Shown here: piece after piece, positions 1 to 64,000 of the stretch
Position numbering within the stretch: position 1 is the first letter of the stretch
Layout: each line of letters begins with the position of its first letter
Assembly (NCBI GenBank): GCA_050258935.1
Contig: JBLMZS010000042.1
Location: 12,778 to 76,777, forward strand
From: Bacteroidota bacterium
Lineage (GTDB): Bacteria > Bacteroidota > Ignavibacteria > Ignavibacteriales > SURF-24
Length of the DNA: 64,000 nt
Reading direction: 5' to 3'
Position numbers and translations under genes: made by a program
The notes under the pieces: model-generated
Database searches by the model: none
What the model was told of the DNA's origin: nothing
What the model saw: the letters and a program-made list of their open reading frames with translations, nothing else

Positions 1-504
1 ATCCGCGCAGCAAACCAGTATAGTTCAGAACCCAGACCAAGAGCAAACGTTACTCTTAATCTGCATACCCCGATGGATTTCGGTCCTGAAACATTCGGGA
101 CTCATCTGCTCGGCGGGATATATACAAACTTCTTCTTTGAGTGGAAAGACGGCGGACGTGTTGACCTGACTCCTGAGGAAACGCTCGAAAGGAATAAGAG
201 ATATATTGATGCGGTTAACTACTGGAATATTGATCTGAGGGCTTCTAAAACATTTGCAACATCTTACGGCTCACTTGAATTTACAGTAACCGTAAAAAAC
301 CTGACAAATAATAAGTGGCTCAATACGAACAATATGTCACAAGCACAATATACTACATACAAGAATTCACTCAAGACTCCGGATGAAGGCGGAGACGATA
401 AATGGGGTGAATACAAGGAGGACTATATCAACCTCGGATGGTGGACACCTGCTTTGTTCCTTAATCCAAGAAGAGTCGTCTTTGGCGTAAGACTTAACAT
501 ATAG
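1..504 (+). CDS. Outer-membrane beta-barrel protein, C-terminal fragment (TonB-dependent-receptor-like); 5' end lies upstream of the window
   Basis: Frame 1 is open from base 1 to the stop at 502-504, with no stop before the first ATG at 73. The sequence is Asn/Thr/Tyr-rich with alternating hydrophobic residues and ends ...RRVVFGVRLNI, like the terminal strands of TonB-dependent or porin-type barrels. Family call is by eye only. Confidence 0.45.
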   Translation: MRAANQYSSEPRPRANVTLNLHTPMDFGPETFGTHLLGGIYTNFFFEWKDGGRVDLTPEETLERNKRYIDAVNYWNIDLRASKTFATSYGSLEFTVTVKNLTNNKWLNTNNMSQAQYTTYKNSLKTPDEGGDDKWGEYKEDYINLGWWTPALFLNPRRVVFGVRLNI

Positions 505-587
505 TGCTTCAGTAACTTACTTATCAGTCTAAGGCATTTATATAGTAATAAAGAAGTTTGTTTTAGAACTAAATTTAGGGTTTAAAC

Positions 588-2705
588 ATGAAACAGAAAT
601 TGTTGCTTTTATCTATACAGGTTTTAGTTCTGTTTTCGGGTACTTTTGCCCAGGAAAAGAATTTCTACCCTCCGCCAATGTCCGTTGATGTAGGTGCATT
701 CGTCATGCCGTTTGATAAGGCAAGCGGCGAAGGCGGCCTTCAGTCACAGTTCAGCTGGACATACGAAACCGTCGGAAATACGGGCGATATTTCGTTTAAC
801 TGGCCGCGCGATGTCTGGAAATCAAATATGCTCTACCAGATTTTCAACCCGGTATGCCTCGATAATAACGGAATTATCGACAAGAATGGAAAGAAACAGC
901 TGTTGGGTGCAGACGGGAACAATAAGACTGTCAATATGGGACAGAACGACTGGGCGCGCGAATTCAGACGCTACCGTCCGCCTCACATTGTAGTCGACGG
1001 CACCCCTATAGATGCACCTTACAGATGGTATCTGGATCCTACTCTCAAAAGCGATGTAAAAATTGAATTTGAGGATATCTCTGCCCAGTTTGGCATGAGG
1101 AGCCATGTTGAAGTGTATGCGTTCAGCCAGCCCGGACAAGACAATTACATAATCTGGAAAGCCACTCATAAATTTACCGGTGAAATCAGACCTCCAAAAG
1201 CACTGACTGCTGACAGGGACACACTTCCTGACCAGTCAATCACATTCTGGTGGCCTATATCATTCAGTCTTGGGCCAACAAAAGGCGGAACCAAGATGCT
1301 TACGGGCGGTTACGGTTATGAACCCGAAGATGATCTGGACAGCTGGTTCAAGAAGAAATCAGTACTGGTTCCGAACAGACAGAGGGATTCACTTTATGTA
1401 GCATATTACTGGGATTCCGATAATCCTGAGGGACCTGTATTTTCCAATGGTTCAAAGGATGACACCGGTGATCCCGACAGAGCGAACGGATCGCTGTATT
1501 CAACCACAATACCAGGGTTTACTCTTCTGTATGCAGACAAATCGGTTGCCGAAAAAATCGATAACCCAGGGCAGCCCTACTCAATGCCGCATGCAAACAT
1601 AGATCCTGATATCTGGGGCCGTACTGGTCCGGACACAAAACTCACATACAGAGGAGATGACAGCCGTGGCCGCTTCCCGCTTGATCCTATAACAGCTAAT
1701 CTGCAGACAGCGCCAGGTAAAGGTCCCATGAGGTTTATAACCTGCGGTCCTTATACTATGACGAAGAATTCTGCATCTTCGAATATTGATTCAATTACAT
1801 TCGTATATGCTCTCGGTGCCGGCAGCATTGGAAGACACCTTTCAGACTCAGTTGGACGCGAATGGTTTGCGGGCAAGATTACGGATGAAGGCAAGAGAGA
1901 ATGGATACTGAAGGGCCGCGATTCCTTGTTTACTGCCCTTGACCGTGCTAACTGGGCATATGACAGGATCCGCAGAGGCCTCACTGTTCCTTCTGCTCCC
2001 CCGCCTCCTGACATTAACGTTGTCAGCGGTCCTAACATCATTACTGTCTCCTGGAGTTATCCTGAAGAATCGTATTTCAGGGACTTCAATACCGGTGTCG
2101 ATGACTGGGATGCCTGGAAAGTATACAGAAAAAAAGGTGCGCTGCTTGTAAATGATCCGCTCGACGAAAAATCAAATGAGGTTTGGGAGCTGGTAGCCGA
2201 AATAAAGGACAGAAAGCAGACTACATTCGTGGATTCTTCGGTAATCAGAGGGGTCGACTATTACTATGCCGTTACTGCTGTGGATAATGGTTCTCAGGGT
2301 TCAGATGATATCGTTCCATTCCAGAGACTCGAGAGTTCGCGCTACGTCAACCGTTCCATGCTGCCTGCTGTACCTTTCAGACCCGGTCTGGCAGTCGCAA
2401 ATCAGGTGCGTGTTGTACCTAATCCGGCAACAGTAGCTGCAGGCGGAGGACTGAATCAGGGTAACCCCGATAAGATTTCATTCTTTAACCTTCCGTATAA
2501 ATGCGTACTGAAAATATTTACCGAGACGGGCGATCTTGTAAAAGTAATTCCGCATGAAGGTACAGCCGATGAGGAATGGAACCAGCGTACCGATGAAAAT
2601 CAGTACGTCAGCAGCGGCATATACATTCTTGCTGTAACTGAGGCAGGAGCTCAGGATGGAAAATCGCTTGATAATCAATTCGTTAAATTTGTTTTAGTCC
2701 GTTGA
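588..2705 (+). CDS. Secreted protein of unknown function with an FN3-like module and a T9SS type-A-like C-terminal sorting domain
   Basis: 705-aa ORF with signal peptide MKQKLLLLSIQVLVLFSGTFAQ. It has an FN3-like stretch PPPPDINVVSGPNIITVSWSYPEE...YYYAVTAVDNGS. The last ~90 aa (VRVVPNPA...LKIFTETGDLVKVI...SSGIYILAVT...KFVLVR) fit the T9SS CTD pattern. The large N-terminal core has no motif I recognise. Confidence 0.6.
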   Translation: MKQKLLLLSIQVLVLFSGTFAQEKNFYPPPMSVDVGAFVMPFDKASGEGGLQSQFSWTYETVGNTGDISFNWPRDVWKSNMLYQIFNPVCLDNNGIIDKNGKKQLLGADGNNKTVNMGQNDWAREFRRYRPPHIVVDGTPIDAPYRWYLDPTLKSDVKIEFEDISAQFGMRSHVEVYAFSQPGQDNYIIWKATHKFTGEIRPPKALTADRDTLPDQSITFWWPISFSLGPTKGGTKMLTGGYGYEPEDDLDSWFKKKSVLVPNRQRDSLYVAYYWDSDNPEGPVFSNGSKDDTGDPDRANGSLYSTTIPGFTLLYADKSVAEKIDNPGQPYSMPHANIDPDIWGRTGPDTKLTYRGDDSRGRFPLDPITANLQTAPGKGPMRFITCGPYTMTKNSASSNIDSITFVYALGAGSIGRHLSDSVGREWFAGKITDEGKREWILKGRDSLFTALDRANWAYDRIRRGLTVPSAPPPPDINVVSGPNIITVSWSYPEESYFRDFNTGVDDWDAWKVYRKKGALLVNDPLDEKSNEVWELVAEIKDRKQTTFVDSSVIRGVDYYYAVTAVDNGSQGSDDIVPFQRLESSRYVNRSMLPAVPFRPGLAVANQVRVVPNPATVAAGGGLNQGNPDKISFFNLPYKCVLKIFTETGDLVKVIPHEGTADEEWNQRTDENQYVSSGIYILAVTEAGAQDGKSLDNQFVKFVLVR

Positions 2706-2708
2706 AAA

Positions 2709-3779
2709 ATGAAAAAATATTATTACGACCTAACGGAGGTACTGATGAAATTTTATAAATATATGTTCTTTTTATTGATTATTACTGTGCTATCAGGCGG
2801 TTATTCCTATTTACCGGCCCAGATCGAGAAGAAGGCTCAGGTTGGATTCAGGTTTTTGGAAAACCCGGTTTCAGCTGAAGTAGCCGGCCGCGGTCAGGTC
2901 GGAATAACCACTACTTATAATTCAAACGGTATATTCTGGAACCCCGCACTGCTCGGCCTGATACAGAGCAACTACGACCTGAGCCTGAATCATACTTCTG
3001 GTATTGCAGATATTGATTATAACGCACTTGCTGCAACTGTAAAACTTGGTAATGCAGGTGTGCTCGGCTTCAGTCTTCTGGCAATGGACTATGGCGACTT
3101 CTATGGTACAGTCAGAGCCGGAAATTCACAGGGATATACTGAAACCGGTACATTTTCACCGACAGCTTTTGCTGCTGGTATAGCTTTTTCTCAGGCTGTT
3201 TCTGATAAATTTTCATATGGTATTCATCTGAAATATGTCTATCAGGACCTCGGAGAAGCTTACATCGCAACATCCGGCAGCGTTGATTCGGGTCTTGTGC
3301 TCGATAAAAGGAAATACTCATCGAGTAATCTGACACTTCCCTTCGCTATAGATGTCGGCGCATACTACGATTTCCAGTACAATGGAATCAAGTTCGGAGC
3401 TGCACTGCAGAATATTTCAAAAGAGTTCAGATATGAAAATGAAAAATTTCCGATGCCGTTTTCTGTAAATTTCGGCCTTACTGTCGAACCTCTCGGATTC
3501 TTCGACATTCATGACAAAGACCATAATCTCATGGTATGTGCTGAAAGCCGCCACCCAAGGGATTTCGGTGAGAAAACAAAATTCGGTGCTGAATATAAGT
3601 ATATGGATATGTTTATCGCCAGAATCGGTTACATGACAAACTATGACGGCAGGGATATTACAGCCGGACTGGGTGTAAGATACAACCTTTCAGGTGTACC
3701 GCTCAGAATAGATTATGCTTATGAACCGTACGATATTTTTGGAGATGTTCATTTCCTGTCGCTTGGAATAAGCTACTAA
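2709..3779 (+). CDS. PorV/PorQ-family-like outer-membrane beta-barrel protein
   Basis: 356-aa ORF starting 3 bp after the previous stop. It has a hydrophobic leader (an alternative start at MKFYKYMFFLL, nt 2745, is possible). The N-terminal signature is FRFLENPVSAEVAGRGQVGITT...GIFWNPALLG. Gly/Tyr/Phe-rich alternating strands end ...VHFLSLGISY (aromatic terminus). Confidence 0.55.
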   Translation: MKKYYYDLTEVLMKFYKYMFFLLIITVLSGGYSYLPAQIEKKAQVGFRFLENPVSAEVAGRGQVGITTTYNSNGIFWNPALLGLIQSNYDLSLNHTSGIADIDYNALAATVKLGNAGVLGFSLLAMDYGDFYGTVRAGNSQGYTETGTFSPTAFAAGIAFSQAVSDKFSYGIHLKYVYQDLGEAYIATSGSVDSGLVLDKRKYSSSNLTLPFAIDVGAYYDFQYNGIKFGAALQNISKEFRYENEKFPMPFSVNFGLTVEPLGFFDIHDKDHNLMVCAESRHPRDFGEKTKFGAEYKYMDMFIARIGYMTNYDGRDITAGLGVRYNLSGVPLRIDYAYEPYDIFGDVHFLSLGISY

Positions 3780-3780
3780 T

Positions 3781-3822
3781 AAAAAAAGCCCCTGCATTTA
3801 CTGTGCAGGGGCTTTTCTATTT
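3781..3822. terminator. Bidirectional rho-independent terminator between convergent genes
   Basis: aaaaaaa-GCCCCTGCA-tttactgt-GCAGGGGC-ttttctatttt: a GC-rich stem of about 8 bp (gcccctgc/gcaggggc) flanked by an A-run and a T-run. Confidence 0.8.
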
Positions 3823-3836
3823 TCTTATAACGAACA

Positions 3837-4382
3837 TTACCTTTTTACTTTTTTCCAGTTGAACATCCATGGATCTGACTTTCTGCCGGGAGCTATATCA
3901 CTGTGCCCCAGAACATATTTAATTTTATACTTGCTTTTCAGCTCATCTATTAGTCCGTTCAGTGAATCATACTGCGCTTCGTTTGGGCCGCACTGCATCG
4001 TATTGACCAGCTCTATACCTATTGATGATGCATTTACATTTGTATCCCCATTGGGCAGTCGGCTGCGTCCAGCATGATAAGCTATATCTGAATCTTTTAC
4101 CAGCTGATATATATTGCCCTGCCGGTCTATGATATAGTGAGCTGACACACCGTAATTCTCATATTCCTTAAGCACACCTTTCACACTGAACGTATCTACA
4201 TCGAGTGCATTATACGATGAATGTATTATTATAGAAGAAATCTGTCTTTTTTCAGCTGCCTTATGACCATAAGGCACGTGGTTTGAAATTATTTTAATAT
4301 CTTTTTCGGGTTTCATGGCTAAAATATCCCCCGGCACACCCGAAAATGCCATAAACAGGGGCAACAACAATAATTTTCTCAT
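3837..4382 (-). CDS. N-acetylmuramoyl-L-alanine amidase (Amidase_2/PGRP/AmpD-like), secreted
   Basis: Motifs IIIHSSYN, VSAHYIIDRQGNIYQLV, IAYHAG, IGIELVN and LGHSDIAPGRKSDPW are typical of the zinc amidase_2 fold. I prefer the ATG at 4382 (MRKLLLLPLFMAFSG signal peptide) over the GTG-extended ORF reaching 4433. Confidence 0.8.
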   Translation of the reverse strand: MRKLLLLPLFMAFSGVPGDILAMKPEKDIKIISNHVPYGHKAAEKRQISSIIIHSSYNALDVDTFSVKGVLKEYENYGVSAHYIIDRQGNIYQLVKDSDIAYHAGRSRLPNGDTNVNASSIGIELVNTMQCGPNEAQYDSLNGLIDELKSKYKIKYVLGHSDIAPGRKSDPWMFNWKKVKR

Positions 4383-4629
4383 ATTTTTATACCGGAATTC
4401 CTGTACTATTGAAATTACTAAATAAATCAGCACTACATGTACTTCTATGACATCGCTGAATTTTTACAAAAATATCATTTCAGTTGACAATCCGCAAATA
4501 CATATCTTCAATTATACCGGGTAAAATTCCGTACCTGATACAAACCGAACATTTTAAAAAGTAGTGCGTCTAATCAAAGGTAAGAAATAATTTTAGTCTT
4601 AACAATTTTACAATATAACAGGAGCCGTC

Positions 4630-6690
4630 ATGATTTTTGATAAAAAATCATTCACCGTTCTATTTCTTTTTCTACTATCAGTGCTGTCATTTAGTATGCC
4701 CACTGAAAACCCCGTTCTCCATCCGTTGAATCAGGCAATTGATTTCAAGTCTATCACTGCCCGTGATATTTCTTCAGCAACAGATGAAGTACTCGCTGCT
4801 TCTAAAAATGCTCTGGAGAAAATCTACAGTATCCCGAAAGAAAAACGGACATATTACAATTCTCTGCTGGCACTGGATGACATATACAACAACGTTTCGG
4901 GCGTACAGAGCATTGTAAATCTGATGCTTAACGTTAATCCTGACGAATCGGTACGCAATGCATGCAAGGAGGCACAGACAAAGCTGGACGCATTCAACAA
5001 CAACATCGCGCTCGATGAGACGCTCTACAACGCTCTGAAGCAGTACTCAAAGAGTGCTGATGCAGGTACGCTCAGCAAGCCAAGGAAAAAATTCCTGAAT
5101 GAGACAATACAGGAATTTGAGAGATCAGGTTTCAGGCTCCCGGCAGAAAAAAGAGCTTCGCTGAAAGATGTACAGAACAAACTTTCTGAACTCTCCATGC
5201 GCTTTGCTACTAATATAGCTGAATACAGTGATTCTCTTGTACTTGATGAATCCGGCATGGCCGGATTGCCTGATGACTATAAAAATGCCCGCCGTCGTTC
5301 TGACGGCAAATACGTAATTGATATGAGCTACCCCTCATACTTTCCTTTCATGCGTCTTGCCAAATCAGATGAGGCAAGGAAATCTCTGTATACAAAATTT
5401 CTGAACATTGCATCGGATAAAAACATCTCACTGCTAAAAGAAATATTATATAACCGGAAAGTACTCTCATATATACTTGGATACCAGACTTATGCTCAGT
5501 ATGCACTTGAACCAAGAATGGCTCAGAATGCAAAGAATGTCTGGGAATTCGAAGATAACCTGATTGCTAAGCTGAGACCGAAGGCGGAAAAGGATTTCAA
5601 CGAACTTATCCAGGTTAAACGAAAAGTTACAAATGACCCGGCGGCAACTGCTATCCAGCCCTGGGAGGCGGCTTATTACAGAAATATTCTTCTGAAGGAT
5701 AATTATAGTCTGGATCCCGAGCTGGTGAAGGAATACTTCAGTGTTGATGATGTGATCAGCGGTATGTTTAAGACGGCGCAGCATCTTTTTGATATACAGT
5801 TCAGGCAGGTCGATAATGCATCTGTATGGCATAAGGATGTAAAAATGTATGAAGTCATTGATAATGATAAAGTAATTGCCCGTTTTTATTTGGATCTTTA
5901 CCCACGCGACAACAAATTCAACCATGCTGGCTGTTTTAATATACTGAAAGGAAAATCTACTTCACAGGGTTATCAGCTGCCAGCGGTTGCACTCGTATGC
6001 AATTTCCCTGCTGCAACATCAGATAAACCTGCACTAATGCCACATTCAGACGTTACAACATTTTTCCATGAATTCGGTCATGCACTTCATGCAGTATTAA
6101 CCCAGTCTGAACTCAGTGCTTTTTCTGGTACTTCGGTATCTATGGATTTTGTTGAAACCCCGTCACAGATATTTGAGAACTGGGCCTGGAATTATGATGT
6201 CCTCAAGACATTTGCTCATCATTACAAGACCAGAGAGCCGCTTCCCGAAGACCTCTACCGCAAAATGATAGACACAAAAAATGTTACGAGCGGTATTATG
6301 ACTCTCTATCAGGTTCTTTATGGTGAGATAGATATGACACTGCACGACCATTTTAATACAAAAGGATCTCTGACGACTACTGATATAGTGCGAGAGCTGC
6401 ACAATAAGATACTCCCATATCCTTTCACTGAAGGTACAAATTTCGAAGCAGGATTCGGTCACCTCATTGACTATGCTGCTGGCTACTATAGTTACCTTTG
6501 GGCTGAAGTCTATGCACAGGACATGTTTTCCATATTTGAACAGAACGGAGTAATGGACAAGCAGACCGGCAGAAGGTTCAGGGAACAGGTGCTAGCAAAA
6601 GGTTCAACAGAAAAAGAGAGCGATATAGTTAGAACTTTTCTGCAGCGCGAACCCAAACAGGATGCATTCCTTAAATCACTGGGACTTTAA
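4630..6690 (+). CDS. M3-family zinc metallopeptidase (oligopeptidase / peptidyl-dipeptidase Dcp-like), secreted
   Basis: 686 aa with a signal peptide. HEFGHALH is the HExxH zinc site, with a downstream ETPSQ glutamate region typical of the thimet oligopeptidase family. AGGAG lies upstream of the ATG. Confidence 0.85.
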   Translation: MIFDKKSFTVLFLFLLSVLSFSMPTENPVLHPLNQAIDFKSITARDISSATDEVLAASKNALEKIYSIPKEKRTYYNSLLALDDIYNNVSGVQSIVNLMLNVNPDESVRNACKEAQTKLDAFNNNIALDETLYNALKQYSKSADAGTLSKPRKKFLNETIQEFERSGFRLPAEKRASLKDVQNKLSELSMRFATNIAEYSDSLVLDESGMAGLPDDYKNARRRSDGKYVIDMSYPSYFPFMRLAKSDEARKSLYTKFLNIASDKNISLLKEILYNRKVLSYILGYQTYAQYALEPRMAQNAKNVWEFEDNLIAKLRPKAEKDFNELIQVKRKVTNDPAATAIQPWEAAYYRNILLKDNYSLDPELVKEYFSVDDVISGMFKTAQHLFDIQFRQVDNASVWHKDVKMYEVIDNDKVIARFYLDLYPRDNKFNHAGCFNILKGKSTSQGYQLPAVALVCNFPAATSDKPALMPHSDVTTFFHEFGHALHAVLTQSELSAFSGTSVSMDFVETPSQIFENWAWNYDVLKTFAHHYKTREPLPEDLYRKMIDTKNVTSGIMTLYQVLYGEIDMTLHDHFNTKGSLTTTDIVRELHNKILPYPFTEGTNFEAGFGHLIDYAAGYYSYLWAEVYAQDMFSIFEQNGVMDKQTGRRFREQVLAKGSTEKESDIVRTFLQREPKQDAFLKSLGL

Positions 6691-6750
6691 TATTCATTTT
6701 ATTTCTGATTAGTGCCTCACCATGATAGTTGTACTATCCACTATGAAGAT

Positions 6751-6782
6751 GGCAAGGTCTTTAAAGGCCTTGCCTTTTTTTT
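6751..6782 (+). terminator. Rho-independent terminator after the M3 peptidase gene
   Basis: GGCAAGGTCTTT/AAAGGCCTTGCC is a near-perfect 12-bp inverted repeat followed by tttttttt. Confidence 0.75.
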
Positions 6783-6896
6783 ATCTGGCCAGCCAGTATA
6801 TTTAATAACAAATTCACGTTGATGATTTATACTATTTTCTGTTTTTATTTTTTTAATTTTCGCTATATTTAATGCAATATTTTTAGGGATATTAAC

Positions 6897-7817
6897 ATGG
6901 ACAGAAGAGAATTTTTCAAGAAAAGTCTGCTGGCTGCAGCTGCAGCTACATACGGCACTCAGACATTTGCAAATATTCTTCCGCTGGCGGAAAAATACAC
7001 ATCTAAACAGGCATACGATCTCGTTGCATTGAAAGGCGGAATGCCCGATGCGATGTTTGATAAAGGTATTGCCGCACTGGGCGGAATGAAGAACTTTGTA
7101 AAAAAAGGCCAGACTGTCGTTGTAAAACCCAACATTGGCTGGGATGTTTCACCGGAAAGAGCTGCTAATACAAATCCTCTTCTCGTAAAGAGAATCATTG
7201 AACACTGTTATAATGCTGGGGCAAAAGAGGTGCTTGTATTCGACCACTCGTGTGATAACTGGGTTAAATGCTATTCGACCAGCGGTATCGAAAAAGCTGT
7301 AAAAGATGCAGGCGGCAAAATAGTTTCCGGAGGTCAGGAAAGCTATTATCAGGAAGTAAAAATATCCGGAGCAAAAACGATAAAAAAGGCGAAGGTACAT
7401 GAACTTATACTATCTTCTGATGTATTCATAAATGTTCCAATACTGAAACACCACGCTTCAGGCCGCCTGACCGTCTCCATGAAGAATCTTATGGGCATTG
7501 TATGGGACAGAGGTTTCTGGCACCAGAATGATCTGCACCAATGCATAGCGGAATTCTCAATGTACAGGAAACCAGATCTGAATATTGTCGATGCATACAA
7601 TGTCATGACAAAACATGGTCCCCGCGGCGTTTCCAAATCTGACCTCATAAATCTCAAATCGCAGATAATTTCGACAGATATGGTTGCTGCGGATGCTGCT
7701 TCAGCGAAGCTGTTCGGAATAGAACCTGATGAAGTCAATTATATTAAAATTGCCGATCAGCTGAAAATTGGCCGCAAAGACCTGAATAAACTGAATATCA
7801 AAAGAATAAAGATATAA
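6897..7817 (+). CDS. DUF362 domain protein with a twin-arginine (TAT) signal
   Basis: N-terminus MDRREFFKKSLLAAAAATYG has an RR motif plus a hydrophobic region. DUF362-like blocks are VVVKPNIGWD...ANTNP, EVLVFDHS and IISTDMVAADAASAKLFG. Confidence 0.7.
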   Translation: MDRREFFKKSLLAAAAATYGTQTFANILPLAEKYTSKQAYDLVALKGGMPDAMFDKGIAALGGMKNFVKKGQTVVVKPNIGWDVSPERAANTNPLLVKRIIEHCYNAGAKEVLVFDHSCDNWVKCYSTSGIEKAVKDAGGKIVSGGQESYYQEVKISGAKTIKKAKVHELILSSDVFINVPILKHHASGRLTVSMKNLMGIVWDRGFWHQNDLHQCIAEFSMYRKPDLNIVDAYNVMTKHGPRGVSKSDLINLKSQIISTDMVAADAASAKLFGIEPDEVNYIKIADQLKIGRKDLNKLNIKRIKI

Positions 7818-7850
7818 TACATATAGTAATAATCCGGGCACAGAGTTAAG

Positions 7851-9371
7851 ATGCACTATTTTAAGAAAGCAAGGGTATTGATCTCGACACTGGTTTTCAT
7901 TTCAGCATTACTGATATTTGCAGATTTTACCGGTTCACTTCCAGCTGGTCTCTATAAGGTCACCACATGGTTTCAGTTTATTCCTGCGCTGCTAAAGCCG
8001 GCTTTGGGTTTTGCCGTAATAATTGGGATTACCTTTATTGCAGGAAGAATTTACTGTTCATTTCTCTGCCCGCTCGGATACCTACAGGACCTGCTGATAA
8101 GAGTACGCATTGGAAAGAAAAAAAGGAAATTTAAATATCTTCAGCCTTCAGTATGGGTCCGTTATTCCATACTTACGCTGACTGGTTTATCTTTGCTTTC
8201 CGGTACTGCATTCGTGATTATTCTTCTGGATCCATACAGTAACTTTGGACGCATTGTTTCCGGTCTGCTAAGACCGCTGCTCATCTTTGTGAACAATCAG
8301 GCATCTGCCGGTCTCGAAAATCTTCAGTATTATTTCCTGTATCCTTATGACCTCAAAGGTATCACTATTCTGACTGCTGTATTTCCATTGTCTGTATTCA
8401 TTCTGCTTATCTATCTTTCTGTAAAATATGGGAGGATTTATTGCAATCTTTTGTGTCCGGTTGGTACATTCCTGGGGTTAATTTCCAGAATTTCTTTCTT
8501 CAGAATTTACATAGATGAATACAGGTGCAAACAATGCGGTGTATGTGAAGTAAAATGTAAGGCTAACTGTATCAGTATAAAAGACAAGAGTATAGATTTT
8601 TCGAGATGTGTGATGTGTTTCAACTGTCTGGATGTCTGTCCTTCCGGCGGAATTAAAACCGGCAGGCTCAGTCGCAGATCAGATGTCAGTGTACCGGAAA
8701 AGACAGACATTAAAAAGCGCGAATTCATTAAAAACACATTGATGTATTCTGCAGGACTTAGTGCATTTTCTTTCAGTGCACAGAAAGCAATTCCTGATAA
8801 TCTTAAGAAGCGGACACCGGTAACACCTCCCGGATCATCTAGTCTGGATCATTTCCATTCTTCCTGTACTGCGTGTCATTTATGCGTAAGCAGCTGTCCG
8901 ACACAGGTACTGCAGCCATCGTTTCTGGAGTACGGTTTTACTGGTATGCTTCAGCCCAGAATGAACTATATCAGTAGTTTCTGCAATTACGACTGCAATA
9001 TTTGTACAACAGTCTGCCCTACCGGTGCTCTCAGGGAAACTGATATTGAAAGCAAAAAACTCATTCAGCTTGGACGTGCAGTTTTCACAAAGCATAACTG
9101 CATAGTATATACGAATAATACAGACTGCGGTGCCTGCTCAGAGCATTGTCCGACAAAAGCTGTTACAATGAAACCATATGGCAAGGATTTGTTCATCCCT
9201 GAAGTGCGCGCTGGATTCTGTATCGGCTGCGGTGCGTGTGAGTATGCATGCCCGGCCAGCCCTAATAAGGCAATTATAGTGGAAAGCAACAAGGTACATC
9301 AGATAGCCAGGAAACCGGTAGAAGAAACTCCGGATAAAACTCGTCCGTCACAGGAGGATTTCCCGTTCTAG
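7851..9371 (+). CDS. Membrane-bound polyferredoxin (NapH/MauN-like N-terminal domain plus multiple 4Fe-4S motifs)
   Basis: Several N-terminal TM helices carry CSFLCPLG and CNLLCPVG. These are followed by six cluster motifs: CKQCGVCEVKC, CVMCFNCLDVCP, CTACHLCVSSCP, CNYDCNICTTVCP, CGACSEHCP and CIGCGACEYACP. Confidence 0.75.
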   Translation: MHYFKKARVLISTLVFISALLIFADFTGSLPAGLYKVTTWFQFIPALLKPALGFAVIIGITFIAGRIYCSFLCPLGYLQDLLIRVRIGKKKRKFKYLQPSVWVRYSILTLTGLSLLSGTAFVIILLDPYSNFGRIVSGLLRPLLIFVNNQASAGLENLQYYFLYPYDLKGITILTAVFPLSVFILLIYLSVKYGRIYCNLLCPVGTFLGLISRISFFRIYIDEYRCKQCGVCEVKCKANCISIKDKSIDFSRCVMCFNCLDVCPSGGIKTGRLSRRSDVSVPEKTDIKKREFIKNTLMYSAGLSAFSFSAQKAIPDNLKKRTPVTPPGSSSLDHFHSSCTACHLCVSSCPTQVLQPSFLEYGFTGMLQPRMNYISSFCNYDCNICTTVCPTGALRETDIESKKLIQLGRAVFTKHNCIVYTNNTDCGACSEHCPTKAVTMKPYGKDLFIPEVRAGFCIGCGACEYACPASPNKAIIVESNKVHQIARKPVEETPDKTRPSQEDFPF

Positions 9372-10525
9372 AAATTTGCAGCGTGTTCGGTTCCTAAGAA
9401 GAGTTCACAAACCGAAAGGATTTCATCGAGCGAAATCTCTGCATCCAGATTGTCCGCAAGTGACATAACAACTTTATCTTCGGGGAAGATCACCAGATAT
9501 GCCTTGCTGCCGCATGGCGAGCCGACATGGTATACAAACCGCCGCCCGCTTTTATCAGTACCGGTACTCCAGCCGAGGCCATAACCTGTTTTAGTACCAT
9601 CTGAGAGTGTCAGCGATGTAAACAATAATTCCCTTGTAACAGGACTGATAATTTTATTCTCCAGAAGCCCATTTCCAAAACGCAGCATATCTGTACATGT
9701 CGAAACGAATCCTCCCCCGCCCCACTTATTCGAATTATCAACCTGGGGCGATTCGGTTACATTATTTTTCCACAATGTATAACAGCCTGCCTTGCCTTCA
9801 ATGGATCTGTCACTGTAATCAGGTTCAGTACATTTCATATCAAGCACATCGAATATATTCTGTTGCATGAAGTCCAGGAAATTCACGCCAGAAGCTTTTT
9901 CAATTACTTCGCTGAGAAGCGAATAGCCGTAAGTAGTATAAAGATATTTTGTGCCGGGCCTGAATAAAAGCGAATCATTCATGAATATGCTAAGAGACTC
10001 CATCACGCTTTTATATCTGATGTTGCTGGCAAATTCACCCCTGGAATAATCATAACTGCGTATACCTGCCAGATGGCCGGCCAGCTGTTTTACTGTAAAC
10101 GGATATTGTTTTTCCGGAAACTCCGGCACATAGTATCTCACCTGCTGGTTGAGATCAATTTGCCCCTTTTCATACAAGTTCCCGAGTGCCACGGAAGTAA
10201 AGGACTTTGACACACTTCCAACCCTGAATTTTGTATTCAGTTTCACCGGAGTCATTTTCTTTTTGTCAGCTATACCGAATCCCTCGCACCATATGAATGA
10301 AGAGTTCTTCGAGACCGCAACAGACAGTCCGGGAATCCTCTTTTCGTGCATATATTCCAGAATTTTGCCTCTTGCAGCAGGTATAATACCTGTATGTTTT
10401 ATTGTGAATGAGGAATCCTCATAGCTTCTCTGATCTTCCGGCAACGGAAGCACCTGACCGTAAAGAATTGAAAAGGAAAAGATAAAAGTGACGAAGCAAA
10501 GTGACAGAAACGGATGATTTTTCAT
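9368..10525 (-). CDS. Serine hydrolase / class C beta-lactamase-family protein, secreted
   Basis: 385 aa with a signal peptide. SVSKSFTS is the SxxK active-site motif. YSLLS (a YxN-like region) and a beta-lactamase/transpeptidase-like layout are present. Its stop overlaps the convergent polyferredoxin stop by 4 nt. Confidence 0.8.
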   Translation of the reverse strand: MKNHPFLSLCFVTFIFSFSILYGQVLPLPEDQRSYEDSSFTIKHTGIIPAARGKILEYMHEKRIPGLSVAVSKNSSFIWCEGFGIADKKKMTPVKLNTKFRVGSVSKSFTSVALGNLYEKGQIDLNQQVRYYVPEFPEKQYPFTVKQLAGHLAGIRSYDYSRGEFASNIRYKSVMESLSIFMNDSLLFRPGTKYLYTTYGYSLLSEVIEKASGVNFLDFMQQNIFDVLDMKCTEPDYSDRSIEGKAGCYTLWKNNVTESPQVDNSNKWGGGGFVSTCTDMLRFGNGLLENKIISPVTRELLFTSLTLSDGTKTGYGLGWSTGTDKSGRRFVYHVGSPCGSKAYLVIFPEDKVVMSLADNLDAEISLDEILSVCELFLGTEHAANF

Positions 10526-10600
10526 TATCTCAGCATAGGAAGTGTTTTATTTAATCTTCAAAGATAAATAATTCTGAGATGAAAAAACAAACCGGTATAT

Positions 10601-12322
10601 TTATTTCTGTTTCATTAGTTTCAGTATCTGTGCAATTATCTCTGAGCGCAGTTTATCAAGATCACCGCTTGTATCAACAGATGAAACAAACCGCTCTGCC
10701 GCCGTTACATCCCTTCCTCTGGATTTTAGTTTATCTATCATATCCAGTAGTGTTGACAGGTAGCGCATATCATCAACACCTTCTCTGAAACCTTCCCATT
10801 GTATCGTTGAAATAAGTCCATCTGAAAGAGGGTAAGTAAATGTTTCTTCCCGGTAGCGTTTGTTGTCAAAATCATTCCATATACTGTTATAATTTTTCTG
10901 ATAGGCATAATCCATTGCACCGTCATATCCTGCCTGCCATAAAGCTATACCAAAGTTCCTGCGGTAGACCTCCGGGTTCTCCTGCCCCACCTGCGGATTA
11001 GAATATGAAAATATTTTTTTACCCCTTGAATGATATTTCCTCGCCTGCGAAGGATTCAGTTCACCAAACATCACTGCGACATCCAAAATATCCCCGACAA
11101 TATCAAACGCATCATGATAGCATGCTACAAAAATTCCTGCCCCCGAAGCCCGCGCGGCTGACCAGGCAGGCCTTTGTGCCGCAAGCTTCCGGCCTGAGGC
11201 CTCATCAATTCCATATATGTGCAGGTTCCTGTATCCGTGCTTGCTGAGCACTGAATTAAATGCTGCGATTCTCTCCTTCAGTTTGTCAGTATCCTGAATC
11301 TCTCCTTCCTTTACACTAAACCAGTTCAGCAGTGTGCTGAACATGTAATCACCGGGAAGACCGACCTTATTCCTTATTCCGAGATTACGTGCAAGCAGAT
11401 CGGCGTCCTGATAATTATTAGGATACATAATGCCGTGTTCCTTCATATCTCTTAGTTCAATTTCCAGCTGTTTTTCTGTTTTATCCTCACAGTGGAATGC
11501 CCTGAGCTTTGAACTTCTCAGGCATCCGTGATAGTAAATGGAATACATTATTCTGGACTCATTAAGATCAAATGGCAGAACAGTCAGTTCCACCGGTACA
11601 GACAGAGTATTATCGTTTCCGTATTTGATTTTAATTCTGCCTCTGTAGAGTCCGCTTACAGCATTATCCGGGATATGGAAAGTAAGCCATAGCTGTTTAT
11701 AAATTTTCTCTTCAACTGTAAACGGTTTCAGTTCGTCTGAATCTTCTATTACCACATTATCCGGAAACCTGGCCGAAGGATCACTGATATTTATATATTC
11801 GCTCGTGCCGGACGAATTTTTCACAAGCAGGTAATTTGATTTGCTTTCATAGTCGGTCTGCACCAGCTTGTCATTTTTTATAAGCAGTTCTCCTACGAGA
11901 AGTCTCTGATTTGTCTGGTTAGATTTCACTCCAGACTGATACCATGCCTTTACAACCGATACATCGAGTATATCTAAAGGCAGAGAATTACTTCCGGAAG
12001 TGAACTGACTCCATGTTACTTTAACGCTTTCAAGTTTCCGCTGAGGTACGAGTATGAATGTAAATGGTTCATATTCACCCCTGGCCGCACGGATCTTCAC
12101 AGTGGTAAGTTTTTGCATCCTGTTCGGATATTCAAAACCGTCCAGTTTGTTTTCTTCAGTCGCCGGGAAAGTATAGAGTAATACCGGGGCATCGGAGTTT
12201 TGAATTTTACCGATACCTGCAGTCAGCCATGATATTATGTTTTTCTGAGTAACAGCAAAATTCATTATGGCAGAGACCGCAATTATTGACGACAGATAAA
12301 ATCTCACTATACCAATTCTCAT
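10601..12322 (-). CDS. Glycoside-hydrolase-like protein (DUF4091-type), exported
   Basis: 573 aa with an N-terminal hydrophobic anchor. AARGEYEPFTFILV and the C-terminal WEGFREGVDDMRYLSTL resemble signature blocks of DUF4091-containing putative glycosidases. It starts 14 bp after the WecA-like gene. Family call is by eye. Confidence 0.5.
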   Translation of the reverse strand: MRIGIVRFYLSSIIAVSAIMNFAVTQKNIISWLTAGIGKIQNSDAPVLLYTFPATEENKLDGFEYPNRMQKLTTVKIRAARGEYEPFTFILVPQRKLESVKVTWSQFTSGSNSLPLDILDVSVVKAWYQSGVKSNQTNQRLLVGELLIKNDKLVQTDYESKSNYLLVKNSSGTSEYINISDPSARFPDNVVIEDSDELKPFTVEEKIYKQLWLTFHIPDNAVSGLYRGRIKIKYGNDNTLSVPVELTVLPFDLNESRIMYSIYYHGCLRSSKLRAFHCEDKTEKQLEIELRDMKEHGIMYPNNYQDADLLARNLGIRNKVGLPGDYMFSTLLNWFSVKEGEIQDTDKLKERIAAFNSVLSKHGYRNLHIYGIDEASGRKLAAQRPAWSAARASGAGIFVACYHDAFDIVGDILDVAVMFGELNPSQARKYHSRGKKIFSYSNPQVGQENPEVYRRNFGIALWQAGYDGAMDYAYQKNYNSIWNDFDNKRYREETFTYPLSDGLISTIQWEGFREGVDDMRYLSTLLDMIDKLKSRGRDVTAAERFVSSVDTSGDLDKLRSEIIAQILKLMKQK

Positions 12323-12336
12323 TTCAAATTTCTTTG

Positions 12337-13995
12337 TCAGTTAAACATCAGAAATAGTATTGCCGTAAACGGCAGTGCGAAAGAAGCATAGAACAGGTAA
12401 CCGGCCATGCTGCTTTTTATAGTAATTATTACTTTATACCAGAGATAAAATATAAATGCCTGCAGGAAACTCGCACTAAAATAATTGTCAAAATCAAACC
12501 GTATAAAACTGTTGACCACAATGGTCAGCAAAATAAATACAACTACAGTAAGATCTATTCCATTGAGTATCATTCGCTTTACGCTGAACAGTTTTTCTCC
12601 TCCAAGTATAAACAGAACTATTATAACAGCCAGAGAATAATAACTCATTTCTATTATACGGTTTCCACTAACCGAAGGCATCAGATAATTCATTACTGCA
12701 GGAGTATTCAGGTTTGTAATTGTAAAGAATGCCGACAGGTTTATAAATGTATATATATCGCTAATATCTCTGGACCGTTTCTGATGCCCATAGGCCAGTA
12801 TGAGCAAAATGATGCCAATGACAAAGAATACAACAAGGACCTGCTTGTTGAGTGTACTGGATCTCGGGAATGATGAAAATACAATCACGCTGATCATAAG
12901 AGAAGAAAAAATAATGAGTACTTTCTCTGCATAGTGAAAATATTTATTTGGAATACTTCTTATTGGTTCAATCTCTCGCGAAATTCTCAGTGTCGGCCTG
13001 ATCCTGTTGAGTATAGGTTCAATAAACAGCAGAAGCAGAATTAAGAAAAAAAACAATGCAAGTGGAACGACACGGTCATATTTTATATAATACAATGCCA
13101 GCATTATGAAAAGCACAGTAATACTTTCAATTACAAATACAGTAAATTTATGTGATATATTCTTCGAACTGATAATATGGTGCAGATGAGTATTGTCCGG
13201 CAGGAATGGGTTTTTTCTTCTTATGATACGGGTAAACATTACCCTGACTGTATCAGCTGCCGGTACTGCCATAAGCATTGCCGGAAACGACAGGTCCAGA
13301 ACACCGTTATTGTAATTTATGCTTGTCAGAAGCGAGGCTACAACCAAAAAAAAACCAAGTGACAAAGAACCGGTATCACCGAGAAATATTTTAGCAGGAA
13401 ACGCATTGAATTTTAAAAATCCGAATATACTGCCCATCAGACTGCACGATAATATGAGAAGAAATGTATCGTACGACAAAATTGCCAGCGACAGTATTAT
13501 AGAGAATACGAGTAGCGAAAACCCGCTTACCAGTCCATCCATTCCATCTAACAGATTAATGGAATTGATACTGCCAAGAATAAACATCACAAGTACGGCA
13601 TAATCGAATGGGAAAGGAATATAAACTTCGAAGAGTCTCATGGAATCATATCTCGGAGCAAGATATATAAGCAGTAAAACTGCAGCCAGAGTCTGCAGCA
13701 GAAACTTTACCGAATACTCCAGTCCGAGCATGTCGTCAAATATACCTACGAGCAATATTATATTAGCCGCAATAATGATCAGCCTTATGGAATTCAGGTC
13801 CTTGTAAAATGAGATTATCATTACAGAAGCCACCATGAAAATCAGCAGCCCACCCATTCTTGGAATCACCTCATTGTGAATCCTCCTTTTTCCGGGCAAA
13901 TCGACGACATTTGATTTTTTAAGATACGCAATAAAATATGGAGTAAAAAAAATAGTAAATATAAGGCTCGTAAAGAATATCAATAGAAAATTCAT
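12337..13995 (-). CDS. Polyprenyl-phosphate HexNAc-1-phosphate transferase (MraY/WecA family, GT4 fold) with a long C-terminal membrane extension
   Basis: Motifs NVVDLPGKRRIHNEVIPRMGG, IFDDMLGL, NLLDGMDGL and FLGDTGSLSLGF. The ORF is 552 aa, with roughly the last 190 aa forming additional TM helices beyond the usual family core. Confidence 0.8.
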   Translation of the reverse strand: MNFLLIFFTSLIFTIFFTPYFIAYLKKSNVVDLPGKRRIHNEVIPRMGGLLIFMVASVMIISFYKDLNSIRLIIIAANIILLVGIFDDMLGLEYSVKFLLQTLAAVLLLIYLAPRYDSMRLFEVYIPFPFDYAVLVMFILGSINSINLLDGMDGLVSGFSLLVFSIILSLAILSYDTFLLILSCSLMGSIFGFLKFNAFPAKIFLGDTGSLSLGFFLVVASLLTSINYNNGVLDLSFPAMLMAVPAADTVRVMFTRIIRRKNPFLPDNTHLHHIISSKNISHKFTVFVIESITVLFIMLALYYIKYDRVVPLALFFFLILLLLFIEPILNRIRPTLRISREIEPIRSIPNKYFHYAEKVLIIFSSLMISVIVFSSFPRSSTLNKQVLVVFFVIGIILLILAYGHQKRSRDISDIYTFINLSAFFTITNLNTPAVMNYLMPSVSGNRIIEMSYYSLAVIIVLFILGGEKLFSVKRMILNGIDLTVVVFILLTIVVNSFIRFDFDNYFSASFLQAFIFYLWYKVIITIKSSMAGYLFYASFALPFTAILFLMFN

Positions 13996-15279
13996 CTATA
14001 CCAAATCCTTTGCTTTCGTAACTGCCACGGGTACTTCATATACTAAGATTTTATTGACGGTGGCAGATTTTATTATATCGAGATATTTTGAAGCCAGCAT
14101 TCCCCTGTCGAAATTTTTTCGCACAAATTCATATCCGTTATTACCATGTGCTTCCCTGTCAGACGGAGTGTTTATGTAGTAGAGCAGTTTTTCGGCAAGG
14201 TCAGTCTCATTTTCCGGCTCAAAGAATAACCCGCTTTCTGATGATTCGACTATATTTCTGCTTTCACCGTTAACACCAATAAGCAGCGGTTTTCTCATTA
14301 TCATTCCTTCAAACATTTTAGAAGGAATAACTGTATTGAACAACGGATCATTTTTCAGGTGCACAATGAACACATCCAGACTTTTTATTATTGCGGGAAT
14401 CTGTGATTTTGTCTGAATCGGAAATATTTTTATATTATCCAGGTTTTTTGCTCGTATCTCTTTTTCCAGTTTTTCTCTCTCTGCTCCTGATCCAACGATA
14501 AGGTACCTGATATTCAGATGTCTTGTTATTTCTGCGGCACGTATAAGAGTACCGATGGAATGAGCCATTCCAATTGTACCTATATAGCCTGCGGCAAAGC
14601 TTTCACCCAGAAATTTTTTAATTTCAGTATTCAGCGTTTCATTATTGTCTTCGAACATATCTGTAGAGACACCGTTAAATATGACCTCAATTTTCTTTTG
14701 GTCAATTCCTTTTTCCACCAGATAATCACTGAATGAATTTGTGACCGGTACAATTCTGTCTGCAGCATTGTACAGGCTTAATTCAAGCCTCTGCAGCAGG
14801 CGGATAATTCGTCTGTTCTTTATAGCACCGACCGCAATAATAGATTCCGGCCACAGGTCGCGCAATTCAAGTATGAAAGGTTTTCTTCTTATTGATGCAG
14901 CATATCTGCCGGCCAGTGCACAAAAAAACTGGGGTGTAGTCGCAATGAGTATGTCGAATTTTATTCCGGAGATCACTACGTACATAATGGCTGCGAACAT
15001 GTAGATAATGTAGTTGAGACTCCGCAATACGAAGCCTTCATTGGGGGTTATAAATGTCCAGAGTCGTATTACGTCTATTCCGTTGTACTTTTCTTTCTGC
15101 CACAGCCTGTTCCTGTAACCCGGGAACAGTTTACCGTCGGGATGATTTGGGAAATTTGTAATTACGGTCACATCAATGTCTTTTATCCATAACCGCGCAT
15201 GTTCATACAGCCTGTTAGCCGGTGCATTGACCTCTGGCGGGAAATAGTGAGAAAAAAAAAGTACACGTTTCCTGTTCAT
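13996..15279 (-). CDS. Glycosyltransferase family 4 (WcaI/WbuB-like)
   Basis: N-terminus RVLFFSHYFPPEVNAPANRLYEHARLW and C-terminal PSKMFEGMIMRKPLLIG are typical of WcaI/WbuB-type GT-B enzymes. It abuts the next gene with no gap. Confidence 0.75.
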   Translation of the reverse strand: MNRKRVLFFSHYFPPEVNAPANRLYEHARLWIKDIDVTVITNFPNHPDGKLFPGYRNRLWQKEKYNGIDVIRLWTFITPNEGFVLRSLNYIIYMFAAIMYVVISGIKFDILIATTPQFFCALAGRYAASIRRKPFILELRDLWPESIIAVGAIKNRRIIRLLQRLELSLYNAADRIVPVTNSFSDYLVEKGIDQKKIEVIFNGVSTDMFEDNNETLNTEIKKFLGESFAAGYIGTIGMAHSIGTLIRAAEITRHLNIRYLIVGSGAEREKLEKEIRAKNLDNIKIFPIQTKSQIPAIIKSLDVFIVHLKNDPLFNTVIPSKMFEGMIMRKPLLIGVNGESRNIVESSESGLFFEPENETDLAEKLLYYINTPSDREAHGNNGYEFVRKNFDRGMLASKYLDIIKSATVNKILVYEVPVAVTKAKDLV

Positions 15280-15368
15280 TGTTTTGCCCCTCCTTTATTA
15301 TTAAGGTAAATAGTTTTGGCAAATAATCAAGTACAGGCAGTATATTTCCGGTATTCATCCGTACATTG

Positions 15369-17588
15369 TTAAGCCGGAACACGAATATTCTTGTTCTGCG
15401 GAACAGAGTTCACATACAGCATTTTGTTCAACCGCAGTGATTCCCTTATAGTAAAGACAGTTTCCATACCGCAAATGATTTCTTCAAACGGTATAGGCGA
15501 AGTACCGTTTCTGAACGCGGTTATTACTTCATCCAGCATTTGCCTCTGCCCTTTATCCTGGTTAGAAGACCTGATTTTTTTTACTTTCTTCGCACCATGA
15601 AGCTCAAGAGTTCTGAAATCATCCATGGCAGCTGCCCGGTTATCACCATATACTTCCAACCTTTCCTTTGAGTATGACCTCGTGCCAATTGTATTATATA
15701 TCAGAGTTCCTGTTGATCCGTTGGTAAAAGTAATAATTATACTCAGATTGTCGTCATCTTTTGCAGCAGAGCTGTTCAAGGGCATAGATCTGGCAAAAAC
15801 CGTTTCAGGTACACTCCCGCATATAAATATCATTGTATCTATGAAATGGCACATCTCACCAATAAGCATACCGGCTCCTTCATCTCTGTCATGAATCCAT
15901 GAGTCCATCTGCATTTCTCCTGCATTCACACGGTATATCATTTGTTTAGGTGAACCGTGTTGAAAGTGATCTCTGGCCAGCCTGATCATATTTGAAAAAC
16001 GTCTGTTCAGTCCTGTCATTATGACTGCCGGAGTGGCTGTCTGTTCCGTGCTGGCGACAATATCAGCAAGCTGTTCTTCTGTTACTGCAATAGGTTTTTC
16101 AACAAATACATTTTTCCCCGCTGAAACTGCCCTGATAACATACTCTGCATGGGTGGAATGTCGGGTGACAATAAATACTGAATCCGTATTCTCATCTTCA
16201 ATAACTTTTGCAGCATCAGATGATGAAAATCCGAAACCGAATCTCTCTGACTTTTGCAATGCATTATTCCCTGTGGCGGTTGCAAGTCCTGTCAGAATTA
16301 CTGATTTATTTTCTTTGATATATGGTAACAGATGCAGCGTAGCATAACTGCCTGCCCCAATAAATCCAGCACGGCAGATCTCTCTGTGACCGCCCTGCCG
16401 CAGTTTATTCAGCGACATGTAATTTTTTATCCGTGAATTTAATACCAGATCGTTCTGGCTTTTATGAATGTCATACTTCAAAAGTATTCCAATATACCTG
16501 TCATTGCCGGATTTGATCAGATCATATGCCGAAAGCGATTCCTCCATAGCGTATTCATGAGTGGTCAGAATTTTTGTATTCAGTTTGTTTTCTGCCATCA
16601 GCTGAAGAACCGCCTGCATATTTCTTTTTTCAGTCCATCTTACGAACTCATATGGATAATCGATACCGCCTTCCTCGTAAGAATAGTCATATCTTCCCGG
16701 TCCATACGACATAGAAACCTTCAGTCCGAGTTCCTTTTTGTAATATATATCCCTGGGTATTTTCATACCCACCATTCCGACAATGATGATTTTTGCTTTT
16801 CTTCTGGCAGCTTCGCCGGCCATTTTCACCGGCTCATCGCTTTTTGTTGAGGCAGTTATAAATACATTATCAACTCCATAGCCTCCGGTGAAACGCATTA
16901 CCTTATCTGCAGCATATTCTTCAGGGATCAGTATCTGTTCATCCATACCGAGACCCATTGCTGTTTCAATCTTAAAACGGTTATGGTCAACTCCGATTAC
17001 CCTTAGTCCGTTTGCCTTTAGCATCTGTACTAACAGTAATCCGACCAGTCCCAATCCAATAACCATAGCCGATTCTCCCAGCTGAGGTTTTGCCAGTCTT
17101 AGCCCCTGTAATGCAATACTGGCTACCGTGGTATATGCAGCATCTTCAAATGATACATTCGCGGGTATCTTCACGGCCAGATTTTCCGGTACATAATTTA
17201 TTTCTGCATGATTGGCATACCCGGCACCGGCAATTGCAACGCGGTCTCCTCTTACGAATCCTTCAGTATCTCTGCCGGTTTCTTCAACAATTCCCGCCGC
17301 ACTGTATCCCAGAGGTGATGGTCTTTCCATTCTTGAGGAAATATTGTTATATGTATTAACCCAGCCTTCTTTTCTTGCCTTTGCAACTATCTGCCTGACC
17401 AGATCCGGTCTGGATCTGGCTTTGCCGATAATGCTTTTTTCGGCTAGTTCTATGATCGATTTTTCAGTCCCGGCACTTATCAATGAGTTAACTGTACGTA
17501 CAATTATCCCTTTATTTCTATTCATCGGAGGAGGTACCTCTTTCAGGCTGATTTCACCATTTCTTATGTTCTGAAGTATTTGCAGCAC
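15369..17588 (-). CDS. Bi-domain oxidoreductase (N-terminal MDR/alcohol-dehydrogenase-like domain plus C-terminal Gfo/Idh/MocA domain)
   Basis: The N-half has an MDR-like fold with the Rossmann motif VIGLGLVGLL. The C-half has GFIGAGSYATLHLLP and FVEKP, typical of Gfo/Idh/MocA NAD(P)-binding domains. 739 aa in one frame. Confidence 0.75.
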   Translation of the reverse strand: MLQILQNIRNGEISLKEVPPPMNRNKGIIVRTVNSLISAGTEKSIIELAEKSIIGKARSRPDLVRQIVAKARKEGWVNTYNNISSRMERPSPLGYSAAGIVEETGRDTEGFVRGDRVAIAGAGYANHAEINYVPENLAVKIPANVSFEDAAYTTVASIALQGLRLAKPQLGESAMVIGLGLVGLLLVQMLKANGLRVIGVDHNRFKIETAMGLGMDEQILIPEEYAADKVMRFTGGYGVDNVFITASTKSDEPVKMAGEAARRKAKIIIVGMVGMKIPRDIYYKKELGLKVSMSYGPGRYDYSYEEGGIDYPYEFVRWTEKRNMQAVLQLMAENKLNTKILTTHEYAMEESLSAYDLIKSGNDRYIGILLKYDIHKSQNDLVLNSRIKNYMSLNKLRQGGHREICRAGFIGAGSYATLHLLPYIKENKSVILTGLATATGNNALQKSERFGFGFSSSDAAKVIEDENTDSVFIVTRHSTHAEYVIRAVSAGKNVFVEKPIAVTEEQLADIVASTEQTATPAVIMTGLNRRFSNMIRLARDHFQHGSPKQMIYRVNAGEMQMDSWIHDRDEGAGMLIGEMCHFIDTMIFICGSVPETVFARSMPLNSSAAKDDDNLSIIITFTNGSTGTLIYNTIGTRSYSKERLEVYGDNRAAAMDDFRTLELHGAKKVKKIRSSNQDKGQRQMLDEVITAFRNGTSPIPFEEIICGMETVFTIRESLRLNKMLYVNSVPQNKNIRVPA

Positions 17589-17599
17589 TTTGTATTCCT

Positions 17600-19897
17600 T
17601 TAGTAAATTGTTTTTATTATATCATATGCAGTCTGTATATTCATCATTTTTTCAGATTTTCTATTTTCGAACCGGTTTATTTTATCTCTCAGATCATCCC
17701 AGTCCAGGTTCTTATAGAGGATACATCCTTCCGGTCGGCTCACGCAGTCTGAACAGATTACTGCTTTACCCAGCCAGAGTGCCTCACGGATTGAAACGGA
17801 ATCTCCGTCAGTGGTTGTCGCCCTCAGAAAGCAATCCGTCATTTGTATTATATCAATGAAACTATGAGGAAACGTTATTATCTTTACATTTTCCGGAATA
17901 GCGATATTTTTTTTCCTAAGATATTCCATATATGTATTTGTAGGGTTTGAAATTATCAGGCACAAATCACTGAAGCCGCTGAAGATGTTAATCAACCCGC
18001 TAATTCCATAAATTTCATTTCTTCTGATATCGAGCTTTGCTTCAAAAGCATTGGTACAGAAAGACATTTTGTATTTTTGTATGTAACTGCTGAGTTCCTG
18101 CGAGCGTGTTTCCTGAAGTGAACAGTATTCGTTACCTCCCGGAGGTATAAATGCCGTTATCATTTTTATATTTCTGTTGAACCTCAGGGCCCGTTCCAGA
18201 CTTATTCTGTTCAGTACAAGTGTATGCGCAGATACTACAATGGCCGAATACATCAGTATGTTATCAATTATTTTTCTGTTGCCCAGCTCTCCGTGCACTG
18301 TCAGTATTATTCTTTTCCCAAGTGTGCGGTAAAATACACTCAGCAGAAATATTGCCATAGGATTTGATATATTCAGGTGTACTGTGTCAACTCCACGGGA
18401 AAAGTAGAAATAATCTTTCAGAGAATTATTCCTTGGGCTAAGGTGGCGGTGTACAATATTATCTTCCTTCAGCTGTCTGAGCAGTCTCATTACATGTATG
18501 CTTACGCCTCCGGTTGGTGGCGGTGTCTGTCCTATTATTAACAGTTTATTCCCGCGTCGTGCTGAAGAATGTTTTTCAGACTGTTTTTCCTGAATTTCAT
18601 TTATTACAAACTTTAATTTTCCGTTTTCCGTCAGTTTTACTTCATCGACATAGTTGATTTTATATCTGAAATTATTACCGAGCTTATTTTTAATTTCAGA
18701 AATTATTCCCTCCTCTTCTTCGTTTGAATAGCCAGCAGCCCTTACGATGTTAAATGCTGCAGCGCCTTTTTCCTTTTGCACTATTTGTGCTCTCTTCACA
18801 TTCACTGCTTTCTTGAAGAAGAATCCCGATCCGCCGACTTTTGTACCATCATCTAGGTAGAGATAGTCCTGCTGCCGGCCCAGTATTTCCTTTACAGTCC
18901 TTGACTTTCTGCCGCAGGGACATTGTTTAGGATGCTCGAATAATCTGACTGTATCACCGGTATCATACCTGACAAGCGGGAATGCTTCGTTGTGATACGA
19001 AGACCCGACTATTCTGTATACGTCCTTTAACTCCGGGTCCTCCATGAATTCGACAAATGAAAAGGATTCATCCACATGGAGGCTGCCTTTTTCGCATTCA
19101 TAGATGCTTGCCACACCTTCCGTCAGACCATAGAGCTGCCGGACCTGACAGCCGAAGGTTTCTTCTATTATAGTCTTTTGGTAATTATACAGAGTTTCGC
19201 TGCTGGTGGTAATTATCTTCAGGTTCAGTTTTTTTGCCAGTTCGCCAAGACCGTTTTCTCTTATCAGAAAAGACATATAATTCAGAGTAGAAGGAAATCC
19301 ATGCATCCAGTGCAGATCCTCAGCAATCATTTTTTCCAGATACTGGACAATTGTGTTTTCATTGAGATGAGATATTGAAAACAATACCTGAGCTGTAGCA
19401 TACGACTTGATCCAGTATGGAGGATTTTTCCTGTCCGGATTCAGAATATTTCTTCCTATCAGGTAAGCACACCAGGTATTGGTGGTCAGACCGTACATGT
19501 ACCTGAATTTCCAGTAAATTGCCCATTGATGATCTTCGAAGTTCCTGCTGACAGGATAAATAAAACCGCTGCCGGTCGTACCGCTGCTGTTATGGAATGA
19601 GCTGATCTTTTTTCTGTTTATTATCCTGTCAAAGTTTTCCTTTGCGATTTCCTTATTTATTACAGGAAGTGAATAGAAATCCGACTCATTTCTGATTTTA
19701 TAGTATTCAGATTCCTTTACAACCCCGGTAATCCTGACAATGTCGAGATTACAGTATTCAGCTTTTGAGAGTTTCAGATAATGCTCTATAAGCTGGTAGA
19801 ATTTCATCGAAAACCGGTTTCTCCTTATGTTAATTCCATAAAGATTTACGCTTATAAACTGAAACAGGTATGGGATTTTAAAATAACTTCTGTGCAT
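17600..19897 (-). CDS. Fusion protein: adenylate-forming enzyme (phenylacetate-CoA ligase/CapK/F390-synthetase-like) plus GT-B glycosyltransferase-like domain
   Basis: The N-half has SSGTTGSGFIYPVS, QLYGLTEG, VRYDTGDTVRL and GRQQDYLYLDDG. The C-half has KLLIIGQTPPPTGGVSIHVMRL...TTTDGDSVSIREALWLGKAVICSD. There is no stop at the junction. An alternative start is MKFYQLIEHY at 19807. Confidence 0.65.
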   Translation of the reverse strand: MHRSYFKIPYLFQFISVNLYGINIRRNRFSMKFYQLIEHYLKLSKAEYCNLDIVRITGVVKESEYYKIRNESDFYSLPVINKEIAKENFDRIINRKKISSFHNSSGTTGSGFIYPVSRNFEDHQWAIYWKFRYMYGLTTNTWCAYLIGRNILNPDRKNPPYWIKSYATAQVLFSISHLNENTIVQYLEKMIAEDLHWMHGFPSTLNYMSFLIRENGLGELAKKLNLKIITTSSETLYNYQKTIIEETFGCQVRQLYGLTEGVASIYECEKGSLHVDESFSFVEFMEDPELKDVYRIVGSSYHNEAFPLVRYDTGDTVRLFEHPKQCPCGRKSRTVKEILGRQQDYLYLDDGTKVGGSGFFFKKAVNVKRAQIVQKEKGAAAFNIVRAAGYSNEEEEGIISEIKNKLGNNFRYKINYVDEVKLTENGKLKFVINEIQEKQSEKHSSARRGNKLLIIGQTPPPTGGVSIHVMRLLRQLKEDNIVHRHLSPRNNSLKDYFYFSRGVDTVHLNISNPMAIFLLSVFYRTLGKRIILTVHGELGNRKIIDNILMYSAIVVSAHTLVLNRISLERALRFNRNIKMITAFIPPGGNEYCSLQETRSQELSSYIQKYKMSFCTNAFEAKLDIRRNEIYGISGLINIFSGFSDLCLIISNPTNTYMEYLRKKNIAIPENVKIITFPHSFIDIIQMTDCFLRATTTDGDSVSIREALWLGKAVICSDCVSRPEGCILYKNLDWDDLRDKINRFENRKSEKMMNIQTAYDIIKTIY

Positions 19898-19914
19898 TTT
19901 AATTTTCCCTTATG

Positions 19915-21045
19915 TTATGCTGCTATAGAATTTTCTGTGCTGTCCAATTCAGCTCCGTACACCACATCGCGGTAGAGCATCAGGTATCTGCTTGTACATT
20001 GTTCGATATCAAATTGAGGAATTTTCCTGACAGACATTTCCGAGTACTGTTTCCTGAGCACAGGATCGTCAATCAGCCTGAGAATTTTTTCTGCCAGTGA
20101 ATTCTTATCCTCTTTGACTGCAAGTTCCCCATTGACGCCATCACTTATTATTTCATGATTGCTTCCGACATCAGTGGCAACTATCGGGATTCCTGAAGCC
20201 ATCGCTTCGAGCAGTGCTATCGACAGTCCTTCCCAGCGCGATGACAGAACAAATATATCGTGCGATGCCAGAAGTTCCGGAATATCCTTTCTCACGCCCA
20301 TAAATTCAATATAACCGGTCATTCCGAGCTTTTGCGTCTCTTTTCTGAGTATCTTCTCCAAAGGTCCCGTGCCCACTATATCTAAGACTGGTACTCTTCT
20401 TCCATGCTTCAACAGTTCTTCGGCTACTATTGAATATGCATTAATAAGAGTTATATGATCTTTCTGGTGATTCAGTCTTCCTATGTTTAATATATGTTTT
20501 ACTTCCTTTCTGAAGTATCTGTGGCACCTGAATTTATCTGCATTGATTCCATTGAATATAAGAGTGACCCTGTCCTCAGGTAATTTTAGTATTCTCAGTA
20601 TTTCGTCTTTGCACTTTGTCGAAATAGCAACAAAGCGGTCCGCAGTACTTCTGGCAAGTATCTTCTGCAGCAGTGGATATTCTATTACGGTATTGTGAAT
20701 AGTCTGAACAAGTCCGAATTTCATCAGTAATCTTGCTGAGGCCACATAAAATGTTGCGAGTTCGGAATGTGTGTTAATTATATCCGGGTTTTTCTCTCTG
20801 ATAAGCCGGAATATCCTTTTTATAACCCAAAAACGCTGCTTTCCGGGCGTTTTGCCAATTATAGTGTAGCCGACATTCTTATTAAGCAGTTCGGCAATGA
20901 AATCAGTTTCAAACTGCGGATCCTCCGCCTTGCCGATTGCCCATACTTCAACTTTTGCCTCACCAGTACTTCTTATTGCCATATCTTTTATCAGTACCTC
21001 TGCTCCTCCTGGTCCGAATGAGGAAATAACATGAACGATTTTCAT
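19915..21045 (-). CDS. Glycosyltransferase family 4 (group 1)
   Basis: MKIVHVISSFGPGGAEVL N-terminus and the E-x7-E motif SRWEGLSIALLEAMASGIPIVATDVGS. Confidence 0.8.
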   Translation of the reverse strand: MKIVHVISSFGPGGAEVLIKDMAIRSTGEAKVEVWAIGKAEDPQFETDFIAELLNKNVGYTIIGKTPGKQRFWVIKRIFRLIREKNPDIINTHSELATFYVASARLLMKFGLVQTIHNTVIEYPLLQKILARSTADRFVAISTKCKDEILRILKLPEDRVTLIFNGINADKFRCHRYFRKEVKHILNIGRLNHQKDHITLINAYSIVAEELLKHGRRVPVLDIVGTGPLEKILRKETQKLGMTGYIEFMGVRKDIPELLASHDIFVLSSRWEGLSIALLEAMASGIPIVATDVGSNHEIISDGVNGELAVKEDKNSLAEKILRLIDDPVLRKQYSEMSVRKIPQFDIEQCTSRYLMLYRDVVYGAELDSTENSIAA

Positions 21046-21100
21046 TGATCCAACCTTTCCGAGTCTAAATATTTACTCTGCTCCAGTTCCAATGCTTATC

Positions 21101-22312
21101 CTAATATCTAAAATACTGCGCAAGCAGATTCTTTTCTTTTTCAATTCTCAGGTGTACATTCATCAGCATTGCCACGGAAAGCCAAAGGTATTTATCATAG
21201 AGAATCCCCAGTGTAAAGCCCATCATCAAAATTCCCATCACCGCAGCGTGTATCCAGAAGTATCTGGAATAATAAATATCCCTGAAGTTTTTGGCCGCCA
21301 GTATGATCAGAAATACTATGAATGCAGTAAATACTATTAGTCCGCTTTCTGCCAGTATTTTTACGTATATACTGTGCGGGGCTATGGCATCATCCGAAAT
21401 ATAGACTTTCGAATATTTTCTGGTATGTTCGCTAAATGAGTTCATTCCAACACCGGAAACCGGTTTGTCTGCGAACATATTGAACCCGGCTTTCCAGCTG
21501 TTGATCCGGAACAATGCAGTTCCTGTCTGTTTACTCCTGCCGACAAGGTTTTTAGTCATTTCCATGTTCTTTATATCTGAACTGAATAATGAGAACATAA
21601 TTACCACAGCAAGAACCAATGCAGCCCCGGCCACAGCCATCTTATTTACAGACAGTGCGCTTTTTCTTGCTGCAATCCATATCCCAAGTATTGCACAGAC
21701 AATAAACGAAGACAGAGATGCCGCATACAGAATTGAATTAACAAACAATGTTATGGACAAAATCATTATGGCAAACTTCAGCCAGCTAATTCTTATACTC
21801 TGTACCATATAGAACGATATCAGTATAAATAGAATCATCTGTGCTGCAAATTCATTTGGATCACCAGTTCCGCCGGTTCTTCTGAATGTCCACCTGCTGA
21901 TAGGAGCACTGAATGCAAGCAGAACCGCAGAAAATGACAGCGCGATCCAGATATATGCCGTCAGATAGTTAATGTCGTAATTGATGTAGTACAGTACAAT
22001 GACAATCATGGAAACCAGCAGCATCATATTTTCTAGAAGTGCACTAAACCCGCCTTCTGCCGGATTCACAAGCATCATTATATAATTCATCGCGAAGAAT
22101 ATGTAAAACGGGATCAGATACTTCAGGTTTCTGATTGTAACCAGGTTTTTCCAAATATCATATAAATGGAATACGATGAAAAACGCTGTAATTATTTTCA
22201 GTGAATTCGCACCCAGGATTTCAACAGTAAAGTTGTCATTGAAAATACTGAAGACAAATATAAAATTTGTACATTCTGTTATAATGCGCATTATCTTACC
22301 AGCTGATAGCAT
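21101..22312 (-). CDS. O-antigen polymerase/ligase-family membrane protein (Wzy-like)
   Basis: 403 aa with about 10 TM segments. The loop RINSWKAGFNMFADKPVSGVGMNSF resembles the Wzy_C / O-antigen ligase signature. Confidence 0.6.
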   Translation of the reverse strand: MLSAGKIMRIITECTNFIFVFSIFNDNFTVEILGANSLKIITAFFIVFHLYDIWKNLVTIRNLKYLIPFYIFFAMNYIMMLVNPAEGGFSALLENMMLLVSMIVIVLYYINYDINYLTAYIWIALSFSAVLLAFSAPISRWTFRRTGGTGDPNEFAAQMILFILISFYMVQSIRISWLKFAIMILSITLFVNSILYAASLSSFIVCAILGIWIAARKSALSVNKMAVAGAALVLAVVIMFSLFSSDIKNMEMTKNLVGRSKQTGTALFRINSWKAGFNMFADKPVSGVGMNSFSEHTRKYSKVYISDDAIAPHSIYVKILAESGLIVFTAFIVFLIILAAKNFRDIYYSRYFWIHAAVMGILMMGFTLGILYDKYLWLSVAMLMNVHLRIEKEKNLLAQYFRY

Positions 22313-23633
22313 CTCTGATCTTCTTCCTTACAAATATCGAAAACAAATACTCTATGCCGGCAATTGAAATATTTACAAGCGCAAACCCAAGTATTAGATT
22401 ATACTGCAGTACAGTATTGCAGAGAACTATAACAATAATAAGTCGCATAAGATTTATAATAAACTCTGTACGATTATAATTCATGGTCTTTGATAACAGA
22501 GTTATCATTCCGCAGTAGAAAAGCAGGAAATTGGATTCAAACAGTATAAATGAAAACATAACACTGTTATTGCTAAGGTATTCCGGTTTAATAAACAGCA
22601 CAATAAGAGAAAGAATTAAAGATACTACGATTGAACCTGTAACAAATATTACCTTCATTCTTTCCAGTTTGGTCAGATATTTCCTTATACGTGATTCTTC
22701 GTTAATATTGAGCCGCGCCAGGAAATAATTCCTGAACGAAGAATAAAACACCAGAATTATTCCAATAAAGGTCATAGCATATCCCATATCTGCAACAGCC
22801 TGTTCGTTCTTTCCTGTCAGGTAGAGAATGACGTATCTTGCCGTATACAGATACAGCACTCCAGATATATGAATTGTAAATGAATAACTGATGAAACTAA
22901 AGAACTTTTCTGAAGTTAATGAATAGGTCTCTTTCGCCCCGGTTCTATGCTGCCGTGCAGACGAAAGAATAATGGACAAGTTGATATATATAAGGTGAAC
23001 CAATGATGGAATAAGAGGCAGAAACAATGTCGAAATAAAAATTGAATATATATCATTCTGCCCCAGGGAATAATGGTATATAACTGCGGCAACACGCAAT
23101 ATGAGAATAATTATAGAGTGAGTAAACAGAATATTAAGCTTGCCAGTTGCCAGCAGCCAGCTTTTCAAATACATCCATGACAGTTGCGCTATTATAAGCA
23201 GGAAGAATATTTCCGCACTAACGCCTACATTTTTCAATCCGAATATATTATTCAGCTGCATGGGAAATATATGCGCAGAAACTGCCAGAATCACGAAAAC
23301 AAGCATCTGCAATACACTGTTATAATACTTGACCGAATTATCCAGCTGATAGAACCGAACAAAGCTAGTGGAGAAGCTCAGTTCAAACAAGGATGTAAGT
23401 ATAAGCAGCAGCTGCATTCCTGAAGAATATGCTGCCATCAGAGTGGTGGTAAGAATATACGGAATAAGGAAACTTACCACATAGGCAGACGAGCTATATA
23501 TAAGATTCGACACGAGAAATGATATAGTTTCGGGGACGAATCCTCCCCGGCGGTCTGAAGCTGTAAAGGCATTTGGTCTGAACGGCAGTGTAATTATTCC
23601 CGGCAGACTATATTTCATAAATATTTTCTGCAT
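22296..23633 (-). CDS. Polytopic membrane protein, putative Wzx-like oligosaccharide flippase
   Basis: 445 aa, very hydrophobic with about 12 predicted TM segments. It sits between the Wzc-like and Wzy-like genes and overlaps both neighbours (1 nt and 17 nt). The assignment rests on position and topology, not on motifs. Confidence 0.4.
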   Translation of the reverse strand: MQKIFMKYSLPGIITLPFRPNAFTASDRRGGFVPETISFLVSNLIYSSSAYVVSFLIPYILTTTLMAAYSSGMQLLLILTSLFELSFSTSFVRFYQLDNSVKYYNSVLQMLVFVILAVSAHIFPMQLNNIFGLKNVGVSAEIFFLLIIAQLSWMYLKSWLLATGKLNILFTHSIIILILRVAAVIYHYSLGQNDIYSIFISTLFLPLIPSLVHLIYINLSIILSSARQHRTGAKETYSLTSEKFFSFISYSFTIHISGVLYLYTARYVILYLTGKNEQAVADMGYAMTFIGIILVFYSSFRNYFLARLNINEESRIRKYLTKLERMKVIFVTGSIVVSLILSLIVLFIKPEYLSNNSVMFSFILFESNFLLFYCGMITLLSKTMNYNRTEFIINLMRLIIVIVLCNTVLQYNLILGFALVNISIAGIEYLFSIFVRKKIRDAISW

Positions 23634-25921
23634 TACACTTTTTTCTTTCTCAAATACTTTTTCTTCTCCGGTTCTTCATTATATGCGTTATAGCCATACT
23701 GCTTCCCATATGAAAACGGTGCATCTGCAGGGTCGAATTCATTCAGAACTACCCCACCTGCATGCACTCCGACATGTTCCAGTTGTGACTGTGCTGCTCT
23801 TATTTCGCTGACGTTTGTTACGCCGGCCCGGGCTACAAGTATTACTTCGTCTACACACCTGGCAAGATGAATTGCGTCAGTAATCGGATTCAGCGGAGGT
23901 GCATCATAAACAATAAAATCATATTGCTGATTCTGACTTTCAATGAAGTTCTGCATTTTTCCCGATGAAAGTGCTAGCGATGTATTTATTATTCTGCGTC
24001 CGCAGGTTATAACATCCAGTCCCTTTACATTTGCAGGCTGAATGATTTCATAAATTTCGTTGCTTTCCAGAAGATAGTCTGTCAGGCCCGGCGTAATTGG
24101 TTTTTTAAAGAATTTGTGTACTACCGGCCGTCTGAGATCTGTATCTACGAGTAATACATTTTTTTCCAGATTGGCGAGTGTAATTGCCAGGTTTATTGCA
24201 GTTGCACTTTTCCCGGCCCCAGGAGCAGCACTGGTAATGAGAATTGTTTTCCTTTTATTGTTAACATTATTATAAATGATATTAACTCCAAGACGCAGAA
24301 ATGCTTCATAAATTTCCGATCGCGGGTCGCCTGCAACAACTAGTTCGGTACTACCAAGTCCGCTGCCAGCTGATAACCTCATGACCTGCTGTTTTTCCAG
24401 TTTCAGTCGTGGTATAGTAGACAAAAGTCTAAGTCCCATACCGTCTATATCCTCAGGAGAATGCACCCGGTTATTAATACCGTTTAATACAAATGCAGTT
24501 ATGAGTCCCAGACTAATACCGCTCAGCAGTGCAAGCAGAAGGTTCAGTTTTACATCTGGGCTTACCGGTTCAAGAGGAACCGATGCCTTGTCCAGGATAT
24601 CTATCTGTCCGAAAGTCGAGAGCTCATTTAATCTTGCTTCCTCGTATCTCTTTCCGATATCCATAGAGATACTCTCTGTAAACTGCCTGTCACGCTGTAG
24701 CTTGGCTAGTGTAATGCTTTGTTTAGGTAGTCTGTGCAGTCTCGCACTGTATTTTACAAGATTGTCATACAGTGCATTTTTACTTATCTCCAGAGATTCG
24801 ACCTTCAGTTTTAACCGCTGTATTTCGCCGGAAAGAAATGTTATGTCGTTAACTCCCGAGTTATTATTACCCGCAATAGAGTATCCGTCAATAGAGTTAT
24901 CTATATATTTTTTTGTTCTTTCCTGAAGTATATTTTTAAGTGAATCAATCGATTTATTAGTTCGTGCAAATTCCTTCTGGACAGCAGGGCTCTGGTTTCC
25001 GCCGACGACTTTTGAAATATCTTTCTCGGCTTCTTTCCTGGCTATTGTTTTCTGGAGCTCCTGTATATAGATATCATCAACATCAATGAGTTTCTTCGTA
25101 AAATTCGGGCCCATCCTTTTTAGTTCTTTCTGATAACTATCCAGGAGATGTGCCGATTTCTGGTACTCCATTTCATTTGACTCCAGTTCGGACTCAATAC
25201 TTGCTATACGTTGTGCAAGTAATGCCCCGTCAGTCTGCGGTTCAGGAGTCTCAGAACCCTGCATGTAGTTCTGGAGTGCCGAGTCTGTCTGTCCAAGCTG
25301 GGCGGTTTTATTTCTCACCTGTGTTTCCAGAAATTTTCTCAATTCGGATGCATCCGCTCTGCTTCTCTGAAGGTCACGATCATGGTATGTATCTACGAAA
25401 ATATTTGTTATAATTGCTGCTTCAACCGGGTCAGTACTCCTGAATAATATTTTTATTATGCTCGTCTCCTTATTCATTTGCAGAGACATAGAATTTTTAA
25501 GTTCTTTTATTATCCCTTCTGTAAGCAGGTTGTCAGTGATATGCAGATTACTTCTCAGCATTCCTGCATTTCTGATTATCTCCATTGTGTCTTTGTTTGC
25601 CGAAGAGTCAGCATATGTACGCCGCAGTATTTTCTCAGATACCAGCTGAAGCAAATCCCGTGAGTTCAGAATTTCATACTGGTTTTGAAGATTATTCAGC
25701 TTGTCCTCCGGTGTTTTGGCACTGGCCCCAAACTTGGCAGAATTATCCTTTACAATTACTGAAGCATATGCTTCATATGTTTTCTTCTGTGTAAATGTAT
25801 ATATTGCAACAATACTGAATATGACCAAAACAATAGTAAGAATGGTCCATTTCTGTCTTACCAAGATCTCAAGTATGTGTAGAACACTAATAGGCTTATC
25901 ATTTATCCTGCTGTCGTTCAT
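23633..25921 (-). CDS. Polysaccharide co-polymerase / tyrosine autokinase (Wzc/GumC-like)
   Basis: N-terminal Wzz-like TM and periplasmic coiled-coil region. C-terminal kinase with Walker A SAAPGAGKSATAINLA, Walker A' LVDTDLRRP, Walker B DFIVYDAPP, and a Tyr-rich tail YGKQYGYNAYNEE. Confidence 0.8.
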   Translation of the reverse strand: MNDSRINDKPISVLHILEILVRQKWTILTIVLVIFSIVAIYTFTQKKTYEAYASVIVKDNSAKFGASAKTPEDKLNNLQNQYEILNSRDLLQLVSEKILRRTYADSSANKDTMEIIRNAGMLRSNLHITDNLLTEGIIKELKNSMSLQMNKETSIIKILFRSTDPVEAAIITNIFVDTYHDRDLQRSRADASELRKFLETQVRNKTAQLGQTDSALQNYMQGSETPEPQTDGALLAQRIASIESELESNEMEYQKSAHLLDSYQKELKRMGPNFTKKLIDVDDIYIQELQKTIARKEAEKDISKVVGGNQSPAVQKEFARTNKSIDSLKNILQERTKKYIDNSIDGYSIAGNNNSGVNDITFLSGEIQRLKLKVESLEISKNALYDNLVKYSARLHRLPKQSITLAKLQRDRQFTESISMDIGKRYEEARLNELSTFGQIDILDKASVPLEPVSPDVKLNLLLALLSGISLGLITAFVLNGINNRVHSPEDIDGMGLRLLSTIPRLKLEKQQVMRLSAGSGLGSTELVVAGDPRSEIYEAFLRLGVNIIYNNVNNKRKTILITSAAPGAGKSATAINLAITLANLEKNVLLVDTDLRRPVVHKFFKKPITPGLTDYLLESNEIYEIIQPANVKGLDVITCGRRIINTSLALSSGKMQNFIESQNQQYDFIVYDAPPLNPITDAIHLARCVDEVILVARAGVTNVSEIRAAQSQLEHVGVHAGGVVLNEFDPADAPFSYGKQYGYNAYNEEPEKKKYLRKKKV

Positions 25922-26329
25922 ATTTGTTTTACTATCCTTTCTCAGCTACATATTGCTGACGCATCTACTTTAAATATTTCTTATTTGAGAAATTATTCCA
26001 TGCTAATATTTTGCTCTTTGAATAGGTACAATTATATATCATGTGATTCCCCCTGTATTTACAGCGCTGAAAGTTGTTAGAGGACATTCGGGCTTCACAC
26101 TATGCTGACATAAATCTGTCGGGATATGAACTGAAGACAATGATGTGAGGGATGGTTTGAAGTAACATTCGTATAGATTATATTTGGACCTTAACCCCTG
26201 CAGGGATTGAGATAAGAATACCAGAAAAACGGCTTATGTATTATTCTTTAATGTATATGGTGCGAAAGATGTCAACTGAATATTATCAGTATTGCAGCTT
26301 TGACCTGTGCAGGGGCAAAGGAATGTTAA

Positions 26330-26348
26330 TGCAGTGCTCAGCACTGCA
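26330..26348 (-). terminator. Candidate weak terminator hairpin after rsmE
   Basis: TGCAGTGC-tca-GCACTGCA, an 8-bp stem, starts 4 nt past the rsmE stop. The downstream tract on the minus strand (ttaacattccttt) is only moderately T-rich. Confidence 0.35.
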
Positions 26349-26351
26349 GAG

Positions 26352-27086
26352 CTAAATTCCGAGAGAAAGATATGAGGCGACACTGACTATTGCGGTTTCA
26401 CTTCTGAGCCTGTTATTAGTGAGCCGCAACTGATGCTCTTTTTTTACCTTACCGATTTCCTTATCAGTCAGTCCCCCTTCCGGTCCGAATATCAGATAGT
26501 AGTGATCGGATTTGTTAAACACGAATGAAGTGAGTTTTTCTTCCGCATTCTGTTCAAAGATAATGTGGTTACCGTTCAGGCTGATTATATCATCGATGGA
26601 TGAACGGTATTTTATATCCGGCAAATAACTTCTCAGCGATTGTTTCATGGCTGATAGAATCAGCTTTTCCCAACGCTCTTTCTTGTCTGTTTTCGAGACC
26701 GTGTTTTCCGAGTCATATACAATAATATCAGTGATGCCGAGCTCTGTAAGTTTTTCAAGTGCAAATTCGAAACGATCGGGATTTTTCAGACGGCATATAC
26801 AGAAAGTTATATTCCGTAAAGGATTATCGTAACTGATCCGTTCTTTTATTTCGACAATGGCTCTATCCTTATCTGTCTCTGAAAGAACTGTACTGTATAT
26901 AGAACCATTCCCATCGGTTACGAATATTTCGTCTCCCGTCCTGTGACGCATAACTCTTGACAGATGATGGAATTCCTCGGTACTGATAACCAGCGCTGAG
27001 CTCTCTACGTCGACTGTGCCGTAGTATAATTCAGTATTAGAAAGAAAAACCGGTTCCAAAAATAAATTCTCCTTCATTTTTATCAT
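26352..27086 (-). CDS. rsmE: 16S rRNA (uracil1498-N3)-methyltransferase RsmE
   Basis: EEFHHLSRVMRHRTGDEIFVTDGNG (PUA-like N-domain) and the C-terminal SPOUT block LIFGPEGGLTDKEI...LRLTNNRLRSETA. The 5' end overlaps the upstream gene by about 40-50 nt, so the exact start is uncertain. Confidence 0.8.
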   Translation of the reverse strand: MIKMKENLFLEPVFLSNTELYYGTVDVESSALVISTEEFHHLSRVMRHRTGDEIFVTDGNGSIYSTVLSETDKDRAIVEIKERISYDNPLRNITFCICRLKNPDRFEFALEKLTELGITDIIVYDSENTVSKTDKKERWEKLILSAMKQSLRSYLPDIKYRSSIDDIISLNGNHIIFEQNAEEKLTSFVFNKSDHYYLIFGPEGGLTDKEIGKVKKEHQLRLTNNRLRSETAIVSVASYLSLGI

Positions 27087-28350
27087 TCATAGCGTATTCG
27101 ATTCTGACAGCATTGTACGGCAGCAGCAGGAATGTCAATCCCACACCGTAACCGGAATCGAATTTCTTCAGTGTCACCGGTTCAGATCTTCTGAGAACTG
27201 TACCGGTATTAGTAAACACAGACATAAATATTTTCAGTCTGTAGCTGGTAAGTTGTTTAGGGACAATAGGCAGTTTGACTTTTATCGTCCAGTCACTAAT
27301 CAGCGGGTAGCGAAGTTCTGCAGAGGCTGTATAAAGCAAATCTCCTTCACGTTTGTGGCTGTAATAACCGCGAATCCTTTCATCCACACCCAGCATTGAA
27401 TTTTCAAAAAGCGGAATATTTTTGCCTAATGTATACCTGCCCGACATACGCCATTTAAATGACAGGCTACCCCAGAACTGACCGTAATTTCTTATATCCG
27501 TTCTAAGTACAGAATAATCAATGCCTCCGGATCCGAATCCATTGTATATGTATGTAAAGTTGCCATAAAATCCCGAATCAGGGAACTGCTTCAGGTTCCG
27601 GTTATCGTAAGTGTAGCTTAAACCTGCAGACGGAATTCGCGCTACCGGGCTGCCGGAAAAAGAAATATTTTTATTATTGTCCGGGTTTTCGACGTAAAGA
27701 AAACTTCCAGATATACTGGCTTCATTATATATATCGAACCTTTTACCTACAGTGAGGCTGTAGCCTATCATCTTCTGATCAAATTCATCACCATAGAGTT
27801 TTTCTGCAAAAATGCTTTTATTCACTACCTGTTTGTATGAAAGCGCAGTAGCCAGAAACACATTGTCTTTTCTTATCAGCCATGGATTTGAATATGTAAT
27901 GGAAAAAGAAGGGTCATAACCGAGGCCAACTGTAGTACTCAGTGTTTCATTACGGCCTCGAAAATTCTTCCAGAGAAGGTTTACACCATAGGTGACTTTA
28001 GATATTGTATTATCCTTCATCTGTGCAAAAGGTATAGGCCATATGTACCAGCTTTCTTCAACATCTATTAGTACAATAAACTCATCAGTTTTTCTGATAC
28101 CCCGGAATCTTACGTTTGTAAACAGGCCAAGGCTGTAGACGCGCTCCTTATTATATTTAAGAATTTCGGAATTAACCGTATCACCGACCCCGAAGGTCAG
28201 TTCCCTGAGAATTATTTCATCACGGGTTGTTTTATTCCCTTTGATTATTATTGAATCTACTTTCAGAGCTTCAGATGCATGAATACCAAACATAGGAAAT
28301 AATATCAGGAATCCAAGGGCCAGGTATTTTCTAAAAGACAGTATTTCCAA
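27037..28350 (-). CDS. BamA/TamA-family outer-membrane protein (single POTRA plus surface-antigen barrel)
   Basis: Signal peptide, a POTRA-like VDSIIIKGNKTTRDEIILRELTFGVGDTVN, then a Gly/Tyr-rich barrel ending GEFIFGTGFSF (C-terminal Phe). Confidence 0.7.
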   Translation of the reverse strand: MEILSFRKYLALGFLILFPMFGIHASEALKVDSIIIKGNKTTRDEIILRELTFGVGDTVNSEILKYNKERVYSLGLFTNVRFRGIRKTDEFIVLIDVEESWYIWPIPFAQMKDNTISKVTYGVNLLWKNFRGRNETLSTTVGLGYDPSFSITYSNPWLIRKDNVFLATALSYKQVVNKSIFAEKLYGDEFDQKMIGYSLTVGKRFDIYNEASISGSFLYVENPDNNKNISFSGSPVARIPSAGLSYTYDNRNLKQFPDSGFYGNFTYIYNGFGSGGIDYSVLRTDIRNYGQFWGSLSFKWRMSGRYTLGKNIPLFENSMLGVDERIRGYYSHKREGDLLYTASAELRYPLISDWTIKVKLPIVPKQLTSYRLKIFMSVFTNTGTVLRRSEPVTLKKFDSGYGVGLTFLLLPYNAVRIEYAMNDKNEGEFIFGTGFSF

Positions 28351-28377
28351 ATATTCTTCCTTTTTCAGTTTTGTAAA

Positions 28378-28776
28378 TTATTTACAGTAACGGTGTTCGA
28401 TATATATGCATTTGTTCTGAATGGTCTCTATACCATTATTCTCGCACAGTTCCATAGCGCCATTGTTTTCTATACCCAGCTGCAGCCAGACCACAGCCGG
28501 TTTGACCCTGAGAATATCAGGCAATAATTCCGGGATAAGTTCTGACCGTCTGAAAACGTCAACAATATCAATCTTAAAGGGAACATCGTCCAATGATTTA
28601 ACAACCCGTATGCCGTCGACTACATCGGATTTAGAAAGCGGGTTAACTCCAATTACATTATAACCGGCATCACTCAGATATCCAGCAATATTCCTGCTGT
28701 CACGCCCCGGTTTATCCGAGAGCCCGACAACAGCGATATTCTTTGACTGCTTTAATATTTCACAGACAGATCTCAT
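28378..28776 (-). CDS. CoA-binding domain protein (YccU/YneT-like)
   Basis: KNIAVVGLSDKPGRDSRNIAGYLSDAGYNVIGVNP is typical of the small CoA-binding Rossmann proteins. 132 aa. Confidence 0.8.
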   Translation of the reverse strand: MRSVCEILKQSKNIAVVGLSDKPGRDSRNIAGYLSDAGYNVIGVNPLSKSDVVDGIRVVKSLDDVPFKIDIVDVFRRSELIPELLPDILRVKPAVVWLQLGIENNGAMELCENNGIETIQNKCIYIEHRYCK

Positions 28777-28895
28777 ATAATCCTCGTATAATTCAATAGT
28801 AATTATATATTATCACTTAAATATCTGATAAAAGCAAATGATACTGTATGTGTGTGTTTTTGTGTACTGGGTACTAATATACTGAGTTCAATGCT

Positions 28896-28932
28896 GCATC
28901 CTGCATACATATACAAATATGCAGCAGGATGC
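28896..28932 (-). terminator. Candidate hairpin downstream of gcvP (weak U-tract)
   Basis: GCATCCTGC...GCAGGATGC is a 9-bp stem, extendable through CTGCAT/ATGCAG, and lies 12 nt past the gcvP stop. No clear T-run follows on the minus strand. Confidence 0.3.
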
Positions 28933-28943
28933 GCAATCATCTT

Positions 28944-31808
<2,865 letters not shown>

Positions 31809-31981
31809 TGATTGGTCCCGTTTTTGGTGGCAATAGCAAATAATTGTTGTGTTAAATATAACAAAACTTGCAGAAATATTTCCTGAGACAATTTAAACAG
31901 TTTATTAAAACACGAAAAATTACTACATTTCGGTGAACAAAACCTGAATGAACATTTCTATTTTAAATAATATACACTATA

Positions 31982-33964
31982 ATGCAAGATTTTTTAAAAC
32001 GCCTGCCTATACATGTTCGGTTTCTGCTTTTCAATTATGTTACCGGACTGTTCTTTTTCCTGATTTTCAGAATAATACTTGTTGCAACGAATCCTGATAA
32101 AGTATCAGCACTGCCTGTCACAGAAAAATACTCTCTTATTTTCAACGCATTTCTCATGGGATTGCGTTTTGATACTGTAATTTCGGGATACATACTTACA
32201 CTGCCTTTTCTCCTGCTTTTCATTTTTTCATTTGTTAATAAAGGCTCGAAAATAATTGACAAAAGTATGCTGATGCTGACAGGAATTCTGTACACCATCT
32301 CTTTCATGATCTGCAGTGCTGATATACCCTACTTCAAGTATTATTTTTCCAGGTTCACTACAGCTGCTTTCAACTGGGCTGACCAGAAAAAATTTATGTT
32401 GGGAATGATATTCGGTGAATCCAGCTACTTCCTGTATTCGATACTTTTCCTCATACTTGCAGCAATCTACTGGACTCTGTTGATCAAATCAGGGAAAGTT
32501 GTATTTGACAGAACAGAGCGGTCAAAACCTGGTATAAAAAATTCCGGCTTAATCTTAAATATTGTTTCTTTTATATTGCTTCTCCCGGTAATATTTCTTG
32601 GTATCCGGGGCAGGCTTGAACAGAAGTCGCCCATCAGGGTAGGCACGGCATATTTCTCGTCATATGCATTTCCTAATCAGTTAGGACTTAATCCCGTTTT
32701 CACTTTTATCAGAAGTTATCTCGATGATAATGACGGAAAGACAAAGGAACTCAGGCTAATAGATGATAAACTCGCACTGGCCAATACAGTAAGCTTTCTG
32801 CAGAGTCCCGGCGATTCCAGATTTCCAATAGCCCGGCTATCCGCTTGCAGCGGTGTTCCGAGTGGTGCTAATGTTGTGCTGATAATTATGGAAAGCATGT
32901 CAGCAGAAAAAATGAAACGCTACGGGAACAAGGATAATCTCACTCCCAGACTCGACAGTCTGGCTGGCTTGTCGTACTGTTTTGACAGGTTTTACAGTGC
33001 CGGGATTCATACATACAATGGAATATTCTCGACACTGTATTCTTTCCCTGCGCTCCTCAGACAACATCCCATGAAGAATACCAGAATCCCGGCGATGACC
33101 GGACTACCCATTACGCTGAAGTCCAACGGGTATTCCACCGTATTCTTCACTACTCACGATGAGCAGTTTGACAACATGGCCGGCTTTATGTATTCAAATG
33201 GATTTGAGAAAGTTGTTAGTCAGAAGGACTATCCGCCGGAATGGATTAAGGGTGCGACCGGCGTCCCTGATCATATTTTATTTGAGCAGTCGATCCCGGT
33301 CCTCAGAAATCTGCATAAAATGGGTAAACCATTCTTTTCTGCGATGCTTACGGCGAGCGACCACGGCCCGTATTATATCCCTGAGAGTATCCCATTCAAA
33401 CCGCACAGCCAGGGTATGCTAAAACAGATCATTGAATATGCCGACTGGTCTATTGGACACTTTATGAAGCTTGCATCAAAAGAAGACTGGTACGATAATA
33501 CGATATTTGTTTTTGTCGCTGATCACGGAGCAAATCTTAACCCGGTATATGACATGCCTCTGTCCTTTAACCATTCTCCGTTTCTGATCTACATGCCCGG
33601 AAAGACTCAGGAGAATAAGTCATTCGGCTGTCTGGCCGGACAGATTGACGTATTTCCCACTATCATGCATCTGCTGAATATCCCCTATATTAACAATACA
33701 ATGGGAATTGACCTTTTCAGCAGCCGCAGGGATTTTATATATTTCTGCAATGATGACAAGATAGGCTGTCTCAATGAAAAATACTTTTACGTATACAGAA
33801 CATCCGGCAGTGAATCACTCTACTATTATGCGGACAATTCCACTGGTGATGTCATTACCGGCAACAAACAGCTCTCAGAGACGATGAAAAACTACGCATT
33901 CAGTATGATGCAGACCTCCCAGTGGCTCATCAAACATGATCTGACAGGACAACCCGGGAAATAA
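31982..33964 (+). CDS. LTA-synthase / phosphoglycerol-transferase-family sulfatase-fold membrane protein
   Basis: Five or so N-terminal TM helices are followed by an extracytoplasmic sulfatase-like domain: NVVLIIMESMSAEKM, AGIHTYNGIFS and FVFVADHG. Confidence 0.75.
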   Translation: MQDFLKRLPIHVRFLLFNYVTGLFFFLIFRIILVATNPDKVSALPVTEKYSLIFNAFLMGLRFDTVISGYILTLPFLLLFIFSFVNKGSKIIDKSMLMLTGILYTISFMICSADIPYFKYYFSRFTTAAFNWADQKKFMLGMIFGESSYFLYSILFLILAAIYWTLLIKSGKVVFDRTERSKPGIKNSGLILNIVSFILLLPVIFLGIRGRLEQKSPIRVGTAYFSSYAFPNQLGLNPVFTFIRSYLDDNDGKTKELRLIDDKLALANTVSFLQSPGDSRFPIARLSACSGVPSGANVVLIIMESMSAEKMKRYGNKDNLTPRLDSLAGLSYCFDRFYSAGIHTYNGIFSTLYSFPALLRQHPMKNTRIPAMTGLPITLKSNGYSTVFFTTHDEQFDNMAGFMYSNGFEKVVSQKDYPPEWIKGATGVPDHILFEQSIPVLRNLHKMGKPFFSAMLTASDHGPYYIPESIPFKPHSQGMLKQIIEYADWSIGHFMKLASKEDWYDNTIFVFVADHGANLNPVYDMPLSFNHSPFLIYMPGKTQENKSFGCLAGQIDVFPTIMHLLNIPYINNTMGIDLFSSRRDFIYFCNDDKIGCLNEKYFYVYRTSGSESLYYYADNSTGDVITGNKQLSETMKNYAFSMMQTSQWLIKHDLTGQPGK

Positions 33965-34148
33965 CTATGTGACCGCTGTCACTGACTTAATATACATCCC
34001 TATAATATTTTCAGTTGCTTCCGATTATAACAATAATCGGAGCAGCCGCCTGAATTGGCCTGCCTTGTTTGTTTACCAATAATAATGTATTTGGCATCTT
34101 TTACCAGCCACAATTTTCGGGCACCAAATATTACACGGAGGTAATATC

Positions 34149-36506
34149 ATGAAATGGTTCAATAACTTATCTCTGGGGGGAAAAATAATCGTTGTCAACA
34201 TTCTATCATCTCTTGTACTTGTTATTATTGCAGTTGTCATAGGAGTATTTGAATTTTCATCTTCCTTCAAGGAATCAGCCGTTAAAGACGTTGAGCTAGC
34301 TTTGAACAGTTATGTTGAACAACTGAATGAATACAAAAACACTTCTCTATACTTTTCGTCACAGCTTTCAGAAAACGCTGTCCTCACTGCTTCCATTAAA
34401 AATAATGACCGCTTATCTCTGGAGACAGCAGTTAAAAGGATAATCAGCGGCACAGATCTGGACTATGTAATAGTCGCGGACAAGTCCGGTAATGTTATTC
34501 TCAGCGTTGGTTATTTGTTCAGTCAGGATGGAAAGGTCATAGACAGAACTGAAATTTCCTCAGCTCTGCACAACTCCAGGTCAACAATTCTGGAATCCTG
34601 GCAGAATGACAAAATTTCCATCAGCACAGGTTCTCCCGTGATTGATGGTAACGGAAATGTGATTGCAGCAGTTTCAGCTGGTTATTTATTATCTGATAAC
34701 GCTAAACTCGATAGACTTAAATCTCAGTACAAAACCGATTTCACACTGTTCCTCGGCGACACGAGAATCAGCACCACCATTATTAACGGTGAAGGAAAAA
34801 GGTTGGTGGGGACAAAACTGGACCCCAAAATTGCACAGATTGTACTCAGCAAAAATTCATATTATTCAGGATCTGCTGATATTCTGGGAATTCCCTACGT
34901 TACGGCTTACCGTCCGATTCATGCCCCTGATGGAAAAGCTATGGGTGTAATATTTGCCGGCAATCCCCTGTCCCAGATAAGCGCTACACGAAACAGCATA
35001 ATTCTCAAACTTCTTCCCGTAATTATAATAGTGTTCCTTTCCATTGGGTTTATCGTCATCAGAGTAATGAAGAAAATTCTTATTAAACCCATAATGAACC
35101 TTATAGAAAACGGAGCCGATAAGATCGCTGCCGGAGATATCGAAATTGATTTTAACAGCAGCAGAACCGACGAAATCGGCCGGCTGGAAAGAGCTTTCAT
35201 GGATATGGTCAGTAATATAAAGATGAAGGTCAGTGCGGCAGAAAAAATATCTTCGGGTCAGCTGGAGTTTGATCTCGAACTGAAATCAGAGAAGGACATT
35301 CTCGGCAAAAGCATTCTGAAGATTTCATCCACTTTGAAAGAATTGGTTGCAGAAACAAAGTTTATGACTGATTCATATATACACGGCAGACTCTCTGTAA
35401 GAGCCATTACGGATAAGTACTCCGGCAGTTACCGTGAACTGCTGAGCGGGTTCAATTCAGGCATCGATGAAATTGTGTTCCCGACTCGTGAAGGCAGCAT
35501 GGTTCTGGAAAAACTGGCTTCCGGAGACCTGACCGCCAGAGTCACCGGGGAATTCGACGGAGACCATAAAATTCTTATAAACAGCATTAACACTCTCGCT
35601 GAATCCATGGAAACTGCAATTTCTGAAGTTTCCAGGACTGTCGGAATTACTGTCCAGGCCAGTTCACAAATTTCCGAATCTGCAGTTCAGATTGCCGATG
35701 GCACAAAAATCCAATCGGACCAGTCAACTGAAATTGCATCTGCTATTGAAGAGATGACGCGTACAATATTCGAAAATTCAAAAAACTCTTCGTTCGCTTC
35801 TGAAGCAGCTAGACAGGCGGGCCAGAAGGCTGTTGAAGGCGGAGGGACTGTGGGAGAAAGCATTTCCGGAATGCTCAAAATTGCAGAGATAGTTGATGAA
35901 ACTGCCGTTACGGTCGAGGCTCTTGGACAGAGCTCAAGAGAAATCGGAGATATTATACAGGTAATCGACGACATTGCCGATCAGACAAATCTTCTGGCTC
36001 TTAATGCCGCAATAGAAGCTGCACGCGCCGGCGAACAGGGCCGCGGATTTGCAGTCGTTGCCGACGAAGTAAGAAAACTTGCCGATAAAACTTCGCTGGC
36101 GACTAAGGAAATCACCACTATGATAAGGACTATACAGGAAGAAACCAATTCAGCTGTTGAATCCATCAAGGAAGGTACGGCTGTTGTATCCAAGGGCAAA
36201 GAGCTTGCACAAAAAGCAGATGTTTCACTTAGAGAAATCATTCAGGAGACTGACAAGGTCGCAGAACTGGTTTCACAGGTCGCCGTTGCAAGCGAGGAAC
36301 AGTCGGCTACAGTTGAACAGATAAGCAGAAGTGTAGAAGGCATCTCAGGTGTGATTCAGAAATCGGTCGACGGCACTACCATGACAGCTCATGCTGCCGA
36401 AGAACTGAACGAACTGACCGGCAATCTGCAGGATCTCGTAAGTAAATTCAGACTGTCAGACCAGGTTCTATCAGACAGGCGCAGAACTGCAGGCATATAT
36501 TCTTAA
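34149..36506 (+). CDS. Methyl-accepting chemotaxis protein with a periplasmic Cache-like sensor and HAMP domain
   Basis: Two TM segments flank a ~270-aa sensor domain, followed by a HAMP region ([10 protein letters not shown]...IGRLERAF). The highly conserved signalling hairpin is [36 protein letters not shown]. Confidence 0.9.
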
Positions 36507-36593
36507 GGTGCTGTAAAATAAATTATACGGATATTGGTTTTTGACGGTTGAATGTTTCTGTAAATAATCAAATATTTAAGCATTCAAAATTTA

Positions 36594-37532
36594 ATGAAAG
36601 GTAATGAATTGAAAAAACTGTTATTATTTTTTATTCTTTTACCGCTCGTCTGTGTGCCTGCTCAGAAAAATGCACCGAATATTCAGAAGATTGCAGATGG
36701 TTTCAGCTTCCCCGAAGGTCCTGCCTATGACGGGAAAAATGCCATATATTTGTCCAACTGCCATGGTGACTGGATTGCACGCCTCACTCTCGACGGTAAG
36801 AAGGATACTTTTCAAACATCTTCTGCTTCTGACGTACGATTCGGTCAGACTAACGGCATGGCTTTCTTCAGTGACGGCAGTCTTTATGCTACCGACTACA
36901 AGAACGGTACTATACTGAAATTCATCCCATCCACAGGCAGGAGCGAAATTATACTCAATGGCTATAACGGCAAGAAGTTTAACAGACCTAATGACATGGC
37001 TTTCGACTGGAAGGGCAGCCTTTTCTTTACCGATCCAAGTTCATACGACGTAAACCGTCCTGATGGCTGTGTCTATATGTTTGACCGGAACAATAACGTG
37101 CTGCGCTGCGTCATTGATTCTCTCTGCTTCCCTAACGGAATAGCATTCAGTCCCGACAAAAAGTATTTGTTTGTATGTGAATCGGCAAAACAGAGGGTGC
37201 TCAGATTTGATGTCAACGGCGGTTTCCGGAATTTTTCCGTTTTCTGCGAACTGCCGGGCGGTGATCCTGACGGACTTGCATTTGATAAAAGCGGGAATCT
37301 TTATATCGCCCATTTCGGTGGCGGAAATATTTATGTCTACTCCCCTGACGGAAAGCTGAAAGAAAAATTCAGTACTCCGGGTAAAAAACCGAGCAACCTG
37401 GAATTTGCAGGCCGCGATATGAAGACACTGGTGTTTACTGAAGATGAAACAAATGCAGTATATAAAATACGGGTAAAAATTCCCGGTTTCAGACTATTCT
37501 CATCACCGGCCAGACAGCAAGCAAGCAAATAA
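36594..37532 (+). CDS. SMP-30/gluconolactonase/LRE-family beta-propeller protein, secreted
   Basis: Signal peptide. Repeated propeller blades: FPEGPAYDG, RPNDMAFDWKGSLFFTDP, FPNGIAFSPDKKYLFVCES and PDGLAFDKSGNLYIA. Confidence 0.8.
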   Translation: MKGNELKKLLLFFILLPLVCVPAQKNAPNIQKIADGFSFPEGPAYDGKNAIYLSNCHGDWIARLTLDGKKDTFQTSSASDVRFGQTNGMAFFSDGSLYATDYKNGTILKFIPSTGRSEIILNGYNGKKFNRPNDMAFDWKGSLFFTDPSSYDVNRPDGCVYMFDRNNNVLRCVIDSLCFPNGIAFSPDKKYLFVCESAKQRVLRFDVNGGFRNFSVFCELPGGDPDGLAFDKSGNLYIAHFGGGNIYVYSPDGKLKEKFSTPGKKPSNLEFAGRDMKTLVFTEDETNAVYKIRVKIPGFRLFSSPARQQASK

Positions 37533-37547
37533 ATATTTTACAGATAT

Positions 37548-37578
37548 AAAAAAAGCCGTCCGGTTCCGGACGGCTTTT
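37548..37578. terminator. Bidirectional rho-independent terminator between convergent genes
   Basis: aaaaaaa-GCCGTCCGG-tt-CCGGACGGC-tttt: a perfect GC-rich stem flanked by A and T runs. Confidence 0.85.
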
Positions 37579-37598
37579 GATGTAAGGCTATAAACTTT

Positions 37599-38153
37599 CT
37601 ATCTGACAGATTCTGACATTTCCACCAGTTCCATTCCCCTCTTCAGAGCTTTTTCATTCAACGGAATAAGATGGTGGTAACGCTCCGGTAATACTTTCTT
37701 CAGACCCAGCAATATATTTTCCGTTTTTATAATGGGTTTTTTCTTCAGAAATGCACCCAGCATCACCATATTCATTATCTTTGGATTTTCCAGCTTTATC
37801 GCTTCATTTGCAGCATCGACTGCGAGTATATCAATATCCGTCCTTTGGGGAGGATTAATTATCATACTGCCTTCATATATAAGCAGTCCGCCGGGTTTCA
37901 CAGCAGATTCGAACTTTTCCATTGAAGGCTGGTTCAGAATTATGACAGTGTCAAATTTAGTCAGTATGGGCGAACTGATAGGGCTGTCGCTTATAATCGC
38001 AATGCAGTTTGCAGTTCCGCCGCGCATTTCAGGTCCGTATGAAGGCATCCAGCTGACCTCTTTATCCTCCATTACACCGGAGTAGCATAGAATCTGTCCC
38101 ATGGACAACACTCCCTGCCCGCCAAAACCGGCTATTACAATTTCTTCAGTCAT
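37599..38153 (-). CDS. 2-oxoacid:ferredoxin oxidoreductase, gamma subunit
   Basis: 184 aa. AGFGGQGVLSMGQIL and SYGPEMRGG are typical of the OFOR gamma domain. Confidence 0.8.
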   Translation of the reverse strand: MTEEIVIAGFGGQGVLSMGQILCYSGVMEDKEVSWMPSYGPEMRGGTANCIAIISDSPISSPILTKFDTVIILNQPSMEKFESAVKPGGLLIYEGSMIINPPQRTDIDILAVDAANEAIKLENPKIMNMVMLGAFLKKKPIIKTENILLGLKKVLPERYHHLIPLNEKALKRGMELVEMSESVR

Positions 38154-38209
38154 TTTATAAATCCTCTTTACTTTAATTTTTAAGGAAATACCATGAATTA
38201 TATATGCAT

Positions 38210-39034
38210 TTATTCCACAGGGGTCTTCAGATCACCCAGCGGATAATAAGGAAGCATATGTTCTTCAAGCCATTTATTTGACTGTACAGGAGTCATTTTC
38301 CAGTTTGAAGGACAGTTGGATACTATTTCAACAAAGCTCAGTCCTTTTTTCAGTTTCTGGTATTCAAACCCCTTTGTAATAGCTTTTTTAGTCTTGCGCA
38401 CGTTTCCAGGTGTATTTACCGCGCACCTTGTGGCATAATAAACACCTGGCAGTGTTGCGATAATATCTGTGATCTTCAGCGGAGAGCCCATACTGGAAAT
38501 ATCCCTGCCAAACGGTGAGGTAGTGGATTTCATACCAGGCAGCGTTGTGGGCGCCATCTGACCGCCGGTCATTCCGTATATTCCGTTGTTAATGAATATG
38601 ATCAATATATTTTCGCCTCTGTTGCAGGTGTGAATGGTCTCTCCTGTCCCTATGGCAGCCAGATCACCGTCACCCTGGTAAGTGAATACATATTTTTCGG
38701 GAAGCACTCTCTTAATGCCGGTTGCAACTGCACTTGCCCTGCCGTGAGCCGCTTCCTGCATATCAATATTCAGGTAATTATATGCAAATACAGAACATCC
38801 GACAGGTGCAACACCCACAGTCTCAGACTGTATTCCGAGTTCGTCTATAACTTCGGCAATAATCCTGTGAGCAACGCCGTGTCCGCAGCCGGGGCAATAG
38901 TGCAGGGGCGAATCAGTAAGCGCTGCCGGTCTGTTGTAGACCATATTTTCCTGGACGCATAACAGATCTTCTGCAGCGACAGGGCTGTCCGGTTCAAATA
39001 CCGGATCTTCAGCTAGCATTTTTTTCTCGTTCAT
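38210..39034 (-). CDS. 2-oxoacid:ferredoxin oxidoreductase, beta (TPP-binding) subunit
   Basis: CPGCGHG cysteine motif and the TPP motif YQGDGDLAAIG...IFINNGIYGMTGGQ. I prefer the start at MNEKKM (39034), where the ATG overlaps the alpha-subunit stop (ATGA), over the ORF-track start at 39130. Confidence 0.85.
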   Translation of the reverse strand: MNEKKMLAEDPVFEPDSPVAAEDLLCVQENMVYNRPAALTDSPLHYCPGCGHGVAHRIIAEVIDELGIQSETVGVAPVGCSVFAYNYLNIDMQEAAHGRASAVATGIKRVLPEKYVFTYQGDGDLAAIGTGETIHTCNRGENILIIFINNGIYGMTGGQMAPTTLPGMKSTTSPFGRDISSMGSPLKITDIIATLPGVYYATRCAVNTPGNVRKTKKAITKGFEYQKLKKGLSFVEIVSNCPSNWKMTPVQSNKWLEEHMLPYYPLGDLKTPVE

Positions 39035-40101
39035 ACTGTTTCTCCCATATAAATTGTTTCCAGACGTTTTACTATTTCCTCGGGAGAAGGTATAACACCG
39101 CCCATCCTTCCGTGGAATTCTACGCTGCATTTGCCGTTGACAGCGAGGCGCACATCCTCGACCATCTGACCGGCATTCATTTCAACCGTCATGATGCCTC
39201 TGACTGATCCGGCAAGATCGCTGATCTGTTTATACGGGAACGGATAGAGAGTTTTAGGTCTGAAAACTCCGACTTTTATGCCTTTGCTGCGTGCTATCTG
39301 AGCGGCCTTCACGCAGATCCTGGCTACGAGTCCGAATGCCACGAACACTATTTCAGCATCGTCGCACATAATTTTCTCGAAGCGCACTTCCTCTTCTTCA
39401 ATTTTTCTGTATTTTGCCTGAAGATGAATGTTTATGTCTTCCATCTTTTCAGGTTCGATATGCAGTGATGTAATAATATTCCTTTCTCTGTCTGCAGGTT
39501 TTCCTACAGTCGCCCATGTTTCAATCTCAGTTTTCCTGGGCACCTGTTCAAACAGATTTACTTTTTCCATCATCTGTCCCATAGCACCATCTGCGAGCAG
39601 CATGACGGGATTTTTCCACTTGAAGGCCAGTTCAAACCCCAGTTTTGTATAGTCCACCATTTCCTGGACCGTGGAGGGAGCGAGCACTATCATTTTATAA
39701 TCCCCATGTCCTCCGCCTTTAACCGCCTGAAAATAATCACCCTGAGACGGCTGAATAGTTCCCAGACCCGGGCCGCCGCGTACAACGTTAACCAGCAGGC
39801 ATGGAAGCTCTGCACAGGCTATATATGAAATACCTTCCTGCATAAGGCTGACGCCGGGAGATGATGAGGAAGTCATAACCCTTTTCCCGGTACCAGCTGC
39901 GCCATAAACCATATTTATAGCAGCTACTTCACTTTCGGCCTGCAGGACGACCATTCCCGTCCTTCTTTCAGCCTCAACGCTCAGATATTCCAGAACTTCG
40001 CTCTGCGGAGTGATAGGATAACCAAAATAGGCATCACAGCCGCTGCGTATTGCAGCTTCTGCAAGGGCCTCGTTTCCTTTCATGAGTTTTGATTCTTTCA
40101 T
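39031..40101 (-). CDS. 2-oxoacid:ferredoxin oxidoreductase, alpha subunit (VorB/KorA-like)
   Basis: LMKGNEALAEAAIRSGCDAYFGYPITPQSE N-terminus and a 356-aa length are typical of alpha subunits of four-subunit OFORs. It overlaps the delta gene by 4 nt. Confidence 0.85.
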   Translation of the reverse strand: MKESKLMKGNEALAEAAIRSGCDAYFGYPITPQSEVLEYLSVEAERRTGMVVLQAESEVAAINMVYGAAGTGKRVMTSSSSPGVSLMQEGISYIACAELPCLLVNVVRGGPGLGTIQPSQGDYFQAVKGGGHGDYKMIVLAPSTVQEMVDYTKLGFELAFKWKNPVMLLADGAMGQMMEKVNLFEQVPRKTEIETWATVGKPADRERNIITSLHIEPEKMEDINIHLQAKYRKIEEEEVRFEKIMCDDAEIVFVAFGLVARICVKAAQIARSKGIKVGVFRPKTLYPFPYKQISDLAGSVRGIMTVEMNAGQMVEDVRLAVNGKCSVEFHGRMGGVIPSPEEIVKRLETIYMGETV

Positions 40102-40385
40102 TGTTTCACCATTACTGTTAAGTCGTTTTGGACATTTGTTATTGTTGCGACCGGCTCATTTTTGGTGAGCGTCTTTCTGTACACCCTGATTATACCTTCA
40201 GGGCATACAAGAGCGCAGTTAGTGCACCCCGTACAATTGTCTTCGATTCTTACGATGTAATGATATCCTTTGGCGTTGATATTTCGAGACAACTCAAGTG
40301 AGTGCTGCGGACAGGCGGCTGCACACAGCTCGCATCCCTTGCATTTCTCGATATCCACCAGGATATCACCTTTTACTTTTGCCAT
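40098..40385 (-). CDS. 2-oxoacid:ferredoxin oxidoreductase, delta subunit (2x[4Fe-4S] ferredoxin)
   Basis: 95 aa with CKGCELCAAACP and CTGCTNCALVCP. Confidence 0.8.
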   Translation of the reverse strand: MAKVKGDILVDIEKCKGCELCAAACPQHSLELSRNINAKGYHYIVRIEDNCTGCTNCALVCPEGIIRVYRKTLTKNEPVATITNVQNDLTVMVKQ

Positions 40386-40459
40386 GATACTGCTCCATAA
40401 TTTGGATATTTGCGGAACAATTTATTTAACCCGCCGCACCGCAAAGGATCTTTTGGACC

Positions 40460-41362
40460 CTAAAGGCCGGCATGTTTGTCGGCATGGTATGAACTTCTTA
40501 CCAAAGGGGCACTTTCAACGGCTTTGAAACCCAGTTTGAGTCCTTCGGACTTGTACATCCGGAATTCATCCGGGGTAACGTACCTGTCGACCGGCAGATG
40601 CACCTTGGTCGGCTGAAGATACTGTCCAATAGTCAGAATGTCACATCCATGTTCGATCAAATCCTGCATTAGTTCGAGAACCTCTTCCGGTTTTTCCCCG
40701 ATACCCACCATAATACCGCTTTTCGTAGTCAGATTCCTGCTCTTGAACCATCGTATCAGTTCCAGGCTCCTTTCATACTTCGCCTGGGGCCGCACTGCAT
40801 GGTAGAGTCGGTTGACGGTTTCCAGGTTGTGATTCAGTATATCGGGCGGATTCTGCATAATTATCTCAAAAGCCATTTCTGAGCCCTTGAAATCGGGTAT
40901 CAGAATCTCCACAGTGCAACCCGGAACCTGCTGCCTGATGACTCTGACGGTTTCTGCAAATATTGATGCACCACCGTCTTTCAGTTCATCGCGGTTGACC
41001 GAAGTAATTACTGCGTGCTTCAGCTGCAGTATTTCCACTGCTTCAGCTACGCGCCTCGGTTCATCCAGATCCAGCTCATTTGGTATGCCAAGCTTTACAT
41101 TGCAGAAGCCGCAGCTGCGTGTGCATGTATCGCCGAGTATCATAAACGTTGCTGTACGGTTGTTCCAGCACTCGCCCATGTTGGGACACTTTGCCTCCTG
41201 GCATACGGTATTGAGTCTGGAATCCTTTACAAGCTGGTTCAGGTCCGAAAAATTCTGGCCTATAGGCAGCTTCACCTTGAGCCAGTCTGGTCTTTTACCC
41301 AGAGGTTCTTTGTTTTTTTCTATTTGTTCTTTATATTCTCTCTGATGCTGATTAATTACCAT
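40460..41362 (-). CDS. lipA: Lipoyl synthase
   Basis: CQEAKCPNMGECW (auxiliary cluster CX4CX5C) and CTRSCGFCNV (radical-SAM CX3CX2C). The C-terminus ...RSSYHA is typical of LipA. Confidence 0.95.
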   Translation of the reverse strand: MVINQHQREYKEQIEKNKEPLGKRPDWLKVKLPIGQNFSDLNQLVKDSRLNTVCQEAKCPNMGECWNNRTATFMILGDTCTRSCGFCNVKLGIPNELDLDEPRRVAEAVEILQLKHAVITSVNRDELKDGGASIFAETVRVIRQQVPGCTVEILIPDFKGSEMAFEIIMQNPPDILNHNLETVNRLYHAVRPQAKYERSLELIRWFKSRNLTTKSGIMVGIGEKPEEVLELMQDLIEHGCDILTIGQYLQPTKVHLPVDRYVTPDEFRMYKSEGLKLGFKAVESAPLVRSSYHADKHAGL

Positions 41363-41486
41363 ATTTGCCTTTCTATTTTCAATATTTATCCAGGACGGAA
41401 TTTTCAGGTACGATGTTTATTGAAACTTTTGCACGGTTAAATCTAACTAAATTCTTCGGGTTTTAAAACACCATTGCAAATTTTTC

Positions 41487-42950
41487 TCAAAAAACCCCAG
41501 CCCAGTCCGTATTTTCCAGCGTGCTCTTTATCATGGCTAAAAACCTTCCGCCCAGCATGCCGTCTATTATCCTGTGATCGTGACTAAGCGACAGATACAT
41601 CATAGATCTTATGGCAATGGTTTCGATACCGCCGATTTCCATAACAACCGCTTTTCTGGTTACCGCACCTGTACCCAGTATTGCAACTTCAGGCTGATTT
41701 ATTACCGGTGTGCCGAACAAAGTCCCGAACGGGCCGTAGTTCGTTATTGTAAATGTACCTCCGGTAATGTCATCCGGAGTGAGTTTTCTGCTTCTGGCCT
41801 TTTCGCTCAGTGAGGATACCTCATATGCGATACCCTTCAGGTTTTTCATATCAGCATTTTTTATATTCGGGACTATAAGTCCGTCGGGTTCAATAGCTAC
41901 AGCAATGCCCAGATTGATATTTTTCTTAAGTACAATATTAGTGCCATCTATCGATGAATTGACCACAGGATGCTCTTTTAACGCTCTAATGCAGGCGTAT
42001 GCAATAAAGGGCATATAGGTGAGTTTAAGATTTTCTCTTTTCAGGTAAAGGTCTTTATTGTTTTTGATAAAATCATAGATACGGGTTACATCCGCCTCAA
42101 CCACACCTGCCACATGCACTGATGTATCACGGCTGCTGATCATGTGATTCATAATGCGTATGCGCATAGGATCCATCGGGCTCGACTCAGATGCAGATAC
42201 TGCTGCCGGTTCCGGTTTTGATTCTTTTCCGTAAGTTTGACTTTTCTCTTTCGGTTCCTCAGTCTCAGGAATTATTTCGTTATACGCATTTTCTATGTCT
42301 GAATAAACCGATTCAGAAATTTCCTTATCCGCAGTACCGGTTTCCTTTTTTGCATCCCTGTTTTCAATATACTTCAGTATATCATTTTTAGTAACCCTGC
42401 CGCCGTTTCCTGTACCTTTCAGGTTTTTCAGTTCATTTATCGTCACATTCTCTTTTTCGGCTATGTTCATTACCAGCGGAGAAAAGAATGAAGATCCTAA
42501 ACGCGGTTCTGGCTTTTGTGAAGCATCTGGTTTTTGTGAAGCATCTGGTTTTTGTGAAGCATCTGGCTTTTGTGAAGCAATTGTCTTTAATGCAGTTTCG
42601 GCCTGTATCGTATTTTCTGACTCTTCAGGAACGGTATCAGATACTTCTGCCGAAGGTTTTTGGGGTGTTATTTCCTCCTGTTCAGGGTATGTTTCAGAGG
42701 ATGATTTTTCATCTGAGGTCTCTATTGTCGCCACAACTGTATCAACCTCGACAGTCTGCTGTTCAGCTACGAGTATTTTTTCGAGTATTCCCTCTGCCGG
42801 AGAAGGTATTTCAGTGTCAACTTTATCGGTACTGATCTCGAAAATAATTTCGTCTTTTCTAACCGTGTCACCTTCTTTTTTGTGCCACTTTATTATTGTT
42901 CCTTCATTTATGCTCTCACCCATTTTCGGCATTATTACATTTATTTTCAT
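41487..42950 (-). CDS. Dihydrolipoamide acyltransferase (E2) of a 2-oxoacid dehydrogenase complex, probably branched-chain type
   Basis: Lipoyl domain with EISTDKVDTEIPSP, a peripheral-subunit-binding domain (SPLVMNIAEKENV...GTGNGGRVTKNDI), and a catalytic domain with SLSHDHRIIDG. Confidence 0.9.
   Translation of the reverse strand: MKINVIMPKMGESINEGTIIKWHKKEGDTVRKDEIIFEISTDKVDTEIPSPAEGILEKILVAEQQTVEVDTVVATIETSDEKSSSETYPEQEEITPQKPSAEVSDTVPEESENTIQAETALKTIASQKPDASQKPDASQKPDASQKPEPRLGSSFFSPLVMNIAEKENVTINELKNLKGTGNGGRVTKNDILKYIENRDAKKETGTADKEISESVYSDIENAYNEIIPETEEPKEKSQTYGKESKPEPAAVSASESSPMDPMRIRIMNHMISSRDTSVHVAGVVEADVTRIYDFIKNNKDLYLKRENLKLTYMPFIAYACIRALKEHPVVNSSIDGTNIVLKKNINLGIAVAIEPDGLIVPNIKNADMKNLKGIAYEVSSLSEKARSRKLTPDDITGGTFTITNYGPFGTLFGTPVINQPEVAILGTGAVTRKAVVMEIGGIETIAIRSMMYLSLSHDHRIIDGMLGGRFLAMIKSTLENTDWAGVF
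42511..42580. repeat. 18-bp in-frame tandem repeat (about 3.9 copies) inside the E2 linker
   Basis: Plus-strand units are ggcttttgtgaagcatct / ggtttttgtgaagcatct / ggtttttgtgaagcatct / ggcttttgtgaagcaa. Translated on the minus strand, this gives the peptide repeat (SQKPDA)x3 followed by SQKPEP. Confidence 0.95.
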
Positions 42951-43260
42951 ACCCTCCCTCCGGAATAATTGTTTTGGATACTTCTAGTGAACCGATGTAA
43001 ATTCTGCCACCGTTTTTTTACCGGATGCCCGAATTCTGGCAAATTCCGGTTTACAAATTGAAAACAGACCAATGATTCATTAGTTGTACTTTAATTAATT
43101 GTGTCTCACGTTACACCCGACATTTCTGCGCACACCTACAGCGTGCACTTGCGGGTGGGTGTTCCTTCTATGATATTCATATCTTCAGTCCGTATCGGGA
43201 CTGATATATGTTCGCATAACCACCACTCATTTTTCTCCGCACTGTAATTGCGGGGAGGAT

Positions 43261-45375
43261 TTAATACTGGAGCAGTTCCTTCAGTTCCCGGTATATCCTT
43301 TCGCGTGTTGGCAGCACCTGGTTCTCCAGCACCGGATGATACGGAATGTGTGCATCAGCAGCTGCAATGCGTCTTATGGGAGCATCGAGATATCTGAAGC
43401 AGTTTTCTGCAATACGTGCTGCAATTTCACCTCCGAAGCCTCCGGTCAGCATGTCTTCGTGTATTACAGCTGCCTTTCCGCATTTCCTTACAGACTCATA
43501 AATCGTGTCTTCATCCAGCGGTATAAGTGTCCTCAGGTCTATGATCTCTACCGAGAATCCTTCCTGTGCAAGTCTTGAAGCTGCAAAACCCGCTTCGTGC
43601 ACCATGGCTCCATAGGTAATCACTGACAGGTCATTTCCAGCCCTGACATTTTTTGCTTTCCCGAATTCCACTAGATAATCCGTGCCTGGTTCCGGAGATG
43701 ATGAATAACTCTGCCGGTATAATCCTTTATGTTCCAGGAACATGACCGGATCGTTTAGTCTTATCGCAGTTTTCAGCAGGCCTTTTGCATCTGCGGCATT
43801 AGATGGGTATGCAACGAGCAGTCCAGGTATGTGTGTAAAAACCCCTTCTATATTCTGACTGTGGAATAATCCTCCGTGTATATACCCTCCTACTGCGACA
43901 CGAAATACGACCGGGGCAGGCCATTTGTTATTGGATCGGTAGCGGTATGTAGCAATTTCATCCCTGATCTGCATAAATGCGGGCCATATATAATCTCCGA
44001 ATTGTATTTCCACTACTGGTTTGAGTCCTGCAAGCGCCATTCCTGCTGCAACGCCTGCGATACTTGCCTCTGCAAGAGGTGAATTGAATACGCGGGAATT
44101 CCCATAAATAGTGGACAGGCCCTTGGTTGCAGAAAATACGCCGCCTTTTCCGTCTGCAATATCTTCGCCGAAAATGTATATGCTGTCATTTATTGCCATT
44201 TCTTCGTGCAATGCATGATTTACCGCGTCCACCATAACAATTTTCTTTCCATCGGGAGCAGTCTTTTCATATTCCATTTGCGGCGGATTGCTCATCAGCT
44301 CCGTTACATATCTTAGTGCAGTCGATGCTTCGGGGTCCTTAGCTTTCATCGCCTGAGCAGCAGCTGTTTCTACCATAGCCTCTGCCTCAGATTTCATTTG
44401 CCCGAAATCATTCTCTGTAATTATTTTTTTCTGTATCAGATACGCAGAGAACTGACTAATAGGGCATTTTTCGAAATCGCCCTGAATTTCCTCAGCAGCC
44501 CTGTATTTTTTCTGATCGTCAGAGGAAGAATGCGACATTAGTCTGACTACATCTGCTTCAATCAGAGCCGGTCCCTTCAACTGTCTTGCCCGCCTGAATG
44601 CAGCCTGAGCGGCCCTGTAGCACAACATGAAGTTAGAACCGTTCACCCTAAGACGCAGAAGATTGTCATACCCTTTCATCATCTCCGATATTGAAGCATT
44701 TTTTCCGCCGCACTGGTTTTCGACCGGTACTGAAATGGCATAGCGGTTGTTCTGGACTAAAAATACCACCGGCAGCCTTTCCCTGCTGGCCCAGTTGACT
44801 GCCTCATGGAATTCACCCTGACTTGTGGTCCCTTCGCCGCTGCTCACATAAGTCACCGCTTCAATTCCATTCTTTTTATTTGCCAGTGCAGTCCCGACTG
44901 CCTGCAGGAACTGTGTGCCGGTAGGACTCGACTGAGTGGGAATGTTCAGCTCACGGTATCCCCAGTGACATGGCATCTGTCTGCCGCCGGACATCGGGTC
45001 TTCAGCTTTTGCCAGCAGCGACAGGAATATTTCCTCCGGTTTTACACCCATCGAAAGCATAAACGCCAGATCGCGGTAATATGGGAAAGCCCAGTCTATG
45101 CCGGGCTTCATTGAAAGCGCACATGCAACCTGCGGGGCTTCGTGTCCCGCTCCTGCAATATGGAAAAAAGATTTTCCCTGTTTCAGCAGATTCATGCATT
45201 TTTTGTCAATTTCCCTGGATACATACATCAGCTGTAATGACCTGTATAATTCATCCTTCGACATTCCGCCAAACAATCCGTTATTATTCCCGGCACCGCG
45301 TAAATCCTCAGTATAAGACATCTTATCCAGTATTTCGTTATAGTTCGTTGCATTATCCATTTTAAGCCCTGTCAA
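43261..45375 (-). CDS. 2-oxoacid dehydrogenase E1 component, fused alpha/beta subunits (branched-chain 2-oxoacid dehydrogenase-like)
   Basis: 704 aa. The N-half has the TPP motif SGEGTTSQGEFHEAVNWAS...FLVQNNRYAIS. The C-half is transketolase-like (IYIFGEDIADGKGGVFSAT...FNSPLAEASI). It starts 1 nt after the lipB stop. Confidence 0.85.
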   Translation of the reverse strand: MTGLKMDNATNYNEILDKMSYTEDLRGAGNNNGLFGGMSKDELYRSLQLMYVSREIDKKCMNLLKQGKSFFHIAGAGHEAPQVACALSMKPGIDWAFPYYRDLAFMLSMGVKPEEIFLSLLAKAEDPMSGGRQMPCHWGYRELNIPTQSSPTGTQFLQAVGTALANKKNGIEAVTYVSSGEGTTSQGEFHEAVNWASRERLPVVFLVQNNRYAISVPVENQCGGKNASISEMMKGYDNLLRLRVNGSNFMLCYRAAQAAFRRARQLKGPALIEADVVRLMSHSSSDDQKKYRAAEEIQGDFEKCPISQFSAYLIQKKIITENDFGQMKSEAEAMVETAAAQAMKAKDPEASTALRYVTELMSNPPQMEYEKTAPDGKKIVMVDAVNHALHEEMAINDSIYIFGEDIADGKGGVFSATKGLSTIYGNSRVFNSPLAEASIAGVAAGMALAGLKPVVEIQFGDYIWPAFMQIRDEIATYRYRSNNKWPAPVVFRVAVGGYIHGGLFHSQNIEGVFTHIPGLLVAYPSNAADAKGLLKTAIRLNDPVMFLEHKGLYRQSYSSSPEPGTDYLVEFGKAKNVRAGNDLSVITYGAMVHEAGFAASRLAQEGFSVEIIDLRTLIPLDEDTIYESVRKCGKAAVIHEDMLTGGFGGEIAARIAENCFRYLDAPIRRIAAADAHIPYHPVLENQVLPTRERIYRELKELLQY

Positions 45376-45376
45376 T

Positions 45377-46153
45377 TTATATAGAAGCAGCTACAAGTTC
45401 AGCGATCCGGTTTTTGACATCCGCTGTACTGCATGCAATTCTATCGTATGAAAAAATATGTTTAAAGTTATCGAGCAGTTTTTCCTTTACATTCTCAACG
45501 GTAATATCCCTCTGAAGTTCCTTATTCAAAGAAGTTACTTCTTTGTCACGGATTCCGCAAGGTATAATTCCGCCAAAATAATCCAGATCAGTAGACACAT
45601 TGAGCGCAAATCCGTGCATGGTTATCCACCGGCTAATCTTTATGCCTATTGCCGCAATTTTCCTGTTTTCGATCCATACACCTGTCAGCCCTTCAATGCG
45701 TCCGGTTTTAAGGCCGTATTGGCCGAGTGTTCTTATAATTACTTCTTCGAGGGATCTGAGATACAGGTGAGCATCTGCATGCCATTCATTCAGGTTTATT
45801 ACCGGATAGCCTACTATCTGTCCCGGACCGTGGTATGTAATATCACCGCCTCTGTCAATATCAAATACCGATATTCCCTTTTCTCTGAGATATTCTGGTG
45901 TACATGTTAGGTTTGACTTATCTGCTGTTTTCCCGAGAGTATATGTGTGAGGGTGTTCAAGCAGCAGAAGTGTATCGTTAACGTTTCCGCGGTGTCTTTC
46001 TTCAAACAGGTGTTTCTGCAGCTTCCATGCCGTGTCATAATCAATCATACCAGTATCGGAATAGTCGAGCACCCTTTCCTGTACTGTTATTCCTTTTAGT
46101 TCCTGTTCCTGAAGAACAGACAGTTCTTCATTAAATGTGGATAGCTTCTCCAT
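45377..46153 (-). CDS. lipB: Lipoyl(octanoyl) transferase
   Basis: LLLLEHPHTYTLG, RGGDITYHGPGQIVGYP, KIAAIGIKISRWITMHGFALNV are canonical LipB blocks. Confidence 0.9.
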   Translation of the reverse strand: MEKLSTFNEELSVLQEQELKGITVQERVLDYSDTGMIDYDTAWKLQKHLFEERHRGNVNDTLLLLEHPHTYTLGKTADKSNLTCTPEYLREKGISVFDIDRGGDITYHGPGQIVGYPVINLNEWHADAHLYLRSLEEVIIRTLGQYGLKTGRIEGLTGVWIENRKIAAIGIKISRWITMHGFALNVSTDLDYFGGIIPCGIRDKEVTSLNKELQRDITVENVKEKLLDNFKHIFSYDRIACSTADVKNRIAELVAASI

Positions 46154-47537
46154 ATGCAGCAGCTGCCGCCTCCATAATTGCTTCTGAAAACGTTGGATGT
46201 GAATGTATTGTTTTTATAATTGATTCAGCCGTAGCTCCATGTGATTTTGCAACGACAGCTTCTTCAAGTATTTCAGTTGCAGAAGAACCGATGATGTGTG
46301 CACCCAGCAGTTCTCCGTATTTCGCGTCAAATATCAGTTTTACAAATCCGTCCCTTTCACCGGCTGCAAACGCCCGGCCTGATGCAGTAAACGGGAATTT
46401 ACCGATTTTTATTTCCAGTCCCGCCTCGCGCGCGGCGTGTTCGGTCATACCGATACTTGCGACCTGAGGCTGACAGAATGTACAAGCCGGAATCGATCCG
46501 TAATCGATGTCCGGTACATTGAGTCCGCTCAGTTTTTCGACACAATTAATTGCCTCGGCACTCGCAACGTGTGCAAGGAGCGGAGGTCCGATGACGTCCC
46601 CAACCGCATATATGTTCTGGTTTTCAGTCATATAGTCCGACTTATTAACACTTATAAATCCCTTTTCTGTTTTTACCCGGGTATTCTCCAGACCGATACC
46701 ATCTATATTCCCAGTGACTCCGGCAGCAGAGAGCACTATTTTACCGTTCAGTATTTTTTTGCCTTCCGGTGTTTCAACAGAAACGGTAACGCTTCCGTTT
46801 TTTACCGTTTCAGTTTCCAGTACTCTGCTGTTTAATAGTACCTCTATTCCCTGTTTTCTGAATTCACGCAGTAATAGACGGCTAACTTCCTCGTCTTCAA
46901 GAGGCAGTACGTTACTTAGAACTTCAATTATTGTAACTTTAGTTCCCAAAGTATTATAAAAAAATGCAAATTCCACACCTATTGCACCGGCTCCAACGAT
47001 TATCATGCTTTCAGGAATCTCTTTCAGCGCAAGAGCCTCTGTACTTGTGATCACTTTCATTCTGTCTACAGGAACTGATGGCAGGATTCTGGCTCCGGCA
47101 CCAGTCGCAATAATCAGTTTTTCAGCCTTTACTTCCCTGCTTTCACCATTGTTCTTTATTTCCAGAGTTACCGGGCCGGATGCGTTTATTATTCGCCCTG
47201 TACCTTTTATATTCTCAACTCCGTTTTTTTTCAACAAACCGTCCACATTTTTTGAAATTTTATCCGAAATGTCGCGGCTTCTCCTGATGATTTTAGAAAA
47301 ATCCACGGAATAATTTTCTATGCTGATGCCGAATTCTGAAGAATGCTTTATATTGTGCAGTATTTCCGCGTTCTTCAGCAGTGCTTTGGTCGGAATACAG
47401 CCCCAGTTCAGGCAGATGCCTCCTGACTTGTCCTTTTCAATCACAGCAGTGCTGAATCCCAGCTGAGCCGCCCTGATGGCGGCGACATATCCTCCGGGTC
47501 CTGCACCCAGTATGGCTACATCATAGCTATTGTTCAT
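46131..47537 (-). CDS. lpdA: Dihydrolipoyl dehydrogenase (E3)
   Basis: FAD motif ILGAGPGGYVAA, redox disulfide GGICLNWGCIPTK, NAD motif VGAGAIGVEFA, and C-terminal HSHPTFSE. Confidence 0.95.
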   Translation of the reverse strand: MNNSYDVAILGAGPGGYVAAIRAAQLGFSTAVIEKDKSGGICLNWGCIPTKALLKNAEILHNIKHSSEFGISIENYSVDFSKIIRRSRDISDKISKNVDGLLKKNGVENIKGTGRIINASGPVTLEIKNNGESREVKAEKLIIATGAGARILPSVPVDRMKVITSTEALALKEIPESMIIVGAGAIGVEFAFFYNTLGTKVTIIEVLSNVLPLEDEEVSRLLLREFRKQGIEVLLNSRVLETETVKNGSVTVSVETPEGKKILNGKIVLSAAGVTGNIDGIGLENTRVKTEKGFISVNKSDYMTENQNIYAVGDVIGPPLLAHVASAEAINCVEKLSGLNVPDIDYGSIPACTFCQPQVASIGMTEHAAREAGLEIKIGKFPFTASGRAFAAGERDGFVKLIFDAKYGELLGAHIIGSSATEILEEAVVAKSHGATAESIIKTIHSHPTFSEAIMEAAAAAYGEAIHI

Positions 47538-47756
47538 GTATCATTCCATATAATTGACACGTCATCTTTTATTTCCAATTTAATACAATATACGTAATAA
47601 ACAAACCACTTCCTTTTTGACGGATGGGCTGGCAGTATTCAATGCTATATCATTTCTCTCGGACCTGTAATTCAAACTTTAAATAAAACTTTGAATTATT
47701 GATTTTTTGATTTATAATTTACTTTATGATATAATATTTTTACGAAGGAGGAATAT

Positions 47757-49112
47757 ATGCCCACACTCATGGTCAGCATTTCTGGGATAAGGGGGATTGT
47801 TGGAGACGGACTTGATCCTGAGGTTCTTGTTAAATATACTTCAGCATATGCAGATTTCTGCGGCAAAGGAAGTGTTGTAGTCGGCCGCGATGCACGCATC
47901 TCCGGCAAAATGGTTATGGATATTGTTGCCGGGACGCTTCTGGCAAAAGGAATAGATGTAATTGACATCGGAATAGTACCTACCCCGACAGTACAGTACA
48001 CGGTAAAGACGCTGGGAGCAAAAGGCGGAATTGCCATTTCTGCAAGTCATAATCCAAATCAATGGAATGCCCTGAAACTGATCAATTCTACGGGACAGTT
48101 TCTGAGTCCGGAGGAGAATCAGGTGTTTACAAAGATAATTGCCGAAGGCTCAAACGGTTACGTCAGCTGGCAGGAGCTGGGGAAATACAGCGATTTTGAG
48201 GAAGGTCTTAAAAGGCACATGGATGACGTCCTGAAACTGAATTATATAGACGTGGATGCCATAAGGAAAAGGAAGTTCAGGGTAGTTGCCGACTGTGTCA
48301 ACGGAGCTGGTGTATACTGCATACCTGACCTGCTTCGCCGTTTCGGATGCGATGTCATTGAGCTGAACTGCGAGAAAACCGGAATATTCCCGAGGCTTCC
48401 GGAGCCGCTTCCTGAAAACCTTACAGAAACCATGAAAGCCGTCAGAGAACACAACGCCGAGATAGGCATTGTAGTGGATCCGGATGTGGACAGGCTGGTG
48501 CTTATTACAGAAAAAGGTGAACCTTTCGGAGAAGAAAATACAATTGCCCAGGCGGTGAAATTCATACTGTCAAAAGAAAAAGGCAGCGTATGTGTTAACC
48601 TTTCGACAACCCGTGCAGTTGATGATATTGCATCTGCAAGCGGCTGCACTGTGTTCCGTTCTCCTGTAGGTGAAGCCAATGTTGTAAAACTGATGAAGGA
48701 GACCGGTGCAATTATAGGTGGAGAAGGCAGCGGCGGTGTAATTTATCCCGCACTGCACTACGGCAGGGATGCACTCGTTGGTATTGCAATTACTCTGCAG
48801 CACCTGCTTGAATCAGGCGGGACAGCAAGCGCTCTGAAGGAATCGCTTCCCCGCTATTTTATTGCCAAAAGAAAAATTGAACTGGGTGCAGCAGATCCTG
48901 ACAAGATAATAAGCTGCCTGAAAGAAAAATACAGTGCGGAAAAAATAAATACTGACGACGGGCTAAGGATTGATTTCAATGACCACTGGGTACATTTCAG
49001 GAAATCCAATACAGAACCGATCATCCGCTGCCTTACTGAAGCTAGTGATGAAGCTGCTGCTATGGAGTATATTGACAGGTACTTCGGAGAAATTAAGGCG
49101 ATGCTCCAGTAA
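47757..49112 (+). CDS. glmM: Phosphohexomutase, probably phosphoglucosamine mutase (Bacteroidota-type GlmM)
   Basis: SISGIRGIVG N-terminus, active-site SASHNPNQWN, metal loop VDPDVDR, and GEGSGG. A strong SD (aggagg) lies 8 nt upstream. Substrate specificity is inferred only. Confidence 0.7.
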   Translation: MPTLMVSISGIRGIVGDGLDPEVLVKYTSAYADFCGKGSVVVGRDARISGKMVMDIVAGTLLAKGIDVIDIGIVPTPTVQYTVKTLGAKGGIAISASHNPNQWNALKLINSTGQFLSPEENQVFTKIIAEGSNGYVSWQELGKYSDFEEGLKRHMDDVLKLNYIDVDAIRKRKFRVVADCVNGAGVYCIPDLLRRFGCDVIELNCEKTGIFPRLPEPLPENLTETMKAVREHNAEIGIVVDPDVDRLVLITEKGEPFGEENTIAQAVKFILSKEKGSVCVNLSTTRAVDDIASASGCTVFRSPVGEANVVKLMKETGAIIGGEGSGGVIYPALHYGRDALVGIAITLQHLLESGGTASALKESLPRYFIAKRKIELGAADPDKIISCLKEKYSAEKINTDDGLRIDFNDHWVHFRKSNTEPIIRCLTEASDEAAAMEYIDRYFGEIKAMLQ

Positions 49113-49152
49113 AGGTACTATACGCTTTTCAGCCCGGATATTTCATATTTGC

Positions 49153-50064
49153 TTAGTGTAGTTTATGGCGCTTCTTAAAATAACTGAGAAGCGCCTTATC
49201 AAACGGCGTAGCCGTATCGATCAGATTATATTCTATTCCGGAATTCAGGCATTCCGTTTTAATCCTGTCTGTAAAAGCCTGCACTGTTTCTCTGTATGAT
49301 TTCATTATATGATACGGCTGTACTGTGATCTCCCGGCCATCTTCCATATCGCGGAATACGGCATCCTGCCCGAAATCAAAACTCAATTCCAACGGATCCA
49401 GCAGCTGAAAAACAATCACTTCATTTTGTTTGTATCTGAAATGCCTCAGGGCTTTCATGACCGATTCCACATCATCAAAGAAATCGGAGATAATTATCAC
49501 CAATCCCCGCCGCCTGACTTTTTCGGCTATGGTATTCAGGCAATTCGCGGTTCTGGTCTGGTTTGACGGCTTTACTGAGGCCAGGACTCTCAGCAGCTCT
49601 GCCAGGTAAGTTCGGTTGGATTTAGGAGGCAGTATTGCTTCTATCTTATCCGAGTAAAGAGATATTCCAGCTGCATCCTGCTGTCTGAGCATCAGATAAA
49701 TCAGGCTTGCCGAAAGCATCATGCCATAGTGATGCTTTGTGGGTGTGTTGCCATAACTGAAGTCCATGGAACGGCTGACATCCAGTATGACGTGGCTTAT
49801 GAGATTAGTCTCTTCCTCAAACTGTTTTATATAATATTTTTCCGTTTTGGCATAAACCTTCCAGTCGATATTCTTCAGTGCATCACCCTGCATGTACGGG
49901 CGGTGCTCACTGAACTCCACACTGAATCCGTGGTATGGACTTTTATGCAGACCGACCATAAAGCCTTCCACTACGAGTCTGGCTTTCATTTCGAGAGAAT
50001 TCAGTTTTGATACTACAGACGGATCTAGATATTTTTTGAAATCCAGTTGTTCGGAAGTTTTCAT
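49153..50064 (-). CDS. DUF58 domain protein (vWA-like, MoxR-associated family)
   Basis: GFSVEFSEHRPYMQGDALKNIDWKVYAKTEKYYIKQFEEETN is the characteristic DUF58 block. 303 aa. The start overlaps the upstream gene's stop by 4 nt. Confidence 0.8.
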   Translation of the reverse strand: MKTSEQLDFKKYLDPSVVSKLNSLEMKARLVVEGFMVGLHKSPYHGFSVEFSEHRPYMQGDALKNIDWKVYAKTEKYYIKQFEEETNLISHVILDVSRSMDFSYGNTPTKHHYGMMLSASLIYLMLRQQDAAGISLYSDKIEAILPPKSNRTYLAELLRVLASVKPSNQTRTANCLNTIAEKVRRRGLVIIISDFFDDVESVMKALRHFRYKQNEVIVFQLLDPLELSFDFGQDAVFRDMEDGREITVQPYHIMKSYRETVQAFTDRIKTECLNSGIEYNLIDTATPFDKALLSYFKKRHKLH

Positions 50065-50579
50065 TTTTTTGCTTTCAATTTTTTAGCCACAATCTCTTCT
50101 GGCGACAGTCCCATATTGTCGAGTTCTGCCCTTGCAGATGAGGCCATCTCATGGTTCGGATATTTTTCCAGAAACAGCTTGAATGTCTGTGTGGCTGCGT
50201 TGTAATCCCCCAGTTCATTGGACTCTATGAATCCGGTCATAAACATCGCCTCAGGAGCTTCCCTGCTGCCTGGATATTTGTCAATTATTTTTCTGTACAA
50301 TGCCAGCGACTTTTTCATCGATCCGGTCATATCCATTTCTTTTATAGCATTTGACTGGTAGAGTTTTCCGGCCTCAAACAGGGCTTTGGGTGAAAGTTCA
50401 CTTTCCGGAAACTCATCTGCAAGCTTTTCATAATTATCGGCTGCCTGCTTGTACTTCTCGTTTTTCTGTGCCTGAACTGCCTGTGACCAGTATTCCTGAT
50501 CACTTTTTTTCGAGCATGAAGAGAAGAAAATCAGAAAGGCAGGCATCAGTAACAGATACAATATATATTTAATTTTCAT
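50061..50579 (-). CDS. TPR-repeat lipoprotein (YbgF/BamD-like)
   Basis: Lipoprotein signal MKIKYILYLLLMPAFLIFFSSC (lipobox FSSC). Repeats of the YbgF/BamD type include ...KLADEFPESELSPKALFEAGKLY..., ...IIDKYPGSREAPEAMFMTG... and ...FLEKYPNHEMASSA. An upstream ATG at 50600 is also possible. Confidence 0.6.
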   Translation of the reverse strand: MKIKYILYLLLMPAFLIFFSSCSKKSDQEYWSQAVQAQKNEKYKQAADNYEKLADEFPESELSPKALFEAGKLYQSNAIKEMDMTGSMKKSLALYRKIIDKYPGSREAPEAMFMTGFIESNELGDYNAATQTFKLFLEKYPNHEMASSARAELDNMGLSPEEIVAKKLKAKK

Positions 50580-50633
50580 TTTTATCCCGTAAAATACCAT
50601 GAATAGATAAAATATAAAAATATTATCCAGTTT

Positions 50634-51554
50634 TTAAATACTAATGTGAGAAAACTTTTCCCTGTAGAATTCTGGCGTAAAGTCCGGCAATACCACATCA
50701 GCGCCGGCTTTGACTGCCTTTTCTTTTGAGGTGGGGTCCAGTATTGAAATGCTTCTTGTAACCGAGATCTGCCTGTCTTTGAGCAGCAGCCTGGCTATGG
50801 CTATACTTTTAAGTGTAAGCACCACAGACCCGCTCTTTTCCTTTTCGAGGGGGGAACCTGGAAGCGGAATAAATGTACTGAACGACACCAGATCGGCGTC
50901 CAGTGTTCTGTTCAGAATTATGTCGTCAGCAATTTCACCAATCGTCTGTTCAGGCAGTCCAATAAGGCTGCCGATCCCAATCTGAAACCCAAGCGATTTC
51001 AGATACTGAATGTGCCTGATCCTGTCTTTCAGCCGTTTATGGTTGTGGTATTTATAGTACAGATGCTGATTTGAAGTTTCATACCTTAGAATATACCGGT
51101 CTGCTCCGGAATATTTCCAGATCTTGTAATCTTCAAAATCTCTCTGCCCAAGGCTAAGGCTGATAAACAGGTTTGTCAGCTGTTTAACCGAATAGATAAT
51201 GTATGATATCCGGTCGGCATTCAGCGTTTCATCCTCGCCGGACTTGAGCACGAGTGTTTTTATGCCCATGTGAGAAATCTTCTGAGCAGTGGAAATTATT
51301 TCGTCTGTATTTACTCTGAAACGCTCAAGCGCAGTATTACTGACCCTGCGGTTGCAGTACATGCAGTCCTGACGGCAGTAGTTTGATATATCGATTACTC
51401 CCCTTGCAACAACATCTTCCCCCCGGTATTTGCGCCTGGTTTTATCCGCAGCGTCAAAGAGCAGCTGCAGTTCCACCGGATTATCTGTCGATAACAGGTA
51501 AATAATATCATCTCTGGAAAGCTGATCCTGGCAAAGTATTTTATCAATTGGCAT
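50634..51554 (-). CDS. Radical SAM protein of the BioB/HydE/ThiH class (HydE-like)
   Basis: CRQDCMYC is the CX3CX2C motif. The overall layout (LSRDDIIYLL...LLFDAADKTRRKYRGEDVVARGVIDISNYC...LKSGED...LSLGQRDFEDYKIWKYSGADRYILRYETSN) closely parallels HydE-type maturases. The ORF is 306 aa, which seems short for that type from memory. Confidence 0.65.
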   Translation of the reverse strand: MPIDKILCQDQLSRDDIIYLLSTDNPVELQLLFDAADKTRRKYRGEDVVARGVIDISNYCRQDCMYCNRRVSNTALERFRVNTDEIISTAQKISHMGIKTLVLKSGEDETLNADRISYIIYSVKQLTNLFISLSLGQRDFEDYKIWKYSGADRYILRYETSNQHLYYKYHNHKRLKDRIRHIQYLKSLGFQIGIGSLIGLPEQTIGEIADDIILNRTLDADLVSFSTFIPLPGSPLEKEKSGSVVLTLKSIAIARLLLKDRQISVTRSISILDPTSKEKAVKAGADVVLPDFTPEFYREKFSHISI

Positions 51555-51734
51555 AACTATTCATCGGTTCGCTGTTTAATCTGAAAAGAATAACAATAAA
51601 TATACCATATAGATTTTTTCATTAAATAAATAGATTTGGTGCCCGGGGCGGGTATTATTCTTAAAACAGAGAATTTATTTTCTTTTCGCTGTAAGTCAAT
51701 GCATGCATCGGCAGCGAATAAAATGCGAGTTATC

Positions 51735-51774
51735 AAAAAAAAAACCGGCACTAAGCTATTGGTGCCGGTTTTAA
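51735..51774. terminator. Rho-independent terminator downstream of clpC (bidirectional shape)
   Basis: aaaaaaaaaa-ACCGGCAC-taagctattg-GTGCCGGT-ttt. On the minus strand the hairpin is followed by T10. Confidence 0.8.
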
Positions 51775-51872
51775 TATTTATCAGTTCAGTTTAACGGTAA
51801 GTTCGCGATATGAATATTCCTGAATATTGCTCACAATGCAACCAGATCCGTCAGACAAGAACTCTCACGTCA

Positions 51873-54383
51873 TTATAATCCGGTTTCATCCTTCTTTTCT
51901 TCTTCTTTCTGCGATTCACCGGTTTCAGGAACAACATCTTCGACGAATGTCAGTTCATCCGCCGCCTCGATGTGTTTTACCAGTATTCTGCTGCCCTGTT
52001 TAAAGGCTCCCTTCAGAATTTCCTCAGCAAGCGGATCTTCAACGTATTTCTGGATCGCACGTCTGAGCGGGCGAGCTCCGAATTTCGGGTCAAATCCTTT
52101 ATCAGAAAGGAAATCCTTCGCAGACTGGTCAAGCACTATTTCCATCTTATTTTCCTGGATGTTTTTCATCAGGTCCTTGATTTCAATGGAGATGATCTGC
52201 ATAATGTCTTCTTTCTCAAGGCTCCTGAACACAATAGTTTCATCGATCCTGTTCAGAAACTCCGGATTGAACAGACGTTTCATAGCATCTTCAACCGTGT
52301 TCTTGAGCGTCTGATATCTGCTGGTCTCTGTAGCTCCGCCGAATCCTATACCGCCGGTTGCCTTTATATCCTTTGTACCGACGTTAGAGGTCATAATGAT
52401 TATTGTATTCTTGAAATCCACCCTTCTTCCGAGGCTGTCAGTAAGTATACCGTCATCCAGCACCTGAAGCAGAATATTGAATACATCAGGATGAGCCTTT
52501 TCGATTTCATCAAGCAGTACTACTGAGTATGGTTTCCGTCTGACCTTTTCAGTCAGCTGTCCGCCCTCTTCGTAACCAACATATCCCGGAGGCGCTCCGA
52601 CAAGTCTTGAGACCGAGAATTTCTCCATGTATTCGCTCATATCTATTCTGACGAGAGCATCCTCTGAGTCAAACAGATACCTCGCCAATACTTTTGCCAG
52701 TTCTGTCTTGCCTACGCCGGTCGGACCCAGGAAAATAAAGCTTCCGATCGGTTTATTCGGGTTCTTCAGTCCTGCGCGGGTTCTTCTTATAGCTCGCGTA
52801 AGTTTGGATACAGCTTCTTCCTGACCAACTATCTGAGATTTCAGCGCAGTCTCCATATTGAGCAGTTTTTCGCTTTCAGCCTGAACTACTCTGGTCACCG
52901 GAATGCCGGTCATCATTGATACAACAGTAGCAATATCATCTTCAGAAACGTCATAGACCAGGTCCTGAGTTTTGGCTTCCCATTCGCGTTTAGCAATTTC
53001 GAGATCGCTCTGCAGGTTGCGTTCCTTATCCCTGAGCCTTGCCGCCTCCTCATAATCCTGTTTCTTTACTACTTTTATTTTTTCCTGTTTAATCTTTTCA
53101 ATTTCCTCTTCGAGCATCAGAATTTCTTCTGACACCGAGTAGTTACCCATATGTACGCGGCTTCCGGCTTCATCCAGAACGTCAATAGCCTTATCCGGCA
53201 GATATCTTTCGGTAATATACCTGTCACTTAATCGTACCGACAGATCGATTGCCTTATCAGAATATCTTACATGATGGTGTTCTTCGTATTTGATCTTAAT
53301 ATTGTTCAGTATCTGTATGGTTTCATCCACAGTCGGCGGATCAACCATAACTTTCTGGAATCTTCTGTCGAGAGCTCCGTCGGTTTCGATATATTTCCTG
53401 TACTCATCTAGAGTAGTAGCGCCTATACACTGTATATCTCCTCTGGCCAGAGCCGGCTTGAACATGTTTGAAGCGTCCAGTGAACCCGAAGCACCGCCTG
53501 CACCCACGATGGTGTGCAGCTCGTCTATGAACAGAATGACGTCCGTAGCTTTCTCCAGTTCGTTCATCAGCGCTTTCATTCTCTCCTCAAACTGACCGCG
53601 GTACTTGGTACCCGCAACCAGTCCTGCTATATCGAGAGTTACGACGCGCTTATCCTGCAGTATTCTCGGTACTTTCCTCTGAACAATTCTGAGTGCCAGT
53701 CCCTCTGCAATCGCAGTTTTTCCAACGCCTGGTTCACCGATCAGCACCGGATTGTTCTTTTTGCGGCGGCTGAGTATCTGAGCCACTCTTTCTATTTCTC
53801 TCTCGCGGCCTATAACCGGGTCGAGTTTGTCGTCTGTAGCAAGCTTGGTAAGATCCCTGCCGAAATTGTCCAGCACCGGAGTCTTTGTACGCTCAACCTT
53901 CTTTTCAGATGCCGGAGGCGGAGCTGCAAAAGCATCACGGGGATTTTTGCTGTTCAGTATGCCATTCAGCTCGGCACGTGCATTTTCATACGTTACATTG
54001 AACTGATGCAGTATCTGAGTTGCAATATTGTCCTCATCCCTCAGGAGTGACAGGAGTATATGTTCTGTGCCAATAACATCCGACTTATAAATTTTTGATT
54101 CAATCTGAGTAATTTTCAGGACTTTTTCAGCCTGCTTGGTCAAGGGGATATTTCCGATTGTCAGAGTACCGCCTGAAGTTCTGACGGTATCTTCAATTGC
54201 CTTTTTTAATTTCACCAGGTCGCAATCGAGGTTTCTCAAGATTCTGACAGCCATTCCTTGCCCTTCTCTTATAATTCCGAGGAGCAAATGCTCGGTTCCG
54301 ATATAATCATGCCCCAGTCTGAGCGCTTCCTCCCTGCTGAGTCTGATCACATCCTGAACTCTTTCCGAAAAATTTCCTTCCAT
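51873..54383 (-). CDS. clpC: ATP-dependent Clp protease ATP-binding subunit ClpC
   Basis: 836 aa with a double Clp_N repeat, two AAA+ modules ([10 protein letters not shown] and [12 protein letters not shown]), and a UVR-like motif [12 protein letters not shown] between them. Confidence 0.9.
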
Positions 54384-54864
54384 AATTTCACCTCAATCCT
54401 CTAAATTAGATTGCATATACTAATTATTCGTTCCAAAAGCTAAATTTCAAATCCCTCTTGCCCCATATCTAAAGCTTTTAGGCCCCAAATTACAGCTTCC
54501 AGATTTTACAACTGAATCACACAACAACAGATCATCTGAAACTTTAGTCGTTCGACTTCTGTTTTATTAGCTGATCAGCAGTAATAGATAATTAGCCGCT
54601 AACTAAATCATTGTGTTTTATCACTTATTATATAATACACGAATACTATGATAACAAAATTCCGGTAAAATAGTTTCAATACGCGCCAACTTTTTCGCAA
54701 ATATTTTAATTTTACTTATATTGTATCATTGTTTTATCCGGTACATATCGGATATATTTCTTCTTTTACCTTATTTCTTATTTTGACTTTGCATTCTTCT
54801 TTAATTAATATATTATCTTAATAAAACTCAAGTATTTTATTATTAACTAATCGGAGTCGTATCA

Positions 54865-55854
54865 ATGGAACCTGTTGCAGGCCTTGCAGTCATTGTGCTT
54901 TTTGCAGTAATTTTATTCCTGATATTATTCACCTGGTTTATACCAGTGGGACTCTTCATAACGGCTTTTTTCTCAGGAGTCAGACTCAGACTGTTCCGTG
55001 ACCTGGTAGGTATGCGTCTGCGTAAGGTGCCGCCTACTGTGATTGTACGCAGTGCGATTACTGCGACCAAAGCAGGTCTTGCTCTGGATATCGGAAAAAT
55101 TGAAGCGCACTATCTGGCAGGCGGAAACGTTATAAACCTTATTAATGCTCTGATTTCCGCAAATAAAGCCGGACTGGATCTGACATTTGAACGCGCGGCC
55201 GCAATTGATCTGGCTGGAAGAGATGTACTGGAAGCAGTGAAAATGTCTGTAATACCCAAAGTAATCGAAACTCCCCTTGTGGCAGCAGTCGCAAAGGACG
55301 GCATCCAGCTTAAAGCCATCGCTAGGATTACTGTAAGAGCAAATATAGACCGCTTGGTCGGAGGTGCCGGAGAGGTTACAATTCTTGCCCGCGTTGGTGA
55401 AGGTATTGTTTCTACCATCGGTTCTTCAGAAACACACAAAGATGTGCTCGAAAATCCGGACCGGATCTCAAAGCTCGTGCTTTCAAAGGGCCTCGATGCC
55501 GGTACTGCATTTGAAATCCTGTCGATCGATATAGCCGATGTGGATGTAGGTGAGAATATAGGTGCAAAACTTCAGACCGATCAGGCTGAGGCAGATCTTA
55601 AGATAGCACGAGCAAAGGCTGAGGAGAGACGCGCTGCTGCAGTTGCACAGGAACAGGAAATGATAGCCGAGGTATCCAAAATGCGTGCAAGAGTAGTCGA
55701 GGCAGAATCTGAAATACCAAAGGCAATTGCAGAGGCATTCAAATCAGGGAACCTTGGTGTAATGGATTATTACAACCTGAAAAATATTCAGGCCGATACT
55801 CAGATGCGTACTTCAATTGCCGAACCGCCATCTGAAAAGAAAAAAGAGATATAA
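54865..55854 (+). CDS. floA: Flotillin-like protein FloA (SPFH domain, UPF0365/YqfA family)
   Basis: Collinear with my recollection of Bacillus FloA: [96 protein letters not shown] and [14 protein letters not shown]. Confidence 0.93.
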
Positions 55855-55872
55855 CCAGAAAGGATCCTTTTT

Positions 55873-56460
55873 ATGGATAATCTTTTTCAGATACTTGCTG
55901 TTATTTTTATAGTCTACAGCATTCTTTCGCCTCTGTTTAATGCCGGTAAGGATAAAAAGAACAGACCACAATCCGGTAATGGGAAACCAGGTCCGCTCTC
56001 CAGCGGACCCATAATTACCGGTGATAAAAGGAGCGGCACTTCAGCAGGTTCTGCAGATGCTAATGGTGTCCTCAGAAGCGAACGCACGAAATACCAGGGT
56101 GAAATTTCTCGCAGTCAATACCCGCGCGGCGGCAGACCAGGAGAAATATATGTTCCTTCCGGAACATATGACGATAAACAGAGTTATGATGCAGGAAAGC
56201 AGTACACCGAAGGTCGCATTGACTACGATGAAATTGCATCATACGATCAGTCATCAGCAGCAAAACCCGGCCGCAGAACTGCAAGTTCTTCAAAGGTAAA
56301 ACAGACTGAAGTAAAGACTCAGCCGCCGCCGCAGGAGCTGAATTTACATATGATCGATGTCCGCAGGATGCTGCAGAACCCGGCAACTCTGCAGGAAATT
56401 ATTTTATTATCAGAAATTGTCAGTAAGCCCAGAGCTTACCATAGAAAAACCGGTTTATGA
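55873..56460 (+). CDS. Hypothetical membrane-anchored, low-complexity protein
   Basis: 195 aa. One N-terminal TM (ILAVIFIVYSILSPLF), a long Gly/Ser/Pro/Lys/Gln-rich region, and a short ordered tail (LQNPATLQEIILLSEIVSKPRAY). Its stop overlaps the helicase start (ATGA). I recognise no family. Confidence 0.5.
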   Translation: MDNLFQILAVIFIVYSILSPLFNAGKDKKNRPQSGNGKPGPLSSGPIITGDKRSGTSAGSADANGVLRSERTKYQGEISRSQYPRGGRPGEIYVPSGTYDDKQSYDAGKQYTEGRIDYDEIASYDQSSAAKPGRRTASSSKVKQTEVKTQPPPQELNLHMIDVRRMLQNPATLQEIILLSEIVSKPRAYHRKTGL

Positions 56461-58454
56461 TCAAGAAATATCAGTTAAAGAAAATTACTCAGCAGCAGCT
56501 TCAGACGACTAATGAAGCTATAGAAAAAAGATTTACAATTGCTTATCAGAATGAACTGAATCCGGCACAGTTTGACGCGGTTTCTTCTACTGACGGCGTT
56601 TATCTCGTTATCGCAGGTGCCGGAACCGGCAAGACGCGTACTCTTGTCTACCGTGTTGCCCGCCTTATTGAACTCGGATACGATCCGAAATCGATACTGC
56701 TGCTTACGTTCACCCGAAAAGCAGCAAATGAAATGATGAACCGCGCGGCAATGCTGCTGGATAACCGCTGCTCAAAGATCAACGGCGGCACATTCCATTC
56801 GTTTGCCAACCTCACACTCAGAAAATACGGGAAACACGCCGGCCTGGACTCTGGTTTTACTATACTAGATCAGGGTGACAGCGAGGATGTAATTAACCTC
56901 ATCCGCTCACAGCTGAATCTGGCAGCAGTAAAAAAAAGATTTCCGTCCAAGCAGACAATATTCAAAATTCTCAGCTTCAGTGTAAATACCGGCATAAGCG
57001 TAGAGGAGATAATAGAAGCTGAATACCCGCATTTCGCCGAGTTTACAGATACAGTTCTGAAGATCAGCCAGGTTTATGCCGCATATAAACAAAAGAATAA
57101 CCTTCTGGATTACGATGACCTGCTGGTTTATCTCAAGAACTTTCTATGCAGCAATAATGCTGGTGCCAGGGCATTTTTGTCGACTCTTAAATATATAATG
57201 GTTGATGAATATCAGGATACAAACAAACTCCAGTCTGATATAGTAAAAGCTCTCGCACTGTATAACAATAACGTCATGGTGGTCGGAGACGACTCTCAGT
57301 CCATATATTCGTTCAGGGGTGCAAATTTCAGAAATATAATGGAATTTCCCGAAATTTTTCCCGGTACCAGAATAATAAAGCTGGAGGAAAACTACAGGAG
57401 TACTCAGGAAGTGCTGAACTTCGCGAACTATATAATCGAATCGGCTCTTGAGAAGTACCCAAAGTTCCTCTATACTCATAAATCCGGCGGGGAGCTTCCG
57501 GCAATTATCTCTGCGGCAAACGAGAACATGCAGTCCAGATTCATTGTTGACCGAATACTCGAACTGCGCGAGGAAGGTGTCCCGCTGAAGGAAATTGCTG
57601 TACTCTTCAGAAGTTCATATTCATCATTCGATCTGGAAATAGAACTCAATAAAGCGAATATCCCGTTTATTAAGTTCGGCGGTATGAAGTTCATCGAAAC
57701 CGCACATGTAAAGGATGTACTGGCATTCCTGCGGATTGTGGCAAATCCAAAAGATATCGTGAGCTGGTACAGAATACTGCTGCTGCACGAAGGCATCGGA
57801 CCCAAAACTGCGCAGAAAATTCTGGAGGAGATCACTGCTTCAAGAATCTCTATAACTGCAGACCCTGCATCATCTCTGCCTGCACGGTACAACGACAGAA
57901 TACTGAACCTGTTTACACTTCTGCACAAACTGCACTCAAAAGAATCTCTTCCTTCAGAAAAAGCCGAAGAGATAGTCCAGTATTATTACCCGCTGTTCAA
58001 GGATAAATATGATGACTTCAATAAGCGGAAGAAGGATCTGGATATACTGCTGAATATTACGCAAAACTACAAATCGCTGGACTCACTTTTGTCTGATATG
58101 GCTCTCGATCCGCCCCGCGACAGTATTACTGATATTGAAGCAGAGGAAAAAGAAAATGAATTTGTCACTCTTTCCACTATTCACTCAGCCAAAGGCCTTG
58201 AGTGGCACTCTGTATTCATAATACACGCGATGGAAGGCTTCTTCCCGAGTTCTCAGTCCTTCGATAAACCCGAGGCCATTGAGGAAGAAAGACGTCTGAT
58301 GTATGTAGCGGTCACACGGTCTAAACAGAACCTTTATATTTCATATCCTATGAATATTTTTGACAGGGAAAAAGGTTTTACAATATCCAAACCGTCCAGA
58401 TTCATCTATAACGTAAATGAAGAACTGGCCGAAGAATGGCTTCTTGAAGAATGA
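56457..58454 (+). CDS. UvrD/PcrA/Rep-family ATP-dependent DNA helicase
   Basis: Helicase motifs AGAGTGKTRTL (I), FTRKAANEM (Ia), VDEYQDT (II), GDDSQSIYSFRGA (III), LEENYRS (IV), TIHSAKGLEW (V) and YVAVTRSK (VI). Confidence 0.85.
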   Translation: MIKKYQLKKITQQQLQTTNEAIEKRFTIAYQNELNPAQFDAVSSTDGVYLVIAGAGTGKTRTLVYRVARLIELGYDPKSILLLTFTRKAANEMMNRAAMLLDNRCSKINGGTFHSFANLTLRKYGKHAGLDSGFTILDQGDSEDVINLIRSQLNLAAVKKRFPSKQTIFKILSFSVNTGISVEEIIEAEYPHFAEFTDTVLKISQVYAAYKQKNNLLDYDDLLVYLKNFLCSNNAGARAFLSTLKYIMVDEYQDTNKLQSDIVKALALYNNNVMVVGDDSQSIYSFRGANFRNIMEFPEIFPGTRIIKLEENYRSTQEVLNFANYIIESALEKYPKFLYTHKSGGELPAIISAANENMQSRFIVDRILELREEGVPLKEIAVLFRSSYSSFDLEIELNKANIPFIKFGGMKFIETAHVKDVLAFLRIVANPKDIVSWYRILLLHEGIGPKTAQKILEEITASRISITADPASSLPARYNDRILNLFTLLHKLHSKESLPSEKAEEIVQYYYPLFKDKYDDFNKRKKDLDILLNITQNYKSLDSLLSDMALDPPRDSITDIEAEEKENEFVTLSTIHSAKGLEWHSVFIIHAMEGFFPSSQSFDKPEAIEEERRLMYVAVTRSKQNLYISYPMNIFDREKGFTISKPSRFIYNVNEELAEEWLLEE

Positions 58455-58484
58455 TCATTTCTGACTGACACTGGAGTACACTGA

Positions 58485-59564
58485 TTGATTACAGCAATAC
58501 TGATTACTGCATACATTCTCTTTAACATATTTCTGTTTCTGCCATTATACAGACAGAAAGAAGCTCTGCTGCCTGGTGCGCTCACTGAACAGGATGGTAT
58601 TTCTGTTGTTGTAGCTGCCAGAAATGAAGAATCCTGCATTGCAGAGGTTATCACAGCCCTGTACTGCCAGTCGTACAGTTGTGACAGATATGAAGTTATA
58701 ATTGTGGATGATAATTCTTCTGACTCAACTTATGATACTGCGCTCAGCTGCGGTTTGGGAAAGCAGAACTTCTCTGTCGTAAAAGCCAATGACAAACCTT
58801 TCGCGGCAAAAAAAGGAGCTCTTGCTGTGGGGATTGCCAGAGCACGATTTGACTATATTGCTATTACCGATGCTGACTGCAAGCCTGAGAAGAACTGGCT
58901 CCAGACTCTCTCACTGGGAATATCAAGCGGAAACGACATGGTGTTCGGCCCTGCACCATTTGCCGCAGGCAACGGACTAGTAAACGCTATTGCACGGTTT
59001 GAAAACTTAAGATCTTCAATGCTTACTTTTTCTGCCGCCCTTATGGGCTTGCCTTATTCCGCGGCTGCCCGCAGTTTTGCATTCAGAAAATCAGCATATC
59101 TGGGCATCGGCGGATATTCCAACACCACAGAAACATTAAGCGGCGATGATGACCTGCTGATTCGCGAAGCAGTAAAACACAAACTTAAAATAGCACCGGT
59201 AACCGCAGACGGAGCTTTTGTATGGTCGGCGGCAAAAAGTACACTTAGTGAATATCTGAGGCAAAAATCGAGGCATACATCGACATCCAGTCATTACCTG
59301 CCCGCGCATCAGATTTTCCTGGCTGCATGGCACGGACTAAACCTTTTCTGTCTGTTCTCCCCCCTGCTCTGGTTTGTCAGCAGCCTTTTTCTTCTGCCGT
59401 TTTTTGTAAAACTATTACTTGATATTATCACCGTATCGCTGTCAGAGCGTAAGTTCGGATACGGGTTTTCAATTCTTCAGATAATCTGTCTGCAGCCGAT
59501 ATATGAATTGCTGCTTATAGTAAATTTTCTGTCTTCGTTGTTTCCGAGAAAAAACTGGAACTGA
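58485..59564 (+). CDS. Glycosyltransferase family 2, membrane-anchored
   Basis: TTG start as given in the ORF track. ISVVVAARNEE, IIVDDNSSDST, ITDADC (DxD) and SGDDDLLIRE, followed by C-terminal TM helices. Confidence 0.75.
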   Translation: MITAILITAYILFNIFLFLPLYRQKEALLPGALTEQDGISVVVAARNEESCIAEVITALYCQSYSCDRYEVIIVDDNSSDSTYDTALSCGLGKQNFSVVKANDKPFAAKKGALAVGIARARFDYIAITDADCKPEKNWLQTLSLGISSGNDMVFGPAPFAAGNGLVNAIARFENLRSSMLTFSAALMGLPYSAAARSFAFRKSAYLGIGGYSNTTETLSGDDDLLIREAVKHKLKIAPVTADGAFVWSAAKSTLSEYLRQKSRHTSTSSHYLPAHQIFLAAWHGLNLFCLFSPLLWFVSSLFLLPFFVKLLLDIITVSLSERKFGYGFSILQIICLQPIYELLLIVNFLSSLFPRKNWN

Positions 59565-59604
59565 AAAAAGGGGGCTGTTGAATATCAACAACCCCCTCTG
59601 TTCT
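59565..59604. terminator. Bidirectional rho-independent terminator between convergent genes
   Basis: aaaaaa-GGGGGCTGTTG-aatat-CAACAACCCCC-tctgttcttt: an 11-bp stem with one mismatch. The minus-strand reading is followed by tttttt. Confidence 0.75.
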
Positions 59605-62118
59605 TTATTCAATTAGTCCGAATTTATATCCGCGTCTTTTCAGTTCACCGATCAGAGCATCGAGCTTATTATAAAACTTGTCGGTCCTTCTTGGATCCGT
59701 TCCGAAATGGGTAAGCAGAATAAATCCGTTCAGTCCCTTATCGGAGTTCTTTTCAAATTCCAGTATTCTTGAATATATTTCGTCGCTAGATTTATACTGC
59801 CCTTTCAGTTCCGGGATTGTCCAGTCGGCATTTGAATATGTACCAGGAGTAAAGTTGACCAGTTTAAGTCCGGCCTCTGCAGTCCAGTCAGCTATCTGCT
59901 GGTTATACCATTCATAAGCCGGCAGAAAATAACGGGCCTGTTCTTTTTTTACACCGAACTTCTCCATTTCCTTATAGTTGTCCCTTACATCCGTCAGATA
60001 CTGTTCTTTTGTTACCAGCGTGGAATCGCGCTTTGTCCAGTCATTATACAGCACATGTTTATCCGAATGAGCGCCCAGATAGTGCCCGTTCTTCTTGAGG
60101 TCGTATATTACCGAAGCGAACTTTGGATTTCTGTAGAAGTCACCGGTAAAAAAGAACGACGCTTTTATATTATGTTTTTTCAGTACATTTATTATAGTAG
60201 TACCGCCGTCTGCAAATTCATGACCGGTGAAAACCAGGTGAATCATTTTTTCAGAGGGATCGGTACGTACTATTGCTCCGAGATATTCTTCATTGGTCTT
60301 TTTTTTTTCTATAAGCGATTTTTTCCCGTCCTTACCGGTTTTAACAGCCTTCTGACCCATGGTCTGCATGGATGACAGATAGTATGTCAGGCTTGCAGTA
60401 CCGTCCATTGTCGGCTCATTGGTGGAATAGTCGCCGAAATCATCGTGATAAACTACTCTCGATGACTGGAATTCTGCATACTCATCGGGCTGATCGAGTC
60501 TGAGTCCCTCTAGTTTTCTGAATATGGAGCCATATACCGGGCCGTCAACGAGTCCGCCTTTGATCGGGTATTTTTTCAGTACCCATAGTGACGAGTGCGG
60601 GTCTGAAGGGCTGTCGCCGTTCTCCGGCAGCCCGATAATCATGCTTGTGCCCCATGGATTGCATCCGAACAGCCAGTCTCTGAGTGCAGCCTCCATTTCG
60701 AGATATTTTTTGTCTCCTGTAACTTCATTATACAATCTGCACTGAGTAAGCATTGCAGCCACCAGATTGTTTGAGCACCAGATAAACGGTATGCCAATAA
60801 GGAACGGGTTGGATTTGCCTTTCTCAAATACGTTTTCAATTCCCTGCTTGAAAAATCCTGTAAACTTATTCTTTATGGATTTATCGCGTGTGTCAGACAT
60901 ATAATAATGTCCCAGGTTCAGGAACGGATACCACTGATAATGATCTGCAGTATCAGCCCCCATCCATGGCGTAACCGGTTCTTTTTCTCCGAAACCGGCA
61001 GCATCCTTCAGATAATTTTTATCATTTGTTTTTCTGAACAGCTGAACTGCCGCCAGTTCCATATCGTCTACATAATTATCTTCTTCGTAGTAATATGGTG
61101 ACTTGCAGGGAGCGGTCTGGCAGGCACCCGGATGCTTCTTGCCGTAATTATATGCTTCAACTGCTTTTTTGTTTATTTTTTCCGAGAATTCGGGATAGTA
61201 TTTCTTCAGCAGCTCCGCGCCCAGTGCAAAAGCCGATGAAAACTTGCCTGCTGTGGAAGCTATACCAGTAGCCATATTCTTATACTTGAATAGGCCCTGA
61301 ACCTCACCAGTGCAGAAATAAACAGGCCTTTCAAGTCCCTTTCCATAACTTACAGAATCCAGATTAGGCAGTCTGAATCCGGCATGATCACGGTCGTCAG
61401 CTATCTGGTTGAACATAATTTCATTTTCCGGATTCATTTTTACCAGCCAGTCAAGGCCCCATTTGGCCTGATCGAGTATATCCGGGATGCCGTTTTTCCC
61501 GGGGTTCCCGTCTTTGTCGTACTGATCTCCGAAAGCATCCGGGTTCTGCTGATATGCGAACAGTAGCTGATAAACAGCATTTGCACTTGTGGTAACGTAC
61601 TGCAGATAGTCTGTAGCGTCGTGCCATCCGCCGGTAGCGTCTATGTGTCTGCCTTCCATTTCCTTGTTATAGATCACAAATCCGTCGTGTTTGTGGCATG
61701 AGTCCTTCAAAAACGGATTATAGCCGCATTGCTGCTGTCTCATATATTTCAGCAGGAAGTCAGCAGTATTATCGTAAACATCGTTCCCTATTCTGAAAGC
61801 CGGAGATTTAATATTACCAGTTTTAAGAAAATATGTACCCGGAACAGAAAAGGCGGAGAAATCTAGCCGGTATGAAGCTGTAAATGATCCATACTTTCCG
61901 CTGTTACGGACTTTGCTGATAGTCCTGACAGTCTGTCCTGTAAGAGCGTCGCATATATCAAAACTCCTGACAGAAATATTATCCTTGCTCAATAGCACAG
62001 CATTTTTTATGGAATTATTCAGGTACCCAAGCTGATTGATACGTATCCAGCTGTTCTGAGCGAACAGACAGGAATAAGAAATAATAAAGAAAACAAGCAG
62101 TCCGAATTTTTTCATCAC
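59605..62118 (-). CDS. Secreted bifunctional enzyme: GH9-family glycoside hydrolase (with N-terminal Ig-like domain) fused to a CE4-like polysaccharide deacetylase
   Basis: Signal peptide MMKKFGLLVFFIISYSCLFAQ. GH9-like GGWHDATDYLQY (a variant of GGWYDAGD), DRDHAG and YSTNEPTMDG. A Lys-rich linker is followed by the deacetylase-like IHLVFTGHEFADGG, GAHSDKHVLY (H-S-x-x-H) and GFILLTHFG. Confidence 0.7.
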   Translation of the reverse strand: MMKKFGLLVFFIISYSCLFAQNSWIRINQLGYLNNSIKNAVLLSKDNISVRSFDICDALTGQTVRTISKVRNSGKYGSFTASYRLDFSAFSVPGTYFLKTGNIKSPAFRIGNDVYDNTADFLLKYMRQQQCGYNPFLKDSCHKHDGFVIYNKEMEGRHIDATGGWHDATDYLQYVTTSANAVYQLLFAYQQNPDAFGDQYDKDGNPGKNGIPDILDQAKWGLDWLVKMNPENEIMFNQIADDRDHAGFRLPNLDSVSYGKGLERPVYFCTGEVQGLFKYKNMATGIASTAGKFSSAFALGAELLKKYYPEFSEKINKKAVEAYNYGKKHPGACQTAPCKSPYYYEEDNYVDDMELAAVQLFRKTNDKNYLKDAAGFGEKEPVTPWMGADTADHYQWYPFLNLGHYYMSDTRDKSIKNKFTGFFKQGIENVFEKGKSNPFLIGIPFIWCSNNLVAAMLTQCRLYNEVTGDKKYLEMEAALRDWLFGCNPWGTSMIIGLPENGDSPSDPHSSLWVLKKYPIKGGLVDGPVYGSIFRKLEGLRLDQPDEYAEFQSSRVVYHDDFGDYSTNEPTMDGTASLTYYLSSMQTMGQKAVKTGKDGKKSLIEKKKTNEEYLGAIVRTDPSEKMIHLVFTGHEFADGGTTIINVLKKHNIKASFFFTGDFYRNPKFASVIYDLKKNGHYLGAHSDKHVLYNDWTKRDSTLVTKEQYLTDVRDNYKEMEKFGVKKEQARYFLPAYEWYNQQIADWTAEAGLKLVNFTPGTYSNADWTIPELKGQYKSSDEIYSRILEFEKNSDKGLNGFILLTHFGTDPRRTDKFYNKLDALIGELKRRGYKFGLIE

Positions 62119-62232
62119 TTACCCCGGATAAATTTGTTAGCAATTAGATTTCAGGCCGGAAAATTGTACAAGTATATCCGAAAATAACACTTTTTGTATT
62201 TTTAGCAAAGTATAATTTGTATCTGCAGCTAT

Positions 62233-62285
62233 AAAAAAACCCTGTTAAAAATGTAAATACAATCTGCATTTACATTCCCACAGGG
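62233..62285 (-). terminator. Strong compound intrinsic terminator in the gap between the LytTR regulator gene and the GH9::CE4 gene
   Basis: Minus strand: CCCTGT-ggg-AATGTAAAT-gcagattgt-ATTTACATT-ttta-ACAGGG-TTTTTTT. The outer 6-bp GC stem encloses a 9-bp AT stem, and T7 follows. Confidence 0.65.
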
Positions 62286-62470
62286 CTGAGGGGTTGCCAC
62301 GAAATGCTGCTTTGCGTACCCTGGTTCTCTGAGGGGCATAGAGCTCCGGGGATGATAAGTATTCGTGACAATTCATTATGAATGAATTTTTACCGGATAT
62401 CTTTCTCCATATATAGTTTAATACTTTTATGCGTCGGTTCAATCCATTTTCTGCGAGTGGTTGTTTTGAG

Positions 62471-62500
62471 GGATTAGCGGCAAATATTCAGGATGAGCGG
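62471..62500. promoter_or_regulatory. Direct repeat GGAT(T/G)AGCGG x2 with a 20-bp period (candidate regulator-binding site)
   Basis: Plus strand: ggattagcgg-caaatattca-ggatgagcgg, with 9 of 10 positions identical. It lies about 55-80 nt past the stop of the LytTR response-regulator gene. Its function is inferred only. Confidence 0.3.
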
Positions 62501-62552
62501 TAATTTTTCGGTTATAATATTTTTGGAGCAATGATCATTACTGATCAGAGGG

Positions 62553-63314
62553 TTACAGTGTATGCTTAAGTCTGGAAAAATACCTGCGACTTATAAGAAG
62601 CGGTTCCGGATGGTTTTTCATATAGAGATTGACAGAATTGTTGAACCATTTTTCAATTTTGTCGATCTGGCCAATATTTATTATCGTATTTCTGTGAATT
62701 CGTATGAACTGCTCTTCAGGCAGCAGATTTTCCCATTGTTTCATCGGTCTGCGCACCATTACGCGATTATTTTCGTCAATGCAGATCATTGAATAGTCAC
62801 CCATGGCGGATATGAATTTAATCGATGATAGTTTTAATATCCTGGGCTTGCGGTTTACTTCGACGTATATATGTCCTGACCGTGTATATTCCTTTTTCCC
62901 CGCATTTTCATTTTTCCCGTGCTGGTGAATCACTCTGTATTTTTCGGCTGCTTTTTTGAACTGAATCCTTACTGCCCGTATCAGCTCGTCATCAGTGAAT
63001 GGCTTTGTTATATAGTCATCAGCACCTGATTCCATCCCCTTCCTTATTTCCTTCCTGTCTGCCATACCGGTAAGGAAGATGAACGGCAGGGACGAAGTTT
63101 TCCTGGTATTCTGTATTTTCTTCAGTACTGCGTAACCGTCTGTCCTGGGCATTTTGATATCACAGATAATCATATCGGGCATATCCTTCAATGCCATCTT
63201 AATGCCAGCCTTGCCGTCGGCCGCAGAAATTGCAGAATATCCATGCAGTGTCAGCATATCGATGATCAGACGCCTGGAATTATCTTCATCTTCAACGACT
63301 AAAATTTTCTTCAT
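62553..63314 (-). CDS. Two-component response regulator, LytTR DNA-binding family
   Basis: Receiver domain (ILVVEDED..., phospho-acceptor context MIICDIKMPRTDG, ITKPF) plus a C-terminal LytTR domain (IKFISAMGDYSMICIDENNRVMVRRPMKQWENLLPEEQFIRIHRNTIINIGQI). Confidence 0.85.
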   Translation of the reverse strand: MKKILVVEDEDNSRRLIIDMLTLHGYSAISAADGKAGIKMALKDMPDMIICDIKMPRTDGYAVLKKIQNTRKTSSLPFIFLTGMADRKEIRKGMESGADDYITKPFTDDELIRAVRIQFKKAAEKYRVIHQHGKNENAGKKEYTRSGHIYVEVNRKPRILKLSSIKFISAMGDYSMICIDENNRVMVRRPMKQWENLLPEEQFIRIHRNTIINIGQIDKIEKWFNNSVNLYMKNHPEPLLISRRYFSRLKHTL

Positions 63315-63560
63315 ATATATTCCGGGGAATGAAAGACTGGATATACCAATGATATCCGGCTAATACACAGCCGGTGTGCCCTTTTCTATAATGTTATAAA
63401 TCCCCTGCTGAATGTCAACTTATTTATAAAATGGTGTTGTCTGGAAAATTCATGAAAGCTATGCGGTGAGTCGTAGATAAAGAAATGACTGAACTAAAAT
63501 GCCCGTGAATACTCTGTTATAAAACGCAGAAGTATGCCGCGGGCATGAAAAAAAACTGTG

Positions 63561-63647
63561 CGGAAGGGGAGGGATTCGAACCCTCGGTACGGTTGCCCGC
63601 ACACACGCTTTCCAGGCGTGCCAGTTAAGCCACTCCTGCACCCGTCC
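63561..63647 (-). tRNA. tRNA-Ser (anticodon GGA), class II with long variable arm, no encoded CCA
   Basis: Minus-strand read: GGACGGG-TG-CAG-GAGTGGCTTAA-CTG-G-CACGC-CTGGAAA-GCGTG-TGTGCGGGCAACCGTACC-GAGGG-TTCGAAT-CCCTC-CCCTTCC-G. All arms fold, with one C4:U69 acceptor mismatch. Confidence 0.85.
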
Positions 63648-63700
63648 GTATCAAGTTTTCAAATATACTCAGTTTTGCGATAAATATAAAGTAATAATAT

Positions 63701-64000
63701 ATGAATAAAATAATTTTTGTATATTTATTTTTTGTAATTTTAATTGCTCATAACACTGAAAGTATATCGTCTATGGAATATAATTACTCTGACATTCTGT
63801 TCAAATCATTTCTCGTGGTAATTTCTGCACTCATCGGTGCAGCAATAACATTTCTTCTTAAAGTCGACCATAAAAAGCTGTGTTCACTGATAAGTCTGTC
63901 TGCCGGTGCTCTGCTGGGTGCAGCATTATTCGCTATTCTTCCGGAATCATTTGAAAGTCTGAACTATGTCGAGGTACTGCTTAGCGGCTTGTCAGGTTAT
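63701..64000 (+). CDS. Membrane protein, N-terminal fragment, possibly a ZIP-family metal transporter; 3' end beyond the window
   Basis: The ATG at 63701 opens 100 codons with no stop to the window end (absent from the ORF track because it is unterminated). It has hydrophobic helices, and [23 protein letters not shown] resembles the ZIP/ZupT TM signature. Confidence 0.45.

Follow-up and report, generated by a model that had tools for sequence, protein, structure and literature searches.

Polytopic polyferredoxins that are NapH–NapG fusions are inserted into the membrane jointly by the Sec and Tat pathways (Tooke et al. 2017; PMC5449189). In these proteins an RR motif ahead of a weakly hydrophobic fifth transmembrane helix (TM5), followed by basic residues, has been demonstrated experimentally (PMC5449189). 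That study concerns biogenesis only; it names no partner or function, and the term DUF362 is absent from it. Cofactors of the nickel-pincer nucleotide (NPN) type have so far been shown in LarA racemases/epimerases, in NphT (an AKR-fold protein) and, as the related NPAD form, in an ornithine cyclodeaminase (PMC13524815), and no Tat signal, periplasmic location or Fe–S partner is mentioned for the NPN-type enzymes described there. Mining of lar neighborhoods has already yielded an NPN enzyme other than LarA (PMC13524815), and ~15% of genomes carry larBCE without larA (PMC11796402). DUF362 and LarA_N belong to a common Pfam clan, CL0471 (PMC11770544).

The locus analyzed here joins a DUF362 protein (A) to a polyferredoxin of this kind (B). 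It comes from a Bacteroidota bacterium (Ignavibacteriales; SURF-24), assembly GCA_050258935.1, contig JBLMZS010000042.1, and the window, i.e. the whole stretch of DNA analyzed, comprises 64,000 nt (positions 12,778–76,777, forward strand). An initial annotation had described the two ORFs as lying 33 nt apart, and both were recovered on the + strand at the coordinates it gave:

6751–6774, + strand: terminator-like hairpin, a 10-bp stem followed by T8, 3′ of the upstream M3 peptidase gene (consensus scan only)
6785–6896, + strand: AT-rich intergenic region, inferred to hold the promoter and ribosome-binding site of the A–B pair
6897–7817, + strand: ORF A, DUF362 protein, 306 aa, LarA-like fold in its model; predicted periplasmic catalytic subunit
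7818–7850, + strand: A–B spacer, 33 nt; no terminator-like site found by scan
7851–9371, + strand: ORF B, 506 aa, assigned as a polytopic polyferredoxin (NapH–NapG fusion)

The absence of a terminator-like site from the spacer agrees with co-transcription of A and B, and the hairpin at 6751–6774 sets the 5′ limit of the two-gene unit. One weak sigma-70-like match lies 5′ of ORF A (6805–6833). Nine promoter-like matches were seen in 6500–9700, compared to a mean of 7.3 in shuffled sequences, and hence this match is no better than chance.

Our preferred reading, to which we give a probability of about 55%, is that A is an oxidoreductase of the periplasm that depends on NPN and is wired to the membrane by B. 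It builds on observed features (the gene pair, its domains and motifs, their conservation and synteny, the LarA-type fold, and the proximity of lar and tat genes in related loci), while four points are inferred: that A binds NPN, that it physically touches B, which way electrons flow, and what the substrate is.

The pairing itself is well conserved. B lies directly 3′ of A on the same strand, with gaps of 8–270 nt, in 76 of 80 species-representative genomes, which span Ignavibacteriota, Bacteroidota, Desulfobacterota, Competibacteraceae and Kryptoniota. The same arrangement was found in 46/51 metagenome contigs of a distant clade only ~40% identical to A, and in 5/6 distant representatives, so that the synteny on which the initial annotation depended extends over several phyla. 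Homologues number in the thousands at about 65–75% identity, across phyla, and no second DUF362 copy was found when the window was searched. One representative of 778 aa, P0245, looked at first like a fusion of polyferredoxin and DUF362, but its N-terminal part is PMT_2-like. The flanks of relatives share A and B only, with no third conserved gene beside the pair. The core of the initial reading, a self-contained envelope redox module of Tat-exported DUF362 protein and polyferredoxin, is supported: the evidence as a whole favors an uncharacterized module in which an exported DUF362 catalytic subunit is coupled to a membrane polyferredoxin, catalysis and A–B contact being inferred.

For A, the domain scan leaves little room for doubt. 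The Pfam DUF362 profile (PF04015) matches at 172.4 bits (E 1.6e-50), against a gathering threshold of 24, with residues 74–270 covering profile positions 1–199 of 200, as the initial annotation had proposed. That annotation also called DUF362 a domain without established function, and a literature search found no published functional study of DUF362, COG2006 or IPR007160, or of nickel-pincer together with twin-arginine. The family is uncharacterized in this sense and yet not wholly blank, given the clan it shares with LarA (PMC11770544) and the fold predicted for A. A single-sequence search of A against the PDB gave no match. A profile search gave a lone match, to a short-chain dehydrogenase at E 0.83, which we attribute to chance. 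The AF2 model of A (pLDDT 95.2) was more informative. When it was compared to the PDB with Foldseek, the top 19 matches were all LarA-family NPN enzymes (probability 1.00, E 1.3e-7 to 1.8e-5, ~265 aligned columns, query-normalized TM up to 0.54), and no significant structural match lay outside this family. By its model, then, A has a LarA-type fold. Three of its residues are of particular interest:

7452–7454, + strand: His186 codon, proposed equivalent of LarA catalytic His174
7482–7484, + strand: Lys196 codon (MKN motif), proposed equivalent of LarA Lys184, the NPN tether via a thioamide bond
7521–7523, + strand: His209 codon, proposed (by inference) equivalent of the LarA nickel ligand His200

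Genuine lactate racemases score 26 bits on the DUF362 profile, above its gathering threshold of 24. True LarAs score 250 and 234 bits on Lar_N (PF09861) and LarA_C (PF21113), neither of which was reported for A at E ≤ 0.01, and LarA sequences escaped detection by an HMM built on the Tat-DUF362 subfamily. Aligning A to LarA with hhalign gave the same local alignment twice, pairing H186 with H174 and K196 with K184, albeit short and weak (E ~0.2). Pfam profile coordinates place K196/H186 on LarA K184/H174 to within one position; the match of H209 to LarA H200 is inferred from spacing and, at most, these coordinates, with no residue-level structural superposition. Because the subfamily HMM misses LarA and the hhalign match is short and weak, the mapping rests on the agreement of several weak lines. 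K196, H186 and H209 each reach 90% conservation or more among 76 diverse sequences, and the distant clade keeps them too. Judged from sequence, A appears to conserve the counterparts of the LarA residues for NPN tethering and nickel binding (K196, H209, H186). H117, a candidate for the second catalytic histidine (LarA pair H108/H174), is conserved in the close subfamily only; LarA homologues with a single histidine do exist (PMC12611868). The wider family (the same 76 sequences) has no conserved cysteine, and A therefore has no Fe–S site of its own.

Do the neighbors of the pair bear on its cofactor? The initial annotation was correct that the flanking genes here encode an M3 peptidase and a serine hydrolase (Pfam search: Peptidase_M3, E 9e-132; Beta-lactamase family, E 9.5e-59). 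Its remark that such flanks give no clue does not extend to relatives, in which genes of NPN cofactor biosynthesis are found: larC adjoins the pair in 20 of 80 loci (25%), with larB present in 16 and larE in 13 of the 20, some of these contigs being too short to show them. These assignments are secure, with HMM scores well above the cut-offs: 218 bits versus a cut-off of 90 for LarC (TIGR00299), 301 versus 175 for LarB, and 280 versus 150 for LarE. In Bacteroidales the lar genes are divergent and lie 19–310 nt from the start of A, except in L072 (967 nt). In Competibacteraceae the order is A-B-larC-larE-larB, all on one strand, with larC 6–21 nt 3′ of B. No LarA-family ORF was found in any of the loci.

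These observations have to be weighed against an alternative that keeps the same architecture and places another cofactor in A, such as a simple metal site or some other group inserted in the cytoplasm, with the lar adjacency due to the local order of genes or to some other protein that uses NPN. We consider this possible though unlikely. The adjacency is seen in two lineages only and is missing from the other 60 of the 80 loci; searches for larA, larB, larC and larE found none in the 64-kb window, and none of the 38 long contigs of the distant clade (38/38) has lar genes. The two lineages nevertheless belong to different phyla and differ in gene order. In Bacteroidales a WbqC-like gene adjoins larB, and conceivably it is this gene whose product uses NPN in those loci, but the gene does not account for the linkage: it is lacking from the tight same-strand operons of Competibacteraceae, and it stays beside the pair in loci devoid of lar genes (L023, L030 and L082). 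The mapping of LarA residues onto A is, as noted, statistically weak, which also leaves room for another cofactor. On the other hand, the model of A matches LarA-family structures only, the Lys/His/His triad is conserved, and without a conserved cysteine A has no Fe–S site.

In the preferred reading B is the wire of this NPN-dependent oxidoreductase, and it has the following features:

7851–8666, + strand: NapH-like half of B, residues 1–272, with TM segments at ~9–27, 46–64, 107–125 and 171–189; K/R-rich loops on the predicted cytoplasmic side
8055–8078, + strand: first CxxxCP motif (CSFLCPLG), C69, invariant in homologues
8442–8465, + strand: second CxxxCP motif (CNLLCPVG), C198, invariant in homologues
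8526–8639, + strand: 2×[4Fe–4S] ferredoxin domain, C226 to C263, predicted cytoplasmic (domain search and motifs)
8706–8813, + strand: internal Tat-type motif DIKKREFIK, TM5 (NTLMYSAGLSAFSFSA) and basic stretch QKAIPDNLKKR; mechanism from PMC5449189
8865–9254, + strand: NapG/MauM-like domain, residues ~339–468, with four [4Fe–4S] motifs (C339, C378, C417, C457); predicted periplasmic
9354–9368, + strand: C-terminal tail EDFPF, invariant; could be a docking motif

The initial annotation described B as polytopic with two CxxxCP(L/V)G motifs, and four strongly hydrophobic TM segments, together with the motifs at C69 and C198, bear this out. Its designation as NapH-like fits the N-terminal half only, as the C-terminal half resembles NapG/MauM. 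B scores far below the cut-offs for NapH itself (TIGR02163, 64.3 versus 213; NF007013, 53.1 versus 234) and for NapG (NF007012, 74.4 versus 269; TIGR00397, 58.6 versus 179), and no nap or nos genes were found in the flanks of the pair. The count of six ferredoxin-type cysteine motifs stands, with the spacing canonical (CxxCxxCxxxC) in four of them (C226, C253, C339, C457) and variant in two (C378x3Cx2Cx3CP and C417x8Cx2Cx3CP). Across 64 homologues, none of the 29 cysteines varies. AF2 modeled B with only moderate confidence (pLDDT 71.6), and the Foldseek matches of that model were confined to generic polyferredoxins (FwdF, RnfB), with E values of at least 0.008, meaning that no solved NapH/NapG-like structure was found.

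Between the two halves lies a weakly hydrophobic fifth TM helix, with a Kyte–Doolittle value of 0.78 compared to 2.07–2.51 for TM1–4. Basic residues on its C-terminal side are conserved (K312, K/R320, K321), and the motif that precedes it reads, across 121 homologues of B, K (88) or R (33), then R (121/121), any residue, and F (113/121). B of the window carries KR and not RR, a point against the preferred reading; only 27% of close homologues have RR. KR may function as a Tat motif in place of RR. In L087 the polyferredoxin is split into NapH-like and NapG-like genes, and the NapG-like protein starts with MRRITRREFLK, which aligns to IKKREFIK of B. By these sequence criteria, B is a NapH–NapG fusion polyferredoxin, of the type whose dual Sec/Tat biogenesis is already published (PMC5449189). 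By the predicted topology about three of the Fe–S clusters of B should be cytoplasmic and four periplasmic, so that the conduit would cross the membrane within one polypeptide.

A wire need not imply redox turnover. A could be a redox-neutral periplasmic NPN racemase or epimerase, with B outside the catalytic cycle and its low-potential electrons activating the oxidation-sensitive cofactor or keeping it reduced. Analogues proposed for such a maintenance role are NosR with N2O reductase and CcoG as cupric reductase, and NapH-type proteins often serve periplasmic metalloenzymes, which counts in favor of this idea. So does the literature on NPN enzymes: LarA-family catalysis comprises racemization and epimerization only, the other NPN-type enzymes named are a hydride shuttle, NphT, and ornithine cyclodeaminase (PMC13524815), and NPN holoenzymes are described as labile (PMC11796402). 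We nonetheless regard the redox-neutral version as improbable. A seven-cluster wire kept in ~90–95% of loci over 35–70% sequence divergence seems heavy for maintenance, and DUF362 domains elsewhere are reported to be often joined to Fe–S-binding domains (PMC5742341), suggesting that electron exchange is intrinsic to the family.

For A to be the periplasmic partner of this wire, it must be exported. Its N-terminus has the form of a twin-arginine signal:

6897–6989, + strand: putative twin-arginine signal peptide of A, residues 1 to ~25–31; RR at 6903–6908

The sequence begins MDRREFFKK, a motif of the S/T-R-R-x-F-L-K type, and 19 close homologues all share R3, R4 and F6. Within the first 45 residues, a strict RRxF[LIVMF] motif is present in 118/120 close homologues and in 100/130 representatives at 34–55% identity, compared to 1/49 window ORFs of at least 150 aa, that one being A itself. 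The h-region is SLLAAAAATYG, candidate cleavage sites follow TFA25 or PLA31, and residues 20–40 have low pLDDT in the model, giving this part a linker-like appearance. A lipobox follows the Tat motif in 13 of the 130 representatives. In three of the six distant representatives (L085, L087/88, L094), tatA/tatC lie inside the A–B cluster; neither gene was found in the 64-kb window, which was searched for them. The conserved RR motif and the tat genes embedded in the cluster of three lineages uphold the twin-arginine signal claimed by the initial annotation. The generic Tat-signal HMMs PF10518 and TIGR01409 gave no match to A at E ≤ 0.01; these are short models and insensitive. A relative (L085) has a weak precomputed PF10518 match. 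Export of A in folded form via Tat is inferred, no experiment being available. The remaining alternative, that A and B are uncoupled neighbors, or that the RR is fortuitous and A stays in the cytoplasm, working with those clusters of B that lie on that side, can appeal to the silent HMMs, a short h-region and the lack of any experiment, and is hardly tenable in the face of the RRxF frequencies (118/120 and 100/130 versus 1/49), the tat genes and lipoboxes, and synteny in 76/80 genomes and 46/51 distant-clade contigs.

How might an exported, NPN-dependent A work with B? A and B would form one transcription unit, encoding a periplasm-facing redox enzyme and its membrane wire. NPN would be tethered to Lys196 of A, with nickel bound by His209, paralleling Lys184 and His200 of LarA, and A would then be exported folded by the Tat pathway. 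TM1–4 of B would be inserted by Sec, and Tat, relying on the [K/R]R-x-F motif and on TM5 with its low hydrophobicity, would translocate the four-cluster C-terminal domain. This would give a chain of ~7 [4Fe–4S] clusters, of which three face the cytoplasm and four the periplasm, and by which the exported A may be connected to the quinone pool or to a donor in the cytoplasm. The chemistry is envisaged as hydride-type, interconverting C–OH and C=O in some small molecule of the periplasm, which might be a sugar or 2-hydroxy acid, with the tethered cofactor re-oxidized or re-reduced through B. As the periplasm lacks NAD(P)H, a tethered nicotinamide-like cofactor would bring hydride chemistry there. 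We know of no NPN precedent for coupling a two-electron hydride cofactor to one-electron Fe–S clusters. A further step, which we take only tentatively and at somewhat less than even odds, is that A is a "mini-LarA" founding a new NPN class, loaded with NPN in the cytoplasm, exported by Tat, and the first to exchange electrons with a respiratory-type Fe–S chain rather than return the hydride to substrate.

If the preferred reading is correct, it would supply a function class for the large DUF362 family and a partner for the orphan NapH–NapG fusion polyferredoxins, and would widen NPN biology to include the cell envelope and net electron transfer. Anaerobes would gain hydride chemistry of the NAD kind in a compartment where NAD(P)H is lacking. 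Only a handful of nickel enzymes are known, and this may be the first nickel-pincer enzyme outside the cytoplasm, wired to the respiratory chain. It would also explain in part those genomes that have larBCE but no larA (PMC11796402). Even if NPN is wrong, the pair remains a very widespread, unstudied two-gene envelope redox module of anaerobes.

Among known systems, the polyferredoxins of Tooke et al. 2017 are closest to B. The one from delta proteobacterium MLMS-1 (Q1NSB0) likewise has five TMs, two CxxxCP motifs and a dicluster domain in its NapH half, although the two sequences were not compared directly. Shared with the proteins of that study are the Tat-type motif at a weakly hydrophobic TM5, the four-cluster NapG-like C-terminal domain and a total of ~7 clusters; the KR form of the motif sets B apart. 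NapGH and NosGH, the quinol dehydrogenase modules of the periplasmic nitrate reductase and N2O reductase systems, resemble the pair in that a membrane NapH-type subunit and a Tat-dependent four-cluster NapG-type subunit feed a Tat-exported periplasmic enzyme, and a split NapH-like and NapG-like version is present beside DUF362 in L087/88. The partner here is a LarA-like protein, however, and not a molybdo- or copper enzyme. Glucose–fructose oxidoreductase of Zymomonas mobilis, like the proposed A, performs nicotinamide-type hydride chemistry in the periplasm, using a non-dissociable cofactor loaded in the cytoplasm before Tat export; unlike A, it has a Rossmann fold, and its bound NADP is regenerated by a second substrate with no electron-transfer chain. 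MsrPQ (YedYZ) and the fusion Sco3746 offer another parallel, a stand-alone two-gene module with no other conserved neighbors, in which a quinol-linked redox protein of the membrane supplies electrons to a cofactor enzyme exported by Tat, and of which both fused and split forms exist (PMC5449189). MsrPQ differs in relying on molybdenum and heme b, where the pair has a LarA-like fold and Fe–S clusters, and in having a known function, methionine sulfoxide repair. NphT, an NPN-dependent hydride transferase that came to light through mining of lar neighborhoods, is an unrelated TIM barrel of the aldo-keto-reductase fold that passes hydride between substrates, and is experimentally proven, whereas A is not (PMC13524815). 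LarA itself shares with A a Pfam clan and, apparently, three functional residues: the lysine tether, the histidine ligand of nickel and one of the catalytic histidines. Mature A has ~270 residues compared to 424 in LarA, being about 150 residues shorter; it has no Lar_N or LarA_C HMM match, and it is predicted to be exported by Tat. Unlike LarA, A is obligatorily paired with an Fe–S wire, which implies net redox chemistry rather than isomerization.

Two genes on the forward strand, separated by 33 nt, lie where the initial annotation had placed them, and their boundaries are marked by a hairpin on one side and a convergent gene on the other:

6751-6774, terminator-like hairpin with T-run, 3' of the upstream M3 peptidase gene
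6897-7817, + strand, ORF A, DUF362 protein of 306 aa
7851-9371, + strand, ORF B, polyferredoxin of 506 aa

Assignment of A to DUF362 is borne out by its match to PF04015 (172 bits, cut-off 24), and domain matches agree with the M3 peptidase and serine hydrolase named as flanking genes. Because the hairpin follows the M3 peptidase gene and a beta-lactamase-family gene converges on the 3' end of B, A and B look like a bicistronic unit. The earlier observation is confirmed, and its interpretation, a Tat-exported DUF362 protein joined to a NapH-like polyferredoxin in a redox module, is supported and sharpened by the data below.

On the 3' side of the pair (window 10601-20000, - strand) lie a gene for a GH123-like protein, with weak matches only, and beyond it a polysaccharide-synthesis cluster, whose annotation was transferred from the near-identical locus L001. 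Its members include a Glycos_transf_4 (WecA-like) gene, whose 552-aa product is unusually long, together with genes for a GT4 glycosyltransferase and a Gfo/Idh/MocA-ADH fusion. On the 5' side (window 2709-4433) are genes for a 356-aa protein and an Amidase_2 (N-acetylmuramoyl-L-alanine amidase-like) protein, which in the near-identical contig are preceded by a TonB-dependent receptor gene. No family match was recorded for the L001 counterpart of the 356-aa protein, which we read as a putative outer-membrane β-barrel type.

Synteny of A and B holds across genomes. A polyferredoxin gene lies directly 3' of the DUF362 gene in 76 of 80 loci (one genome per species, 57-73% identity to A), in 46 of 51 metagenome contigs from a clade ∼40% identical to A (only contigs with at least 1.2 kb downstream were included), and in 5 of 6 distant representatives with usable flanks. 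The 80 loci come from Ignavibacteriota, several Bacteroidota orders, Desulfobacterota, Competibacteraceae and Kryptoniota, and their paired genes occupy the same strand with gaps of 8-270 nt. The four exceptions comprise one contig end, one Uma2-like insertion (L035) and two true absences (L024, L045). Among the five paired distant representatives, the polyferredoxin is fused in four and split in one; the unpaired locus, L093, has two tandem DUF362 genes beside a CBM_4_9 protein. When flanking ORFs of the 80-locus and metagenome sets were clustered, only DUF362 and the polyferredoxin proved conserved, and in the same genomes A (∼70% identity) is more conserved than B (∼50%). The pairing is near-obligate, and we put the probability that A and B form an envelope redox module at about 0.9.

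Two features of individual loci deserve mention. In a Competibacteraceae MAG (L035, 6838-7437), a Uma2-like (putative endonuclease) gene separates DUF362 from the polyferredoxin, and L045 contains a similar gene and lacks the polyferredoxin gene, which suggests disruption of the pair by a mobile gene. Separately, a divergent gene for a ∼170-aa multi-pass membrane protein lies just 5' of DUF362 in 13 Ignavibacteria/Bacteroidales loci (L009, L010, L014, L018, L022, L041, L042 [5276-5794, -], L050, L052, L063, L070, L078 and L079). Neither Pfam nor NCBIfam has a match for this family, and the window lacks it; a small transporter component, e.g. for niacin or a metal, would fit the protein's size and shape and is no more than a guess.

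B comprises two Fer4_5 (NapH-type) units and several 4Fe-4S dicluster domains. The two CxxxCP(L/V)G motifs and six 4Fe-4S motifs attributed to it are present in those numbers, but only four of the six have canonical spacing, the other two being variants. All 29 cysteines are invariant among 64 homologues. The nearest NCBIfam models are NapH/MauN for the N-terminal half and NapG/MauM for residues 283-478, with all scores against the NapH and NapG equivalogs far below cut-offs. Judged by its architecture, B is the 'polytopic polyferredoxin' described by Tooke et al. 2017, in which NapH and NapG are fused and the clusters are divided between cytoplasm (three) and periplasm (four) (PMC5449189). 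Hydrophobicity and charge give the following topology.

Predicted topology of B, from the N-terminus to the C-terminus
N-terminus, K/R-rich, predicted cytoplasm
TM1-4, Kyte-Doolittle 2.07-2.51, membrane
Loop 65-106, 10 K+R, first CxxxCP motif, predicted cytoplasm
Loop 190-295, 20 K+R, second CxxxCP motif and dicluster domain, predicted cytoplasm
DIKKREFIK, internal Tat-type motif, predicted cytoplasm
TM5, weakly hydrophobic, Kyte-Doolittle 0.78, membrane
Basic stretch after TM5, K/R-rich, predicted periplasm
Four-cluster domain, NapG-like, predicted periplasm

In this family, Sec releases TM5 because the helix is weakly hydrophobic and has positive charges on its C-terminal side; Tat then inserts it (PMC5449189). 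Across 121 homologues of B, the internal motif reads [K 88 / R 33]-R(121)-x-F(113)-[I/L]. A stand-alone NapG-like protein in locus L087 begins MRRITRREFLK and aligns to B from residue 287, an alignment by which the internal KR motif appears homologous to a genuine N-terminal Tat signal. The lineage concerned carries the module in unfused form (L087 8897-11069, and L088), with NapH-like and NapG-like genes followed by tatA and tatC; the NapH-like protein (221 aa) has the two CxxxCP motifs alone, without a dicluster domain, and the NapG-like protein (197 aa) has a canonical RR signal at its N-terminus. For B itself AF2 gave only a moderate model (pLDDT 71.6), and a search with it found no solved structures resembling B beyond generic polyferredoxins. 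B ends in EDFPF (residues 502-506, window 9354-9368), of which F504, P505 and F506 are invariant in the 64 homologues, sequences otherwise ∼50% identical; this could be a docking or sorting motif.

The twin-arginine signal claimed for A rests on conservation and gene context. The N-terminus reads MDRREFFKK, with R3, R4 and F6 invariant among close homologues. A strict RRxF[LIVMF] within the first 45 residues occurs in 118 of 120 close homologues and in 100 of 130 representatives (34-55% identity), 13 of the 130 having a lipobox after the RR motif; among the 49 window ORFs of at least 150 aa, A alone has the motif. Moreover, tatA and tatC lie inside the cluster in three divergent lineages (tatA-tatC-DUF362-PFD in L085, DUF362-NapH-like-NapG-like-tatA-tatC in L087/88, and DUF362-tatA-tatC-PFD in L094, where PFD is the polyferredoxin). 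Generic Tat-signal HMMs, however, gave no match to A reaching E 0.01.

The fold of A points to enzymes that use the nickel-pincer nucleotide (NPN). DUF362 and LarA_N (DUF2088) are placed in one Pfam clan, CL0471 (PMC11770544). For A, AF2 gave an excellent model (pLDDT 95.2), whose only significant PDB matches (ranks 1-19; probability 1.00 over ∼265 columns) are LarA-family nickel-pincer enzymes, among them 9Q3J, 9Q3K, 9EID, 7S91, 8EZH, 2YJG, 4NAR, 6C1W and 5HUQ. Conversely, genuine lactate racemases reach 26 bits against the DUF362 model (gathering threshold 24), LarA residues 82-245 covering profile positions 18-171. Such LarAs, exemplified by the Loigolactobacillus nickel-dependent racemases P0394, P0395 and P0398 (∼26 bits), exceed the threshold, and the two Pfam families therefore overlap in sequence. 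As far as sequence and model can tell, DUF362 is a small LarA.

Alignment of A to LarA (L. plantarum reference, identical to 5HUQ_A) by hhalign gave the same local result with 3 and with 123 LarA sequences: A 167-196 onto LarA 155-184, pairing H186 with H174 and K196 with K184. This is statistically weak (E ∼0.2). Pfam profile coordinates support the mapping independently, since K196 and H186 fall at DUF362 positions ∼121 and ∼111, and LarA K184 and H174 at ∼120 and ∼110. H209 is within the range expected for LarA H200. Across 76 diverse Tat-DUF362 sequences each of the three residues shows at least 90% conservation, and none of them varies in the distant clade. The 76 sequences have no cysteine conserved throughout the family, and A itself therefore lacks an Fe-S site. 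One DUF362 protein, P0245 (778 aa), carries the domain at 541-738, preceded by a PMT_2-like (glycosyltransferase-39-type) membrane region; the fusion may be genuine or may result from faulty gene calling.

Genes for NPN biosynthesis adjoin the pair in some lineages. In 20 of the 80 loci larC lies directly beside it, accompanied by larB in 16 and larE in 13, some contigs being too short to show them. The identifications are secure by profile score (LarC, PF01969 E 1e-146 and TIGR00299 218 bits, cut-off 90; LarB, 301 versus 175; LarE, 280 versus 150). In 17 Bacteroidales/Bacteroidota loci the lar genes are divergent from DUF362, ordered larB-larE-larC when all are present, with gaps of 19-310 nt (sole measured exception, L072, 967 nt). 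In three Competibacteraceae loci larC follows the polyferredoxin by 6-21 nt on the same strand, with larE then larB after it in two (L015, L074). No LarA-family ORF was found in any locus examined; larBCE without larA occurs in ∼15% of genomes (PMC11796402). We count against the linkage that the window has no lar genes and that none lie near the pair in 38 long contigs of the distant clade. A WbqC-like gene, which adjoins larB in Bacteroidales, is a poor candidate for an alternative NPN user because the Competibacteraceae operons lack it and because it stays beside the pair where lar genes have been lost. Use of NPN by A itself we rate slightly better than an even bet.

The data show that a LarA-fold protein carries a Tat-type signal, that its gene is paired almost without exception with one for a NapH-NapG-type transmembrane polyferredoxin, and that in some lineages the cluster includes lar or tat genes; the following scheme is inferred. 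A would receive NPN in the cytoplasm, with K196 tethering the cofactor and H209 completing its nickel coordination. Tat would export A, which would dock on the periplasmic four-cluster domain of B and perform hydride chemistry on a periplasmic substrate, as yet unidentified. Through B, the cofactor would be connected to the quinone pool or to a donor in the cytoplasm, with electrons flowing in a direction not yet established; in NapGH and NosGH, they pass from quinol into the periplasm. That a hydride cofactor, which moves two electrons, should be coupled to one-electron clusters is speculative and would be a chemically new step.

Weak hints toward a carbohydrate substrate come from reported extracellular DUF362-CBM9-dockerin proteins (PMC5742341), from the CBM_4_9 gene adjoining DUF362 in L093, and from the sugar substrates of the AKR-type NPN enzyme NphT. 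In L093 (1770-4353) the tandem DUF362 genes have no adjacent polyferredoxin, their neighbours encoding the CBM_4_9 protein, a GDPD phosphodiesterase and a cupin; with the published dockerin proteins, this hints that carbohydrate-related extracytoplasmic DUF362 enzymes exist without the electron-carrying partner. Among NCBIfam models, A scores best against that of the cyanobacterial Npun_F2552 family, at 71 bits far below the cut-off of 500. Cyanobacteria reportedly make NPN, mostly without LarA (PMC11796402), and it may be worth testing whether their DUF362 proteins are the missing users.

Reported users of the nickel-pincer cofactor as of 2026 are LarA homologues, an NPAD-dependent ornithine cyclodeaminase and NphT, and the library searched yielded no paper linking DUF362 to NPN, or NPN to Tat. 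A is a LarA homologue yet falls outside the LarA family by Pfam models; B belongs to the polytopic polyferredoxin family by architecture (PMC5449189) and fails the tests for both NapH and NapG equivalogs. As proposed, the module would work like NapGH with its periplasmic reductase, and like MsrPQ. It would also resemble GFOR, in which a tightly bound nicotinamide-type cofactor is exported via Tat. The parts of A-B are known; their combination is undescribed and mechanistically unprecedented.

Follow-up and report, generated by a model that had tools for sequence, protein, structure and literature searches.

It is common for facultative anaerobes to rely on an NAD-linked 2-oxoacid dehydrogenase complex when growing oxically and on an oxygen-sensitive alternative when growing without oxygen, and E. 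coli has such an oxygen-dependent pair in pyruvate dehydrogenase (PDH) versus pyruvate formate-lyase/YdbK. In B. subtilis, the bkd operon (ptb-bcd-buk-lpdV-bkdAA-bkdAB-bkdB) depends on SigL (sigma-54) and BkdR and is induced by Ile and Val. On the ferredoxin-linked side, four-subunit 2-oxoacid:ferredoxin oxidoreductases (OFORs) include C. sporogenes PorA, C. difficile Vor and C. scatologenes HpdDEFG. Deletion of PorA abolishes the production of isobutyrate, 2-methylbutyrate and isovalerate (10.1101/401489), the clostridial clusters adjoin phosphate acyltransferase and acyl kinase/ligase genes harvesting ATP, and the four-subunit VOR/HpdDEFG cluster and the KOR cluster are separate (PMC13285125). 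Among the closest known systems is the locus of Melioribacter roseus P3M-2, a cultured and proven facultative anaerobe (PMC3534657), and its existence among the relatives supports the facultative lifestyle that the initial annotation had proposed for our organism.

The 64,000-nucleotide stretch of DNA analysed here (the window) comes from an uncultured relative of Melioribacter and holds nine minus-strand ORFs at 37599-47537 in the order lpd (E3), lipB, fused E1 alpha/beta, E2, lipA and OFOR delta, alpha, beta and gamma. The M. roseus counterpart, MROS_2257-2264 (CP003557, 2.65 Mb region), where every gene of the locus could be matched to its tag across MROS_2253-2270, likewise contains lipB, fused E1, E2, lipA and the four OFOR genes in a row next to a divergent phosphomannomutase gene. 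It differs in having no lpd in the block, with a PAS histidine kinase and an Ogg glycosylase upstream instead, in an E2 with two lipoyl domains starting 12 bp after E1, and in a 278-bp lipA-delta spacer with a sigma-54-like promoter, a small ORF and a terminator, none of which is present in the window. M. roseus proteins are 48-79% identical to those of the window, from which the M. roseus leader is absent. The bkd operon resembles the window in encoding a lipoate-dependent complex of the E1 alpha/beta type together with a dedicated E3, and B. subtilis resembles its organism as a maker of branched-chain fatty acids; however, bkd has separate E1 alpha and beta genes and the order E3-E1-E2, carries neither lipA/lipB nor OFOR genes, and is headed by ptb-bcd-buk, which the window lacks. 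A sigma-54-type promoter is common to bkd and to the OFOR module of the relatives. Compared by description, the clostridial enzymes share the delta, alpha, beta and gamma plan, but their ATP-harvesting neighbours are missing here. The OFOR of the window has the fold of 8YS5, Magnetococcus 6N2N and Helicobacter OorDABC, and four-subunit 2-oxoglutarate enzymes also have the gene order delta-alpha-beta-gamma. Unlike the E. coli pair, the two alternatives of the window are adjacent and co-oriented, and their likely substrate is not pyruvate.

Layout of the nine-gene block

Gene identities and order in the initial annotation were right according to the ORF list, Pfam and NCBIfam, all nine ORFs having the expected domains. 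lpd (46131..47537, minus strand, as for all genes below unless noted) encodes dihydrolipoyl dehydrogenase (TIGR01350, 538.9 bits vs a cut-off of 408.8; Pfam Pyr_redox_2 and Pyr_redox_dim) and overlaps by 23 nt with lipB (45377..46153), the gene for lipoyl(octanoyl) transferase (NF010925, 235.3 bits vs 155; TIGR00214, 188 vs 83.6; Pfam LplA-B_cat). The start of lipB is uncertain, with 258 aa here vs 229-241 aa in relatives, and lpd is missing from the block in Melioribacter, Rosettibacter and strain 4148-Me. The fused E1 alpha/beta (43261..45360), a TPP-dependent 2-oxoacid decarboxylase of 699 aa, contains E1_dh (49-350), Transket_pyr (378-554) and Transketolase_C (572-694) domains (Pfam). Overlaps and gaps had been given correctly, except that the lipB/E1 gap is 1 nt only with the alternative TTG start at 45375; with the ATG at 45360 of the public gene call it is 16 nt. 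The E2 dihydrolipoyl acyltransferase (41487..42950) has a single lipoyl domain, vs two in most relatives (Pfam Biotin_lipoyl 5-76, E3_binding 155-192, 2-oxoacid_dh 254-481), and an 18-bp unit repeated four times in tandem (42508..42579, minus strand; Tandem Repeats Finder, 96% matches, score 130) encodes (SQKPDA)x4 in its flexible linker. lipA (40460..41362) encodes the radical-SAM lipoyl synthase (TIGR00510, 386.9 bits vs 310.25; NF004019, 424.9 vs 203). Embedding of lipA and lipB in the operon had been read as a hint of one regulon; their location beside an E2 gene is not unusual, a known example being dlaT-lipB-lipA of Mycobacterium.

The remaining gaps measure 310 bp (E1-E2), 124 bp (E2-lipA), 74 bp (lipA-delta) and 56 bp (beta-gamma), and 4-nt overlaps join OFOR delta to alpha and alpha to beta, taking the beta start at 39034 from the public gene call. 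The non-coding E1-E2 spacer (42951..43260, minus strand, 310 nt) is strongly structured (MFE -91.2 kcal/mol, z = -3.71 vs shuffles) and specific to the window's organism. No second copy was found in the window or any relative, and the spacer gave no Rfam match and no detectable lipoyl-domain remnant; the E1-E2 gap in the closest relative, L087, is 78 bp. The block ends, as proposed, at a strong intrinsic terminator (37551..37578, minus strand) with a 12-bp stem including 7 G-C pairs, a 4-nt loop and a T run, and a terminator search found no other convincing minus-strand terminator inside the block. This palindromic element has both an A run and a T run, so the convergent gene at 36594-37532 could use it as well. 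At the other end, the promoter of the block presumably lies in the intergenic region (47538..47756) between lpd and a divergent phosphoglucomutase/phosphomannomutase gene (plus strand, 47757-49112); a motif search of this region found no sigma-54 motif. The divergent neighbour is also found in relatives, including MROS_2254 of M. roseus. Contigs assembled from two different samples (L001 and L002) show this arrangement down to the 74-bp lipA-delta junction, and it is therefore no assembly artefact.

The OFOR module and likely substrates

OFOR delta (40098..40385) is a 2x[4Fe-4S] ferredoxin-like subunit with Fer4 family matches and two CxxCxxCxxxCP motifs. OFOR alpha (39031..40101; Pfam POR_N and PFOR_II), which carries a YPITP motif, belongs to the VorB family, matching NF005507 with 549.5 bits (cut-off 399) over profile positions 2-351 of 352, while it fails the OorA-type model NF007206 (227 vs 579) and the archaeal VOR alpha model NF006232 (84 vs 646). 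OFOR beta (38210..39034, 274 aa; Pfam TPP_enzyme_C) holds TPP and the proximal cluster, and OFOR gamma (37599..38153) matches Pfam POR with 115.6 bits. In the alignment, the Phe of the GCSVF motif of beta stands where 8YS5_C and 6N2N_B, both solved structures of 2-oxoglutarate enzymes, have Arg and where StOFOR1 has Lys49; the relatives carry Phe or Leu there. The K49I substitution abolishes the 2-oxoglutarate activity of StOFOR1 (PMC5020499), and Phe at this position counts against 2-oxoglutarate as the substrate. The best NCBIfam names are KorD/OorD-type for delta and OorB-type for beta, both below cut-off, with OorA-/OorB-type models scoring far below theirs; the best solved match of beta is an OGOR. 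The OFOR has been named a 2-oxoglutarate enzyme by JGI and in the original M. roseus annotation, and the VorB family also includes an arylpyruvate enzyme.

For the dehydrogenase, the nearest solved structure to the E1 alpha part is the Thermus branched-chain E1 alpha (1UM9_A, 171 bits), followed by human BCKDHA (137), P. putida (129), Geobacillus PDH (127) and human PDH (87). All three solved branched-chain chains thus scored above both solved PDH chains, with a near tie between P. putida branched-chain E1 and Geobacillus PDH. In contrast, the best PDB matches of E2 were PDH/OGDH-type (306 and ~200 bits), with branched-chain E2 lower (91-161 bits), and neither E1 nor E2 reached the cut-off of any NCBIfam model. 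The initial suggestion that both systems act on branched-chain 2-oxoacids is consistent with the VorB assignment, the Phe/Leu residue of beta and E1 alpha, and sits less well with E2; judged from these sequence comparisons, it is plausible. M. roseus additionally has a three-gene PDH complex (MROS_0857-0859), a two-subunit KorAB (MROS_1977/78) found under both conditions of the proteomic study described below, and a PFOR (MROS_2663), which leaves a third substrate class for the pair encoded by the block.

Conservation and control in relatives

The scan of relatives started from E1, took one genome per species and kept loci whose E1 was 63% identical or more and whose sequence continued for 5 kb or more beyond lipA. 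Of the 11 Ignavibacteriota loci of this kind, 9 carry the block, in full or minus lipB, as do M. roseus P3M-2, Melioribacter sp. Ez-97, Rosettibacter firmus and strain 4148-Me. The adjacency of the two systems is therefore conserved, and the block is common to relatives and hence not unique.

The window departs from its relatives in the lipA-delta spacer (40386..40459, minus strand). Its 74 nt fold unremarkably (z = -0.19) and, compared with the delta leader of 15 relatives, contain no sigma-54 motif, small ORF or terminator hairpin. In all 15 relatives examined, the delta start codon is preceded at a distance of 18-41 nt by a terminator hairpin; 12 of them have a sigma-54-like element about 145-174 nt upstream, and a small Ile/Leu/Val-rich ORF precedes the OFOR genes of the relatives. 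In relatives, about 130 to 2963 bp separate lipA from delta, including foreign genes inserted in L082 and L006, of which one has the opposite orientation. No antiterminator switching OFOR on upon stalling at Ile/Leu/Val codons was predicted in the relatives' leader, the modelled geometry of which fits an 'on when translation is fast' logic. The window is the most fused version, its leader control region having been lost.

Expression of the two modules could be compared in M. roseus from published emPAI values for maltose fermentation vs aerobic growth on acetate, obtained with membrane fractions and under conditions differing in both carbon source and oxygen (PMC5492636, Table S2). E1 (MROS_2258) rose 8.1-fold from 0.045/0.058/0.044 on maltose to 0.435/0.359/0.395 on acetate (adjusted p 0.003), and E2 (MROS_2259) was 2.6-fold up in aerobic acetate (adjusted p 0.027). 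OFOR alpha (MROS_2262) shifted in the opposite direction, from 0.153/0.127/0.097 to 0/0/0 (adjusted p 0.012); delta did not change significantly (PMC5492636). With the dehydrogenase up under oxic conditions and OFOR alpha detected only under anoxic ones, oxygen-dependent alternation of the two systems is plausible. The redox switch envisaged by the initial annotation survives in that form, and not as a single regulon: because the relatives' OFOR has its own sigma-54-like promoter and terminator hairpin, genes are inserted after lipA and the M. roseus halves shift oppositely, one regulon as a general design is not supported, and the OFOR module is under separate control in relatives. A single nine-gene transcript is reasonable only for the window itself, where the control region is lost.

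Two alternative routes and rival explanations

The explanation we favour, with moderate confidence, is that the block combines two alternative routes for shared branched-chain-derived substrates, NAD-linked under oxic and ferredoxin-linked under anoxic conditions, and that the OFOR leader was deleted in the window. Both modules would convert a 2-oxoacid and CoA to acyl-CoA and CO2 with different electron acceptors, as had been proposed and as our analysis supports. The lpd-lipB-E1-E2-lipA module would form a lipoate-dependent complex delivering electrons to NAD+, with LipB and LipA building the lipoyl arm on its E2, and the four-subunit TPP/iron-sulfur enzyme of the VorB family would deliver them to ferredoxin. 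The most likely common substrates are hydrophobic 2-oxoacids from branched-chain amino acids; the resulting branched short acyl-CoAs would be the primers required by this lineage for iso/anteiso fatty acids and also fermentable. Species descriptions of Ignavibacteria give iso-C15:0 and anteiso-C15:0 as major acids. The NAD-linked complex probably serves oxygen respiration, and the ferredoxin-linked enzyme anoxic fermentation.

It is also possible, if rather unlikely, that the block is a single nine-gene operon or regulon whose halves are produced together, any switch acting on enzyme activity or stability. In the window, the short gaps and overlaps, the one strong end terminator with no convincing internal one, and a lipA-delta spacer free of promoter-like or terminator-like features suit this view, but an internal signal could reside in the structured E1-E2 spacer, and the relatives' hairpins, sigma-54-like elements and insertions together with the opposite protein shifts in M. 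roseus argue against it. That the neighbours are fortuitous and use different substrates, a pyruvate or broad-range dehydrogenase beside a TCA-cycle 2-oxoglutarate:ferredoxin oxidoreductase, seems improbable. The JGI and original GenBank name ('2-oxoglutarate ferredoxin oxidoreductase'), the KorD/OorD and OorB names, the OGOR match of beta and the nearest E2 relatives all point that way; however, the delta and beta matches are far below cut-offs (e.g. 129 vs 364 bits), alpha passes VorB, beta lacks the Arg/Lys of 2-oxoglutarate-using enzymes, and M. roseus has a separate PDH and KorAB. Moreover, cells respiring acetate depend on the TCA cycle, yet no OFOR alpha was detected in them, and an adjacency without functional meaning is hard to square with its retention in 9 of 11 related genomes.

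Carboxylation of branched-chain acyl-CoAs is described in rumen Bacteroides/Prevotella and has been proposed for methanogen VOR. An OFOR working mainly in this reverse direction, carboxylating isobutyryl-, isovaleryl- or 2-methylbutyryl-CoA to the 2-oxoacids with reduced ferredoxin and so making valine, leucine and isoleucine from branched short-chain acids, is improbable to a similar degree. OFORs are reversible, as in the reverse role proposed for methanogen VOR (PMC13285125), alpha was seen only under strongly reducing fermentation with very low yeast extract (0.1 g/l), and the relatives' Ile/Leu/Val-rich small ORF would be in keeping with regulation by the supply of branched-chain amino acids; yet no antiterminator is predicted for stalling at these codons, the leader geometry fits the opposite logic, and the block has no acyl-CoA ligase or kinase. 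Least probable is an OFOR acting on aromatic 2-oxoacids (phenylpyruvate, hydroxyphenylpyruvate), which would make the modules not isofunctional. The VOR-like cluster does include HpdDEFG, a characterised hydroxyphenylpyruvate:ferredoxin oxidoreductase, and VORs show arylpyruvate side activity (PMC13285125), while the Phe/Leu pocket residue indicates only a hydrophobic substrate; against this, the relatives' small ORF is rich in Ile/Leu/Val and not in aromatic residues, and no aromatic-pathway genes lie near the block.

Under the favoured explanation of two alternative routes, the modules of most relatives adjoin each other as separate units, OFOR having its own sigma-54-type promoter and a read-through terminator leader, and in the window, with the leader deleted, the OFOR genes would probably ride on the lipA/dehydrogenase transcript. 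The enzymes themselves are ordinary, and their arrangement is lineage-specific and of modest interest; the candidate attenuator in the relatives is the most novel lead.

Gene content of the block in the window

All nine minus-strand ORFs (37599-47537), in the order lpd, lipB, fused E1, E2, lipA and the delta, alpha, beta and gamma genes of a ferredoxin-dependent 2-oxoacid oxidoreductase (OFOR), lie exactly at the positions given in the initial annotation, and the identity of each gene was confirmed by Pfam and NCBIfam. Lpd, LipB and LipA scored above the NCBIfam cut-offs of TIGR01350 (538.9 vs 408.8 bits), NF010925 (235 vs 155 bits) and TIGR00510 (387 vs 310 bits), respectively, the last two being equivalog-level matches to octanoyltransferase and radical-SAM lipoyl synthase. 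E1 is a genuine alpha/beta fusion carrying the Pfam domains E1_dh, Transket_pyr and Transketolase_C, and E2 has one lipoyl, one E3-binding and one acyltransferase domain, so that the E1, E2 and E3 domains of a lipoate-dependent 2-oxoacid dehydrogenase complex are all present at full length. The OFOR follows the four-subunit plan, with a ferredoxin-like delta subunit (8 Cys, two CxxCxxCxxxCP motifs), an alpha subunit with POR_N and a YPITP motif, a beta subunit with a TPP-binding domain and cluster cysteines, and a gamma subunit with a POR domain.

The overlaps and gaps first reported for the block, including the 4-nt overlaps of delta/alpha and alpha/beta, also held apart from two start-codon points. 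The gap between lipB and E1, given as 1 nt, becomes 16 nt with the ATG of the public gene call at 45360, and OFOR beta starts at 39034 in the public gene call. The block is ended by a terminator at 37578-37551 (12-bp stem, then a T run), and the terminator search of the window found no further convincing minus-strand terminator inside the block. Since the identical arrangement occurs on contigs from two different samples, it is not an assembly artefact. All components are standard members of known families, and the locus is an ordinary, neatly arranged one with lineage-specific synteny. Lipoylation genes beside an E2 gene are a familiar pattern, as are oxygen-dependent pairs of isofunctional enzymes.

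The 310-nt spacer between E1 and E2 (42951-43260, minus strand) is unique to this organism and contains several strong hairpins; its predicted fold is far more stable than those of shuffles (z = -3.71). No part of the block, this spacer included, came near a gathering threshold in Rfam, and the spacer had no homologue and no second copy in the window or any fetched locus, which speaks against a mobile repeat. A decayed first lipoyl domain was considered because the E2 proteins of relatives have two such domains, and it was rejected when tblastn with the E2 N-termini of Melioribacter roseus and of L082, a related locus, matched nothing but the beginning of E2 in the window itself. Two lipoyl domains are present in most relatives (506-534 aa) and one in the window, in Rosettibacter (409 aa) and in L087 (474 aa). 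The E2 linker of the window is encoded in part by a perfect-looking tandem repeat of four 18-bp units (42508-42579, minus strand), giving (SQKPDA)x4. About 6 kb from the block, the window also encodes a fused glycine-cleavage P protein of 954 aa (28944-31808, minus strand), part of another lipoate-dependent system; its position is kept in the closest relative (L086, 8836-11718), and lipA and lipB may therefore serve it too.

Conservation and expression in relatives

The closest named relatives of the window belong to Ignavibacteriota, mostly Melioribacteraceae, with E1 identities of at most 71%. An E1 search over one genome per species gave 79 loci, onto which we mapped the nine proteins; the order lpd-lipB-E1-E2-lipA proved typical of the clade. 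Among loci in which E1 identity was at least 63% and sequence extended 5 kb or more beyond lipA, the OFOR genes came next in nine (L004, L006, L007, L008, L012, L013, L046, L047 and L052) and did not in two (L014 and L048); they were also missing from the more distant L018 (E1 identity 55%). None of the loci from Actinomycetota, Acidobacteriota, Chloroflexota or Alphaproteobacteria among the 79 had an OFOR beside the fused E1. Searching through OFOR alpha added L087, the closest relative (83% identity), M. roseus P3M-2, Melioribacter sp. Ez-97, Rosettibacter firmus and strain 4148-Me. The adjacency is thus conserved within the clade, which is the outcome that the synteny check proposed with the initial annotation called for. 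In M. roseus (CP003557) the locus corresponds gene for gene to the locus tags MROS_2253-2270, which run from an aminotransferase, a phosphomannomutase, a kinase and Ogg through lipB, E1, E2, lipA and OFOR delta, alpha, beta and gamma to a tRNA synthetase. The block has stood in the annotation of that genome since 2012-2013 undiscussed, and our literature search found no paper on the pairing of dehydrogenase and OFOR genes.

lpd belongs to the block in the window and many metagenome-assembled genomes but not in Melioribacter, Rosettibacter or strain 4148-Me (L084, L085, L088, L089), which presumably share the E3 of their pyruvate dehydrogenase (PDH) complex (MROS_0857). In its place, the cultured Melioribacter and Rosettibacter carry a PAS-domain histidine kinase upstream of lipB (1687-3288 in L084 and L085, 2608-4227 in L088, 2117-3736 in L089), and L082 has a large PAS sensor kinase with a sigma-54-activator response regulator directly after OFOR gamma (12606-17390). 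These PAS kinases and the L082 regulator are candidates for sensing oxygen or redox state at the locus; none of them has a counterpart near the block in the window. The distance from lipA to delta ranges from about 130 to 2963 bp across relatives. Foreign genes occupy the interval in two loci. In L006 they are a nucleotidyltransferase-domain gene on the opposite strand and a small ORF beside it (14761-15248, minus strand), together looking like a toxin-antitoxin pair, and in L082 there are two inserted genes of 142 and 605 aa (7017-9262, plus strand), the larger with a DnaJ-like Cys-rich domain. This variable spacing, together with the inserted genes, indicates that the modules are neighbours rather than parts of an obligatory operon.

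Protein abundance data for M. roseus bear on their expression. Gavrilov et al. (2017) compared maltose-fermenting with acetate-respiring cells by label-free proteomics (PMC5492636, Table S2). In these membrane fractions, from conditions that differ in both carbon source and oxygen and have low yeast extract in common, emPAI values of E1 (MROS_2258) rose from 0.045/0.058/0.044 during fermentation to 0.435/0.359/0.395 on aerobic acetate (8.1-fold, adjusted p 0.003), those of E2 (MROS_2259) rose from 0.095/0.122/0.126 to 0.353/0.275/0.254 (2.6-fold, adjusted p 0.027), and OFOR alpha (MROS_2262) was lost, from 0.153/0.127/0.097 to 0/0/0 (adjusted p 0.012) (PMC5492636). OFOR delta (MROS_2261), detected in one of three replicates of each condition, showed no significant change, and the authors did not comment on any of these four proteins (PMC5492636). 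Parallels exist elsewhere in M. roseus, where pyruvate:ferredoxin oxidoreductase (PFOR) appeared in fermenting cells only and oxic cells contained 1.4- to 2-fold more of the separate PDH complex. The suggestion that the two systems alternate between oxic and anoxic growth thus finds direct support in this relative, E1 and E2 being up under oxic conditions and OFOR alpha confined to fermentation. The same data argue against simple co-expression of both halves, and the further claim of the initial annotation, that the block forms a single regulon, is contradicted in relatives by a terminator, a sigma-54-like promoter and the inserted genes, and may hold for the window only.

The leader upstream of OFOR delta

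The region 5′ of OFOR delta in relatives contains up to three elements, which in M. roseus (L085) occupy about 9569-9696: a sigma-54-like element, a small ORF and a terminator hairpin. The same layout was found in L082, L084, L088, L089, L012, L013, L006-L008, L047 and L052. The sigma-54-like element, CTGGCACG-N4-TTT[C/T] (TGGCACG-N4-TTT[C/T]), is present in 12 of 15 relatives at -145 to -152 from the delta start, or at -174 in L013. Judged against a sigma-54 promoter defined by a -24 TGGCAC and a -12 TTGC with 5-nt spacing, TGGCAC is invariant in 11 loci and reads TGGCAT in L089, and the -12 element reads TTTC or TTTT vs the consensus TTGC. By eye, a TTTCTCA-N(4-6)-TGAAAA-like motif was also seen upstream of the sigma-54-like element, about 230-260 nt from delta, in L088, L089, L007, L006 and L082; it could be an activator-binding site.

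The small ORF and the terminator occur in all 15 relatives. A strong hairpin with a T run ends 18-41 nt before the delta start codon, too close to the ribosome-binding site for a promoter to fit in between, and polymerase must therefore go through the hairpin to transcribe the OFOR genes. The relatives' hairpins have in common a lower stem, AAAGGTTA...TAACCTTT, and their upper stem shows compensatory changes (C-G in L087, L004 and L046 vs T-A elsewhere); the stem of L013 has an altogether different sequence. The small ORF, lying between the sigma-54-like element and the hairpin, begins at about -105 in most loci; in L087, L004, L046 and L013 its start lies further 5′, as far as -138. Most copies are preceded closely by a purine-rich stretch that resembles a ribosome-binding site, and the copies show conserved hydrophobic cores (ILVEI, LALIEIL, KIIAQILL, EIINIIII) and synonymous third-position changes (e.g. 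GTA/GTT/GTG and CTA/TTA/CTT). Their mean Ile+Leu+Val content of 0.46, compared with 0.31 +/- 0.125 in shuffles, is suggestive of enrichment, single ORFs not being significant on their own (p about 0.03-0.6).

Such an arrangement recalls attenuation, and two types of mechanism can be compared. A classical attenuator of the ilv/leu/trp type was rejected because no antiterminator was predicted when the first 12 codons were masked. In all copies the stop codon of the small ORF falls within a range from 9 nt short of the hairpin to positions past it, and a ribosome on the ORF would therefore cover the 5′ arm of the hairpin. This geometry would fit a ribosome-occlusion mechanism rather than the antiterminator type, and we regard the leader as a candidate translation-coupled attenuator. 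In Rfam, the leaders preceding the OFOR genes of L082 and L007 matched no known riboswitch or leader, with nothing near the gathering threshold. The candidate sigma-54 promoter with its small-ORF/terminator leader in relatives is the sole element of the locus that might be new.

A different situation was found in the window. Its lipA-delta spacer (40386-40459, 74 nt) has neither the small ORF nor the hairpin, and its predicted structure was not significant. The intergenic parts of the block contain no sigma-54 motif, and the subclade of the window, L087, L004 and L046 as a whole lacks the sigma-54-like element. The window's organism thus has the most fused version of the block. Judging from the sequence, a single nine-gene transcript would be a reasonable reading here, compatible with the absence of an internal terminator or sigma-54 motif.

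Taken together, these observations allow a model that we put forward tentatively and consider rather doubtful as a whole, namely that a previously undescribed leader controls the VorB-type OFOR of Melioribacteraceae as part of a substrate-sensing, redox-partitioned pair, of which the window is a deletion variant. Transcription would start from a sigma-54-dependent promoter and run through a translated, Ile/Leu/Val-rich small ORF to an intrinsic terminator, whose 5′ arm a ribosome translating the ORF would mask. With an ample supply of branched-chain amino acids, the small ORF would be translated fast and polymerase could continue into the OFOR genes; stalled ribosomes would turn these genes off. 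Combined with oxygen-dependent control of the adjoining dehydrogenase, this would make the pair a twin route, both substrate-sensing and redox-partitioned. In the window's organism, a natural deletion variant under this model, the lipA/dehydrogenase transcript would have captured the OFOR genes.

Substrates of the two modules and their meaning

The initial annotation tentatively assigned both modules to branched-chain 2-oxoacids, which is plausible. For the OFOR, the alpha subunit scored above the cut-off of the VorB model NF005507 (549.5 vs 399 bits, profile positions 2-351 of 352), a 'subfamily' model whose name is no proof of substrate, and far below the NCBIfam cut-offs of OorA-type and archaeal VOR/POR models. 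Among bacterial OFORs with four subunits, a VOR/Hpd cluster is distinct from the KOR cluster (PMC13285125), and genetic evidence shows that C. sporogenes needs PorA for all three branched short-chain acids (10.1101/401489). In the beta subunit, the GCS motif is followed by Arg in two solved 2-oxoglutarate enzymes (8YS5_C and 6N2N_B) and by Lys49 in Sulfolobus StOFOR1, where K49I abolishes 2-oxoglutarate activity (PMC5020499). The window has no basic residue there, its motif being GCSVF, and Phe or Leu occupies the position in the 12 relatives whose motif could be read. In acetate-respiring M. roseus, moreover, OFOR alpha was absent and KorAB present. These lines of evidence speak against 2-oxoglutarate and make a moderately good case for a hydrophobic substrate; they fit branched-chain and aromatic 2-oxoacids alike and do not separate them.

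Evidence for the dehydrogenase is weaker. E1 alpha scored higher against three solved branched-chain enzymes, those of Thermus (171 bits), human (137 bits) and P. putida (129 bits), than against the PDH of Geobacillus (127 bits) and human (87 bits), the margin over the Gram-positive Geobacillus enzyme being small, and the E1 beta halves did not discriminate between the two classes. E2 was closer to PDH/OGDH-type proteins (306 bits for the PDH-type E2 9Y7V_D, about 200 for OGDH E2s) than to the branched-chain E2 of Listeria (161 bits), bovine (112 bits) and M. tuberculosis (91 bits). No NCBIfam model was above its cut-off for E1 or E2, the best match of E2 being an actinobacterial SucB type below cut-off. 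The best indirect argument works by elimination, since M. roseus already possesses a PDH complex of its own and handles 2-oxoglutarate with ferredoxin-linked enzymes, which leaves another class of substrate for this complex.

The public names of OFOR alpha homologues, 2-oxoglutarate enzyme and VorB, are incompatible; as a lesson for annotation, a single pocket residue of the beta subunit argues against the former. If both modules do use branched-chain 2-oxoacids, an oxygen-tolerant and an oxygen-sensitive route to the same branched acyl-CoAs would lie side by side in this lineage. M. roseus, which is cultured and for which proteomic data exist, would hence be convenient for studying such a switch. 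If true, this arrangement would account for the way in which facultative anaerobes whose membrane lipids are branched-chain keep lipid synthesis and amino-acid fermentation going when conditions change between oxic and anoxic.

Follow-up and report, generated by a model that had tools for sequence, protein, structure and literature searches.

The window (the whole stretch of 64,000 nucleotides of Bacteroidota DNA analysed here) carries on its minus strand a gene for a protein in which a GH9 glycosidase domain is fused to a CE4 domain (Table 1). The gene lies next to genes for a LytTR regulator, a GT2 glycosyltransferase, UvrD and FloA, which are uninformative as to its function; the remainder of the window holds housekeeping genes and an EPS cluster. 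The public gene call (P0001, 836 aa, 100% identical) uses an ATG start at 62115, one codon downstream of the GTG. The gene is certainly real, as it has thousands of homologues and its product gives a good AlphaFold model (mean pLDDT 85.7, pTM 0.84), in which residues 598-605 of the linker have a pLDDT below 50. Matches to CelD_N, Glyco_hydro_9 and Polysacc_deac_1 (PF01522; residues 621-753, 2.8e-12) each exceed the curated Pfam cut-off. Pfam and the sequence agree with the original prediction of a signal peptide, an Ig-like N-domain and a GH9-like domain in an 837-aa ORF, and all the motifs it named were located at computed coordinates on the minus strand.

Table 1. Features of the GH9-CE4 gene and its product (coordinates are those of the window)
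Feature	Coordinates	Strand	Residues	Remarks
Whole gene	59605..62118	(-)		837 aa from GTG; ORF list, Pfam, identical public protein P0001
Sec-type signal peptide, predicted	62059..62118	(-)	1-20	Cleavage between LFA and QNSW, read by eye
CelD_N Ig-like domain	61807..62058	(-)	21-104	PF02927, 4e-19; beta-strands in AlphaFold model
GH9 catalytic domain, (alpha/alpha)6 barrel	60376..61776	(-)	115-581	PF00759, 2e-71; Foldseek
GGWHDATDYLQY, catalytic Asp pair	61597..61632	(-)	D167/D170	D-A-[S/T]-D variant of DAGD
YSTNEPTMDG, catalytic acid	60400..60429	(-)	E568	Invariant, 95/95
Lys-rich disordered linker KAVKTGKDGKKSLIEKKKTNEE	60286..60351	(-)	590-611	In-frame A10 tract, 60299-60308
CE4/NodB-fold domain, distinct subfamily	59608..60285	(-)	612-837	Pfam, profile vs PDB, Foldseek
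FTGHEFADG, non-canonical MT1	60205..60231	(-)	T631	T631 at catalytic-base Asp position
HSDKH, MT2 metal-binding His pair	60055..60069	(-)	H684/H688	H-[ST]-x-x-H
LPAYEWYN, MT3 variant	59902..59925	(-)	E736, N739	Arg replaced by Leu; E736 and N739 family-specific
MT4 D765-W and MT5 LLTH	59707..59826	(-)	D765, H804	Asp-His relay, catalytic acid retained

Judged by eye, the N-terminus (MMKKFGLLVFFIISYSCLFA, followed by QNSW) has the appearance of a Sec signal peptide. The N-termini of homologues have the same pattern, with the predicted cleavage directly before a conserved SWIRINQxGY, and a lipobox-like motif is found in only five out of 120 family N-termini. The product appears to be soluble and Sec-exported and is probably located in the periplasm, the most likely destination given that both a lipobox and a T9SS tail are absent; the export proposed originally thus keeps its predicted Sec signal peptide, but most likely ends in the periplasm.

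The GH9 domain scores 242 bits against PF00759 (cut-off 27.7) and covers profile positions 1-444. Among 95 family members, G163, G164, W165, H166, D167 (94/95), A168 and D170 (95/95) are invariant or nearly so, and position 169 is Ser in 75, Thr in 19 (it is Thr in the window protein) and Ala in one. The DAGD motif is indeed altered, as had been predicted, but the change is trivial (Gly to Thr, with Ser in most relatives); both catalytic Asp residues are conserved, which rules out a loss of the catalytic base. The acid region, correctly predicted to be retained, contains a Glu that is the same in every family member, and its motif lines up with the acid motif (NEP/NEV) found in 3x17 and J30.

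In sequence and in fold, the GH9 domain most resembles endoglucanases, a xyloglucanase and a xanthanase rather than the known GH9 glucosaminidases. The top Foldseek matches are 3x17, AaCel9A, J30 and BoGH9A (target TM 0.77-0.80), and sequence matches to endo-type Ig-GH9 enzymes range from E 1e-33 to 1e-19, with an identity of 20-25% to any characterised glucanase. The exo-beta-D-glucosaminidases to which the original prediction had linked the domain match poorly: the match to the PBPRA0520/VC0615 subgroup (E 1e-8) is confined to the N-terminal region, and their structures (16-17% identity, target TM 0.68-0.70) rank 17-23 in Foldseek, behind endo-type enzymes. Sequence and fold ranking thus reject membership of that subgroup and place the domain outside the Vibrio clade; it is nearer to endo-type Ig-GH9 enzymes than to the characterised exo-glucosaminidase clade. 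In PBPRA0520 and VC0615, extended alpha1-alpha2 and alpha9-alpha10 loops shut the cleft beyond subsite -1 (PMC6096475). In the alignment to the endoglucanase 3x17 the alpha1-alpha2 segment of the window protein has no extra length, and the conserved insertions of the family (residues ~254-262 and 269-285) lie away from this segment. The mode of cleavage, endo versus exo, is one that we infer.

The C-terminal domain scores as a carbohydrate esterase, as had been expected: it is CE4 by Pfam (PF01522, 47.1 bits against a cut-off of 23.1), by comparison of its profile with the PDB (2j13, 2e-16; PdaA, 1e-13) and by Foldseek (4l1g, target TM 0.77; 6hm9, 0.63). It does not reach the cut-off of TIGR02884 (PdaA, the delta-lactam-biosynthetic MurNAc de-N-acetylase; 58.9 versus 298 bits), and its CE4 subfamily comprises 192 clusters (50% identity) at E<=1e-30. 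The predicted deacetylase signature (FADGG plus H-S-x-x-H) holds in part: HSDKH is conserved (H684 in 95/95 and H688 in 94/95 family members; 108/118 and 104/118, respectively, in the whole CE4 subfamily), but the canonical MT1 Asp and MT3 Arg are absent. MT1 of the subfamily reads F-[TS]-[GA]-[HD]-x-[FY]-x-[ED]-G, where [TS]631, [HD]633, [ED]637 and G638 are conserved and the canonical TFDDG is absent; T631 was placed by alignment to PdaA, 2j13 and 7y51, and from the sequences H/D633 or D/E637 may be the third metal ligand. In MT3, canonically R-P-P-Y with an Arg that pairs with the catalytic Asp, Arg is replaced by L, I, M or V across the family, P733 is kept and an invariant E736 follows downstream (the second Pro of the motif is Ala in the window protein and Pro in most members). 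D765 and H804 are found in all 95 family members, and D765 in 117 out of 118 subfamily members. H684, H688, D765, H804, E736, N739 and R811 are each kept in about 90-99% of 118 diverse subfamily representatives, so this re-wired site shows the purifying selection that a functioning active site typically has. A deacetylase activity is plausible from this conservation but not assured, as the CE4 domain is without the canonical MT1 Asp and MT3 Arg. CE4 enzymes can alternatively be O-acetyl esterases; for this domain, N- rather than O-deacetylation is the presumed reaction.

The GH9-CE4 fusion is found in each of the best 120 database matches. Orthologues (49-71% identity) occur in Ignavibacteria and in many cultured Bacteroidota, and are publicly annotated as "GH9" or "endoglucanase". 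The fusion, whose spread the original prediction had proposed to survey, is therefore widespread, and the concern that the architecture might already be characterised was not borne out: no characterisation was found in literature on GH9-CE4 pairing, GH9 glucosaminidases, Melioribacter, Tannerella MurNAc salvage and chitosan PULs. There are also fusions in the reverse order (CE4-CelD_N-GH9; P0166 and P0132), with a GH9 domain from a sister clade (~43% identity). In three loci (L054, L059 and L061) GH9 and CE4 are separate adjacent ORFs, with a frame change at an A10 tract positioned as in the window linker, and GH9-only forms are scattered among the fused ones (63-71% identity). Since one orthologous group contains fusions in either order, pairs of split ORFs and GH9-only forms, these sequence comparisons support a functional coupling of GH9 and this CE4 subtype. 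The poly-A linker tract is not a family-wide trait (runs of at least eight A are found in only three out of 74 other loci). A CE4-propeller fusion, the reverse-order fusion and a second standalone CE4 gene are on short contigs; one standalone CE4 gene adjoins genes for a LytTR regulator, a Y_Y_Y kinase and a TonB receptor, a context that is not diagnostic.

We compared the genomic contexts of the family. In 67 out of 87 loci, the window's included, there are no informative neighbours and the gene is usually stand-alone, so the functional reading of the gene is projected from the smaller part of its orthologues; 16 loci have specific amino-sugar/GlcNAc-glycan markers, and no competing theme recurs. 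All-vs-all clustering of ORFs from 80 loci gave no family-wide conserved operon, and the commonest neighbours in these loci are generic (response regulators, SusC, aldo-keto reductase). A SusC-like gene is found within 8 kb in 11 of the 80 loci; a SusC/SusD pair forms a co-directional cluster with the GH9-CE4 gene in Sphingobacteriaceae (L075 and L078-L080), and is absent at the window locus.

Where the gene is clustered, its partners belong to amino-sugar/GlcNAc-glycan catabolism and never to cellulose catabolism. For example, locus L082 has the co-directional order TBDR, a 707-aa protein, a PorV-like protein, GH9-CE4, GH18 (with a T9SS tail), ROK, MFS and SIS; its GH18 protein matches chitinases (6e-71) and its SIS protein matches SCO4393, which is NagS, a GlcNAc-6-P dehydratase (PMC12680351). 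Locus L083 contains a GH9-only gene, a GH2 gene (a homologue of the exo-beta-D-glucosaminidase CsxA, 1e-154), an MFS gene, a ROK kinase gene and GH9-CE4. ROK-MFS-NagS-like genes are also found at L003 and L016, and a GH18 gene at the three loci with split ORFs. Such chitin/chitosan-type partners (GH18, CsxA-type GH2, ROK, MFS and NagS-like SIS) are those of Ignavibacteria, and peptidoglycan-type partners (MurQ, AnmK, a symporter and NlpC/P60) are those of Sphingobacteriia, Chitinophaga and Paludibacter. The neighbouring MurQ and AnmK proteins score above the TIGR00274 and NF007149 cut-offs, respectively; seven out of 80 loci have murQ no more than 8 kb away, arranged in two different ways, and in L075 it overlaps the stop codon of GH9-CE4. 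Another locus (L024) has the order SSF, GH9-CE4, NlpC/P60+SH3, Ala-Glu-epimerase/DgcA-like and PBP4B-like.

We give an even chance to the reading that the gene product is a soluble protein, exported by Sec and most likely located in the periplasm, whose two catalytic domains serve the breakdown of amino-sugar glycans. Beta-1,4-linked GlcNAc oligosaccharides would be made outside the cell (for example through a T9SS-secreted GH18 chitinase or the lysis of cell walls) and would enter through a TonB-dependent receptor. The C-terminal CE4-fold domain would then strip N-acetyl groups to give GlcN residues, and the GH9 domain, by an inverting mechanism with D167/D170 as the base and E568 as the acid, would cut the beta-1,4 bonds adjoining GlcN. 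MFS or SSF transporters would import GlcN or GlcNAc (in some lineages also MurNAc or anhydro-MurNAc), which would feed ROK-kinase/NagS-like or AnmK/MurQ routes. Oligomers from chitin or chitosan are the most probable substrate in the window's Ignavibacteria-type lineage, and the orthologues of Sphingobacteriia, Paludibacter and some Chitinophaga seem to have taken on the salvage of peptidoglycan (GlcNAc-MurNAc). Peptidoglycan-derived GlcNAc-MurNAc is, for several lineages, at least as well supported as chitin, and the two types of context do not obviously point to one common substrate.

The idea of one protein that deacetylates and cleaves GlcNAc-containing glycans is partly supported, by the amino-sugar partners where the gene is clustered and by the fused and split forms of the pair. 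The CE4 score, the coupling of the domains and the amino-sugar neighbours argue for it, but the order of the two reactions, like the substrate, is something we infer; and while the partners in clustered loci favour a GlcNAc-glycan, the window locus itself gives no functional context. More tentatively, and with clearly less than even confidence, we propose that the family is a GH9 clade with an endo specificity new to GH9 (for partially deacetylated chitin/chitosan and/or the GlcN(Ac)-MurNAc backbone) joined to a re-wired deacetylating CE4 domain, in which deacetylation would proceed perhaps via E736 or [D/E]637.

Other readings have to be weighed against the amino-sugar one. The GH9 domain might be an endo-beta-1,4-glucanase (acting on cellulose, xyloglucan, glucomannan or an acetylated EPS backbone) with the CE4 domain as an O-acetyl esterase that removes acetyl substituents, in the manner of GH10/GH11-CE4 xylanase-esterases, as the protein's best GH9 matches by sequence and fold (endoglucanases, the xyloglucanase BoGH9A and a xanthanase) and its public annotation as 'endoglucanase' would suggest; the CE4 family includes acetylxylan esterases (2c71 and 7ax7 match weakly), a GH26 gene lies ~4 kb from the family gene in L084, and Melioribacter roseus, in which Mros2837 is listed as a putative endoglucanase, grows on cellulose (PMC3534657). 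We nevertheless find this unlikely, given that no cellulose or hemicellulose genes recur beside the family, whereas those for chitinase, CsxA, NagS-like proteins, MurQ and AnmK do, that identity to characterised glucanases is so low, and that the nearest CE4 relatives are peptidoglycan N-deacetylases rather than esterases. Moreover, Mros2837 (96.3 kDa, a probable orthologue) is not among the 55-65 kDa bands of the CMC zymogram, and a 96-kDa CMCase band is not reported for M. roseus (PMC3534657). It is quite unlikely, too, that the CE4 domain is a pseudoenzyme serving GH9 as a carbohydrate-binding or substrate-positioning module, even though the canonical MT1 Asp and MT3 Arg are missing, GH9-only orthologues evidently work without CE4, 6hm9 (among the best structural matches) is described as a pseudoenzyme and inert CE4 proteins are documented (PMC10967932). 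The His pair, MT4 Asp and MT5 His are conserved at the level given above together with the new E736, N739 and R811, also in standalone and differently fused members, and a domain that only binds would not be expected to conserve catalytic-type residues in this way; for catalytic residues that have moved, NodB2 proteins and Agd3 offer a precedent (PMC10967932).

Peptidoglycan could also be the primary substrate family-wide (periplasmic peptide-free strands or GlcNAc-(anh)MurNAc, for scavenging or recycling), the chitin-like neighbours being accounted for by shared downstream GlcNAc metabolism. Genes for MurQ, AnmK and SSF adjoin the gene in three orders, in differing arrangements, NlpC/P60, the epimerase and the PBP4B-like protein are encoded in L024, DUF1611 adjoins the gene in L010, and the CE4 domain is best matched by two MurNAc deacetylases, PdaA and BaCE4 (2j13). 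The TBDR-707-PorV-like triad found ahead of GH9 in other genomes is also present in the window, where Amidase_2 (a MurNAc-L-Ala amidase), an M3 peptidase and a protein with a beta-lactamase fold come after it. This reading is decidedly unlikely, however: the characterised T. forsythia salvage operon ampG-murTKQ has no GH9 or CE4 gene (PMC5388701), in the lineage nearest to the window the partner genes instead encode a GH18 chitinase and a CsxA exo-chitosanase, MurQ would not be supplied by MurNAc that has been deacetylated, the PdaA equivalog score is far under its cut-off, and no GH9 enzyme is known to cleave peptidoglycan. PNAG and Pel systems typically have fusions of a hydrolase with a deacetylase, and a convergent membrane GT2 gene (Glyco_transf_21/GT2_3, 58485-59564) lies 40 bp from the gene and recurs in L087, so the protein could be a PgaB- or PelA-like biosynthetic, EPS-modifying partner of that GT2. 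We regard this as highly improbable: the GT2 neighbour is found only in close relatives that also share the UvrD synteny, a hairpin separates the two convergent genes, clustered loci have catabolic partners (TonB receptors, kinases and MurQ) and ~35 kb separate the gene from the EPS cluster of the window (at 12-26 kb). Nor does the protein belong to the PgaB/PelA type, its hydrolase being GH9, not GH153 or GH166, and the sole nearby GT being convergent.

GH9 genes are routinely tallied as cellulases when carbon cycling by uncultured Ignavibacteria and Bacteroidota is inferred; the Melioribacter genome paper, for example, counted the probable orthologue as an endoglucanase (PMC3534657). If the family acts on fragments of chitin, chitosan or peptidoglycan, carbon-cycling inferences would move from plant towards microbial and fungal necromass turnover, GH9 would gain a new specificity, and CE4 would gain a subfamily whose catalytic residues are arranged in a non-canonical way. 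If the more tentative proposal on the GH9 clade and its re-wired CE4 domain holds, thousands of annotated 'cellulases' in Ignavibacteria and Bacteroidota would be periplasmic enzymes for amino-sugar glycans (of fungal, arthropod or bacterial necromass), and the poly-A linker tract may toggle between GH9-only and GH9-CE4 products in the window's lineage. Deacetylation and cleavage of GlcNAc-glycans by one polypeptide could serve the production of defined chitosan oligomers. The hypothesis is directly testable, as there are cultured hosts (Chitinophaga, Sphingobacterium, Pedobacter and Melioribacter).

The family shares CelD_N plus GH9 and the GGWHDAxDY and NEP motifs with Ig-GH9 endoglucanases and their kin (3x17; J30, 5u0h/5u2o; A. 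acidocaldarius Cel9A; C. thermocellum CelD, 1clc; BoGH9A, 6dht), but differs from them in DA[S/T]D, the fused CE4 domain and its amino-sugar rather than cellulose neighbours; PHHR of 3x17 is PHS[AS] at the equivalent site. Peptidoglycan deacetylases of the PdaA, BaCE4 (2j13) and PgdA type have the same NodB fold, H-S-x-x-H, D-[W/Y] and L-x-H, whereas the window's CE4 domain is without their MT1 Asp and MT3 Arg and gains the invariant E736, N739 and R811; it scores far under the cut-offs of the equivalog models. Plant-cell-wall fusions (C. thermocellum Xyn11A-CE4, 2c71; GH10/GH11-CE4) and the PgaB/PelA enzymes likewise join a GH and a CE4-type domain in one chain for one polymer; they use, however, GH11, GH10, GH153 or GH166 with canonical CE4 motifs, in xylan degradation or EPS biosynthesis. 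The exo-glucosaminidases of Vibrionaceae (PBPRA0520, 5dgq/5dgr; VC0615, 6gdt; VP2484, 3h7l) resemble the window protein in their Ig/Fn3-like N-domain, GH9 barrel and inverting Asp/Glu mechanism, and act downstream of a separate CE4 chitooligosaccharide deacetylase, GlcN cleavage following deacetylation (PMC6096475); they are cytoplasmic and unfused, in contrast to the signal peptide and fused CE4 domain found here. In Thermococcus, Dac deacetylates GlcNAc and GlmA then hydrolyses at GlcN (PMC4814513), and a similar two-step chitin pathway with GH9 'chitobiases' has been proposed for Chitinispirillum (PMC6566704). Both pathways use separate proteins, of other families (CE14, GH35) or with unfused GH9, whereas the window protein would carry both steps on one periplasmic polypeptide.

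The GH9–CE4 gene of the window encodes 837 amino acids from a GTG start in the ORF list, and a public gene call on a Bacteroidota MAG contig (protein P0001, 836 aa, 100% identical) begins one codon later. Three Pfam domains match, every one over its curated cut-off, and all motifs quoted in the original prediction were found at their computed coordinates; its ORF position, domains and motifs are thus confirmed. An AlphaFold2 model (40-sequence alignment) has a mean pLDDT of 85.7 and a pTM of 0.84, with disorder limited to the Lys-rich linker (residues 598–605).

Coordinates of features in the window and in related loci, with the domains of the GH9–CE4 protein (residue numbers follow the 837-aa count)
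Feature	Location	Strand	Remarks
TonB-dependent receptor fragment	73-504	+	
~705-aa protein	588-2705	+	no Pfam domain
PorV-like outer-membrane protein	2709-3779	+	
Amidase_2	3837-4433	-	N-acetylmuramoyl-L-alanine amidase, 7e-29
M3 oligopeptidase	4630-6690	+	
Beta-lactamase-fold serine hydrolase	9368-10525	-	
573-aa protein, weak GH123-like matches	10601-12322	-	N-terminal domain 4e-8, catalytic domain 8e-5
Exopolysaccharide/O-antigen-type biosynthesis cluster	~12337-25921	-	
Two large ORFs of this cluster	17600-19897, 22296-23633		no Pfam match
Membrane GT2 (Glyco_transf_21/GT2_3 type)	58485-59564	+	convergent with GH9–CE4
Spacer	59565-59604		40 bp
GH9–CE4 ORF	59605-62118	-	
CelD_N	residues 21-104		4e-19
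Glyco_hydro_9	residues 115-581		2e-71, full profile covered
Polysacc_deac_1 (CE4)	residues 621-753		2.8e-12
A10 homopolymer in linker	60299-60308		coding strand, in frame
C131, C141, H142	about 61693-61728		
LytTR-type response regulator	62553-63314	-	
LytTR-type regulator, locus L087	7489-8292		
A10 run, loci L054/L059/L061	~9740-9760		

The three-domain architecture is found in 120 of the 120 best matches (59–68% identity) from a collection of 5.8 billion proteins, where more than 8000 candidates were found at E ≤ 1e-5. In the genomes of GTDB species, relatives are encoded by 245 stretches, and the top 80 are at full length or nearly (49–71% identity). Hosts include Ignavibacteriales and Melioribacter as well as cultured Emticicia, Chitinophaga, Pedobacter, Dyadobacter, Sphingobacterium, Flectobacillus, Niabella and Spirosoma; the fusion is common. 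Source annotations read "glycoside hydrolase family 9 protein", "endoglucanase" or "PgdA/CDA1 family deacetylase", and no mention of the fusion was found in the literature searched; the architecture is real, widespread, annotated and uncharacterised. The Melioribacter roseus genome paper lists Mros2837, a signal-peptide CelD_N/GH9 protein of 96.3 kDa, as a putative endoglucanase, leaves CE4 unmentioned, and reports CMC zymogram bands at 55–65 kDa only (PMC3534657). From its size and from L005 (L handles denote genomic loci with relatives of the window gene), we infer that Mros2837 is the orthologue of the window gene. The finding leaves the paradigm unchanged and all of its functional part is what we infer; it would be relevant to CAZyme specialists and to genome-based inference of "cellulolytic" potential.

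Residue conservation in the GH9 domain was counted over an alignment of 95 family members. All of them have G163-G164-W165-H166 and A168, and the catalytic residues are kept (D167 in 94 of 95 members, D170 and E568 in all 95). At the position between the D167/D170 pair, the Gly of DAGD, 75 members have Ser and 19 have Thr; what the original prediction called an altered DAGD is therefore a G→S/T substitution that spares both catalytic carboxylates. All GH9 features tested are present: the protein formally belongs to GH9, and its domain is a bona fide GH9 that is probably active. The nearest solved proteins by sequence are Ig-GH9 enzymes, namely the endoglucanases 3x17 (3e-33), J30 and CelD and the xyloglucanase BoGH9A, while the Vibrio and Photobacterium exo-glucosaminidases align to the N-terminal part only (~1e-8). 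The Foldseek list is led by endo-type enzymes, CbhA and a xanthanase (target TM 0.72–0.80 for comparably sized structures, 19–25% identity), with the exo-glucosaminidases at ranks 17–23 (TM 0.68–0.70, 16–17% identity). What defines the exo-glucosaminidase subgroup is a cleft closed off by extended α1–α2 and α9–α10 loops (PMC6096475); in the sequence alignment, the α1–α2 segment of the window GH9 is not longer than that of 3x17. Sequence match and Foldseek ranking place the domain outside the characterised GH9 glucosaminidase clade, where the original prediction had looked, and nearer to endo-type Ig-GH9 enzymes. In the endoglucanase J30 variant "J30 CCH" (5u2o) a Zn site was engineered back; the window protein carries the Cys-Cys-His positions of this site (all family members have C141 and H142, and C131 varies), and a structural metal site is possible there.

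Solved relatives of the CE4 domain were sought with the family profile, and the alignments are full-length. The closest are the MurNAc deacetylases BaCE4 (2j13, 2e-16) and PdaA (1e-13), followed by 7y51/7fbw and peptidoglycan GlcNAc deacetylases; Foldseek matches include Bc1960 (target TM 0.77) and BA3943. Of the five CE4 reference motifs, MT1–MT5 (PMC10967932), three have the canonical form with next to no variation, namely MT2 (H684-S-D-K-H688), MT4 (D765-W) and MT5 (L-L-T-H804); MT1 has Thr/Ser at the catalytic-base Asp position, and MT3 has Leu/Ile/Met/Val in place of Arg, then an invariant Glu736. The sole candidates for the third metal ligand are His/Asp633 or Asp/Glu637. The protein belongs to the CE4/NodB fold, but its site departs from the canonical one in two of the five motifs. 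When 1.84 billion representatives were searched exhaustively with the CE4 domain, 192 clusters scored E ≤ 1e-30; in 118 of the 150 top representatives listed (36 of the 118 standalone), H684, H688, E736, N739, D765, H804 and R811 are each about 90–99% conserved. These proteins form a distinct CE4 subfamily whose catalytic-type residues are under strong selection but whose base is re-wired, an arrangement matched by none of the solved CE4 structures compared. Since inert CE4 proteins exist (PMC10967932), deacetylase activity is likely but not assured.

The two domains are also found in the reverse order, with the CE4 subtype N-terminal to CelD_N–GH9 (P0166, 835 aa, and P0132); this GH9 shares about 43% identity with that of the window and therefore belongs to a sister clade, and the pair has been joined at least twice. 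In L054, L059 and L061, the closest relatives (71% identity), the GH9 ORF ends directly behind a run of ten A (A10) within the linker and the CE4 part runs on in another frame, with an ATGA stop/start overlap in two of the three. GH9-only forms (L055, L074 and L083; about 590–610 aa) end at the linker and are 63–71% identical to the fused forms, among which they are interspersed. Standalone copies of the CE4 subtype occur too, and in the public proteins P0121, P0128, P0133, P0136, P0169, P0171 and P0223 it is joined to PQQ-like β-propellers, to HEAT repeats or to a CBM20-esterase. Because of the reverse fusion, the split ORFs, the GH9-only forms and the other CE4 arrangements, there is a strong Rosetta-stone argument for a shared process in which the GH9 clade and the CE4 subfamily both act and CE4 is an optional add-on. 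The window linker itself has an A10 homopolymer at the GH9/CE4 junction, where a +1 or -1 shift would give a GH9-only product of 609–615 aa. The A10 of the three split loci, which are from different assemblies, is at the same site but in the frame that parts GH9 from CE4, and elsewhere in the family few linkers have long A-runs (3/74); the tract could reflect phase variation, slippage or assembly error.

No family-wide operon was found among the loci examined, but where the gene is clustered its partners are consistent. Among Ignavibacteria-type loci, L082 and L005 have a ROK gene and, next to it, genes for a TonB receptor, a 707-aa protein, a PorV-like protein, GH9–CE4, a GH18 with a T9SS tail, ROK, MFS and SIS proteins. 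The GH18 matches chitinases (6e-71), and the SIS protein (PRK02947 family) matches SCO4393, which is NagS, a GlcNAc-6-phosphate dehydratase (PMC12680351). In L083 the order is 709-aa protein, PorV-like, GH9-only, T9SS protein, GH2, MFS, ROK, GT2 and GH9–CE4, and the GH2 is a full-length homologue of the CsxA exo-β-D-glucosaminidase (1e-154). ROK–MFS–NagS-like genes are present in L003 and L016, and GH18 in L054, L059 and L061. The triad of TonB receptor, ~705-aa protein and PorV-like protein, directly upstream of GH9–CE4 (L005, L082) or GH9-only genes (L055, L074, L083), possibly serves Ignavibacteria-type genomes as an import system resembling SusC/SusD.

A second group of clusters lies in Bacteroidota loci. 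In Sphingobacterium and Albibacterium (L075, L078–L080), genes for SusC, SusD, DUF4623, GHL10 (PF02638), a Metallophos/PQQ-propeller protein (immediately upstream of GH9–CE4 in the Sphingobacterium cluster), GH9–CE4, MurQ and an SSF symporter are all co-directional; MurQ scores over the TIGR00274 equivalog cut-off, and in L075 its gene overlaps the GH9–CE4 stop. As a polysaccharide utilisation locus, this cluster is a candidate for one directed at peptidoglycan/MurNAc. In three Chitinophaga loci, genes for AnmK (663 bits versus a cut-off of 616), MurQ and SSF are divergent from GH9–CE4. Paludibacter L024 has SSF, GH9–CE4, NlpC/P60+SH3, an MR/MLE epimerase (DgcA/L-Ala-D/L-Glu-epimerase-like, under cut-offs), a Golvesin_C protein and a PBP4B-like protein, and a DUF1611 gene is the divergent neighbour in L010. 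YkfB/YkfC and YcjG act on peptidoglycan peptides, yfeW (PBP4B) of E. coli is part of the murQP operon, and DUF1611 corresponds to DgcN, which partners DgcA. Markers specific to peptidoglycan are found at nine of 87 loci and markers specific to chitin or amino sugars at seven; with generic partners counted as well, the figure is 20 of 87. By a rough estimate, chance would put MurQ within 8 kb at well under one locus in 80, because MurQ is typically single-copy.

The window neighbourhood (LytTR regulator, GH9–CE4, convergent GT2, UvrD and FloA) is uninformative on function, and its synteny is common to the close relative L087 only. The LytTR-type regulator is just upstream of GH9–CE4 on the same strand, one is also near the gene in L087, and in L089/L090 a standalone CE4-subfamily gene is followed by a Y_Y_Y sensor kinase and two LytTR regulators; such regulators are possibly dedicated to these genes. 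The most frequent single neighbour in the family is an aldo-keto reductase gene (L001, L002, L003, L006, L007, L012, L017, L041, L070, L084 and L086), which in L084 overlaps the GH9–CE4 start. The window has its own triad, 56 kb from the GH9–CE4 gene, and the Amidase_2, M3 and beta-lactamase-fold genes that follow look like a set for peptidoglycan-fragment processing. Beyond these are the GH123-like gene (GH123 members are beta-N-acetylgalactosaminidases) and the exopolysaccharide cluster, with a GT4-family sugar-phosphate transferase, GT1/GT4 glycosyltransferases, a fused ADH/GFO oxidoreductase, a Wzy-like polymerase and a Wzz/tyrosine-kinase.

N-termini across the family read as ordinary Sec signal peptides, with predicted cleavage directly ahead of a conserved SWIRINQxGY. 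A lipobox-like motif is found in only 5 of 120 N-termini, and a T9SS sorting domain is absent, as the CE4 domain itself forms the C-terminus. "Exported" in the original prediction would most likely mean periplasmic: these features predict a soluble periplasmic enzyme in a diderm. The cluster logic (secreted GH18, TonB receptor, periplasmic GH9–CE4, MFS/SSF importer, then kinases and MurQ/NagS-like enzymes) fits this location.

We give an even chance to the window protein being periplasmic and serving to break down amino-sugar glycans. The CE4 domain would de-N-acetylate GlcNAc units of imported β-1,4 oligosaccharides, and the inverting GH9 (D167/D170 as base, E568 as acid) would then hydrolyse bonds at the GlcN residues so formed. 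Substrates would be derived from chitin or chitosan in the window lineage, and in some Bacteroidota would be peptidoglycan fragments of the GlcNAc-(anh)MurNAc type. Judging from the endo-type fold and from the co-occurrence of a CsxA exo-glucosaminidase in L083, GH9 may act endo, chitosanase-like, rather than as an exo-glucosaminidase. The observations behind this model are the domain architecture, the residue conservation, the pattern of fusion and fission and the gene neighbourhoods; location, substrate, N- or O-deacetylation, order of the two steps and endo or exo mode are what the model proposes. The deacetylate-and-cleave idea is partly supported, and it is strengthened in its broad sense by evidence beyond the original sequence view, with its GH9 subgroup, DAGD meaning, CE4 site (non-canonical), location and substrate (peptidoglycan as an alternative) revised.

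A β-glucan or hemicellulose GH9 joined to a CE4 O-acetyl esterase would agree with the GH9 fold similarity, but gene context speaks against it (no cellulose or hemicellulose theme recurs among the 87 loci), and we regard it as unlikely. Peptidoglycan as the primary substrate of the whole family seems to us improbable. The missing Asp and Arg would suit a CE4 domain that is an inert binding module; the conserved His-His, Asp-His and new polar residues argue against this reading, which we consider quite doubtful. The spacer between GH9–CE4 and GT2 contains a G+C-rich hairpin with perfect pairing (GGGGGCTGTTGA...TCAACAACCCCC), which resembles a bidirectional terminator, and the GT2 neighbour recurs in the close relatives L087 and L077 only; an exopolysaccharide-modifying enzyme paired with this GT2 is very improbable.

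The proposed amino-sugar pathway follows the same two-step logic, deacetylase then glucosaminidase, as the chitin pathways of Vibrionaceae and Thermococcus, but here the steps would reside in one polypeptide with an endo-type GH9. GH and CE4 domains are likewise joined in xylan-system GH–CE4 fusions and in PgaB/PelA, which differ in having other GH families and canonical CE4 sites.
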